A DNA stretch of 32,000 bases from Nanopusillaceae archaeon (GTDB lineage: Archaea > Nanobdellota > Nanobdellia > Nanobdellales > Nanobdellaceae): assembly GCA_049974095.1 (NCBI GenBank), contig JBMFJD010000002.1, positions 1-32,000 on the forward strand. Reading direction: 5' to 3'. Positions 1 to 32,000 of the stretch are shown piece by piece. How positions within the stretch are numbered: position 1 is the stretch's first letter; each line of letters opens with the position of its first letter. The translations under genes and the position numbers were made by a program. The notes below the pieces were generated by a model. That model worked only from the letters and a program-made list of their open reading frames with translations, made no database searches and was not told the DNA's origin.

Positions 1-296
1 TGTAATTCGAATAATGCTCCTCCTATTATACCTGCAGCTGCTGCACCAACACCCAAAGCAATAAATCCTGCTTTTGTTAACCTTCTCTTTACAGGATCAT
101 CTTTATAAATAATATCTGCTAATATTAGACCATTTATTGTAACTTTTATATATGAAGGTGATGCAATATATGCAGCATTTTTTAATATTCCTTTATATTC
201 ATCAAATTTATCTTTTACTTTTTCTCCAATTTTTCTTGCTCCATTAACTATTTTATCTAAATATCCTGAAAAATCCTTTGTTATTACTATTCTCTT
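1..296 (-). CDS. Partial ORF running off the window start; predicted membrane protein fragment with an unresolved start
   Basis: 98 stop-free codons on the minus strand in a stop-rich AT genome. The translation KDFSGYLDKIVNGARKIGEKV...KAGFIALGVGAAAAGIIGGALFEL ends in a Gly/Ala-rich TM helix. Tandem TAG TAG (297-302) closes the frame upstream, and there is no ATG/GTG/TTG before the helix. Confidence 0.3.
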
Positions 297-410
297 CTAC
301 TATCTTCTCTAATGGTCAAAAATTAAAACTGAAGTTTATATTTGTTCCTTCTGACATAAAATAATATTTATAATAAAAATTTTAAATATTATCACTAGAT
401 AATACTAAAA

Positions 411-426
411 GCCTTTTTTATAAATT
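411..426 (+). promoter_or_regulatory. TATA box (TTTATAAA) with a purine-rich BRE-like flank, centred about 27 nt upstream of the ATG at 448; implies a leaderless transcript
   Basis: The sequence gccTTTTTTATAAATtc sits at 411-426, at the usual archaeal TATA-to-TSS distance from the first codon of the cluster. Confidence 0.4.
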
Positions 427-447
427 CTCACAGACTATAAACAGAAA

Positions 448-1740
448 ATGAAAAAAGGAATAAGTGGGGAAATAATTAAGATAATAGTTATAGTTATTGT
501 ATTTATTTTTCTTTTTCTAGTTCTTTTTAATATTTTAAAGGCAGCTTCATATTCAGGTAGACTGCAAGCAAAATTTGCATATGCATTATCAGGTTCCGTA
601 AGTTTCTTAGTTAATAAACCAGCGCAATTTACCCATTCATTAGCAACAGATGCTGGGGAAATATATTTAGGGGGAATGGCAGCAGTAGCAACAATTGGAA
701 TGATAGCAGCAGTTCTTAGTCATAATCCATCTGCAGCAGAAGAAGCTGCTCAAATGGAAAAAGAAGCAGGGCAATCTGCCGAAATATTAGAAGAAGGCCA
801 AATGGCTCAAAAAGGTGTGGAATCATGGTATAATAAATATAGCAATTTAGAATCTTCTTCAAATAATTATGAAACATTAAAATCATTAGCAAAAGGTGCT
901 GCAAATGCATTGAGAAAGGTATATGGAAATCCAATAGCAATTGGAATTGGATCAGGTATTGGGTCTGCATGGTTTTTATCTTCATCATATATTACAAATG
1001 GTATTGCCGGTGGAATTCAAGGTCCAATATTATATTATTTAGCACCAGAAGGTGTTATATTTGTAGATTTTAATAATCAACAACAAATTTCTTATATTTT
1101 AGATGAAATGGATAATGATTTAAATAAGTCTTTTGTTAATGAAATAAATAGCAATTGTAATAATAATTATAATTCTCCATCATGTGAAAATATTATTATG
1201 ACATATTTAATTGCAAAATATTTGTATTATACTTGGGGAGAAACTTTAGGACAATCTGTTGCAATTGCAGGTACACATAATGAATATTTTATTGCATTTA
1301 TGAATTATGATTCATCATATAATGTTACACAAGAAGGAGTATTATGCATGTTAGGTATGATGAATTATTATGGTACATCTCCATTAAAACAAATGTATGA
1401 AAATAATTTATCTAGTTTATTGAATGAAATAAATTATGATGGTGATATTGTTTGTCAAATTGCAGGAAATGTATTAGATATATCATTACCATCACCTTCT
1501 GAAGCATGTGGTACTGGAGATGCAAATATTCCTGATAAAATAACACAAATGGATGTTTTTGAATCTTATGTAGTAGAAAACAATCAGTTACAACAGTATA
1601 ATTGTGGAAAAATACCTGAAGATTATAATGTTTTAATTAATGCAACTAGTAGTAGTTATTACTCAGGATATATTCAATATACATATGATGGAGGAACGCA
1701 AGGAGTGATTGTATCAATTGTATTCGGGGGAGGACAATAA
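448..1740 (+). CDS. Surface-cluster protein A (430 aa), family not recognised
   Basis: The N-terminus MKKG-ISGEIIKIIVIVIVFIFLFLVLF has a short basic tip, a Gly, then a 20+ residue hydrophobic stretch (class III/prepilin-like pattern KGIS). It has extra Gly/Ala-rich hydrophobic segments (GGMAAVATIGMIAAVL, IAIGIGSGIGSAWFL) and an N/Y/C-rich C-terminal domain. Confidence 0.75.
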   Translation: MKKGISGEIIKIIVIVIVFIFLFLVLFNILKAASYSGRLQAKFAYALSGSVSFLVNKPAQFTHSLATDAGEIYLGGMAAVATIGMIAAVLSHNPSAAEEAAQMEKEAGQSAEILEEGQMAQKGVESWYNKYSNLESSSNNYETLKSLAKGAANALRKVYGNPIAIGIGSGIGSAWFLSSSYITNGIAGGIQGPILYYLAPEGVIFVDFNNQQQISYILDEMDNDLNKSFVNEINSNCNNNYNSPSCENIIMTYLIAKYLYYTWGETLGQSVAIAGTHNEYFIAFMNYDSSYNVTQEGVLCMLGMMNYYGTSPLKQMYENNLSSLLNEINYDGDIVCQIAGNVLDISLPSPSEACGTGDANIPDKITQMDVFESYVVENNQLQQYNCGKIPEDYNVLINATSSSYYSGYIQYTYDGGTQGVIVSIVFGGGQ

Positions 1741-1771
1741 ACTTTTAAATTACAATGTTGTTTTTTCTTTT

Positions 1772-1900
1772 ATGAATGAATTATTAGAAATAATATTAGC
1801 AATTATTTTAATTATTCTCGTTTTGATATTAATTTTTGCTGTAATAGGGCCAAATATTGGATGGAATATAAAAATATTTGCAACAAACAATGTCCCATAA
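1772..1900 (+). CDS. Mini-protein a1 (42 aa), single TM helix
   Basis: The ATG at 1772 gives MNELLEIILAIILIILVLILIFAVIGPNIGWNIKIFATNNVP. It lies in the co-directional cluster. The track ORF start at 1709 overlaps gene A and adds no hydrophobic signal. Confidence 0.45.
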   Translation: MNELLEIILAIILIILVLILIFAVIGPNIGWNIKIFATNNVP

Positions 1901-2075
1901 AAGATCTGATGTAGGAAATTTCTTAATTGCTATAATAATTTTTATTGTAGCATTAGTATTACTTCTAGTATTTATGATATTTTATTTTAAAGGAGGAATA
2001 AATTTATTTCATAGTATAAATGAAGTAAATGGGACAAATGTTGTAAATGATATAAACAATAATTATTATCCATGA
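1890..2075 (+). CDS. Mini-protein a2 (61 aa): N-terminal helix plus a short N-rich tail
   Basis: MSHKRSDVGNFLIAIIIFIVALVLLLVFMIFYFKGGINLF... The ATG at 1890 overlaps the a1 stop. It is a paralogue of a3 (shared NFLI...IV...VF...GGI pattern). Confidence 0.55.
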   Translation: MSHKRSDVGNFLIAIIIFIVALVLLLVFMIFYFKGGINLFHSINEVNGTNVVNDINNNYYP

Positions 2076-2230
2076 AGTCTGATAATGCAATAAATTTTTT
2101 GATATTTTTAATAATTGCAATTGTTATAATAATATTAGCAATTGTCTTTTATTATTATATAGTTCATGGAGGAATTCAAGCAAATTTAACTAATCCAGGA
2201 TATCAAATATTAAATCAGTCGGGATTATAA
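2072..2230 (+). CDS. Mini-protein a3 (52 aa), absent from the supplied ORF track
   Basis: An ATGA overlap links it to the a2 stop (2072-2075). My translation is MKSDNAINFLIFLIIAIVIIILAIVFYYYIVHGGIQANLTNPGYQILNQSGL, with stop TAA at 2228-2230, one nt before the next gene. Confidence 0.5.
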   Translation: MKSDNAINFLIFLIIAIVIIILAIVFYYYIVHGGIQANLTNPGYQILNQSGL

Positions 2231-2231
2231 T

Positions 2232-3125
2232 ATGAAATCTCAGAGTTCATTATTTAAGATAATATTTGAAATAATTGTATTAGTAATTGTTGCTATATTT
2301 ATAGCAATATTTATTGAAGCAATTATTGGAGTAATTTATGGGAAAGATGTTCAATATCAAAAATATACAGATATAATAAGCCAAATAATAAATGGAGAAA
2401 ATAATCAATTATTAATAAATGATTATGATCCACAATATGTACCTGTATTGGTTGTAAAAGATGAAAATTACTATTTATATATGTTTAAATGTAATTATAA
2501 TATTAACTCATATTCTCTGCAAATTCCATTATGGAATGTTTCTTCTTTAGGTTCTTCAGAGTTACTCTATTTATTTGCTCCAGATCTAACAGGTTGTAGA
2601 GTAATTAAAGAGGATGAAATCGGATCTTGTTCAGATAAAATAACTATAAATATTACCTCCTTAGGAGGATCTGCAGGATATTTAGCAGTTTTGTCATCAG
2701 GACAATTATTAGAACAATATTCAAGTTATTTATCGCCATATTTAGGTGTTAGAGTAGCTATTTTGGCACATATTAATGGATTTTCGAATTTAGGAGCTGT
2801 ATATGTTTATAATCAAACAATTATTACATGTAATTGTGGTGGATGTGAAATAAATAATCAGCCATTAGAATGTTATTTATCAAATGGAAATATTGAAGGA
2901 TGTGCAGAATTAATCGGATTTATAGCCCCTACAGAATATAATTTAAATATTCAAGGATATCCGCAATCTTTTGGTGATTATTTAGCTCAATCTTCATTGA
3001 ATATTAATGGAAATAATATTTCATATTATTCTTTAATAATAAATGAATTTGTCGAAAATCCTGTATTATTAATTGAAAAGCAAAATGGCCGAATAGTATT
3101 TTATTATTCGTTTAATACTAAATAA
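2232..3125 (+). CDS. Surface-cluster protein B (297 aa): N-terminal anchor helix and a Cys-rich extracellular-type domain
   Basis: MKSQSSLFKIIFEIIVLVIVAIFIAIFIEAII, then a polar N/Y/S-rich domain with clustered Cys (CNCGGCEINNQPLEC...GC) and N-X-S/T sequons. Confidence 0.75.
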   Translation: MKSQSSLFKIIFEIIVLVIVAIFIAIFIEAIIGVIYGKDVQYQKYTDIISQIINGENNQLLINDYDPQYVPVLVVKDENYYLYMFKCNYNINSYSLQIPLWNVSSLGSSELLYLFAPDLTGCRVIKEDEIGSCSDKITINITSLGGSAGYLAVLSSGQLLEQYSSYLSPYLGVRVAILAHINGFSNLGAVYVYNQTIITCNCGGCEINNQPLECYLSNGNIEGCAELIGFIAPTEYNLNIQGYPQSFGDYLAQSSLNINGNNISYYSLIINEFVENPVLLIEKQNGRIVFYYSFNTK

Positions 3126-4201
3126 TGGAAGAAGAATTGTTGGAAGTAATTATTTCATCTATATTTTTAATAATTGTTACACTTATCGGATTTGCTATTC
3201 CCTATCTTGCAGCAGAGATGTTTCAAGGACATAATCCATATTTAGTTATAGAAGCTGCAGGCTTTTTAACATATTCAACATCAGAACCTGGAAATATTAT
3301 TGCGGCAATTCCTATGACACAATTTGCAGATGAACTTTTAGAATTTAGAATAATTCCTCCAATAAATAAAGGTTGGATATTTGGATCATATGATAATAGG
3401 GATTTTGGTATTTCAATTGGATATTGTATTGAAAATAATTTAGAAGAGCAATTAATATTTGATTCAATAAATGGATTAATTAATGCTGTATTATCATATT
3501 TACCATTAAGGGGGAGTCCTATAGAAACAGAATCTTTATCTCAAATTGCATCATCAATATTAAGAGCTCAAGTAAAAGGTTATGCAATGGGAGTTATAGA
3601 AAATACAGGAGCATTAACAGCATTTAATTTTATTTCTAATTATGGTACATATGGAAATAATATTGCTGCAAATTTCTTTAATAGTTTCTTATCTTCACTT
3701 GAAACTTCTGCAATAGTTACTGGAGAAAATGTTGTTGAAAGTGCAGTAGACTCTGTTATGTTTTATTTAGCAGGATCTACAGGTATTGGACTTCCCATAG
3801 CTATTGCTGCAGATGTTGCAATAAATGCTGCAATAACATTTATTTTATATGAACAAACTATTCAAAATCCGTTTGCACATTGCTATCATTATAATCCTTC
3901 TTCTGGAATATATTATCGATATAATCCAATATTATTTATTACAATTTATTATAATCCAACATTTTATATTTATGATAATTGCAATGTATATCAATTATGC
4001 AATACTCAAAATAAACAGGCTTTAGCATATGATGTAGGAGATATAAGTAATGATTATATAATAAAAATAGAAATGGGGTATTATGATAGTAAAAGTAGGA
4101 AATATTATTATCCAATATTTTTAATATTAGGTAAATATGATCAACATACTGGAGATTCTCTTGGCTATATAACTGTAAGTATAGTAGCTGGCGAATCATG
4201 A
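3125..4201 (+). CDS. Surface-cluster protein C (358 aa): N-terminal helix plus an internal Gly/Ala-rich hydrophobic segment
   Basis: MEEELLEVIISSIFLIIVTLIGFAI..., with internal GIGLPIAIAADVAINAAITFILY. The C-terminal tail GYITVSIVAGES resembles the tail of protein A (GVIVSIVFGGGQ). It overlaps gene B by 1 nt. Confidence 0.75.
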   Translation: MEEELLEVIISSIFLIIVTLIGFAIPYLAAEMFQGHNPYLVIEAAGFLTYSTSEPGNIIAAIPMTQFADELLEFRIIPPINKGWIFGSYDNRDFGISIGYCIENNLEEQLIFDSINGLINAVLSYLPLRGSPIETESLSQIASSILRAQVKGYAMGVIENTGALTAFNFISNYGTYGNNIAANFFNSFLSSLETSAIVTGENVVESAVDSVMFYLAGSTGIGLPIAIAADVAINAAITFILYEQTIQNPFAHCYHYNPSSGIYYRYNPILFITIYYNPTFYIYDNCNVYQLCNTQNKQALAYDVGDISNDYIIKIEMGYYDSKSRKYYYPIFLILGKYDQHTGDSLGYITVSIVAGES

Positions 4202-5085
4202 AAGGATTATCATTAAAAGATATAATTGAATATATTGTTTCAGCAGTAATAATAATTATATATACATTATTAATTTTATTTTTCTACGGAATATATGAGA
4301 CAGAATCATATTCTTTACAATCTTATGAAATTTTTACTGAAGCTTTACTTGTAGATAGATTAAACTATTGTTTATATCAATATACTGGAAATCCTTATTA
4401 TTTATTTTATTCTCCAACAAATTCTACATTGTATGAATATTGGGATAATTTATCAAATTGTTATATGAACTTATCAGGATATTTTGAAATACCAGTAGAA
4501 AATTATTCAAACGCAGATTGTTCTTCAGCTGGAATAAAAATAAATAATAATATTGTATCATGTGAAGCAATAGAATATGCAAATATATCTTATAAATCAG
4601 TTCCATATTTTATATTCTATAATTTAAATGACCTAACAAAAAGTTATGTATTTTTTAAAAATGTTACATTTTTATTTGAATATCCTATAGGATATAGAAT
4701 TTTACCACATGCTGTTGAAAATAGTTTAATAACAAAATATGTTACTCCTCCTATGCAAATAAATATAAATAGTAATCTAAATTTATATAATACTTTATCA
4801 GAATATATTTATCAATCATCATCTTATTTAAATGATCTATTATATAATATTACAACAGAAAATAATACATTCCAAGATTTATATTCAGATTGTTTTTCAG
4901 AAAATTATAGATACGGATATTTTATTTTTCCAGTATATACAGGATCTGTATTTGAAGCAAATTATAATGGAGAACCAATAGTTATTGGTTTATATAATTT
5001 TGGAAGGGCAACTAGTGAATTATATAATTTAACATGTGGAGTAACTAATGAAGGCATAATTAATATTTCTACATGTAAAACATGA
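4198..5085 (+). CDS. Surface-cluster protein D (295 aa): prepilin-like N-terminus, heavily sequon-decorated
   Basis: In MKG-LSLKDIIEYIVSAVIIIIYTLLILFF, KGLS fits the archaeal class III cleavage pattern and an acidic residue falls at +5. I count 10 N-X-S/T sequons and 7 Cys. ATGA overlap with C. Confidence 0.75.
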   Translation: MKGLSLKDIIEYIVSAVIIIIYTLLILFFYGIYETESYSLQSYEIFTEALLVDRLNYCLYQYTGNPYYLFYSPTNSTLYEYWDNLSNCYMNLSGYFEIPVENYSNADCSSAGIKINNNIVSCEAIEYANISYKSVPYFIFYNLNDLTKSYVFFKNVTFLFEYPIGYRILPHAVENSLITKYVTPPMQININSNLNLYNTLSEYIYQSSSYLNDLLYNITTENNTFQDLYSDCFSENYRYGYFIFPVYTGSVFEANYNGEPIVIGLYNFGRATSELYNLTCGVTNEGIINISTCKT

Positions 5086-5549
5086 TGAAAAATCAAATTG
5101 GTTTCTTTTTATCAATATTATTTTCAACAATTCTTCTTTTATTTATGATTCTATATTTTTTATATGTAAATACAATACAACCAGCAACATTGACAGGAAT
5201 TGCAACAATACAATTAGAAGGATTAGAATATAGATCTTCAAATGGTTTCTTAGATTCTTTAGTATATTTTGAAGAAGTTCAGGTACCTGTAATTGATTTA
5301 TATGCAGGATATTATAATCAAAATATAGGCAATATAATAATAAATCAAACAATTAACGATACACTATATTATTTAAATCAATCAACAATATACTATTTTA
5401 ATTTTAATGGGAATCAGATAGGGGCTTGTGTAAATAAATATCCAATATATTATAATATATATGTAAATGGAGAAATAGAAAGAATAGAAGTATGTCCGCC
5501 AACCCTTTTATTAATTTACTACTATAATATAATATGCTCTCAAAGCTAA
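5082..5549 (+). CDS. Surface-cluster protein E (155 aa): N-terminal anchor helix
   Basis: MMKNQIGFFLSILFSTILLLFMILYFLYV, then an N/Y-rich domain. ATGA overlap with D. Confidence 0.7.
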   Translation: MMKNQIGFFLSILFSTILLLFMILYFLYVNTIQPATLTGIATIQLEGLEYRSSNGFLDSLVYFEEVQVPVIDLYAGYYNQNIGNIIINQTINDTLYYLNQSTIYYFNFNGNQIGACVNKYPIYYNIYVNGEIERIEVCPPTLLLIYYYNIICSQS

Positions 5550-7081
5550 GATCCTCTTTAGCGCCATTAATTTTAATTATTTCAATAATTATTTTATTAT
5601 TATTTTCTTTCTATTATTTGAATTCAAATACAAATACAGCTTTGTCAAATATGGAATATGTGTCTACAGATTATAAAGATTATCAACTCTTCTTATATTA
5701 TTTATTTGTATATATACCATTTGAAATAAGATATAATTTAATTAATTTGCTTTTATCCCAACTATATTCTAATGGAAATGTTTATAATTTAAATACTGTT
5801 CAATCTTTAAATTATCAACAGTGCCAAATTCCAATTGTTGAAAATCTTACAGAGGAAAAAAATATAATGTATTCCAATAAATTGGTTAGACCTATGTTAT
5901 TTACAAGTCCAGGAAGTAATCAAAATAATATATATAGTTATCATTATAAACTATGTATACCTTTGTTATATGTAGAAAATTATCAAAATGATTTCAAATT
6001 ATATAATTATGTACCAATATCTGATATTCCTTATGAAATACAGTCTGATGTTCAAAATTCATTAAAAAATTTACCACCTTTTATTAAATTAAAAGGTTTT
6101 ATCTATTTAGATGGATCATATATACTGTCATATGCTTTATATAATTTTTCTGTACAAGAAAAATATCAAAGAGAAGTAGAAATTAATAATATAGTTTATA
6201 ATTTATATCCTTATTTAATATATTATAATCAATTAATATGTAATATATATAATCAAACATTTTCTTTCTTTAATTTTGTTATAAATAATCAAAATAATTT
6301 TGCTTCATATCAAAATTATATATATTACAATCAAACATCTGGAGATAATACTTATCTATATTTTTCATTTAATAATACAGGATATTACGCATTAGATCTA
6401 TATTATAATAGTTTATTACCTCCGAATTATCCAAATAAAGCAAACATAACAATTGTATTACCATGTGAATCATTTGGCCAATTATATAATGGGGAATGTA
6501 AAGTAAATAATACTATTGAAAATTATGAAGATAGATGCTTATATGAAGGATCTATAAATTATCAAAATTTATTCCAAGGATTTAATTATGAAGAATATTC
6601 TCAAGAAATATTTAATGGATACTGGTATAAGGTCTCCTCAATAAATTATAATTTATTAAATAAACCTCTACCTCCAGATTTTTTAGATTGTAATGATACA
6701 GTAAAATTTGCAAAAGAGATGATTGGAAATTATACATATTTTACTGGAGGAAATTATCCAATATTGGTACCTGTAGAAGTAAATGTAAATTATAATAATA
6801 TATCTTGTGAATTAATGAATCAAACACTTGTTTTTGGTCCATATAATTTACAAGATTGTATATCTAATTATACAGAAGTTCAAGAAATAATAAATAGTAA
6901 TAATTTGAATAATTTATGTACATTAATTCAATGTTGGCAAAATAATCAATATTATTTTAATTTAACATGTTTTAATTCTCAAACAAATTATTTAAATTCA
7001 TTTAATTATAATTATGAAATATATGAATGGATTAATTTAAATGATAAAAATGTTAATGATTTTTGTAATAATCTACAATAA
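5534..7081 (+). CDS. Surface-cluster protein F (515 aa): N-terminal anchor helix and a large N/Y/C-rich domain
   Basis: MLSKLRSSLAPLILIISIIILLLFSFYYL. I count 13 N-X-S/T sequons and multiple Cys. It overlaps E by 16 nt. Confidence 0.75.
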   Translation: MLSKLRSSLAPLILIISIIILLLFSFYYLNSNTNTALSNMEYVSTDYKDYQLFLYYLFVYIPFEIRYNLINLLLSQLYSNGNVYNLNTVQSLNYQQCQIPIVENLTEEKNIMYSNKLVRPMLFTSPGSNQNNIYSYHYKLCIPLLYVENYQNDFKLYNYVPISDIPYEIQSDVQNSLKNLPPFIKLKGFIYLDGSYILSYALYNFSVQEKYQREVEINNIVYNLYPYLIYYNQLICNIYNQTFSFFNFVINNQNNFASYQNYIYYNQTSGDNTYLYFSFNNTGYYALDLYYNSLLPPNYPNKANITIVLPCESFGQLYNGECKVNNTIENYEDRCLYEGSINYQNLFQGFNYEEYSQEIFNGYWYKVSSINYNLLNKPLPPDFLDCNDTVKFAKEMIGNYTYFTGGNYPILVPVEVNVNYNNISCELMNQTLVFGPYNLQDCISNYTEVQEIINSNNLNNLCTLIQCWQNNQYYFNLTCFNSQTNYLNSFNYNYEIYEWINLNDKNVNDFCNNLQ

Positions 7082-7649
7082 TATTATAAAATTTATTTAT
7101 CCTATTTCTTACTTTATTTAATTTTTCATTTGCTTCATTAATCAATTCTTTAAAATATTCTTTATTTACTAATAATTCTCTATTATTTGCAACAATCGTT
7201 TCAATTTTTTCATTTCCAACAATTTCAATCATTGTTCTGTCTTTATTTATTAAAAATATACCAGAATGTTTAAATCCGGCTTTTCTAGCTAATTCCAATA
7301 ATTCATATCCTTTTTCTAAATTTATTGAAGAAACATGTAAAATAAATGGTTCTTGTTTAAAATATATTTTTTCATCATATTTTTTATATACTTCTAATAA
7401 TTTATTCCAAATATAATAAAAATTTACTGGATAATGGGATTTAAATAAAAATTCTGATTCATTTTTCTTTCCAGATTTTGATACTTTTAATAATATTATT
7501 CTTCCAGCACATGAAGAAGTTGTAAAGAAATATTCTAATGAATTAATATAATCTAATAAATAATAAATTGGTTGATCTGCTAAATAATTTTCTTTTGCTT
7601 CTTTTAATTTATTCATATGATATATTTTTAATTTATTAAAATTATTCAT
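7053..7649 (-). CDS. taw3: tRNA wyosine-derivative methyltransferase Taw3 (TYW3 family)
   Basis: FTTSSCAGRI (the SSCxGRI motif), EPFILHVSS and ARKAGFKHSGI match my memory of archaeal Taw3. I chose the start at 7649 (MNNFNKLKIYHMNKLKEAKE) by length match to known Taw3. The track start at 7733 would run through the neighbouring gene start. Confidence 0.75.
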   Translation of the reverse strand: MNNFNKLKIYHMNKLKEAKENYLADQPIYYLLDYINSLEYFFTTSSCAGRIILLKVSKSGKKNESEFLFKSHYPVNFYYIWNKLLEVYKKYDEKIYFKQEPFILHVSSINLEKGYELLELARKAGFKHSGIFLINKDRTMIEIVGNEKIETIVANNRELLVNKEYFKELINEANEKLNKVRNRINKFYNIIVDYYKNH

Positions 7650-7654
7650 AATAT

Positions 7655-8128
7655 ATGGATAAGGAAAAAATATTATTAAATATATTATTCTTTGTATTTG
7701 TAATTCCAATGATATACCTAATATATTATTCATATACTACATTTTTTAAGAATCAGAAAGCAATAAATCCAGCAAATCCTTACAATTTATATATTTCAAA
7801 TTTTACAGTAGGAAATAATTCTTTTTCTTTCTTTATTGATAATCCTAGCAACTATTCTTTACAATTATATTTTACATACTTAGGATTAAAAAACTCTTAT
7901 CAAACATCTTCAGTAATTACAAATTTTAATAATAATAATACTATTTATTATTTATCTCCGGGTGGAAAAATATATATAAGTTATGATTTTTCATTTGATG
8001 AAGATACAAGAACTGTCTTAGTACAATGGGAAAGGCTTAGGGGATATTTATATATATCTTTATATTATACAACAATTGGAAACAAATCTATAAATGGAAT
8101 AATAAATTATGAAATAGAAAAAAGTTAG
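7655..8128 (+). CDS. Small N-terminally anchored protein (157 aa), unknown function
   Basis: MDKEKILLNILFFVFVIPMIYLIYY, then a beta-rich N/S/Y domain with sequons (NFT, NNS, NYS, NNT, NKS). It has the same architecture as the 448-7081 cluster proteins. Confidence 0.6.
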   Translation: MDKEKILLNILFFVFVIPMIYLIYYSYTTFFKNQKAINPANPYNLYISNFTVGNNSFSFFIDNPSNYSLQLYFTYLGLKNSYQTSSVITNFNNNNTIYYLSPGGKIYISYDFSFDEDTRTVLVQWERLRGYLYISLYYTTIGNKSINGIINYEIEKS

Positions 8129-9312
8129 ACTCTATCCAAATCGCTTATTGTAAATATCTTTACTTTATTACTACTTTTTTGTATACTATCTAAACAAACA
8201 ACATATTTTATATTTGTATTTTTTTCAATTAATTCTAATAATTCTCTAGTTAATATTCCATCCATTACTAAATAAGATATATTTGGACTTTTTATTAATA
8301 TTTCATCCAATTTATCAACAGGTACTTTATTTATTATATTAAAGTTATCATCTAATAATACTGCTTGATCAGTTTTGAATGCATTCTCAGCATGTACCTT
8401 CAATTTTTGTAATGCAGGATCTTTTATTTTCTTTTCTTCTCTCATTACTTTTAATTCTTCAATAGTTCCTTCTAATTTCTCATAATATGATTTTACTTGA
8501 TCAAATGAAACTCTATTTTTCAATGCTTTCATTATTTCTTTTCTAGATAATTCTTCTACTTCTTTTCCAGGATCTGGTTTTGCTACAAAATCTATATCAA
8601 CACCACTTAGCATACATTCTTTTACTAATAAATCTCCTCCTCTATCTCCATCAAAAAATGTTGTTACAATTTTTTTCTTTGATAATTCAATTATTGTTTT
8701 TGGAACATTTAATCCATTTAATGCAATTACATTTGTAATTCCATATCTTAATAGATTTAATACATCTGCTCTTCCTTCTACTAATATTATTTCCTCAGAT
8801 CTATCAACATCAGGGCCTGCAGGTAATTTTTCCTGTCCATATTCAATTAATGTTTTCATATTTTGTGAATATTCTAAATATAATAATAATTCTTTTGGAT
8901 CTGGCAATTCTTCATTTACTAATCTATTTAATAATTCTCTTGCTCTTTCCAATATATGTTGTACTTTTGTTTTTCTTACATCCTCTATTTTTTGTACTTT
9001 TATTGTTGCATGTGTTGGTCCAATTCTTGTTACAGTTTCTAATGTTGCTGCTATTAATGATGTCTCAAATCTATTTAAACTTGTTGGTATTCTTATTTCT
9101 CCAATAGTTTTATCATTTTCTACCTTTAAATCTACCTCAATTCTTCCCACCTTTCCAGATCTTTGCAATTCCCTTAAATCCATTTCAGATCCCAATAATC
9201 CTTCTGTTTGTCCAAATATTGCTCCTATTACATCCGGTTTCTCAACTACCCCATCAATGTATACTGATGCATGTATAATATATTTAATATAAGGAGGTGA
9301 CATTTTCGCCAT
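8125..9312 (-). CDS. dnaG: Archaeal DnaG-type primase (TOPRIM)
   Basis: The N-terminus YIIHASVYIDGVVEKPDVIGAIFGQTEGLLGSEMDLRELQRSGKVGRIEV is the conserved archaeal DnaG signature. TOPRIM motifs VEGRADV and FFDGDRGGD are present. Confidence 0.92.
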   Translation of the reverse strand: MAKMSPPYIKYIIHASVYIDGVVEKPDVIGAIFGQTEGLLGSEMDLRELQRSGKVGRIEVDLKVENDKTIGEIRIPTSLNRFETSLIAATLETVTRIGPTHATIKVQKIEDVRKTKVQHILERARELLNRLVNEELPDPKELLLYLEYSQNMKTLIEYGQEKLPAGPDVDRSEEIILVEGRADVLNLLRYGITNVIALNGLNVPKTIIELSKKKIVTTFFDGDRGGDLLVKECMLSGVDIDFVAKPDPGKEVEELSRKEIMKALKNRVSFDQVKSYYEKLEGTIEELKVMREEKKIKDPALQKLKVHAENAFKTDQAVLLDDNFNIINKVPVDKLDEILIKSPNISYLVMDGILTRELLELIEKNTNIKYVVCLDSIQKSSNKVKIFTISDLDRV

Positions 9313-9396
9313 TAATATTATTTTTTAGAAAGATCTATAATTCTATTTATAAAACAATATAGTTGCTTTTTAGTGGTATAGGTAAATAAATATATG

Positions 9397-9404
9397 TATA
9401 AATA
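9397..9404 (+). promoter_or_regulatory. TATA box TATAAATA about 25 nt upstream of the fbp ATG (leaderless geometry)
   Basis: Its position relative to 9425. It lies in the 112-nt divergent spacer between dnaG and fbp. Confidence 0.4.
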
Positions 9405-9424
9405 ACAGGGTTGTATTATATTGT

Positions 9425-10588
9425 ATGGCAGATATTAGGAACAAGCAAGTAGCGGCATCAATGTCTCAGAATGAAAATAAAAAAATAACACTTAGTGTAA
9501 TAAAGGCAGATGTAGGAGGATTTGTAGGACATCACTTAGTACCTTCGGTATTGGAAGAAACTGCAGAAGGAGTATTAGATGAGGCTGTAGGAGAAACAAT
9601 ATTTGATTATGCAGTATCTCATGTAGGAGACGATTTAATTTTGATAATGTTGCATAATAAGGGGGATGACAATCCAGAAATACATGGATTAGCATGGAAA
9701 ACATTCTTAAAATGTACAGATGTTGCAAAAGAAATGGGTTTATATGGGGCAGGACAGGATTTATTATCAAATGCATTTTCAGGTAATGTAAGAGGTTTAG
9801 GACCAGGTGTTGCAGAAATGACATTTACTGTAAGACCATCAGAACCAGTAATTGTATTTGGTGCAGATAAAACAGAAGCAGGAGCATTTAATTATCCATT
9901 ATTCCAAATGTTTGCAAACCCATTTAATACAGCAGGATTGGTTATTGACCCAGATATGCATATGGGATTTAGATTTGAAATATGGGATTTAATAGAACAT
10001 AAGAGAGTATTTATGAATGTACCAGAAGAAATGTATGATGTATTAGCATTAATTGGATCTATTGAAAGATATGCAATAAAAAGAGTTTATCCAAAACCTG
10101 AACATAAATGGCCTGTAGATGAACCAATTGCTGTATCTTCTACAGAAAGATTATTTGAGGAAGCTGGAAGATATGTTGGAAAGGATGATCCTGTAATGGT
10201 TGTAAGGGCACAGAATGGTTTTCCAGCAGTAGGAGAAGTATTAGAACCATTTGCATTCCCATATCTTGTAGATGGATGGATGAGAGGATCTCATTGGGGT
10301 CCATTAATGCCAGTACCTGTTAAAATGGCACATCCATCAAGATTTGATGGTCCACCAAGGGTTGTTGCATTAGGATTCCAAATAAAGAATGAAAAATTAC
10401 ATGGACCAGAAGATATGTTTGATGATCCAGCATTTGACTATGCAAGAGAATTAGCAAATCAAATTGCAGATTATATGAGGAGACATGGACCATTTGAGCC
10501 ACATAGAGTATCATATGAAGATTTAGAATATACAACAATACCTGCAATATTAGAAAAGCTAAAGAACAGGTTTGAGAAATTACAATAG
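9425..10588 (+). CDS. fbp: Bifunctional fructose-1,6-bisphosphate aldolase/phosphatase (class V FBPase)
   Basis: Near full-length motif agreement with archaeal FBP A/P as I remember it: SVIKADVGGFVGHH, GQDLLSNAFSGNVRGLGPGVAEM, GKDDPVMVVR, GWMRGSHWGPLMPV, RFDGPPR, DYMRRHGPFEPHR. Confidence 0.97.
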   Translation: MADIRNKQVAASMSQNENKKITLSVIKADVGGFVGHHLVPSVLEETAEGVLDEAVGETIFDYAVSHVGDDLILIMLHNKGDDNPEIHGLAWKTFLKCTDVAKEMGLYGAGQDLLSNAFSGNVRGLGPGVAEMTFTVRPSEPVIVFGADKTEAGAFNYPLFQMFANPFNTAGLVIDPDMHMGFRFEIWDLIEHKRVFMNVPEEMYDVLALIGSIERYAIKRVYPKPEHKWPVDEPIAVSSTERLFEEAGRYVGKDDPVMVVRAQNGFPAVGEVLEPFAFPYLVDGWMRGSHWGPLMPVPVKMAHPSRFDGPPRVVALGFQIKNEKLHGPEDMFDDPAFDYARELANQIADYMRRHGPFEPHRVSYEDLEYTTIPAILEKLKNRFEKLQ

Positions 10589-10602
10589 TTTTTCATATTA
10601 TT

Positions 10603-10612
10603 TTTTAAATAT
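10603..10612 (+). promoter_or_regulatory. TATA box TTTTAAATAT about 26 nt upstream of the P1 start codon
   Basis: Its position relative to 10633, in a 44-nt spacer after fbp. Confidence 0.35.
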
Positions 10613-10632
10613 TTCTTTCTTTTAATTATTAC

Positions 10633-10950
10633 ATGGGTCTAGAATATATATATGCGGTATGGTTATTATATGAAGCAAAGAAGGAGATAAATGCGGAAAA
10701 TATAAAGAAGGTATTAACTTCTGTAGGAATAGAACCAAATGATGCAATGATAAATGCTGTATTAGCAAGTTTACAGGGAGTAGATTTAGAAAAAGTAAAG
10801 GAGGAATCATTATCAGTTGGAACAGTAGCAGCACAACCTGTACAACAAACACAGCAACCTACTCAACAAGAAAAGAAAGAGGAGAAGAAAGAAGAAGAAA
10901 AGAAGGAAGAGCAAGCATTAGAAGGATTATCCTCCCTATTTGGTTTCTAA
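10633..10950 (+). CDS. rpl12: Ribosomal stalk protein P1 (archaeal L12)
   Basis: MGLEYIYAVWLLYEAKKEINAENIKKVL, a flexible Q/E/K hinge, and the conserved C-terminal tail EGLSSLFGF. Confidence 0.93.
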   Translation: MGLEYIYAVWLLYEAKKEINAENIKKVLTSVGIEPNDAMINAVLASLQGVDLEKVKEESLSVGTVAAQPVQQTQQPTQQEKKEEKKEEEKKEEQALEGLSSLFGF

Positions 10951-10984
10951 AATTTATAAATTTTTAAATATATTTTAATTTAAG

Positions 10985-11845
10985 GTGAATGAAACAGATA
11001 AGATCTATAGGAATATTGTTAATATCAAAAGAGAATTAATTAAGCTTGGAGAAGAAAAAGAACATTTATATTCAAGAAAAAAAGTTTTATATAATGAAAG
11101 AAAAGAATTATTACAAAAATTAAAAGAATTGAGACAAAAGAAAGAAGAATATAGCAAAATATTGGATAACTTGATGGACGAAAGACAAAAAACATTAGAA
11201 AAATTAGAAGAATTAAAGAAAAAGCTAGATGAAATAAAACAAAAAAGAAAAGATGTATTTAAGAACAAAGATATATTAAAAGATATAAATAAATATAAAA
11301 AGGAATTGGAAACACTCGAATATGTATTGCAAACAGAAATTTTATCATATTCTCAAGAGAAAAAGATATGGAATAGAATTAAATACTTGAGAAAATTATT
11401 GGGAAAATATGAAGAAATTTCTTCTGTTTTAGAAGAAATTGATAAAATAAAACAAGAATATAATGCTTATAGGTCAAAATTATCAATTATTGGTCAAAAT
11501 ATAAGGAAGAATATTGATGAAAGAAAAGTTATAAAAGAGCAAATAAAGGAAATTAAAGAAAGATTATCAAATATAATGAATGAATATGCTACATTAAAAC
11601 AGCAAATTACAGATATAAAAGAAAAAATAAGAATATTAGAAGAAAAACTAAAAGAAGAATTGGAGAAATATGTAAGTAGAATGAGTCAAAAGCAATCAGT
11701 TGAAATTTCAAATGAAGAAAAGAATAAAATTATTGAAGAATATTCTAAGATACAACAAAAGATCATGGATGGAGGAGAATTATCTATGGATGATATTTTG
11801 GTTATGCAAAAATATGAATTATTAAAGAAAAAGGGTGCAATTTAA
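10985..11845 (+). CDS. K/E-rich coiled-coil protein (286 aa); GTG start
   Basis: Continuous heptad-like K/E/L/I composition. It may belong to the conserved archaeal coiled-coil protein family (COG1340-like), but I have not verified this. Confidence 0.6.
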   Translation: MNETDKIYRNIVNIKRELIKLGEEKEHLYSRKKVLYNERKELLQKLKELRQKKEEYSKILDNLMDERQKTLEKLEELKKKLDEIKQKRKDVFKNKDILKDINKYKKELETLEYVLQTEILSYSQEKKIWNRIKYLRKLLGKYEEISSVLEEIDKIKQEYNAYRSKLSIIGQNIRKNIDERKVIKEQIKEIKERLSNIMNEYATLKQQITDIKEKIRILEEKLKEELEKYVSRMSQKQSVEISNEEKNKIIEEYSKIQQKIMDGGELSMDDILVMQKYELLKKKGAI

Positions 11846-14456
11846 TTTAGAGAAATCATATCCTGTTAAATCTTTACAGTCTTTAGGATTATATAGAAAA
11901 AAATGTAAAATTTGTGGAAGATATTTTTGGACATTTGATAAAAATAGAGAAGTATGTGGAGATCATGAAAATTACAGCTTTATAAATAATCCTGTTGGTA
12001 AAAAAATAAGTTATAAAGAAGTATGGGAAAAATTTTCTAAATATTTTGAATCAAAAGGATATTTACCAATAAATAGATATCCTGTTGTTGCAAGATGGAG
12101 AGATGATATTGATTTTGTGATTGCATCAATTGCAGATTTTCAACCATGGGTTGTTGAGGGATATACAGATCCTCCTTCAAAAAAATTAGTTGTTCCTCAA
12201 TTTTGTCTAAGATTTAATGATGTTCAAAATGTTGGATTAACAGGTAGACATTATACAGGTTTTGTAATGATTGGACAACATGCATTTGTTAGTCCTGAAG
12301 AATATGATATAAATCAGTATTTTCTAGATCTATATTATTGGTTTGAAGATAATAATTTTCCAATGAATGAATTTTTATTTCATGAAGATAAATGGGAAGG
12401 TGGAGGAAACGGTGGAACATCAATAGAATTTTTTATAAGAGGATTAGAAGTTGCAAATCAGGTATATATGCAGTATAAAATAATAAATAATGAATGGAAA
12501 GAATTAGATAAATTAAAAGTATTGGATATGGGAATGGGACAGGAAAGATATGCATGGTTAGTAAATGGAACTCCTACATCATATGATATTGTATTTCCAA
12601 ATACAATAAAATTCCTATTAAATAATTTAAATAAAGAAATAGATTTAAACTTATTTGAAAAAATTTCTTCTTATTCATCTTTATTTGATTTTGAAAAAAA
12701 TGATTTAAAAGAATTTGAAAATTATTTGAGAAATAAAGGAATAGAACCCAGAGATATTGTAGAAATTATGAGTTCTATATATTCAATTGCTGATCATTCA
12801 AGATCATTATATATTTCAATTTCAGATGGTGCTTTACCATCAAATATTGGAGGAAATTATAATTTAAGGTTAATTTCAAGAAGAATGTTTTATTTTATTG
12901 ATAAATATTTTAATGTATCAAATATTGAGGAATTTTTGATGAAATTGTTTGAAAATATATCAAAAGATTGGTATGAAGAAAAAATAAAAGAAAATATAAA
13001 TGAAATAATTGAAATATTATTATATGAATATGAAAAATATAAACAAGTAAAAGAAAATGCAAAAAATATTCTAAAAAATCTAAAAAATGTTGATACAAAG
13101 AAAATATTTGAATTATATACATCTCATGGAATTAATTTAGAAATAATAAAAGATATAAGACCAGATATAAGTATTAATAAAGAAGAATTAAATAAATTAA
13201 TAGAAGAACATAAAGAAAAATCAAAAAAAGTAAAAGGAGAAGAAAAAATAGAATTAAATATAAATTATCCTGAAACAATAAAATCTTTTTACGATTCTTG
13301 GAAAAAATATTATGAAATTGGAAAATTATTGGGAAAAGAAATATATAAAGATAATATATATTTAATTTTAGATAAATCCATATTCTATCCAACAAAAGGA
13401 GGACAAATTCATGATACAGGTTATTTATTTAATTTAGATAAAATAAAAGAATTTAATAAAGAAATATTAAATAATTATGATTTCCCATACTATGTAAAAG
13501 AAATATTAGAAAATTATATGGAGGGAGATAAGAATAATAAAGAAGAATTTGAAAAATATTATTGTAAAGTAACTGATGTAATTGATTACAATAAAATAAT
13601 TTTATTAAAAATCGATAGGAATATTGAATGGGATAAAAATTCAAATATATTAGAAATAATTGATAAAGATAGAAGATATAGAATTTCAAGGCATCATACT
13701 GCAACTCATATTTTAACATCTGTATTAAGAAAAATATATGGAAAACATATATGGCAAGCTGGTGCGGAAAAAGATGAATATTATGGAAGATTGGATATAA
13801 CTCATTATAAAATCCCAAGTTATAGTGAAATAAAATTAATTGAAAATGAAGCAAATAAAATTATATTAGAAGGGAGAAAAATAAATAAATTTTATTTAAA
13901 AAGAAATGAAGCAGAAAAGAAATATGGATTTATAATATATCAAGGAGGATTTATTCCAGAAACAAATTTAAGGATTGTAGAAATTGAAAATACAGATGTA
14001 GAAGCATGTTCAGGTACCCATTTAGATAGTACATTAGAAGTTGGATTAATAAAAATTGTATCTGTAGAAAAAATTGCAGATGGAATAATTAGATTTATAT
14101 TTGTTGCTGGAGATAGGGTTATTGAAGAATTTGAAAATATAGAAGAGAAAATAAATAAAATAAAAGAAAAATATAATGTTGATATAAATAATTTGAATAA
14201 TTATATTGATAAAATAAATAAGGAAAGGGAAGAAAATTATAATAAATTAAATAGAATAATTGAAGATTATATAAGAAATAATATAAAGGATGGAAAATTA
14301 TATGGAGAAATAGATTTAGAAATAAAAGATGTAATAAAGTATGTATTAAAATATAAAAATCAAATAAATGAAATAGAATTAATATGTAAAGATGGAATTA
14401 TTTCCTCAAAAGAAGGAAACAAAAGAATAGATAAATTCTTTATCAAAAATAAATAA
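11835..14456 (+). CDS. alaS: Alanyl-tRNA synthetase, full length and contiguous (873 aa); GTG start, overlapping the upstream gene by 11 nt
   Basis: It has the archaeal N-terminal zinc motif CKICGRYFWTF...CGD, the class II core (FQPWV, FCLRFNDVQNVG, GMGQERYAW), and the editing-domain motifs HHTATHIL and CSGTHL. Confidence 0.93.
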   Translation: MQFNLEKSYPVKSLQSLGLYRKKCKICGRYFWTFDKNREVCGDHENYSFINNPVGKKISYKEVWEKFSKYFESKGYLPINRYPVVARWRDDIDFVIASIADFQPWVVEGYTDPPSKKLVVPQFCLRFNDVQNVGLTGRHYTGFVMIGQHAFVSPEEYDINQYFLDLYYWFEDNNFPMNEFLFHEDKWEGGGNGGTSIEFFIRGLEVANQVYMQYKIINNEWKELDKLKVLDMGMGQERYAWLVNGTPTSYDIVFPNTIKFLLNNLNKEIDLNLFEKISSYSSLFDFEKNDLKEFENYLRNKGIEPRDIVEIMSSIYSIADHSRSLYISISDGALPSNIGGNYNLRLISRRMFYFIDKYFNVSNIEEFLMKLFENISKDWYEEKIKENINEIIEILLYEYEKYKQVKENAKNILKNLKNVDTKKIFELYTSHGINLEIIKDIRPDISINKEELNKLIEEHKEKSKKVKGEEKIELNINYPETIKSFYDSWKKYYEIGKLLGKEIYKDNIYLILDKSIFYPTKGGQIHDTGYLFNLDKIKEFNKEILNNYDFPYYVKEILENYMEGDKNNKEEFEKYYCKVTDVIDYNKIILLKIDRNIEWDKNSNILEIIDKDRRYRISRHHTATHILTSVLRKIYGKHIWQAGAEKDEYYGRLDITHYKIPSYSEIKLIENEANKIILEGRKINKFYLKRNEAEKKYGFIIYQGGFIPETNLRIVEIENTDVEACSGTHLDSTLEVGLIKIVSVEKIADGIIRFIFVAGDRVIEEFENIEEKINKIKEKYNVDINNLNNYIDKINKEREENYNKLNRIIEDYIRNNIKDGKLYGEIDLEIKDVIKYVLKYKNQINEIELICKDGIISSKEGNKRIDKFFIKNK

Positions 14457-14491
14457 AAATTTATTAATAAGGAAGAAGTCACTATTTTTTT

Positions 14492-15218
14492 ATGAAAGTA
14501 GATGCAATAATAATTGGTGGAGGCGGTGGAGGATATCCAGGAGCATTTATATTGGCAAGATCAGGATATAATATTGCATTAATTGATGAAAAAGGAAAAT
14601 GTAGAAAAGAAAATAAGTGCAGGATTGGTTATATTAGCTACAGGTAGACAACCTGTAAAACCTGAAGGGATAGAAAAATTGGGATTAAATATGGATAATA
14701 AGGGAAATATAATAGTTGATGACGGAATGAGAACAAATATTCAAAATGTATTTGCTACAGGAGATGTAAATGGAAAAGCACCATATTTTCATGCAGCAGT
14801 TAGGATGTCTATTGCAGCAGCAAATAATATTATGTCAAAGTATTTTAATACAGATTATGTAGATATTAAAAGTATACCTGTAACAGTATTTGCATTTCCT
14901 CCAGCATCATATGTTGGTTTAACGGGATCTGAATTAAAGAAGAGAGGAATTGAATATATTGAGGCATCATATGATTTAAGTAAAGATGTAGAAGGACAGG
15001 TATATGAAGAAGATTTCGGGAAATTAAAATTATTCTTTGAGAAGGGAACATTGAGATTATTGGGGGGATGGGTTGTAGGAATAAATGCAGAAACGATAAT
15101 AAATGAAATTGGATTAGCAGTATCAAAAGAATTAACTGCAAGAGATCTAGCAAACTTTGCAGAACAGCATCCAATAACAAATGAATTAATATCATATACT
15201 GCAAGAAAAATATTATGA
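14492..15218 (+). pseudogene. Decayed pyridine nucleotide-disulfide oxidoreductase (dihydrolipoamide dehydrogenase-like): frameshifted, with a large internal deletion
   Basis: The frame from 14492 gives MKVDAIIIGGGGGGYPGAFILARSGYNIALIDEKG (the FAD Rossmann motif) and then stops at 14645-14647. A different frame (14583-15218) encodes only the last part (ILATGRQP...VFATGDVNGK plus the dimerisation domain ending HPITNE). The redox-active Cys pair and the NAD(P)-binding domain are missing. The total span is about 730 nt, whereas the family normally needs about 1350 nt. Confidence 0.65.
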
Positions 15219-16622
15219 ATAATTTTCTTTTATTAGGTCTTCAATAAATTTATACCAATATTTTTCTCTTTTTTTATATAGAAAGAGATAATCAATATAC
15301 AAGAAAATAAATAGAAGAAAAATAAATGAAATTGTTGAATAAAAGAGATTATTAATAATGAATGGTATCATATCAATAATTATATATGAAGATAAAATAA
15401 TTACCATAAGAAATTGTTTAATATCTAATCTTGTAAATTGTCTATCATATAAGAATCCTTTGTATTGCGGATTTAGTTTTCCTGCATAATACCATGATGG
15501 AATAACAATTATTATTGGAAATAAAATTAATGAATAAATAGAATAAATATATAATAAGCTCTTTTTTATTAAAAATAATAAAAAGAAAATTATTATCCAT
15601 GGGAATATTATTTTATAACTATTTATTATCCTATATTTCATTTTCTTAACTATATAATCTATATAATAATAATTTCCAGCATTTATCCATATTCTTTCAA
15701 ATCCTATTGATAGTTCCAATCCTATAGAAAAAATATATAATAAAAGGAAAAGAAAATATGATAAAAAAGATATATTAAGGAAGAAAAAGGAAATAATTGA
15801 AAAAATTATTGATGTAATTAACAATTTATTTATATAAATATTTGTTATTTCTTTTATTGGATCTTTTTTAAATACAGATTTTCTCTTTTTAAATATATCA
15901 ATAATTTCTTCAGAATAAAATGAATAAGAATTTATATAAAATTCATTAATGTTTTTTCTTGAAGAGAAATATATTAAAAAAAGATAAAATAGAAGGAAAA
16001 GTATTGAATAATATTTTGTAAAGAAAATATTTATTTCTGGAGAATAAAATATATTAACAATTAATAAAGAAATAATTGGAATAGAATAAATTATCTTTTT
16101 AATTATATTTTCTGGTAAGTATGTTATTAAAGAAACAATAAATGAAAAAATAAGAGAATTTATTAAAGTAAATATTAATGAAGTAAATAATAATTGGTGG
16201 AAATAATATAAATAGTAAATATAAGATAAAAAGAAAGGTAAAATAATAAAATAAATGAAGAATAAAAAAGAAATTGATTTATAAATTATAAATTTATTTA
16301 TATCTATATTTGAAGATAAAATAAAATCAATTTCTGATTTAGAATAAGTAATATTTCCATATAAATTTATTTTTGAATTTCCAGTATATATTCTTAGGAT
16401 TATAATAAAAATATTTGTTAAAATTAAAATAAAGGAAATCCACAATAAAGATCCAATTGATGTATATATAAATAAAAAGTTAAAATAATTCTTTGGTGTA
16501 ATTTTTGTTAAAGAAAGAAAAATAAATAATAAGAATGGAAAATATATTAAAATAAAATAAAGGATTAGATATAAAATAATTTGTCCCTTACTATACATAT
16601 CTTTAAATATGAATCTTATCAT
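15213..16622 (-). CDS. Polytopic membrane protein (469 aa), putative permease partner of the adjacent ABC ATPase
   Basis: About 10 or more hydrophobic helices with extreme I/F/L/Y composition. An ATGA overlap links it to the upstream ABC ATPase gene. I recognise no family motif. Confidence 0.65.
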   Translation of the reverse strand: MIRFIFKDMYSKGQIILYLILYFILIYFPFLLFIFLSLTKITPKNYFNFLFIYTSIGSLLWISFILILTNIFIIILRIYTGNSKINLYGNITYSKSEIDFILSSNIDINKFIIYKSISFLFFIYFIILPFFLSYIYYLYYFHQLLFTSLIFTLINSLIFSFIVSLITYLPENIIKKIIYSIPIISLLIVNIFYSPEINIFFTKYYSILFLLFYLFLIYFSSRKNINEFYINSYSFYSEEIIDIFKKRKSVFKKDPIKEITNIYINKLLITSIIFSIISFFFLNISFLSYFLFLLLYIFSIGLELSIGFERIWINAGNYYYIDYIVKKMKYRIINSYKIIFPWIIIFFLLFLIKKSLLYIYSIYSLILFPIIIVIPSWYYAGKLNPQYKGFLYDRQFTRLDIKQFLMVIILSSYIIIDMIPFIINNLFYSTISFIFLLFIFLYIDYLFLYKKREKYWYKFIEDLIKENYS

Positions 16623-17314
16623 TGTTTTAATAATTTAATTATATTTTCTTCTAAGTTTCCATTTTCTCTTAGTTTTTCAACATTTCCTTCATAAATTATT
16701 TTTCCTCCTTTAATTAATATTGTTTTTTCTGCCAATTTATCTGCTAAACTTATAATATGTGTAGAAATCAATTTTGTAGATTTTATTTTCTTCAATAATT
16801 CAATTACTTTATACTGTGTTTCTATATCTAAATAATTTAATGGTTCATCCAATAATAAAATTTCTGGTTCAGGTAATAATATCATAGATAAAGAAAGTTT
16901 TTGTCTATTTCCTCTGGATAAATTCATTGCCCTATAATTTCTATATTTCTTTAAATCAAAAAATTCTAAATAAAAATCAATTTTATTATATAAATCTTTT
17001 ACATTTCTTAATAATCCAATATATTCTAAATTTTCTTCTACAGATAAATTAATAAATGGTATAGGATCTTCAGGTAAATATCCAATATATTTTTTTGCTT
17101 CTCTTGGATTTTCAAATAAATTTATTCCCTTTATATATACTTCTCCAGAATCTGGTTTTAATATTCCAGATAATATTCTTAATGTAGTTGTTTTTCCAGC
17201 ACCATTTGGTCCTATTAAAAATACACTTTTATTTTCTTCAATTTCAAATGAAATATTATAAAGAACTTTTATATTTCCAAAAGATTTTGAAATATTGTTT
17301 ACTTTAATTATCAT
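16619..17314 (-). CDS. ABC transporter ATP-binding protein (ABC-2/CcmA-like)
   Basis: Walker A GPNGAGKTTT, signature LSRGNRQKLSL, Walker B ILLLDEP. Confidence 0.9.
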   Translation of the reverse strand: MIIKVNNISKSFGNIKVLYNISFEIEENKSVFLIGPNGAGKTTTLRILSGILKPDSGEVYIKGINLFENPREAKKYIGYLPEDPIPFINLSVEENLEYIGLLRNVKDLYNKIDFYLEFFDLKKYRNYRAMNLSRGNRQKLSLSMILLPEPEILLLDEPLNYLDIETQYKVIELLKKIKSTKLISTHIISLADKLAEKTILIKGGKIIYEGNVEKLRENGNLEENIIKLLKQ

Positions 17315-17349
17315 AAAAAATATTTATTTCAAATAAAATAAATATATAT

Positions 17350-17432
17350 GCGGCGGTGCCCGAGAGGTCAAAGGGGGTCGGTTTAGGTCCGACTGGAGAG
17401 ATCCGTCAGGGGTTCGAATCCCCTCCGCCGCA
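17350..17432 (+). tRNA. tRNA-Leu (anticodon UAG), class II with a long variable arm; no encoded CCA
   Basis: Manual cloverleaf: acceptor GCGGCGG/CCGCCGC, anticodon stem GTCGG/CCGAC with loop TTTAGGT, variable arm TGGAGAGATCCGTCA, T arm AGGGG-TTCGAAT-CCCCT. Confidence 0.9.
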
Positions 17433-17567
17433 TAATTACTTATCAAAGGTAAAGATGATAAAATAATATTTATAAATTTTATTGAAAAAACTTATATAAT
17501 CAATTTATAAATATTTTAATAGAAAAATTTATATTTATCAAAGTAGAATTATTTAAGCCTTGAATAA

Positions 17568-17577
17568 TTTTTAAATA
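17568..17577 (+). promoter_or_regulatory. TATA box TTTTTAAATA about 26 nt upstream of the ATG at 17598
   Basis: Its position relative to the start codon, at the end of the longest intergenic spacer in the window (165 nt). Confidence 0.35.
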
Positions 17578-17597
17578 CAAATTTATTATAAAAGTAA

Positions 17598-19871
17598 ATG
17601 AATAGATATATTTATGCACTTTTATTCATTTTCCTTCCATTAAATTTTGTCTTTTCAACCAATAACTTATTTGGGTATCAGATAAAAACAATACCGAATA
17701 ATTTAATTAATACATTTCCATTAAATGGAGGTATTTCCTTAATACATTTTGGAATATTATATCAAAATTATTATTTTCCGATTCCATTAAATGGCAATAA
17801 TTATTTAAATATATATTTTAATTCTAGTAATCCTGTGCAAATTTATATTTTAAATCAATCAAATTATTACAATTTTGAAAATGGTTTAAATTATATTCCA
17901 TATTATGAAAATTATACAAATTTTCTAAATACAAGTATTTATATTCCTGAAGGTCGGTATTATTTAATTATTTTAAACACAAATTATAATAGTGTTTATT
18001 TTTATTTAATATATAATCTTGCAAGTAATTCTATTAATGAATTATATTATCCTATCGGAATTTCAGATTATGGAATATTTTATAACTATAATATAAATCA
18101 AATACAAGGATATAAATATGAAACAAACCTTGTTGTTGGTTCTATATATTTACAAGATTTTAATGTAACTGTAGAACCAATATGTTCTATAAATAGTTTT
18201 TATAATAATGCAGGTTCTATTCAATTAAATGCTGTATTAGAAGTTAATACAATAAATGGACTACAATATTATTGGTTACAAAATGTTTTATTAATAAATA
18301 ATACAGGTGGGTACTATTATATTGAAGATAATATATGGAATTGGACTTCTATCTATGCAAATATTAGCAATAATTCTATAATTGGATCTGGAGATGTATA
18401 TTTAGTTAATTTATTCTCTCAATACTATTATGCTGCAGTTTCAAATATCTATAATTTATCATATCCATTAAATATATATTTGATCATTAATGTATCTCAA
18501 AATAATAGTTATCCAGAAATTCAATTTGGATATTCATTTGATGGGGAAAATATAGTATGGTATGATAATGTTACACTACTTATCCAAAGTACAGATAATT
18601 ATATTATTGTAGAACCAAATATTACTCCATCTGGAACTCCTGAAGATTTAGAATTGGTAATTGGAGGACCTGGAGATGGAGATTGTATATATACAAATAA
18701 TATTAATGGATATTTGGGACTTTATTTCTTATATAATTATAATGGACAATATTATCTTTCTCCAATACTATATTCAGCAAATTTTGGTGAAAGTACTGCA
18801 GAAGCATCAGCAAATATTAATTCATATATTTACTCTCAAGGAATTGTGCAATTAAGTACTGGCATTGGATATCCAACAATATTTTTTAACAATTCAGAAA
18901 ACTATTTTAATTTAACAATCTATTATAATTTTAATAATACAAATATTACATATTCTTTATTTCCATTACAAACGATACAATTGAATTTTTCTAGAATAAT
19001 AAATTATAATAATCAAGAATATCTTCTAAATGGTATATATATAAATGGAGAATTTTATAATATAACAAATATTACATTAATTGCAAATCAAAACTATAAT
19101 ATTTATTTAGACTATGTTCCAATATATAATGTAACAATATTTTACTATGGATTAAATAAAGAAGAAAATTTATTAGAAGTAAGTGGTAATACTCTATATT
19201 TAAATTTATCAAATTATATATACATAAATGATTCTTTTAGATATTATTTGGAAAAAATTATAATAAATGGAATAGAATTTAATCAAAATAACATATATTT
19301 AAACATTACAAACAACTATTTCATATATTTATACTATATTCCTCAATATAAAATTGAAATAAATTTCCCATATAATTATTCAATTAATAATACCCAATAT
19401 GAAGAAAATAATTATTTTTGGATTAATAATAACTCTTATATAAATATAAATATCGATAATTATTATTATTTTAGCTCTTATAGATATTATTGTCCTAAAA
19501 ATAATATAATAATATTTGTTAATAGTTCTGAAAATATAGATCTTTTAAATTATTGTATAATACAATATCAGGTAAATATTTCTTCAGAATTTCCTATAAA
19601 TATATCTATAAATGGTGAAAAAATAAATAATATTAACAATTTTAATGAATATTTAAATAATAGTGATGAAATAGTAATTTATCCAGAAAAATTGACTAGA
19701 AATAATATATTATATAAAGAAATTTATTATTTTGATGGAGAAAATATTACAATAAGCTCTCCAGAAAATATTTATATTAAATTTAATAAGAAAATAGAAT
19801 ATAATTATCCTATTATTGGTGGAATAACATCAATTCCTATTGCTATAATATTAATATATATTTTATATTAG
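17598..19871 (+). CDS. Thermopsin-like (peptidase A5 family) surface glycoprotein with a signal peptide, three C-terminal repeat modules and a C-terminal TM anchor
   Basis: Signal peptide MNRYIYALLFIFLPLNFVFS. YPIGISDYGI, GSIQLNAVLEV...YYWLQNVLLINNTG and IEDNIWNWTS resemble the thermopsin domain as I recall it. I count 33 N-X-S/T sequons. The C-terminus IIGGITSIPIAIILIYILY is hydrophobic. Confidence 0.6.
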   Translation: MNRYIYALLFIFLPLNFVFSTNNLFGYQIKTIPNNLINTFPLNGGISLIHFGILYQNYYFPIPLNGNNYLNIYFNSSNPVQIYILNQSNYYNFENGLNYIPYYENYTNFLNTSIYIPEGRYYLIILNTNYNSVYFYLIYNLASNSINELYYPIGISDYGIFYNYNINQIQGYKYETNLVVGSIYLQDFNVTVEPICSINSFYNNAGSIQLNAVLEVNTINGLQYYWLQNVLLINNTGGYYYIEDNIWNWTSIYANISNNSIIGSGDVYLVNLFSQYYYAAVSNIYNLSYPLNIYLIINVSQNNSYPEIQFGYSFDGENIVWYDNVTLLIQSTDNYIIVEPNITPSGTPEDLELVIGGPGDGDCIYTNNINGYLGLYFLYNYNGQYYLSPILYSANFGESTAEASANINSYIYSQGIVQLSTGIGYPTIFFNNSENYFNLTIYYNFNNTNITYSLFPLQTIQLNFSRIINYNNQEYLLNGIYINGEFYNITNITLIANQNYNIYLDYVPIYNVTIFYYGLNKEENLLEVSGNTLYLNLSNYIYINDSFRYYLEKIIINGIEFNQNNIYLNITNNYFIYLYYIPQYKIEINFPYNYSINNTQYEENNYFWINNNSYININIDNYYYFSSYRYYCPKNNIIIFVNSSENIDLLNYCIIQYQVNISSEFPINISINGEKINNINNFNEYLNNSDEIVIYPEKLTRNNILYKEIYYFDGENITISSPENIYIKFNKKIEYNYPIIGGITSIPIAIILIYILY

Positions 19872-20551
19872 AATTCTATTTTTTCTATTTCTTTTGATGC
19901 CTCTTCTAAATCTTTTAATGTATCTATAGATCTCCAATATATATTATCAAATTTTTCTCCTTTTAATAATCCTTCTTTTGCTAATCTTGGAAATGTTTCT
20001 TTCTCAATATCTCCAATTTCTGGTAAATATTCAAATATTTTATTAGAAAATAAATATACTCCTGCATTTATCCAATATTCTTTTAATATTGGTTTTTCTA
20101 TAAATTCTTTAATTTTATTTCCTTCTAATAATACAACTCCATATGTAGATCTTAATGGAACTAATGAAATTACTCCGATAAAATTATCTAAAGATAACTT
20201 TGAAATATCCAAATTTGTTATTATATCACCATTTATCATTAGAAATTTTTCTTCATTTTTTAATATTTTTTCTGCTTTCTTTAATGCTCCTCCTGTTCCC
20301 AATGGTTTGCTTTCTATAGAAAAATAAAAATTAACATTTAATTTTTCTTCATTTTCTTTACACCATTCAATTAATTTTTCATATTTATATCCTGCTAGCA
20401 GAATTATATCATTAATATTATATTTCTTTAACCAATTTATTTGATATTCTAAAATAGTTTTTCCATTTATTTCAACTAAATTTTTTGGTTTATCTTCTGT
20501 AAAAGGTCTTAATCTTTTTCCATATCCTCCAGCTAATATAATAGCTTTCAT
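19868..20551 (-). CDS. NDP-sugar pyrophosphorylase (sugar-1-phosphate nucleotidyltransferase)
   Basis: MKAIILAGGYGKRLRPFTEDKPKNLVEI is the canonical GGxGxRL nucleotidyltransferase N-terminus. I set the start at 20551 because the 23-codon track extension is a translation of the tRNA-Arg gene. Confidence 0.85.
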   Translation of the reverse strand: MKAIILAGGYGKRLRPFTEDKPKNLVEINGKTILEYQINWLKKYNINDIILLAGYKYEKLIEWCKENEEKLNVNFYFSIESKPLGTGGALKKAEKILKNEEKFLMINGDIITNLDISKLSLDNFIGVISLVPLRSTYGVVLLEGNKIKEFIEKPILKEYWINAGVYLFSNKIFEYLPEIGDIEKETFPRLAKEGLLKGEKFDNIYWRSIDTLKDLEEASKEIEKIEF

Positions 20552-20578
20552 AATAAAAGAATATTTTTTATATTTAAA

Positions 20579-20653
20579 TGGACCCGCGGGGATTCGAACC
20601 CCGGACCTCCCGGACCGCAACCGGGAATTCTATCCAAGCTGAACTACGGGTCC
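20579..20653 (-). tRNA. tRNA-Arg (anticodon GCG); no encoded CCA
   Basis: Reverse complement GGACCCGTAGTTCAGCTTGGATAGAATTCCCGGTTGCGGTCCGGGAGGTCCGGGGTTCGAATCCCCGCGGGTCCA. Anticodon stem CCCGG/CCGGG, loop TTGCGGT. Confidence 0.9.
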
Positions 20654-20719
20654 ATCTTCAGTCTCTGTCTTTTGTCATATTTCAGTGGCACACAAGATCA
20701 TTATAAAAGTTATTATTTT

Positions 20720-21208
20720 TTATATTTTAAAATCTGGTAATATTAATTCTCCATATTTTTTATATTTTCCATTTAAATAAAATATTCCAGATAAAAAGGA
20801 TAAATATGCATCATATATATCTTTATATTTAAATATTTTTTTGAAATATTCATATTTTAAATTCAATATTTTTTCTACAGCTCTTGGAAATGTTTCAAAT
20901 AATTTAATATTTCCTATTTCTTCAATTTTATCTTTTATATAATTTGCCCTTTCATATAGCTCTTTCATTGATCTTAAAGATAAAGGTAAAGGTCTAAATC
21001 CCTCTTTATATAATAATTTTTCCTCAATTCTATATGGATATTCATAGCTTAATGGAGCATCAATGAATATATATTTAAAACTTTCTTTTTTAATTAATTC
21101 AATTATCTCTTCATTCTTATATAATATTCCAAATTTTGGTTCGTCTTTTAAATAAAAAAATCCTGTTCTTCTATTTTCTTTTGCAGCTAGATCCAATCCT
21201 AAAATCAT
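20720..21208 (-). CDS. Predicted RNase H-fold protein (DUF429/COG2410-like), tentative
   Basis: MILGLDLAAKENRRTGFFYL...IFIDAPLS resembles the N-terminal GxDxA ... DAPL pattern of that family. I assigned this from memory only. Confidence 0.4.
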   Translation of the reverse strand: MILGLDLAAKENRRTGFFYLKDEPKFGILYKNEEIIELIKKESFKYIFIDAPLSYEYPYRIEEKLLYKEGFRPLPLSLRSMKELYERANYIKDKIEEIGNIKLFETFPRAVEKILNLKYEYFKKIFKYKDIYDAYLSFLSGIFYLNGKYKKYGELILPDFKI

Positions 21209-21819
21209 TTATATATAAATCTTTCAGATGTATCCCAATGATCTTTATAATAGTTAATTTTATCCAAATAATAGTTTAATATTATTATTACTTGGGATGA
21301 AAAATAGTTTATATCTCCTAGAGATATTTTTGTTACATCATTCTCTATTTTCTTCTTTATATCCTTTGGAATTCCTAAAAAATCTCCAATAATAAATACA
21401 GGATTTTCTATTTTTATATTTTCAATATTTTCTCCATTTCTATCTAACAGATATATTTTTCTATTCTCTTTTTTATATTCATCAATTAAATCAAAAATAT
21501 CTTTTTTATCAACATAAATTCCTGGAAATGGATTTTTTATTCCTTTTCTATTAAATTTTTTTAATGATAAGGATAATAGTGTTTCAATATCTTTTTTTGA
21601 CCAAGGAGTTTCTATATTTGATTCTATTCTAATTAATCTTGGAGGAACAGGTTTTCCCATTAATAATAAATCAAATCTTACATCTTTTCTTAATCCGTTT
21701 GATATAAAAAATGAGTGGATAATTGAATTTACAACAATATCTAATCTACCAGAATAATATATATTTTTGAAATTTCCATCAGTTCTTACAGTATTTGAAT
21801 AAAATATAAATATCCTCAT
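21205..21819 (-). CDS. trmY: tRNA (pseudouridine54-N1)-methyltransferase TrmY (SPOUT, DUF358)
   Basis: SGRLDIVVNSIIHSFFISNGLRKDV, GKPVPPRLIRI and ENPVFIIGDFLG closely match my memory of Methanocaldococcus TrmY (GRLDLLCR..., ENPVFIIGDHIG). Confidence 0.75.
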   Translation of the reverse strand: MRIFIFYSNTVRTDGNFKNIYYSGRLDIVVNSIIHSFFISNGLRKDVRFDLLLMGKPVPPRLIRIESNIETPWSKKDIETLLSLSLKKFNRKGIKNPFPGIYVDKKDIFDLIDEYKKENRKIYLLDRNGENIENIKIENPVFIIGDFLGIPKDIKKKIENDVTKISLGDINYFSSQVIIILNYYLDKINYYKDHWDTSERFIYK

Positions 21820-21850
21820 ATTATTAAATTTTGAAGGATATCCTTAAGAT

Positions 21851-22453
21851 ATGATTATACTAGTTGTTGGAGTTCCTGGAGTTGGAAAAACATCTGTAAT
21901 AAATGAAAGTAAGAAATATTTGAAATATAATTTTAGAATAATATCTGTGGGAGATATTATTTTTGATTTAGCAAAGGAAAAATATGGGATAAATGATAGG
22001 GATGAAATAAGAAAGAAATTAAATGTAGATCAACAGGAAGAATTACAATTAGAAGCAATGAAGAAAATAAAAGAAATGGAAAAAGAAGAAGATTTAATAT
22101 TGGATACACATTTAGTTATAGAATCTTACTCTGGATATATACCTGGAATAATGAGAAAATTTGCAGAAATATTGAAACCTGATGGAATTGCAGTAATAGT
22201 TTCCGATCCAGATAAAATTTTTGTAAGAAGATTAAGAGATATACAAATAAGGGGAAGAGATATAGAGGAATTAAATAGAATTGAAATACAACAAAATCTT
22301 ACAATATATTTTACAACAATATTTATGTTTGAATATCATACAACTGTTCAAATAATAGAAAATGAAGAAGGATTATTAGAAGAAGCTGCAAAAAAATTTG
22401 CAGATTTTGTAAATAAATTAAAAGAAAGTAAAAGTGGGGCCGCCGGGACTTGA
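21851..22453 (+). CDS. adkA: Archaeal-type adenylate kinase
   Basis: VVGVPGVGKTSV, DRDEIRKK and DTH...SGYIPGI fit the AdkA family. The last roughly 6 codons are read from the antisense of tRNA-Pro. Confidence 0.85.
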   Translation: MIILVVGVPGVGKTSVINESKKYLKYNFRIISVGDIIFDLAKEKYGINDRDEIRKKLNVDQQEELQLEAMKKIKEMEKEEDLILDTHLVIESYSGYIPGIMRKFAEILKPDGIAVIVSDPDKIFVRRLRDIQIRGRDIEELNRIEIQQNLTIYFTTIFMFEYHTTVQIIENEEGLLEEAAKKFADFVNKLKESKSGAAGT

Positions 22454-22508
22454 ACCCGGGACCACCGGTACCCCAAACCGACATCCTACCAGGCTGGACT
22501 ACGGCCCC
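22435..22508 (-). tRNA. tRNA-Pro (anticodon GGG); no encoded CCA
   Basis: Reverse complement GGGGCCGTAGTCCAGCCTGGTAGGATGTCGGTTTGGGGTACCGGTGGTCCCGGGTTCAAGTCCCGGCGGCCCCA, with loop TTGGGGT. Confidence 0.9.
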
Positions 22509-22617
22509 CATAAAAAATTTTATTTATAATTATATATCCTTTACTGCTAATCCTGTAGCTTAGAAAATAAAGACATCTAATGTAGCCGGTACTGTCAGTG
22601 TTATATAAAAATTATGA

Positions 22618-23208
22618 TTAAAAAACGTATGGAATAAATATATATGTTTCTTTCATATATTGTTTATATTCCTCCCCAAATTTCTCTAACATATATTTCT
22701 CTTCAGGTATTACTTCTCCAATATATACAAATAGATCAACAACCAATGCAGATAATATTCCAATAATATTGTATGTTACAAAACCTAATCCTAGGAATAT
22801 TAGCATTTCTCCAAAATATCCTGGGTGTCTTATATATTTATAAATTCCTCTTTTAATTAATTTTTGTTCTTCAGCAATTCCAATATATGGTAAATAATAT
22901 TTTCCTAATGTAGCTTCAGCAATTCCTTGATATAGTATTCCAATAAGGAATAATAAGAATCCAATAGTATTTCCTATAAAATAATTAAATATTCCAAAAT
23001 TATAATATGTTGCAATAGAAGAGAATATAACAATCAATGTCATTCCAATTAATATATACAATATTGAAGCTACTAATGAATATAATTTATATTCTATTAT
23101 TTTTTCTTTTTCTTCCTTTAATACTATAAATGGTAATGCTATTCCTACAACTGTTTCTGATATAATAAAAAGATACAGATACTCCTCTAATGCAAAATTT
23201 ATTATCAT
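22618..23208 (-). CDS. Isoprenylcysteine carboxyl methyltransferase (ICMT)/phospholipid methyltransferase family membrane protein
   Basis: Multi-TM protein carrying the family motif LIKRGIYKYIRHPGYFGEMLIFLGLG. Confidence 0.75.
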   Translation of the reverse strand: MIINFALEEYLYLFIISETVVGIALPFIVLKEEKEKIIEYKLYSLVASILYILIGMTLIVIFSSIATYYNFGIFNYFIGNTIGFLLFLIGILYQGIAEATLGKYYLPYIGIAEEQKLIKRGIYKYIRHPGYFGEMLIFLGLGFVTYNIIGILSALVVDLFVYIGEVIPEEKYMLEKFGEEYKQYMKETYIFIPYVF

Positions 23209-23245
23209 AAAAATAAAATTAAATTTTTATAATATAAAATTTTAG

Positions 23246-23318
23246 TGCCACCGCCGGGACTTGAACCCGGGGCCTCTGCCTTACCAGGGCAGCGCTCTAC
23301 CAGCTGAGCTACGGTGGC
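23246..23318 (-). tRNA. tRNA-Thr (anticodon GGU); no encoded CCA
   Basis: Reverse complement GCCACCGTAGCTCAGCTGGTAGAGCGCTGCCCTGGTAAGGCAGAGGCCCCGGGTTCAAGTCCCGGCGGTGGCA, with loop CTGGTAA. Its 5' base overlaps the stop codon of the upstream CDS. Confidence 0.9.
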
Positions 23319-24238
23319 TATTTTCCTATTTTCTTTGATACTATATTTATATATTGTGGGCTAATTGTATATAAATACTCTTTCTCACCTTCTTCTCTTA
23401 AAACAATTCCTTCTTTATGCATTTTATTTAAATATTTTGATGCAGTATTTTTTGGAATATTTAATATTCTCGCAATTTCTCTTGCAGATAATTTATTTCC
23501 TATTAATAATTCTAAAATTTTTATTTGGGTTGGTGATAAATTAATATTTTTATTTTCTATTGTAATTTCTTCTACAGGTCCTTTTATTATATTCTCTATT
23601 GGATGATTCATATTTTCTAAAATATTATTTAATTCAATAAATATTGATCTAACATTATCTCCATTTTTTCTAATTATTTTTCTTAAATATTCGCTATCAA
23701 ATTTTATTTTTCCCTTCAATTTCTTATTTATTAATTGTATTATGCCATCTTCATCAGGAAATTTCATTTCTATTTTTTCATGTAATCTATTTAAAAAAGA
23801 AGGAGTAGCATTCATTATTTGTGGAGATGGTTGTATTAACATTATTGAATATGCAATTTTGTTATCATACAAATATTTTAATTTCTTTGAAACTTCTTCT
23901 GGAAAACTATAAAATTCATCTAGGATTAGTACAAGGGGTAATTTATTTCTAAATTTGAAAAATAGAAATTTAATATATAATCCTTCTTCAATTTTCTTAT
24001 CAATATTTTTATCATATTCTCCATTTATATATATTATATTATATTCATCAGATAATTCTTTTTTTATCTTAAATGCTAAAGAAGTTTTTCCAGATCCTAT
24101 TGGTCCATACAATAAAAATATTTCTCCATTTCTTATTGCATTTTTAACTTTTTTAATTATATCATCTACTCCAACTAATTCTTCGTTTGGTCTTATATCC
24201 AAAGGATTCCTTATAAAACCATATTTTTTCCACCACAT
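23318..24238 (-). CDS. AAA+/P-loop ATPase with a C-terminal winged-helix DNA-binding domain (archaeal ATPase or Orc1/Cdc6-like architecture)
   Basis: Walker A LLYGPIGSGKTS, Walker B LVLILDEF, and the C-terminal HTH LSAREIARILNIPKNTASKYLNKMHKEGIV. Confidence 0.65.
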   Translation of the reverse strand: MWWKKYGFIRNPLDIRPNEELVGVDDIIKKVKNAIRNGEIFLLYGPIGSGKTSLAFKIKKELSDEYNIIYINGEYDKNIDKKIEEGLYIKFLFFKFRNKLPLVLILDEFYSFPEEVSKKLKYLYDNKIAYSIMLIQPSPQIMNATPSFLNRLHEKIEMKFPDEDGIIQLINKKLKGKIKFDSEYLRKIIRKNGDNVRSIFIELNNILENMNHPIENIIKGPVEEITIENKNINLSPTQIKILELLIGNKLSAREIARILNIPKNTASKYLNKMHKEGIVLREEGEKEYLYTISPQYINIVSKKIGK

Positions 24239-24239
24239 A

Positions 24240-25856
24240 TTATTTTATTATTTCTTTTAATTCTATATATGTAGCTAAAGACCATAATTGATGTATAGCA
24301 CCTGCTATTTTCATTTCATTAGCGCTAGATCTTTCTGGTAGTGTTCCTATCATTTTAATAAATTCATTATCAGAATTTAATATATTTTCAATTATTTTTT
24401 CATATTTTTCTTTATTTACTTTATATAAAGAAATTGCAGCAATATTGTTTATATATATCCATGAATCTCCATTATGCATTGATTTTCCCTCATTTTTAAA
24501 GTAATTATCTTCATTGCTTTCTCCTATAAAATCTTTATCTAATTTTGATAAACTAGAAAATCCTCCCCAAGATAAATATAAATGATTCATCGAATAATCA
24601 AATATCTTTTCCCATTCATAATTTGAAAACATTTCTGGATAATAATAATAAGATAAAAATATATTACATCTTATTTTCTTATCTTTTAAATCATCATATA
24701 AAGAATAATCTGATAAATAATATCTCCTTATAGAAAATTTTATCTTATCTAATTTTTCTTTATATTCTTCATTTTTATTATATTTATATAAATTATCATA
24801 TAAATTTGCCATAAGAAATTGTATTTCTATTGGGTATTCTCTATTTAAAGTATCCATCCATGTTTCATTTGGATATGCTTTAAATAAGAAATATTTTTCA
24901 TTTAAATAGTTTTCTTCATATAATTTTAATTTTTCAATAATAATATTTACGAGCTTTTTAAATTCATCTTCATTAAATAAATTATTAAATTCGAACAATC
25001 TTTTTGCGTATAATCCAATTCCATCAGAATTACCAATATTTTGATCTTTAATATTCTTTAATCTTCCATCTAATAAAAAATAATTTGAATATTCAATTAT
25101 CTTTTCCTTTACGAGATCTTTATATCCTATATAATATAAACCTGGAAGAGATATTAAAACATCTCTTGTCCATTCTTGGAAATACCATGGAAAACCTGCT
25201 GATATATGATTATTATTTATAAATGAGGAAATTCTTTCTTCAATTAAACTCTTCTTTTTTTCTCTTTTATTCTCTTCTTTTTTCCATATTATTTCTATTT
25301 TATTTCCTATAAATGTAAATGGAGAATATAAATATCTCTCAAATGGAGGGGATTTCTTATATTCATCATAATTATAAAATACTTTTATCCACTTTTCATT
25401 ATTTTCTAAATAATTTTTAAATCCTTTTATATAGATTTCGAAATTTATATCTCCTTTATTAAATTTTATTTTTATATCTTCTTTGTTTATTTCATAATTA
25501 TATATTCTTCCCCATTCATCTATATCATATAAATGCCTTATATCAAATAGAATATTTATTCTAGATTCATCTTTTGTTTTATATACAAGTTTATTCTCTA
25601 ATAATTGATATTCTTCCCAATTTCTATCTTCATAATTTATTTTTATTTTATTAGTATTCTCTAAAATAATTTCTTCAATTTTTTTCTCTTTTATTCTCTC
25701 ATTTTCAATTCTATCTATCACTTTTATATAATAGTTCCTATATGGAAGTAATAAACCAAAATATCTACTATTATATAATAAAGGTAACAAAAAAAAGGCA
25801 TTTTTATTTGTCAATATAGAATAATGAATCTCCTTTAATTTCATAAAATCTTCCAT
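24240..25856 (-). CDS. Glycogen debranching enzyme, amylo-alpha-1,6-glucosidase type (GDE_C/GH133-like)
   Basis: AGFPWYFQEWTRDVLISLPG matches the GFPWF..WGRDT.I(S/A)L signature of the amylo-1,6-glucosidase domain. The (alpha/alpha)6-type C-terminal region (GDSWIYINN) is present. Confidence 0.72.
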   Translation of the reverse strand: MEDFMKLKEIHYSILTNKNAFFLLPLLYNSRYFGLLLPYRNYYIKVIDRIENERIKEKKIEEIILENTNKIKINYEDRNWEEYQLLENKLVYKTKDESRINILFDIRHLYDIDEWGRIYNYEINKEDIKIKFNKGDINFEIYIKGFKNYLENNEKWIKVFYNYDEYKKSPPFERYLYSPFTFIGNKIEIIWKKEENKREKKKSLIEERISSFINNNHISAGFPWYFQEWTRDVLISLPGLYYIGYKDLVKEKIIEYSNYFLLDGRLKNIKDQNIGNSDGIGLYAKRLFEFNNLFNEDEFKKLVNIIIEKLKLYEENYLNEKYFLFKAYPNETWMDTLNREYPIEIQFLMANLYDNLYKYNKNEEYKEKLDKIKFSIRRYYLSDYSLYDDLKDKKIRCNIFLSYYYYPEMFSNYEWEKIFDYSMNHLYLSWGGFSSLSKLDKDFIGESNEDNYFKNEGKSMHNGDSWIYINNIAAISLYKVNKEKYEKIIENILNSDNEFIKMIGTLPERSSANEMKIAGAIHQLWSLATYIELKEIIK

Positions 25857-25907
25857 GAATTTAATTTCAATTAAATATTTATATTTCTTTTTAGATATAA
25901 ATATTTA

Positions 25908-27107
25908 ATGAAAATTTTATTCTTATCTTGGGGTATACTTCCTCAAAAAACCGGAGGTCTAGAAAAAGCAACGTATTATTATTTTAAATATCTTGATTCC
26001 TTTGATAATGAAGTATATTTGGTTATTCCAAATTTAACAAGTGATGTAATAAATTTTTGGAAAGATAAAACAAAGAAATCAAAAATATTTGGATTAAATA
26101 TTCCAATATATAGATCATATATAGATTATTTTAAGTACGAATCTTTTACTTTGTATAGAAGGAATATAATTGACTATAGAAAATCTGTAATGGAATATAA
26201 AGAAAAGGTAATAAGGATTGTAAAAGAATTAAATTTGGATTTTGATATAATTTATTCGTATGATTGGTTAACAGCACCCGCAGCAGTTGAATTAAAAAAA
26301 ATTTATAACAAGCCATTAGTAATTCATTTTCATTCTTTATCTTATGATAGAGTTGGTGCGAATCCTGATTTATTAAAATACTTGGTTGAATATGATTATG
26401 GAATAGAATTGGAAGCATGTAGAGTTGCAGATAAAGTTGTTACTGTAAGTAAAAGAGAAAAGGATGTTTTAGTAAAATATTATAATTGTCCAGAAGAAAA
26501 AATTGAAGTAATATATAATGCTCCAGATGATGACTTTTCAATAAAAGATAAAATAGAAAATAAAATAAAAGAGAAATATAAAATTGTATTATATTTAGGG
26601 AGAATGACATTACATAAAGGACCAGATTATTTATTATTGGCTGCAAAAAAAGTATTGGAAAAAAGAAAGGATGTATTATTTATATTTGCAGGAACTGGAG
26701 ATATGATAGATAAATTAATAAAAATGGCTGCAGATTTGAATATATCAAAAAATGTTATTTTTACAGGTTGGATTGATGATAATTTGGCAGAATATTTGTA
26801 TTCAATTTCGGATATCTTTGTTTTACCATCAGTTTCTGAACCTTTTGGTTTAACACCATTTGAGGCATTACAATATAAAGATTTTATAATAGTATCAAAA
26901 CAATCTGGGGTATCTGAAGTATTAAAAAGTGTATTAAAAATAGATTTTTGGGATGTAGATAAATTAGCAAATTATATTTTAGCATTATTAGAATATCCAA
27001 AGTTGGGAGAATTTGAAATAAAATTATGTTTAGAAGATATAAAAAATTTATCTTGGAAAGATTCAGTTAATAAGCTTTTGTATATTTTCAGAAGCTTGGG
27101 TAGATAA
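25908..27107 (+). CDS. glgA: Glycogen synthase, GT5 archaeal/bacterial type
   Basis: It carries the N-terminal KTGGL motif (LPQKTGGLEKA) and the GT-B C-terminal motif SEPFGLTPFEALQ. Its overall layout resembles Pyrococcus glycogen synthase as I recall it. Confidence 0.75.
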   Translation: MKILFLSWGILPQKTGGLEKATYYYFKYLDSFDNEVYLVIPNLTSDVINFWKDKTKKSKIFGLNIPIYRSYIDYFKYESFTLYRRNIIDYRKSVMEYKEKVIRIVKELNLDFDIIYSYDWLTAPAAVELKKIYNKPLVIHFHSLSYDRVGANPDLLKYLVEYDYGIELEACRVADKVVTVSKREKDVLVKYYNCPEEKIEVIYNAPDDDFSIKDKIENKIKEKYKIVLYLGRMTLHKGPDYLLLAAKKVLEKRKDVLFIFAGTGDMIDKLIKMAADLNISKNVIFTGWIDDNLAEYLYSISDIFVLPSVSEPFGLTPFEALQYKDFIIVSKQSGVSEVLKSVLKIDFWDVDKLANYILALLEYPKLGEFEIKLCLEDIKNLSWKDSVNKLLYIFRSLGR

Positions 27108-28253
27108 ATCAATATCTCTTAGTATATTCATATAGGATATAAAAGCATCATAAGGTGTTACAAATGCTTCTTCTCTAAAATATTTATGTACATCTCCATC
27201 AGCATTATATTTTAAACTCATATAATAGAAATTATCTGATGTAGATAAATATCTTAATATTTTCAATATTTCTTCATTATTTTTATTTTTATGATATAAT
27301 TCTTTTAAATAATCTAATGCTTCCCTTTGTATACTATCTCCAAACCATGCAGACAAGTCTCTTTCAATATCTGCCCAGGATATCAAATTCTCTATGCTTA
27401 ATTCTCCCTTTGCTTCAAATTTATTTGCAGCTTCAATAATTTTATATGTTTTGAAATATTTTTCTTTTCCAATATATTCAAATAATTTATTCCAAAATTC
27501 AAATATCCCTGCTTCTTTCCATATATGTTCCCCAATTGTTTCAAAATCCATAAAAATATTTATTATATCTCCAGGAGTATTTTTTAACCATAGATAATAT
27601 TTATCTGCAGTCAATGGATATTCTTTCCAATCCCTATTTGTAAATCTAAATGCTATATCATCAGATAGTCTATAATTTCTTAATAATAATCTTAAGTTTG
27701 TTCCTTTTAATTTATATACATAATTAGGACTCCTCCATCCTAATATTTTTTCTGTTCCTTCAGTCAATGCAGCTTCAAATCCTAAAGAATATACAATGTT
27801 TCCAATATCATTATTAAATACAAGTTCAAAATTTCTGAAGGATTTTGCTTTATATCCAAATATTTCTTTTATTTTTTTTCTGTGAATTTTTATCTGATTT
27901 ATAAATTCTTCTTTATCCATTAAATATGAAACTGAATGATAATATGTTTCTGCAACAATTTCAACATTTCCTGTATCAACAAGTTTTTTCCATAGTTCTA
28001 ATATTTCAGGATGATATAATTCTAATTGTTCAATCAATGTACCAGAAATTGAAAAAGAAAATTTTAAATCATATTTTGTTATAGCATTATATATTATCTC
28101 TAATGCAGGTTTATAGCATTTATTTACAACTCTGTCCAAAATTCTTTTATTTATTTCGTCATTGAAATAATTTTTTGATCCAATATCGAAAAAAGAATAG
28201 TATCTTATTCTTCTAGGTTGATGCGCATGGAAATAAAATACTATGCCTGGCAT
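27063..28253 (-). CDS. Glycoside hydrolase family 57 enzyme (alpha-amylase-like)
   Basis: The N-terminus MPGIVFYFHAHQPRR (the GH57 HQP motif) and FMDFETIGEHIW are present. Its 3' end overlaps glgA by 45 nt, convergently. Confidence 0.8.
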   Translation of the reverse strand: MPGIVFYFHAHQPRRIRYYSFFDIGSKNYFNDEINKRILDRVVNKCYKPALEIIYNAITKYDLKFSFSISGTLIEQLELYHPEILELWKKLVDTGNVEIVAETYYHSVSYLMDKEEFINQIKIHRKKIKEIFGYKAKSFRNFELVFNNDIGNIVYSLGFEAALTEGTEKILGWRSPNYVYKLKGTNLRLLLRNYRLSDDIAFRFTNRDWKEYPLTADKYYLWLKNTPGDIINIFMDFETIGEHIWKEAGIFEFWNKLFEYIGKEKYFKTYKIIEAANKFEAKGELSIENLISWADIERDLSAWFGDSIQREALDYLKELYHKNKNNEEILKILRYLSTSDNFYYMSLKYNADGDVHKYFREEAFVTPYDAFISYMNILRDIDLSTQASENIQKLIN

Positions 28254-28290
28254 AAATATTTTTTAAATAAATGATAATATAAATTTATTT

Positions 28291-28611
28291 ATGATAGAAG
28301 TAAAAAATGATAAAGAAGTTTTTATCACTATAGATGGACAAAAATTATATGGTCTTTATGATCTATTAATTTGGTTATATAATGCAGATGAAAATAATTT
28401 TTTATATCATCAAAAAGGAGGGCACTTTTACAATTGGATATATAATTCATTAGAAGAAAAAGATGTAGCAGAAGAAATAAAGAATATAAATAGTAGAGAA
28501 GAAATGATAGAAATAATTGAAAGATATTTAAGAGGATATGAATTATATGTAAAGAAAAAATATAAAAAGGAAGAGGCAGAAATAGAATTTATTAAAAGAT
28601 TCGAATTATGA
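28291..28611 (+). CDS. Small soluble protein (106 aa), unknown; first gene of a three-gene coupled unit
   Basis: FITIDGQKLYGLYDLLIWLYNADENNFLYHQKGGHFYNWIYNSLEEKDVAEEI. Its stop overlaps the next start (ATGA at 28608). Confidence 0.6.
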   Translation: MIEVKNDKEVFITIDGQKLYGLYDLLIWLYNADENNFLYHQKGGHFYNWIYNSLEEKDVAEEIKNINSREEMIEIIERYLRGYELYVKKKYKKEEAEIEFIKRFEL

Positions 28612-29273
28612 TACTATCATTTATTTCTCTTAAAGGAGGTGTTGGAAAAACAACATTATCAAATAATTTAGCAGCATATTTAAGGAAATTCTATAATTAT
28701 AAAGTTTTAATAATAGATACAAATGGTATATATTCATCTAATTTTATATTTCTTAAAGATAAAAAGTTGTTTGGAGATAGATTGTGGCAAGATATTAAAA
28801 TATTGCCATTTTTCCATTTAAAAATAACAAATGGATTACCAATGAATTATGAAAATGATTTGATTTATTTAAGAAGAATATATGATGTAATAATATTTGA
28901 TGTATTTCCAGATCCAAGCTTAATATATTCTATTGAAAAAATATCTGATACAAATTTCTTAGTTTTAAATCCAGATTTATATTCATTATATGCAAATAAA
29001 AGATTATATGAAAATCTGAATAAGGATAAAATAAAAATAATTTTAAATAAATATGATAAAAGCATTGATATAGATTTTATAGAAGAAATATTTGGAAAAG
29101 AAATATATTCTGTAATACCATATATAAAAGAATTTAATGAATATCAATTTCAATATACTCCAATAGCATTTTATAATGAAAAATCAAAAGCATTAAAATA
29201 TATAGATGAATTAGCATATTTAATTACTGGAAGAAAAAGAAAAAAAGGAATATTAGATATTATATTTAGATGA
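28608..29273 (+). CDS. ParA/MinD-family P-loop ATPase (deviant Walker A)
   Basis: SLKGGVGKTTLSNNLA (the KGGxGKT motif), VLIIDTNG and VIIFDVFPD. It has ATGA overlaps with both neighbours. Confidence 0.8.
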   Translation: MILSFISLKGGVGKTTLSNNLAAYLRKFYNYKVLIIDTNGIYSSNFIFLKDKKLFGDRLWQDIKILPFFHLKITNGLPMNYENDLIYLRRIYDVIIFDVFPDPSLIYSIEKISDTNFLVLNPDLYSLYANKRLYENLNKDKIKIILNKYDKSIDIDFIEEIFGKEIYSVIPYIKEFNEYQFQYTPIAFYNEKSKALKYIDELAYLITGRKRKKGILDIIFR

Positions 29274-30907
29274 TATTATTTGAAGAATCTTGGGAAGTAT
29301 GTAATAAAGTTGGGGGAATATATACTGTTTTATCTACAAAATCAAAATATATAAAGGAAAAATATGGAGATAACTATTTTTTAATAGGACCATATAAAGA
29401 AAATCCTGAATTTATAGAATTAGAAGAACCAAAATATATAAAAGAAATAAATTTTGAATTAGAAGATATAAAAATTCATTATGGATATTGGGATATTGAA
29501 GCAAAACCAAAAGTATTTTTAGTAGATTTCAAAGAATTTATGGAAAAAGAAAAAAATTTATGGAAATATAAGTTTTGGGAATGGTATAAAATTGATTCTT
29601 TAAAATCCGATTTTACATTTGATGAACCATTTTCATGGTCTGTAGCAGTTGGTATATTTTTAGAAAAATTAGAAAAATATTTTAATGATGTAAAAATTTT
29701 ACATGCACATGAATGGTTATCTGGAGGGACAATTTTATATATTAAAAAGAAAAATTTGAATTATAAAACAATATTTACAATTCATGGAACTGTAATTGGA
29801 AGAAGTTTATCGGAAAGAAATGTAAATGTATTTGAAGTATTAGATAAAATTGATCCGGATAAAGATTCATATAGATTAGGAGTACATTTTAAACATCAGT
29901 TAGAAAAAGCAACAGTATTAGATACAGATATATTTACTACAGTTTCAGATAATTTAAATGAAGAAGCTCAAAAAATATTTGGAAGAAAAGCAGATTATAT
30001 TACATATAATTATATTAATGTAAAAGAAAAAGAATTATATTATTATTATGAAATTGGAAGGAAATGGATTAATGAATTTTTAACATGGTATTTTTATCCA
30101 TATTATGATTTACCAGAAAATTATCTATTAATTTATACAATTGGGAGATATGAACCATATAATAAAGGAATAGACTTATTTATTGATATATTAAAATATT
30201 TGGAAGAAAATCAAATAGATACAATTGCATTTATATTTGTTCCATATTATTATGAAGGAATAGATGAAAATATAATAAAAACATACAAAGATTATATTAA
30301 TTTAAAGAAATATCTTGAAGAAAATCAATATGAAATAATAAGATCTTTATATAATAAAAAAAATATATTAAATTATCTTGATAGAATAAAAAATAGAAAT
30401 CCTCCAATTGTTACTCATAAGACAAATGAATCATTTATTATAAATAAATTAAAATCTGTAGGATTAAATAATAGTAAAGATAATTTTGTAAAAGTAATAT
30501 ATGCTCCAATATATTTAGGAAAAGATATAATATTTAATTTAGAACAAGAATATTTATTACCTGTATTTGATTTTGGAATATTTTTATCTAGATACGAACC
30601 ATATGGATATACGCTATTGGAAGCATTATATAATTTTGTCCCAATAATAATATCAAATAAAACAGGATTTTATAGAAATCTTTTGAATAAAGGAATAAAT
30701 CATGATTTTATAATATCTGTAGATCCATATAATATAGAAAATGAAAAAGAGAATATATTAAGAAAAATTATTAAATATAAAAATTTAGATTTATATAAAA
30801 AATTAGAAATTAAAAAACAAATGTATGAAATATCAAAGAAATATAGTTGGAAGGATAATATTAAAGAATATATTAATATTTATGAAAATATTTTAAAAGG
30901 TCAATAA
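29270..30907 (+). CDS. Glycogen synthase of the eukaryote-like GT3 family
   Basis: The N-terminus LFEESWEVCNKVGGIYTVLSTKSKYIKEKYGDNYFLIGPY is close to the metazoan/fungal glycogen synthase N-terminus as I recall it (FEVAWEVANKVGGIYTVL.TK.....GDNYFLVGPY). It also has HAHEWLSG and the C-terminal YEPYGYTLLEA. Confidence 0.85.
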   Translation: MILFEESWEVCNKVGGIYTVLSTKSKYIKEKYGDNYFLIGPYKENPEFIELEEPKYIKEINFELEDIKIHYGYWDIEAKPKVFLVDFKEFMEKEKNLWKYKFWEWYKIDSLKSDFTFDEPFSWSVAVGIFLEKLEKYFNDVKILHAHEWLSGGTILYIKKKNLNYKTIFTIHGTVIGRSLSERNVNVFEVLDKIDPDKDSYRLGVHFKHQLEKATVLDTDIFTTVSDNLNEEAQKIFGRKADYITYNYINVKEKELYYYYEIGRKWINEFLTWYFYPYYDLPENYLLIYTIGRYEPYNKGIDLFIDILKYLEENQIDTIAFIFVPYYYEGIDENIIKTYKDYINLKKYLEENQYEIIRSLYNKKNILNYLDRIKNRNPPIVTHKTNESFIINKLKSVGLNNSKDNFVKVIYAPIYLGKDIIFNLEQEYLLPVFDFGIFLSRYEPYGYTLLEALYNFVPIIISNKTGFYRNLLNKGINHDFIISVDPYNIENEKENILRKIIKYKNLDLYKKLEIKKQMYEISKKYSWKDNIKEYINIYENILKGQ

Positions 30908-30920
30908 ACAAAATAAATAT

Positions 30921-31577
30921 ATGACAAGCTTTGCGAGCTTTATAATTAATCTAATAAACTATTCTGGGATAAGTTTTATATTTTTATTTATATTTTATTT
31001 CGCAGTATTTTATTCATTATTATTATTTTTATTTAAATTTATTCAGATAAAAGATCAACAAAAACAACAAAGTCAAGGACAAAAAAAGATAGAAATAGAT
31101 AAATTTATTGCTTTATTAATTTCATTATCTGCAGCATTCTTTTTAGCATCTTTTTCAGGTTACTATTTATTTACTCAATATTTTTTGGCATTTTTAGCAT
31201 CAATGATTATTGCTTTATTCTTCTTTATTTTAATAGTAAATTTATTAACAAATGGCGCATTCTTTAATTATTTATCAAATTTATTTAGCAATCCTCAAAA
31301 CTTATCTACATCTAGAATAAGATATGTTCCAATATTTACTATATTAGTGATAGTTCTTTTTGCATTACTTGCAATATATTATGCATATCAAAGTTATTTT
31401 TTATCATTAACAGTAGGAACAAGTTCTCAATCCCGAATGTATCAAATAACATTTAATCAATATATTTTATTTGCAGTAATTTTCTTTGTCATTTTAGGAG
31501 TATTTATTATAGCAATGAGTTCTGGAGGAGAAACACAAAAGGGAGGAGGTGGGGGAACTCAAGCAAAAAGTAAATGA
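30921..31577 (+). CDS. Multi-pass membrane protein (218 aa) with a Gly-rich C-terminal tail, unknown function
   Basis: About 5 hydrophobic helices, a Q/K-rich loop and the tail SSGGETQKGGGGGTQAKSK. Confidence 0.6.
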   Translation: MTSFASFIINLINYSGISFIFLFIFYFAVFYSLLLFLFKFIQIKDQQKQQSQGQKKIEIDKFIALLISLSAAFFLASFSGYYLFTQYFLAFLASMIIALFFFILIVNLLTNGAFFNYLSNLFSNPQNLSTSRIRYVPIFTILVIVLFALLAIYYAYQSYFLSLTVGTSSQSRMYQITFNQYILFAVIFFVILGVFIIAMSSGGETQKGGGGGTQAKSK

Positions 31578-32000
31578 TTATTTTTTTATTTCTTCAATTA
31601 TACAATCATCCCCACATAGTTTTCCTATATCAGAATAAAATTCTGATAAAAGACCTATAGGTATTTCTAAAATTGCTTCATAATTTTCTCTCCAATTTTC
31701 TCTAATTACTTTATACTTATTTTTTATAATTCCTATTATTTTAAACTTTTGAGGATAAACAATTAATCTTATATTTTTATATTCTATCTTTAATGGATAT
31801 TTTTTTCTTATTTCCTTTATTACTTCTTCTGCTTGTTTTTCAATTGGTTTGTTTAAATCAACAGTATATCTTATCATTTCAAATAATTCTTTTGCTCTTT
31901 CATATGTTAAAGGCATATTATTTTTAGCATCATATGAAATTCTTCTTATATATTCTATTATTTGCTTTTTTCTTTCTTCTATTAATTCCCTCTTATATTC
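31578..32000 (-). CDS. Ribosome maturation protein SBDS/Sdo1, C-terminal part (the ORF continues beyond the window end)
   Basis: The frame stays open upstream of the listed Met (…EYKRELIEERKKQIIEYIRRISYDAKNNMPLTYERAKE...). The C-terminal IPIGLLSEFYSDIGKL matches the archaeal SBDS C-terminal domain pattern. Confidence 0.7.
   Translation of the reverse strand, partial: EYKRELIEERKKQIIEYIRRISYDAKNNMPLTYERAKELFEMIRYTVDLNKPIEKQAEEVIKEIRKKYPLKIEYKNIRLIVYPQKFKIIGIIKNKYKVIRENWRENYEAILEIPIGLLSEFYSDIGKLCGDDCIIEEIKK

Follow-up and report, generated by a model that had tools for sequence, protein, structure and literature searches.

Positions 24240–30907 (~6.7 kb) of the stretch of DNA that we analysed, a 32,000-nucleotide window from a tiny symbiotic archaeon of the Nanopusillaceae, contain a predicted alpha-glucan (glycogen) cluster of six genes. 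These are arranged as two divergent pairs (debrancher and GT4/5-type transferase; GH57 and DUF5752-like), the second of which opens an operon of the DUF5752-like, ParA/MinD-like and GT3 genes. All four ORFs assigned to the cluster in an initial annotation were confirmed at their exact coordinates, and two that it had overlooked (28291–28611 and 28608–29273) were identified inside the interval. The predicted features of the cluster, its neighbor and its possible supply genes are as follows:

9425..10588, plus strand: FBP aldolase/phosphatase (PF01950, 576 bits; NCBIfam equivalog NF041126, 556 bits versus a cutoff of 520)
19868..20551, minus strand: short sugar-1-phosphate nucleotidyltransferase, 227 aa (PF00483, 119.9 bits)
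23318..24238, minus strand: AAA_14 ATPase with a winged-HTH (TrmB/ArsR-like) domain (Pfam), separated by 1 nt from the 3' end of the co-oriented debrancher gene
24240..25856, minus strand: GDE_C/GH133-type amylo-alpha-1,6-glucosidase (debranching enzyme), 538 aa (PF06202)
25857..25907, no strand: AT-rich intergenic region of 51 bp between the divergent debrancher and GT4/5 genes (sequence reading)
25908..27107, plus strand: retaining GT-B glucosyltransferase at the boundary of GT4 and GT5, 399 aa (architecture as in P. abyssi GlgA, GlgM or Rv3032)
27063..28253, minus strand: short GH57 enzyme, 396 aa (PF03065)
28254..28290, no strand: intergenic region of 37 bp between the divergent GH57 gene and the three-gene operon (sequence reading)
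28291..28611, plus strand: 106-aa protein of the DUF5752 family (PF19027), divergent and with a single repeat
28608..29273, plus strand: ParA/MinD-type P-loop ATPase with a basic-hydrophobic C-terminal tail, 221 aa (PF01656, CbiA)
29270..30907, plus strand: GT3 (eukaryote-type) glycogen synthase, 545 aa (PF05693)

The genes are tightly packed, with the 3' end of the GH57 gene overlapping the GT4/5 gene by 45 nt and the ParA-like gene overlapping both the DUF5752 gene and the GT3 gene by 4 nt at their stop/start codons. The 51-bp spacer is presumed to be a bidirectional promoter. The AAA_14 and winged-HTH protein is a possible regulator whose membership in the cluster is uncertain, as its gene was found in locus L003 and in Nanobdella aerobiophila (L082), was undetected in L002 and is missing at that position in NZ13-N (L083).

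The GT3, GH57 and GH133-type assignments were all upheld by Pfam, and catalytic residues are conserved in all three proteins. The GT3 protein matched PF05693 Glycogen_syn with 234 bits, the match stopping at profile position 505 of 639, and its best solved structures were yeast Gsy2 and human GYS1 (E 2e-57), a likeness to the eukaryotic system of GT3, GT8 glycogenin and debranching enzyme (GDE). It is shorter than its eukaryotic counterparts, however (545 versus ~700 aa), and no GT8/glycogenin was matched among the window ORFs scanned. Across 19 GT3 homologs the N-terminal motif EVCNKVGGIY does not vary, nor do E443/E451 (E-x7-E). Identity of the protein to its nearest relative is 84%, to that of Nst1 73% and to that of N. 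aerobiophila 68%. The GT3 enzymes of DPANN archaea were reviewed in 2024, with no enzyme assay on record for an archaeal GT3 (PMC11046441). Since the GT3 protein is also matched by Glyco_transf_5 and Glycos_transf_1 (Pfam), the two synthases are remotely related within GT-B, and to call them unrelated was too strong.

The family of the second synthase, initially labeled GT5, is ambiguous, as sequence and model comparisons place this 399-aa transferase on the GT4/GT5 border. The GT5 label has in its favor a QKTGGL motif and the comparison of the family profile with the PDB, in which P. abyssi GlgA (GT5) was narrowly the top match (123 bits, full length) ahead of the GT4 enzyme GlgM (115 bits). 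Against it, the Pfam match to Glyco_transf_4 (64 bits) exceeds that to Glyco_transf_5 (47 bits), with Glycos_transf_1 at 112 bits, the Lys of KTGGL varies across the family, and relatives are named "glycosyltransferase family 4 protein" by NCBI. In addition, Foldseek comparison of the AF2 model (pLDDT 89) returned MshA, BshA and GlgM before the P. abyssi glycogen synthase. The generic GT4 assignment that the initial annotation had named as counting against its reading was thus found in part for this protein, whereas the GT3 assignment held. Separate priming and elongation roles for the two enzymes, as had been suggested, are a plausible possibility.

The 396-aa GH57 protein matched PF03065 with 257.5 bits and no further carbohydrate-active domain in Pfam, and the additional C-terminal domain that marks the ~520-aa GH57 branching enzymes was not seen. 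Its catalytic pair is intact, with H11, E143 and D236 invariant (n = 17 homologs) and E143 aligning with position 123 of the Thermococcus litoralis 4-alpha-glucanotransferase chain. Solved GH57 structures are distant from it (best profile match 33.8 bits). The protein is a candidate for amylase-type or branching activity, the latter being a conjecture given its length, the match to the catalytic domain alone and a profile that barely reaches the solved structures. The debrancher matched GDE_C over residues 214–531 (71.9 bits versus a cutoff of 21), which corresponds to the glucosidase half of the eukaryotic debranching enzyme; GDE_C alone was matched in Pfam, the transferase half was not seen, and a PDB sequence search gave no match. 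Its FPWYFQEWTRD segment begins at residue 222, with conservation of the G-PW-W-RD core reaching 95% or more across 23 homologs, which also retain AG.PW....W.RD (220–232), WMD (333–335), E344, H461.GDSW466 and E508.

A comparable combination of a GH57 "amylase", a glycogen synthase and a GH133-type debrancher, without a classical branching enzyme, is known from Sulfolobus acidocaldarius. In that species amyA (GH57) and glgA share a transcript and are both needed for glycogen accumulation, whereas a mutant in the GH133 gene glgX over-accumulates it, making the former pair anabolic and the latter enzyme catabolic (PMC8158581, PMC11046441). S. acidocaldarius differs in that its synthase is GT5, it has neither a GT3 nor a second transferase of the GT4/5 border, and it has a GH15 glucoamylase.

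The supply of precursors could come from two genes elsewhere in the window, and the view that a compact alpha-glucan set with gluconeogenic genes nearby exists in this reduced genome is supported. The FBP aldolase/phosphatase was confirmed by PF01950 and by NF041126 above its cutoff. The nucleotidyltransferase, 3.7 kb from the cluster, belongs to the PF00483 family, as claimed for an NDP-sugar pyrophosphorylase, but its specificity cannot be assigned, all NCBIfam models scoring below their cutoffs (an archaeal GlmU-like N-domain scored highest); its start was revised because a longer TTG-start ORF overlaps tRNA-Arg (20578–20654). In agreement with the initial annotation, the scanned ORFs of the window included neither a phosphorylase nor a GH13 enzyme, nor a GH57 branching enzyme of full length (~520 aa).

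One alternative is that the cluster is mainly catabolic, with host glucans or maltodextrins being taken up and degraded by the GH57 enzyme and the debrancher, and the transferases having minor or other roles. Enrichments of Nanopusillus acidilobi grew in glycogen-containing medium, and enzymes for glycogen hydrolysis were detected in its proteome (PMC4935971). The FBP aldolase/phosphatase is one of its most abundant proteins, however, and this sole FBP enzyme is unidirectionally gluconeogenic (PMC3655853, PMC4935971). Also counting against degradation are the two intact NDP-sugar glucosyltransferases conserved in the cluster, the absence of any match to a sugar-transporter family in the cluster or flanking ORFs scanned (a membrane protein downstream of GT3 had only a sub-threshold Sulf_transp match) and the S. 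acidocaldarius GH57 mutant, in which glycogen is lost and not over-accumulated (PMC8158581). We therefore regard a mainly catabolic cluster as decidedly improbable.

The order and orientation of the six genes are identical in L001 (the window contig), L002, L003, L082 (N. aerobiophila, AP019769.1), L083 (NZ13-N) and L084 (GCA_053994055.1), and the same genes in the same order characterize the terrestrial Nanoarchaeota (Nst1 "Nanobsidianus stetteri", N. acidilobi and N. aerobiophila). More widely, a census of GT3-anchored loci, many of which end at contig ends, found GT4/5 adjoining GT3 in 19 of 33 other DPANN, 3 of 7 CPR, 18 of 29 Bacteroidota and 3 of 4 Desulfo/Syntropho loci, and where both GT4/5 and GH57 were detected they were mostly ≤400 bp apart. 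All four long contigs anchored on DUF5752 read GT4/5, GH57, DUF5752, a protein of ~210 aa and GT3, three of them continuing with NTP_transferase and GDE_C. The GT4/5-GH57-GT3 triad is thus a widespread conserved module of DPANN archaea, CPR bacteria, Bacteroidota and Desulfobacterota-type loci. The cluster had been considered unusual, which does not hold given this distribution and the glycogen and gluconeogenesis genes of terrestrial nanoarchaea already reported in 2013 and 2016 (PMC3655853, PMC4935971).

Recent lateral acquisition of the island had been offered as an explanation for two synthase families side by side, and the occurrence of the triad in very distant phyla and a published GT3 phylogeny suggestive of exchange across domains, between DPANN and Bacteroidetes (PMC11046441), are in keeping with transfer. 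A recent event is nevertheless refuted by the synteny of all six genes across six members of the family, the GT3 proteins of which share just 46–84% identity with that of the window, by GT3, GT4/5 and GH57 trees in which the Nanopusillaceae are monophyletic with the same internal topology, by a cluster GC of 0.21–0.25 that lies inside the 0.17–0.33 spanned by the remainder of the window, and by flanks (SBDS, proteasome, TFIIB, Lon) that are also syntenic, leaving it only the slightest probability. These comparisons indicate that the cluster is inherited vertically within the Nanopusillaceae and that a transfer, had there been one, would be older than the family; DPANN may have gained or passed on the complete triad in such an ancient event.

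Our preferred reading, which we consider probable, is that the interval is a vertically inherited cluster for alpha-glucan (glycogen) synthesis and turnover. In the predicted pathway, gluconeogenesis via the FBP aldolase/phosphatase would yield hexose phosphate, the nucleotidyltransferase would convert this to NDP-glucose, and GT3 would elongate alpha-1,4 chains. The GT4/5-border enzyme would be a second alpha-1,4-glucosyltransferase, most plausibly the primer maker since no glycogenin-type GT8 was matched among the window ORFs scanned. By analogy with S. acidocaldarius amyA, the short GH57 enzyme would act on the synthesis side and may supply branching, while the GH133-type enzyme would debranch during mobilization and the DUF5752 protein and ParA/MinD-like ATPase would be accessory factors of the synthase operon. 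Glycogen in DPANN has been called "questionable" (PMC11046441), and Wurch et al. favor surface glycosylation as the role of gluconeogenesis (PMC4935971).

The latter view bears on another alternative, namely that GT4/5 and GH57 build a different alpha-glucoside or oligoglucan (MGLP-like, glucosylglycerate-primed, GlgM-type maltose-1-phosphate or surface-glycosylation precursors), leaving GT3 as the only glycogen synthase. GT4 enzymes are functionally diverse, and the high rank of GlgM and other GT4 structures noted above fits this idea. So does the mycobacterial pair Rv3032/Rv3031, in which a ~400-aa transferase of like architecture (PF13439 and PF00534), the GT4 alpha-1,4-glucosyltransferase Rv3032, whose function overlaps in part with that of another glucan synthase, adjoins the putative GH57 branching gene Rv3031 (PMC2674218, PMC6355812) and the products include a methylated lipopolysaccharide (MGLP) besides glucan (PMC2674218). 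Unlike the mycobacterial pathway, no methyl- or acyltransferase genes were seen in the cluster, and the scanned ORFs of the window included none of the partners expected for such products (methyltransferase, acyltransferase, GpgS or GlgE). Furthermore, GT4/5 and GH57 adjoin GT3, and often GDE_C, in dozens of loci from distant lineages, and the glycogen of S. acidocaldarius itself requires a GH57 and synthase pair (PMC8158581). A separate product is thus unlikely, and glycogen synthesis and turnover by the whole cluster is retained as the interpretation.

The two accessory genes recur in the neighborhood of GT3. The 106-aa protein scored 13.6 bits against PF19027, below the Pfam cutoff, but its L002 ortholog and Woesearchaeota homologs score above it, its homologs carry precomputed PF19027 annotation, and HMM iteration gave 34 matches adjoining GH57/GT3 genes. 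Its AF2 model (pLDDT 90) had no match in a PDB fold search. The ATPase matched CbiA with 51.7 bits and has, invariant in seven orthologs, a deviant Walker A (KGGVGKT), D37, D98 and N147, as well as a conserved tail, ITG.[KR]..[KR].I[LF]..I. Every relative of at least 42% identity was found in a DUF5752-ParA-GT3 context. Of 20 DUF5752 loci outside the Nanopusillaceae, 15 carry a paralog bearing a TM helix at its C terminus, whereas all six Nanopusillaceae loci and L034 are without it and have the ParA/MinD-like gene, with its basic-amphipathic tail, directly upstream of GT3; four loci had neither in the region examined. Based on gene order and a resemblance of the tail at the level of sequence, the most likely role of the DUF5752 and ParA-like proteins would be anchoring or positioning of the synthase or granule at the membrane. 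The cluster resembles BcsQ/BcsR of bacterial cellulose synthase and other ParA/MinD cargo-positioning pairs in encoding an ATPase of the ParA/MinD family and a small partner alongside a polysaccharide synthase. However, there is no specific homology to BcsQ/BcsR past the P-loop fold, PF06564 CBP_BcsQ giving a weak, P-loop-level match, and within what was tested no relationship links DUF5752 to BcsR.

The cluster is known in outline from relatives, and the window adds a member from a distinct uncultured relative. What is new are the two uncharacterized accessory genes inside it. Neither the DUF5752 gene, the ParA-like gene nor the cluster architecture is described in the searched portions of the terrestrial Nanoarchaeota papers.

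ORF listing combined with Pfam and NCBIfam scans revealed that the glycogen cluster of the window (24240-30907) is composed of six genes. All four of the enzymes that the initial annotation had placed there were confirmed in position, and two short plus-strand genes (28291-29273) that it had not listed lie within the same interval.

Genes of the glycogen cluster (window coordinates, strand, product)
24240-25856, minus strand: GDE_C debrancher, 538 aa, PF06202 at 71.9 bits
25908-27107, plus strand: predicted GT-B glycosyltransferase on the border of families GT4 and GT5 (GT4/5), 399 aa
27063-28253, minus strand: GH57 protein, 396 aa, PF03065 at 257.5 bits
28291-28611, plus strand: small DUF5752-like protein, 106 aa, without a Pfam match at the default threshold
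28608-29273, plus strand: ParA/MinD-type ATPase, 221 aa, PF01656 (CbiA)
29270-30907, plus strand: GT3 glycogen synthase, 545 aa, PF05693 at 234 bits

The junctions between the small protein and the ATPase and between the ATPase and the GT3 synthase are both 4-nt overlaps, which suggests that the genes of 28291-30907 form a single translationally coupled operon. The convergent GT4/5 and GH57 genes overlap by 45 nt (27063-27107), and the divergent intergenic regions measure just 51 and 37 bp, in a window of ~22% GC. Such a 3' overlap of the GT4/5 and GH57 genes recurs in all family members examined (14-63 nt; for instance at 5816-5857 of locus L082 of Nanobdella aerobiophila, 5820-5833 of locus L083 of NZ13-N and 1297-1359 of locus L084 of GCA_053994055.1); in the majority of other phyla, both genes point the same way.

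Both flanks of the cluster carry genes that recur in the family. On the debrancher's strand, a gene for an AAA_14 ATPase with a fused winged HTH of TrmB/ArsR type (23318-24238, minus strand) begins 1 nt beyond the debrancher stop codon; its product may be a regulator of the cluster. The relative L003 and N. aerobiophila keep this gene; it went undetected in the relative L002, and NZ13-N lacks it at this position. On the other side, 14 nt downstream of the GT3 gene, is a 218-aa protein that spans the membrane several times and has a C-terminus rich in Gly (30921-31577, plus strand), whose only match is a sub-threshold one to Sulf_transp. It occupies the same position in L002, L003, N. aerobiophila and NZ13-N, and in L084 two inserted genes precede it.

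By sequence, the 545-aa protein is a member of CAZy family GT3 (PF05693), with a match of 234.2 bits (cutoff 27) over residues 6-468. Residues E9, V10, N12, K13, V14, G15, G16 and I17 of the N-terminal (E)V.N(K/R)VGGIY motif and E443 and E451 of the E-x7-E catalytic motif are invariant in 19 homologs, and both motifs align with those of yeast Gsy2. The Pfam match ends at position 505 of the 639 in the profile, and, by eye, the C-terminal helix appears to have Lys where the eukaryotic enzymes have Arg (the glucose-6-phosphate cluster). The closest proteins are from a Nanoarchaeota genome (84% identity), Nanobsidianus stetteri (73%), N. aerobiophila (68%) and NZ13-N (53%), beyond which identity falls to 35-39% (Woesearchaeota and CPR bacteria); these identities place the window in a Nanopusillaceae nanoarchaeon. 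According to a 2024 review (PMC11046441), GT3 synthases within the Archaea occur only in DPANN and Euryarchaeota, and none of them has been characterised or assayed.

The second transferase had been annotated as a GT5 glycogen synthase, a claim of which the KTGGL motif is present (QKTGGL in the window protein) and the family label is not secure. In its N-terminal domain the GT4 profile PF13439 outscores the GT5 profile PF08323 (64.2 versus 47.3 bits), the NCBIfam glgA models all score far below their cutoffs on this protein, and the Lys position of the motif is variable among 26 homologs, in which G16, G17 and (in at least 90%) L18 are conserved. A family profile compared with solved structures gave the GT5 enzyme Pyrococcus abyssi GlgA as its top match (123 bits, full length), followed by two GT4 enzymes, the maltose-1-phosphate synthase GlgM (115 bits) and BshA (101 bits). 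Foldseek of the AF2 model (pLDDT 89) put GT4 enzymes first: MshA, BshA and GlgM took ranks 1-8, the P. abyssi synthase came at 9-12, and the GT5 synthases of E. coli and A. tumefaciens stood at 33 or lower. The fit to the three GT4 enzymes was a little closer than that to the P. abyssi enzyme, and the fit to the E. coli and A. tumefaciens synthases was poorer. Names of the relatives are also divided, between 'glycosyltransferase family 4 protein' at NCBI and, for some, 'glycogen synthase' at JGI. Since scores, names, motif and fold do not single out GT5, we label the protein a putative retaining GT-B glucosyltransferase on the GT4/GT5 border, on whose family the sequence profile and the fold search disagree. 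Its two nearest solved matches by sequence both form alpha-1,4 bonds with glucose from NDP-glucose. In addition, it shares Pfam architecture and size with mycobacterial Rv3032, a GT4 alpha-1,4-glucosyltransferase that is also encoded beside a GH57 gene (PMC2674218, PMC6355812).

The 396-aa protein is assigned to CAZy family GH57 by a match to PF03065 of 257.5 bits (cutoff 21.2) over residues 5-287. Its E143 aligns with position 123 of the Thermococcus litoralis 4-alpha-glucanotransferase chain, the catalytic nucleophile Glu of GH57, and both E143 and D236 (the predicted acid/base Asp, in MDFETIGE, the D-x-E-x-x-G segment) are invariant in 17 homologs. Classical GH57 branching enzymes are ~520 aa in length and have a C-terminal helical domain. 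In the window protein Pfam found nothing other than the catalytic domain and a weak Polysacc_deac_1 match, and the family profile, which barely reaches solved GH57 structures, retrieved no branching enzyme among them; its two matches were 1k1w (33.8 bits) and, at 22.6 bits, AmyC of T. maritima (2b5d). Judged on its length and these profile results, the protein is unlikely to be a classical GH57 branching enzyme, a conclusion that leaves the broader proposal that it may branch unaffected. The latter is kept alive by Sulfolobus acidocaldarius, in which glgA shares a transcript with a GH57 gene, amyA, and cells deleted for amyA no longer accumulate glycogen (PMC8158581). The tight pairing of the GT4/5 and GH57 genes would fit an anabolic role for the window protein.

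For the 538-aa debrancher, the match to PF06202 (71.9 bits, cutoff 21) covers the entire GDE_C domain (positions 14-366 of the 367 in the profile). Among 23 homologs, conservation of D232, D335, E344, D464 and E508 is 95% or higher, and aromatic residues are also kept. These features identify it as a predicted amylo-alpha-1,6-glucosidase of CAZy GH133 (Pfam GDE_C), a family widespread in Archaea (PMC11046441), and a PDB sequence search returned no match. By analogy, a catabolic role is supported by the GH133 mutant of S. acidocaldarius, which over-accumulates glycogen (PMC8158581, PMC11046441).

The initial annotation had suggested a recent acquisition as one explanation of the cluster. Our comparisons contradict this, as the same six genes occur in identical order and orientation in L002, L003, N. 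aerobiophila (a cultured organism with a complete genome), NZ13-N and L084, the most distant of them, whose GT3 identity is just 46%. The flanking SBDS, proteasome, TFIIB and Lon genes are also common to these family members. Trees of the GT3, GT4/5 and GH57 proteins each grouped the family into a single clade, which branched identically in all three; being neighbour-joining trees, midpoint-rooted and without support values, they were relied on for this repeated Nanopusillaceae topology and not for deep branching. In addition, the GC content of the cluster matches that of the remainder of the window.

Nor does the pair of synthases appear unusual, as it had been described. A wider scan for GT3 relatives, with one genome per species, returned 80 loci, in many of which a GT4/5-like gene and a GH57 gene of ~400 aa, usually adjacent, lie beside the GT3 gene, often with GDE_C nearby. 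The groups concerned are Woesearchaeota, Nanohaloarchaea and Altiarchaeales; Paceibacterota, Azambacteria and Parcubacteria; Bacteroidales; and Desulfovibrio/Syntrophaceae-type loci. Therefore, the side-by-side synthases represent an old and widely shared module. Six of the loci (L007, L014, L023, L034, L037 and L043) come from MAGs titled 'uncultured Methanosarcinales archaeon' whose GT3 clusters group with Woesearchaeota in the trees; several of these MAGs also carry DUF5752 genes, and their taxonomic labels may be unreliable.

The two short genes of the cluster extend this comparison beyond the enzymes. The 106-aa protein scores 13.6 bits against PF19027 (DUF5752; cutoff 23), whereas its L002 ortholog (25.2 bits) and homologs in Woesearchaeota and Altiarchaeales (30.9-33 bits) are all above the cutoff. 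An HMM built from the window protein found 34 ORFs in the GT3-anchored loci, including those PF19027-passing relatives, and most of the 120 profile matches listed from a large protein database carry precomputed PF19027. Membership of DUF5752 is thus proposed by transitive homology. Nearly all of the 34 ORFs adjoin DPANN GH57 or GT3 genes, often in two or three copies. Four DUF5752 proteins on long contigs all lie in the order GT4/5, GH57, DUF5752, a protein of ~210 aa and GT3, which in three of the four continues with a nucleotidyltransferase and GDE_C. A confident model of the window protein (pLDDT 90) consists of a beta-hairpin, four short helices and one long helix, for which Foldseek found no fold match in the PDB (best E 1.5), and a full-text literature search for 'DUF5752' returned no paper.

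The 221-aa protein is placed among the ParA/MinD (deviant Walker A) ATPases by its match to PF01656 (51.7 bits) and by the KGGxGK[ST] motif (K9-GGVGK14-T), which together with the Walker A' and Walker B aspartates (D37 and D98) is invariant in seven orthologs. All seven also conserve a basic-hydrophobic C-terminal tail (GRKRKKGILDIIFR and equivalents), which to our eye resembles the membrane-targeting amphipathic helix of MinD. Relatives with at least 42% identity are all in a DUF5752-ParA-GT3 context, whereas more distant MinD/ParA genes are not; a metagenome scan with the ParA profile gave ~70 matches of 25-33% identity, which were ordinary MinD/ParA genes outside glycogen clusters and are uninformative on this subfamily. 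At one such locus (L157, 3625-4795), the MinD/ParA-type gene is immediately preceded by a weak DUF5752-like ORF (22 bits), and the pair adjoins pyruvate:ferredoxin oxidoreductase genes; this may be an independent DUF5752-ParA pairing, although it is too weak to count.

A census of 26 loci with DUF5752 (six from Nanopusillaceae and 20 others) showed that 15 of the 20 others have a paralog whose C-terminus is a transmembrane helix. That paralog is missing from L034 and from all six Nanopusillaceae loci, which have a ParA-like gene directly upstream of GT3, and four loci have neither. This complementary pattern suggests that DUF5752 may connect the membrane with glycogen synthesis, whether by itself or via the ATPase. 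A fuller scheme, which we consider improbable in its entirety and offer as speculation, is that DUF5752 would be a hitherto unrecognised accessory factor of prokaryotic GT3 glycogen synthesis that tethers the synthase or the nascent granule to the membrane, with the tail-anchored paralog serving in most DPANN and the MinD/ParA-type ATPase as a replacement anchor in Nanopusillaceae and L034, while the GT4/5 protein would be the primer maker that replaces glycogenin and the short GH57 the 'missing' archaeal branching enzyme.

On the supply side, the FBP aldolase/phosphatase noticed in the initial annotation (9425-10588) was borne out by an NCBI equivalog match (556 bits, cutoff 520). The NDP-sugar pyrophosphorylase proposed at 19868 holds at the level of family (PF00483), but no curated model gives its sugar or nucleotide specificity. 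A tRNA-Arg(GCG) gene (20578-20654, minus strand) overlaps the 5' part of its TTG-start ORF (19868-20620, minus strand), which makes the 227-aa version (19868-20551) the correct one; this is also the gene call on a 74.8-kb JGI metagenome contig, a part of which is identical to the window. It is the only nucleotidyltransferase of the window, is short and lies 3.7 kb from the cluster; L085, L086 and one further DPANN locus have a longer one with a left-handed beta-helix (LbH-type) C-terminal domain, in the cluster beside GDE_C. As the initial annotation had stated for phosphorylase and GH13, the window ORFs scanned gave no match to either, nor to GH15 or GT8.

Several other genes of the window are worth recording. 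A 757-aa thermopsin-family protease (17598-19871, plus strand; 190 bits) adjoins the nucleotidyltransferase, and N. aerobiophila likewise has a thermopsin gene upstream of its cluster. A run of six ORFs, most of them abutting, of 430, 297, 358, 295, 155 and 515 aa (448-7081, plus strand) has no Pfam match even at E 0.05 and forms a block of lineage-specific proteins. For a 211-aa ORF (14583-15218, plus strand) the match is confined to the C-terminal end of a pyridine nucleotide-disulphide oxidoreductase (positions 221-290 of Pyr_redox_2 and the dimerisation domain). This ORF may be a remnant or belong to a split gene, a type of gene known from Nanoarchaeota. The window also has tRNAs for Leu, Pro and Thr.

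The glycogen cluster is therefore real and mostly well annotated, while neither its GT5 label nor a recent acquisition is upheld. Its central picture is correct but already published: FBP aldolase/phosphatase is among the most abundant proteins of N. acidilobi, for which stored glycogen has been discussed (Wurch et al., PMC4935971), and GT4 genes clustered with GH133 and GH57 are described as unexplained in the 2024 review (PMC11046441). With this gene set, one more uncultured Nanopusillaceae genome joins the known picture, in which a reduced ectosymbiont has retained genes for gluconeogenesis and glycogen. The set is valuable as a minimal and strictly conserved test bed for questions arising from that Chem Rev review of alpha-glucan enzymes, which are how prokaryotic GT3 synthases initiate chains without glycogenin, whether a GH57 'amylase' acts as the brancher in archaea without a classical branching enzyme, and whether glycogen is produced by any DPANN archaea. 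For DUF5752, the comparison supplies a first functional context, that of alpha-glucan clusters. Lastly, it suggests that a glycogen synthase operon can have a dedicated ATPase of ParA/MinD type, an association that is to our knowledge without precedent.

Follow-up and report, generated by a model that had tools for sequence, protein, structure and literature searches.

A small protein and a MinD-type ATPase are encoded between a GH57 glycoside hydrolase and a GT3 glycogen synthase in a Nanopusillus-like nanoarchaeon, inside its glycogen gene cluster, and a functional link of this pair to glycogen metabolism is likely. The small protein belongs to the DUF5752/OrfY family, which often accompanies glycogen genes in archaea. 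The reading that we favor, with a confidence that falls a little short of even, is that the pair forms an accessory module of the glycogen cluster, in which the ATPase would act as an ATP-gated tether or scaffold and the DUF5752 protein as its adaptor. Glycogen storage by DPANN archaea is still described as uncertain, archaeal GT3 synthases are uncharacterized, and their priming and organization in DPANN are unknown (PMC11046441). For these roles, the accessory proteins whose genes lie between GH57 and GT3 are obvious candidates.

Within the window (the whole stretch of 32,000 nucleotides that was analyzed), three genes follow one another on the forward strand: a 106-aa single-repeat DUF5752/OrfY-like protein (28291..28611; core at about residues 8-85 and a long C-terminal helix at residues 69-105), a 221-aa divergent archaeal MinD-type ATPase with a deviant Walker A (28608..29273; assigned through Pfam CbiA, AF2/Foldseek and an NJ tree), and a 545-aa GT3-family glycogen synthase (29270..30907; Pfam Glycogen_syn, 4.3e-69). 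The original prediction had the three genes chained by ATGA stop-start overlaps at 28608 and 29270, which is confirmed by the ORF coordinates, the overlaps read from the sequence being 28608-28611 and 29270-29273. It had also derived a functional link from them. However, gene overlaps are usual in this compact genome (4-bp overlaps at 6 of the 16 same-strand gene junctions of the window and an overlap of any length at 9 of the 16, according to the ORF list), and thus the ATGA junctions are not special and prove little by themselves; the link is likely on account of the conservation of the arrangement, the association of DUF5752 with glycogen genes and the occurrence of a second DUF5752-coupled ATPase lineage in glycogen clusters. 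The proposed check, whether the trio is a unit in other genomes, gave a positive answer, since it was found in Nanobdella, Nanopusillus, Nanobsidianus, deeper nanoarchaeal contigs and one MAG labelled Aenigmatarchaeota. The gene order and the overlapping or abutting junctions are kept at ATPase identities of 64% (Nanobdella), 54% (L004), 47% (L010 and L007) and 42% (L006), and GT3 is directly 3' of the ATPase in all the nanoarchaeal-type loci examined. The persistence of this order in relatives in which ATPase identity falls to 42-47% exceeds what chance would produce. The whole region, including SBDS, proteasome, TFB and Lon genes, is syntenic across Nanoarchaeota, so that a conserved order inside this group is weak evidence.

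The GH57 gene (27063..28253, reverse strand; Pfam Glyco_hydro_57, 2e-76) is a divergent neighbor of the small protein, and the A+T-rich region of 37 bp that separates it from the small-protein operon (28254..28290, read from the sequence) is the sole intergenic region flanking the pair. Beyond it lie a 399-aa glycosyltransferase of the GT4/GT5 type (GlgA-like; 25908..27107, forward strand; Pfam Glycos_transf_1, 3e-32, and Glyco_transf_5, 3e-12), also present in the cluster at related loci, and a GDE_C amylo-alpha-1,6-glucosidase, i.e., a debranching enzyme (24240..25856, reverse strand; Pfam GDE_C, 6e-20), whose orthologue in N. acidilobi is annotated as a glycogen debranching enzyme and is present in the proteome. 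Adjoining GDE_C, here and also at L002 and L004, there is an AAA+ ATPase fused to an ArsR/TrmB-type wHTH (23318..24238, reverse strand; Pfam AAA_14, HTH_5 and TrmB), which is probably a regulator of the glycogen cluster. On the other side, 13 bp after GT3, a conserved multi-pass membrane protein (30921..31577, forward strand) may be the product of the final gene of the operon. It matched nothing in Pfam or NCBIfam; counterparts that align with it occupy the same position at L002, L004, L006 and L007 (alignment A7), and 5 TMD are listed for its orthologue in N. acidilobi. Both glycosyltransferases were detected in the proteome of N. acidilobi, like the debranching enzyme, and neither the small protein nor the ATPase was, an absence that is uninformative about the function of the pair.

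Scans of the 106-aa protein against Pfam and NCBIfam gave no family above threshold, so its assignment to DUF5752 needed profiles and structure. Its PF19027 score is 13.6 bits (E 0.044) and that of the Nanobdella orthologue 15.7 bits, with a cut-off of 23, which the small proteins of L008 pass with 29.9 and 25.3 bits. A DUF5752 HMM made without any sequences of the nanoarchaeal clade matches the 106-aa protein at 3.6e-14, profile A3 finds PF19027-annotated proteins at 1e-28 to 1e-10, and the family profile A4 matches the sequence of OrfY of Thermoproteus tenax (4cso) at 3.7e-5. OrfY was also the top PDB match of the AF2 model (pLDDT 93.4) in Foldseek, with a probability of 0.98 and a TM-score (query) of 0.50. 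The fold and the motif F..DG...L..L...F.[YH]H....(ND)F.NW....L..LA are common to both proteins, with F11, G16, F37, H40 and W49 as the conserved residues in ours. On the other hand, OrfY has 216 aa in a tandem of two repeats, whereas the 106-aa protein has one repeat followed by the long C-terminal helix and stays under Pfam's own threshold. Profiles and model together thus indicate a divergent single-repeat member of the DUF5752/OrfY family.

No published function of OrfY or DUF5752 was found in our literature search. The PDB molecule name of 4cso is “ORFY PROTEIN, TRANSCRIPTION FACTOR,” and this label given by the depositors would favor transcriptional control, with DUF5752 as a small regulator that binds DNA at carbohydrate operons and is modulated by the MinD-like ATPase. 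There are precedents for such a connection, as FleN/FlhG modulates FleQ and Soj modulates DnaA and transcription, and structures of FleN and FlhG were among the fold matches of our ATPase. Besides, clusters often encode their own regulators, and the K/R-rich tails of some DUF5752 proteins could bind DNA. Nevertheless, we regard this role as quite unlikely. Foldseek detected no HTH, RHH or other DNA-binding fold in the 106-aa model, OrfY being the only meaningful match. Tandem paralogues, C-terminal TM anchors and fusions to GH57 or transketolase, all of them found in this family, are atypical of transcription factors, and the nanoarchaeal cluster already has the AAA+/TrmB-type wHTH gene beside GDE_C.

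Among 80 metagenomic DUF5752 loci, 56 could be evaluated upstream, and in 34 of these a GH57 gene was located at no more than 800 bp upstream or was fused to the domain (GH57::DUF5752 fusions at L120, L121 and L148). A Cytophagaceae bacterium has two DUF5752 copies next to a GlgX-like enzyme and a GH65. The clusters contain one to three tandem paralogues, transketolase fusions are found besides those to GH57, and in the clusters devoid of the ATPase the paralogues often have TM segments at the C-terminus or N-terminal tails rich in K/R. The ATPase was present at only 3 of the 80 loci and is thus an optional add-on. The small protein had been proposed as the adaptor, and its kinship with a family whose members adjoin GH57, or are fused to it, at most of the loci that could be evaluated lends real support to this idea. 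The proposal of a partner dedicated to the GT3 synthase has fared worse, since the association extends to the glycogen cluster and DUF5752/GH57 generally and is not specific to GT3, and a second clade of coupled ATPases (see below) includes GH15 loci without GT3. DUF5752 was also found away from glycogen genes (L094 and L096) and fused to KaiC-like and HerA-like ATPases, so that its use as a module may be more general. The family is large (5,381 cluster representatives at 50% identity), and the structure of one of its members is solved; its strong genomic association with GH57 and glycogen clusters provides a concrete testable hypothesis.

The 221-aa ATPase passes Pfam CbiA (PF01656) with 51.7 bits (cut-off 25.4; 1e-13), and its AF2 model (pLDDT 91.7) had 300 PDB matches in Foldseek at E<=0.001, led by MinD, ParA and Soj, the best TM-score being 0.78 to the MinD of A. 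fulgidus (1hyq). The best NCBIfam family is minD_arch (TIGR01969), at 43.8 bits for a cut-off of 201.75; minD_bact (TIGR01968) gave 26 bits, also below its cut-off (212.9). The deviant Walker A KGGVGKTT (residues 9-16; 28632..28655), in the context SLKGGVGKTT, has the signature lysine K9 as well as K14 and is invariant in alignments A1 and A6, as is D98 of the Walker B IIFD (28890..28901). The original prediction had considered both Walker A' and Walker B intact. This is true of Walker B and of the first Asp of Walker A' (D37-T38-N39; 28716..28724), but the catalytic second Asp is replaced by N39, at the position that we take to be the equivalent of MinD D40 and Soj D44. N39 aligns with the residue that is D in 4v03 and A in 4v02, two entries of Aquifex MinD. 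The Asn is invariant in both DUF5752-coupled ATPase clades (alignment A2), and a DxN Walker A' is also common among other DPANN MinD-like proteins. Because of this replacement, hydrolysis would be expected to be slow or partner dependent, which speaks against a ParA ratchet powered by hydrolysis.

The ATPase ends in a flexible basic and amphipathic tail (GRKRKKGILDIIFR; 29229..29270) that is a candidate membrane-targeting sequence. Its end (KKGILDIIFR) resembles the C-terminus of a bacterial MinD at L041 (EKKGFLSRLFGR) and those of archaeal MinD-like proteins at L026 and L029, and the pattern TGxRKxxxIFxxIF is conserved throughout the nanoarchaeal clade. In the model, pLDDT is <50 at residues 215-221, and there is a short detached helix. 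The hydrophobic moment of the best 10-mer is 0.50, a score that does not separate MinD from ParA tails in the small set compared, so that the argument for membrane targeting is one of motif resemblance only.

In a simple NJ tree, in which the deep branches are uncertain, the ATPase was nested in the DPANN/archaeal MinD-like radiation, away from the ParA/Soj group with the DPQ motif. Judging from the tree, the best NCBIfam family and the Foldseek matches, the initial description as ParA/MinD-like can be narrowed, and the protein is an archaeal MinD-type ATPase and not a Soj/ParA. The background set was obtained by an ATPase profile search of genome contigs with the pattern KGGVGKTT (at least 600 matches); those listed were mostly generic MinD, ParA, FlhG and CpaE loci and included no known nanoarchaeal genomes. 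A second clade of ATPases coupled to DUF5752 (L008, L092, L126 and L130) was monophyletic in 97 of 100 NJ bootstraps. Its gene orders are different, either GH57-DUF-ATPase-DUF-GH15 or GH57-DUF-DUF-ATPase-GT3-PGM-GDE, and the ATPase of L008 reaches 158 bits with minD_arch, still below the cut-off. A single origin, with the two coupled clades as sisters, was rejected (0 of 50 and 1 of 100 NJ bootstraps). The nearest relatives of the second clade are MinD-like genes of Pacearchaeota with neither glycogen nor DUF5752 neighbors, and thus this ATPase lineage can work without glycogen genes. Among the matches listed, the DPANN MinD-like loci L011-L032 had no DUF5752 ORF, and glycogen genes were found near the MinD-like gene only at L017 and L019 (2 of 19), a frequency not clearly above chance; we do not claim that DPANN MinD-like genes are generally linked to glycogen.

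These data bear on the possibility that the pair is a bystander, i.e., a general MinD/ParA system acting in chromosome segregation, in the choice of the division site or on another cargo, that came to be in the cluster by genome compaction and inherited synteny. The synteny of the neighborhood in Nanoarchaeota and the frequency of overlaps would agree with it, and so would the absence of glycogen neighbors for most of the DPANN MinD-like genes sampled (among the matches listed). A sister MinD-like gene is moreover retained in Pacearchaeales, which are largely without glycogen synthase (bioRxiv 10.64898/2026.05.13.725050). Yet we consider it the least probable of all the explanations, given that the DUF5752 partner family itself marks glycogen clusters and that two separate ATPase clades are coupled to it in glycogen clusters of different gene order. 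There is no ParB-, SegB- or MinE-like partner beside the pair, the ATPase falls outside the Soj/ParA group, and N. acidilobi has a second MinD/ParA paralogue of arCOG00589 (Nps_03280) elsewhere in the genome. The alternative that accompanied the original prediction, a chromosomal ParA that merely sits here, is accordingly weakened by Nps_03280 and by the separate second clade.

Returning to the accessory module that we favor, we infer that the two proteins interact, that the ATPase binds a membrane and has low activity, and that the pair has some effect on glycogen. The DUF5752 domain would dock on the glycogen machinery, be it GH57, the glycosyltransferases or the glucan itself. ATP binding would drive the formation of a sandwich dimer of the ATPase, and this dimer would bind the DUF5752 protein and so anchor or scaffold the glycogen enzymes, or the particle, at some surface in the cell, for which the membrane is the most likely candidate. 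With slow or partner-dependent hydrolysis, it would behave as an ATP-gated tether or scaffold, in the manner of BcsRQ or MinD, and not as the fast Brownian ratchet of ParA. In the lineages that lack the ATPase, the DUF5752 paralogues may provide the anchoring directly through their own TM segment or basic tail. A broader version, which we put forward as speculative and rather doubtful, is a glycogen-organizing system of DPANN in which docking through DUF5752 would link the storage particle, together with its enzymes, to the membrane or nucleoid, with gating by a dedicated MinD-type ATPase in at least two lineages. If true, it would be the first ParA/MinD-family system with a glycogen particle or glycogen metabolon as cargo, and it could secure the inheritance of the energy store at division in cells that are 100-300 nm across. 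According to the original prediction, no ParA-type partner dedicated to a glycogen synthase or granule was known, and indeed no prior description of such a link was found in our literature search on ParA/MinD and glycogen. The genomes of these ectosymbionts are of ca. 0.6 Mb, and the retention of two accessory genes in them implies that the pair matters.

Several known ATPase systems can be compared with the pair. MinD (bacterial MinCDE; archaeal structures 1g3q, 1ion and 1hyq) is similar in the deviant Walker A with its signature lysine, in the fold (best TM-scores of 0.76-0.78 to archaeal and Aquifex MinD), in the best-scoring family and phylogenetic placement of the ATPase and in a basic amphipathic tail that resembles MinD-type ends. 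However, our ATPase is far under the minD_arch cut-off and has Asn instead of Asp in Walker A', its partner is a DUF5752 protein and its context is glycogen metabolism; no MinC- or MinE-like protein was found beside the pair or among the scanned proteins of the window (about half of its ORFs). The positioning pairs McdA-McdB, ParA-ParB, ParF-ParG and SegA-SegB likewise combine, in two genes, a small adaptor with a ParA/MinD-fold ATPase, the concept of a cytoplasmic cargo marked by its adaptor is shared, and SegA (7dut) is the best PDB sequence match of our ATPase (1.4e-4). Nonetheless, the ATPase lies outside Soj/ParA, the loss of the catalytic Asp makes a ratchet doubtful, and the tail suggests binding to the membrane rather than to the nucleoid. 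The small protein, whose gene comes first in the nanoarchaeal clade, has no similarity to McdB or ParB, and in the place of the HTH or RHH centromere-binding partner of ParABS and SegAB there is a DUF5752 domain.

A parallel in genetic context is BcsR-BcsQ of the enterobacterial cellulose synthase (6yay and 6ybb), where a small protein and a ParA/MinD-fold ATPase are likewise encoded with a polysaccharide-forming glycosyltransferase. BcsQ is an ATP-bound, hydrolysis-poor dimer that helps to assemble or localize the synthase. A strict analogy would have the pair stabilize, activate or assemble GT3 and/or GH57, with no positioning and with an incidental tail. The tight coupling to GT3 in the nanoarchaeal clade fits this regulatory role, N39 suggests a hydrolysis-poor, ATP-locked dimer, both BcsQ structures were among the Foldseek matches, and JGI names many of the orthologues “BcsQ”; the GH57::DUF5752 fusions also suggest that the domain acts on or with the enzyme. 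Against it, and the reason why we deem it unlikely, the ATPase scores 30.9 bits with the NCBIfam BcsQ family (TIGR03371), for a cut-off of 157.85, and DUF5752 is not homologous to BcsR. The match to Pfam CBP_BcsQ (22 bits versus 21.3) covers the N-terminal P-loop region only. In addition, the neighboring enzyme of the second clade varies (GH15 or GT3), and the TM-anchored and basic-tailed DUF5752 paralogues point to localization over pure allostery. The Walker A of BcsQ is degenerate, whereas KGGVGKTT is retained here, and the polymer, an alpha-glucan, is made inside the cell by a soluble GT-B enzyme, in contrast to cellulose, secreted by a membrane GT2. With a glycogen-linked protein whose partner is unrelated to theirs, the range of what ParA/MinD ATPases are known to organize (DNA, division sites, flagella, chemoreceptor arrays, carboxysomes and a cellulose synthase) would extend to a storage polymer.

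The genes around the trio form a glycogen cluster. The 106-aa small protein (28291-28611, + strand; no family at normal Pfam thresholds), the 221-aa MinD-type ATPase (28608-29273, +; Pfam CobQ/CobB/MinD/ParA family PF01656, 1e-13) and the 545-aa GT3 synthase (29270-30907, +; Pfam Glycogen_syn, 4e-69) are linked by ATGA overlaps at 28608 and 29270, both present as originally predicted. By Pfam, the same cluster contains a GDE_C debranching enzyme (24240-25856, -), a GT4/GT5 GlgA-like transferase (25908-27107, +), a GH57 (27063-28253, -) that starts 37 bp from the small ORF, and a fusion of an AAA+ ATPase with an ArsR/TrmB-type winged helix (23318-24238, -) that probably regulates the cluster. 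The GT4/5 and GH57 genes are convergent, with 3' ends overlapping by 45 bp (27063-27107). A multi-pass membrane protein of no known family (30921-31577, +), starting 13 bp after the GT3, may be the final gene of the trio's operon and is a candidate membrane partner. A functional link had been judged likely from the coupling itself. Since 4-bp overlaps are frequent here (6 of the 16 same-strand junctions counted from the window ORF list), overlaps alone are weak evidence; the link between the small protein-ATPase pair and the glycogen cluster is nonetheless supported by the wider evidence.

The contig comes from a hot-spring metagenome. The proteins share 70-72% identity with their Nanopusillus and Nanobsidianus counterparts, and the Nanobdella counterpart of the ATPase is 64% identical. 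An archaeal FBP aldolase/phosphatase (9425-10588, +; Pfam FBPase_3, 4e-173) and an NTP_transferase-family gene (19868-20620, -) fit a route from gluconeogenesis through NDP-glucose to glycogen. Six consecutive ORFs at 448-7081 (+; 430, 297, 358, 295, 155 and 515 aa), the last five chained via start/stop overlaps, matched no Pfam family at 1e-4; the proteins listed for the syntenic stretch of Nanopusillus acidilobi are uncharacterised, and most have 1-4 predicted TM segments.

The order GH57 (divergent), small protein, ATPase, GT3 and membrane protein was found again in five loci: L002 (Nanobdella aerobiophila), L004 (a deeper nanoarchaeal contig, ATPase identity 54%), L010 and L007 (47%, the latter from a MAG labelled Aenigmatarchaeota) and L006 (42%). 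In all five the trio co-occurs as a unit, with overlapping or abutting junctions. The membrane protein keeps its position after the GT3 in L002, L004, L006 and L007, and the AAA+/winged-helix gene adjoins GDE_C in L002 and L004 just as it does in the window. When the window is compared with L006, the ATPase (42%) and small protein (46%) are less similar than the enzymes (53-73%), so the accessory pair evolves faster yet is retained. However, the SBDS, proteasome alpha, TFB and Lon neighbourhood is also syntenic in the trio-bearing genomes, and conservation of the trio inside the nano clade is thus only modest evidence.

The small protein belongs to the DUF5752/OrfY family. In a lenient scan, it and its Nanobdella orthologue matched DUF5752 (PF19027) below the Pfam threshold (E 0.044 and 0.0098), and two small proteins that do pass this threshold lie on either side of a distant relative of the ATPase (P0087, 30% identical). 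The small-protein profile recovers PF19027-annotated proteins at 1e-28 to 1e-10, an HMM of exclusively non-nano members matches the window protein at 3.6e-14, and the two share the motif F..DG...L..L......F.[YH]H....(ND)F.NW...L...LA. The AF2 model (pLDDT 93.4) consists of a beta-hairpin, four short helices and a long C-terminal helix, and its sole meaningful PDB match is Thermoproteus tenax OrfY (4cso; probability 0.98, TM-score 0.50). The family profile matches OrfY twice (3.7e-5), which makes OrfY a tandem DUF5752. The family has 5,381 representatives (50% identity, E<=0.001), and a literature search for DUF5752 or OrfY found no paper. The PDB label of OrfY speaks for transcriptional control by the pair, a reading that we consider improbable given the architectures found elsewhere.

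Scanning metagenomes with an alignment of DUF5752 proteins gave at least 80 loci (501 of 600 listed candidates confirmed), annotated by phmmer and HMM probes made from enzymes of earlier loci. The 80 loci listed hold 123 DUF5752 genes and, among these matches, the usual layout is GT4/5, GH57, one to three DUF5752 and then GT3 or GH15, with GDE_C nearby; GH57 is fused or lies <=800 bp upstream in 34 of the 56 upstream-evaluable loci listed. DUF5752 is fused in frame to the GH57 C-terminus (491-492 aa; L120 4842-6317, L121 8771-10246, L148 4051-5529) and to a transketolase C-terminal half (427-430 aa; L113 8111-9403, L114 15488-16771). Paralogues of one cluster are often differentiated into plain forms, forms with a K/R-rich N-terminal tail and forms with a C-terminal transmembrane segment; such tandem sets follow GH57 in L113, L114, L146, L135, L142, L149 and L158. 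A Cytophagaceae bacterium has two copies adjoining a GlgX-like enzyme and GH65. The association has exceptions: some copies are distant from all sugar genes, and glycogen genes lie within 5 kb in 6 of 13 listed loci with >=3 kb on both sides. KaiC-like ATPases, and very large HerA/DUF87 proteins that have CarboxypepD_reg domains, also carry fused DUF5752 repeats (P0167, P0176, P0181, P0214), so the domain partners several kinds of P-loop ATPase, not MinD-like ones alone. That DUF5752/OrfY accompanies archaeal glycogen clusters as an accessory family is the wider and firmer result, and the small protein is supported as the glycogen-specific component of the pair. The fusions, membrane anchors and tandem paralogues argue against transcriptional control, and against a MinD system that is a mere bystander here, which we regard as the least probable reading.

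The ATPase has a deviant Walker A (KGGVGKTT, signature lysine K9), a Walker A' D37-T38-N39 and a Walker B D98. Walker A' and B had been called intact; D37 and D98 are indeed present, but N39 aligns with the Asp of Aquifex MinD 4v03 that is Ala in 4v02, which is the family's catalytic residue (E. coli MinD D40, Soj D44, Get3 D57). Replacement of this Asp blocks hydrolysis without blocking ATP-dependent dimerisation. Both DUF5752-coupled ATPase clades have an invariant Asn at this position, and the residue is frequent among other DPANN MinD-like proteins too. The fold matches MinD, ParA, Soj, FlhG and BcsQ, with top TM-scores for archaeal and Aquifex MinD; minD_arch is the best NCBIfam family, at a score far below cut-off. 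The C-terminus GRKRKKGILDIIFR, flexible in the AF2 model, resembles the ends of bacterial MinD (L041, EKKGFLSRLFGR) and archaeal MinD-like proteins. In NJ trees the ATPase falls within the archaeal/DPANN MinD-like radiation, apart from Soj/ParA-type sequences, which weakens the alternative of a chromosome-segregation ParA raised in the original prediction. Directly downstream of DPANN MinD-like genes, several unrelated loci carry a putative HIT-family gene, called by eye from an N-terminal C-x-F-C motif (L011 12153-12542, L012 10803-11150, L014 11262-11621, L017 9633-10133, L019 8489-9007).

The ATPase genes of L008, L092, L126 and L130 each overlap DUF5752 genes and form one clade (97/100 NJ bootstraps), whose sister (81/100) is a set of Pacearchaeota MinD-like genes with no DUF5752 or glycogen neighbours at their loci. 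A sister relationship to the nano clade was recovered in 1/100 bootstraps. This is a second, independent ATPase-DUF5752 coupling, found in the orders GT4/5, GH57, DUF, ATPase, DUF, GH15, GAPDH (L008, L092), GT4/5, GH57, DUF, DUF, ATPase, GT3, PGM, GDE_C (L130) and ATPase, DUF (L126, a short contig). With an ATPase in 3 of the 80 DUF5752 loci among the matches listed, the ATPase is an optional addition. The N. acidilobi gene table has a second arCOG00589 ATPase (Nps_03280) at another genome site, preceded by an uncharacterised ORF (Nps_03275), so the cluster-encoded Nps_00380 is not its sole MinD/ParA. Both the second clade and this paralogue weigh further against the bystander and transcriptional readings. 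The N. acidilobi proteome contained the debranching enzyme and both glycosyltransferases, but neither Nps_00380 nor the small protein Nps_00375 was detected in it.

We favour the pair as an ATP-gated tether or scaffold for the glycogen enzymes or particle; pure enzyme regulation by the pair is unlikely, if somewhat less so than the other two alternatives. The ATP-bound MinD-like dimer would bind the DUF5752 protein and, so bound, would anchor enzymes or the glycogen particle, probably at the membrane via the ATPase C-terminal tail. In clusters without the ATPase, TM-anchored or basic-tailed paralogues may do the same job. A review from 2024 on alpha-glucan metabolism in prokaryotes describes archaeal GT3 synthases as uncharacterised and glycogen priming in DPANN as an open question; in the first 300,000 of its 445,374 characters, "ParA" is absent as a word and MinD appears once (PMC11046441). 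Literature searches combining ParA/MinD with glycogen returned nothing relevant, in agreement with the earlier statement that no ParA-type partner of a glycogen synthase had been described. What is new here is the partner family and the metabolic context of a MinD/ParA-fold ATPase. In the NJ tree the nearest outgroup of the nano-clade ATPase is the 236-aa ParA/MinD-like ATPase of L020, whose gene start is overlapped by 4 bp by the gene of a 63-aa putative winged-helix protein, called by eye (19377-20275), a pair like the classical adaptor-ATPase partition pair. For the glycogen-associated ATPase, N39 lowers the likelihood of a classical hydrolysis-driven ParA ratchet and raises that of a BcsQ-like, ATP-locked scaffold.
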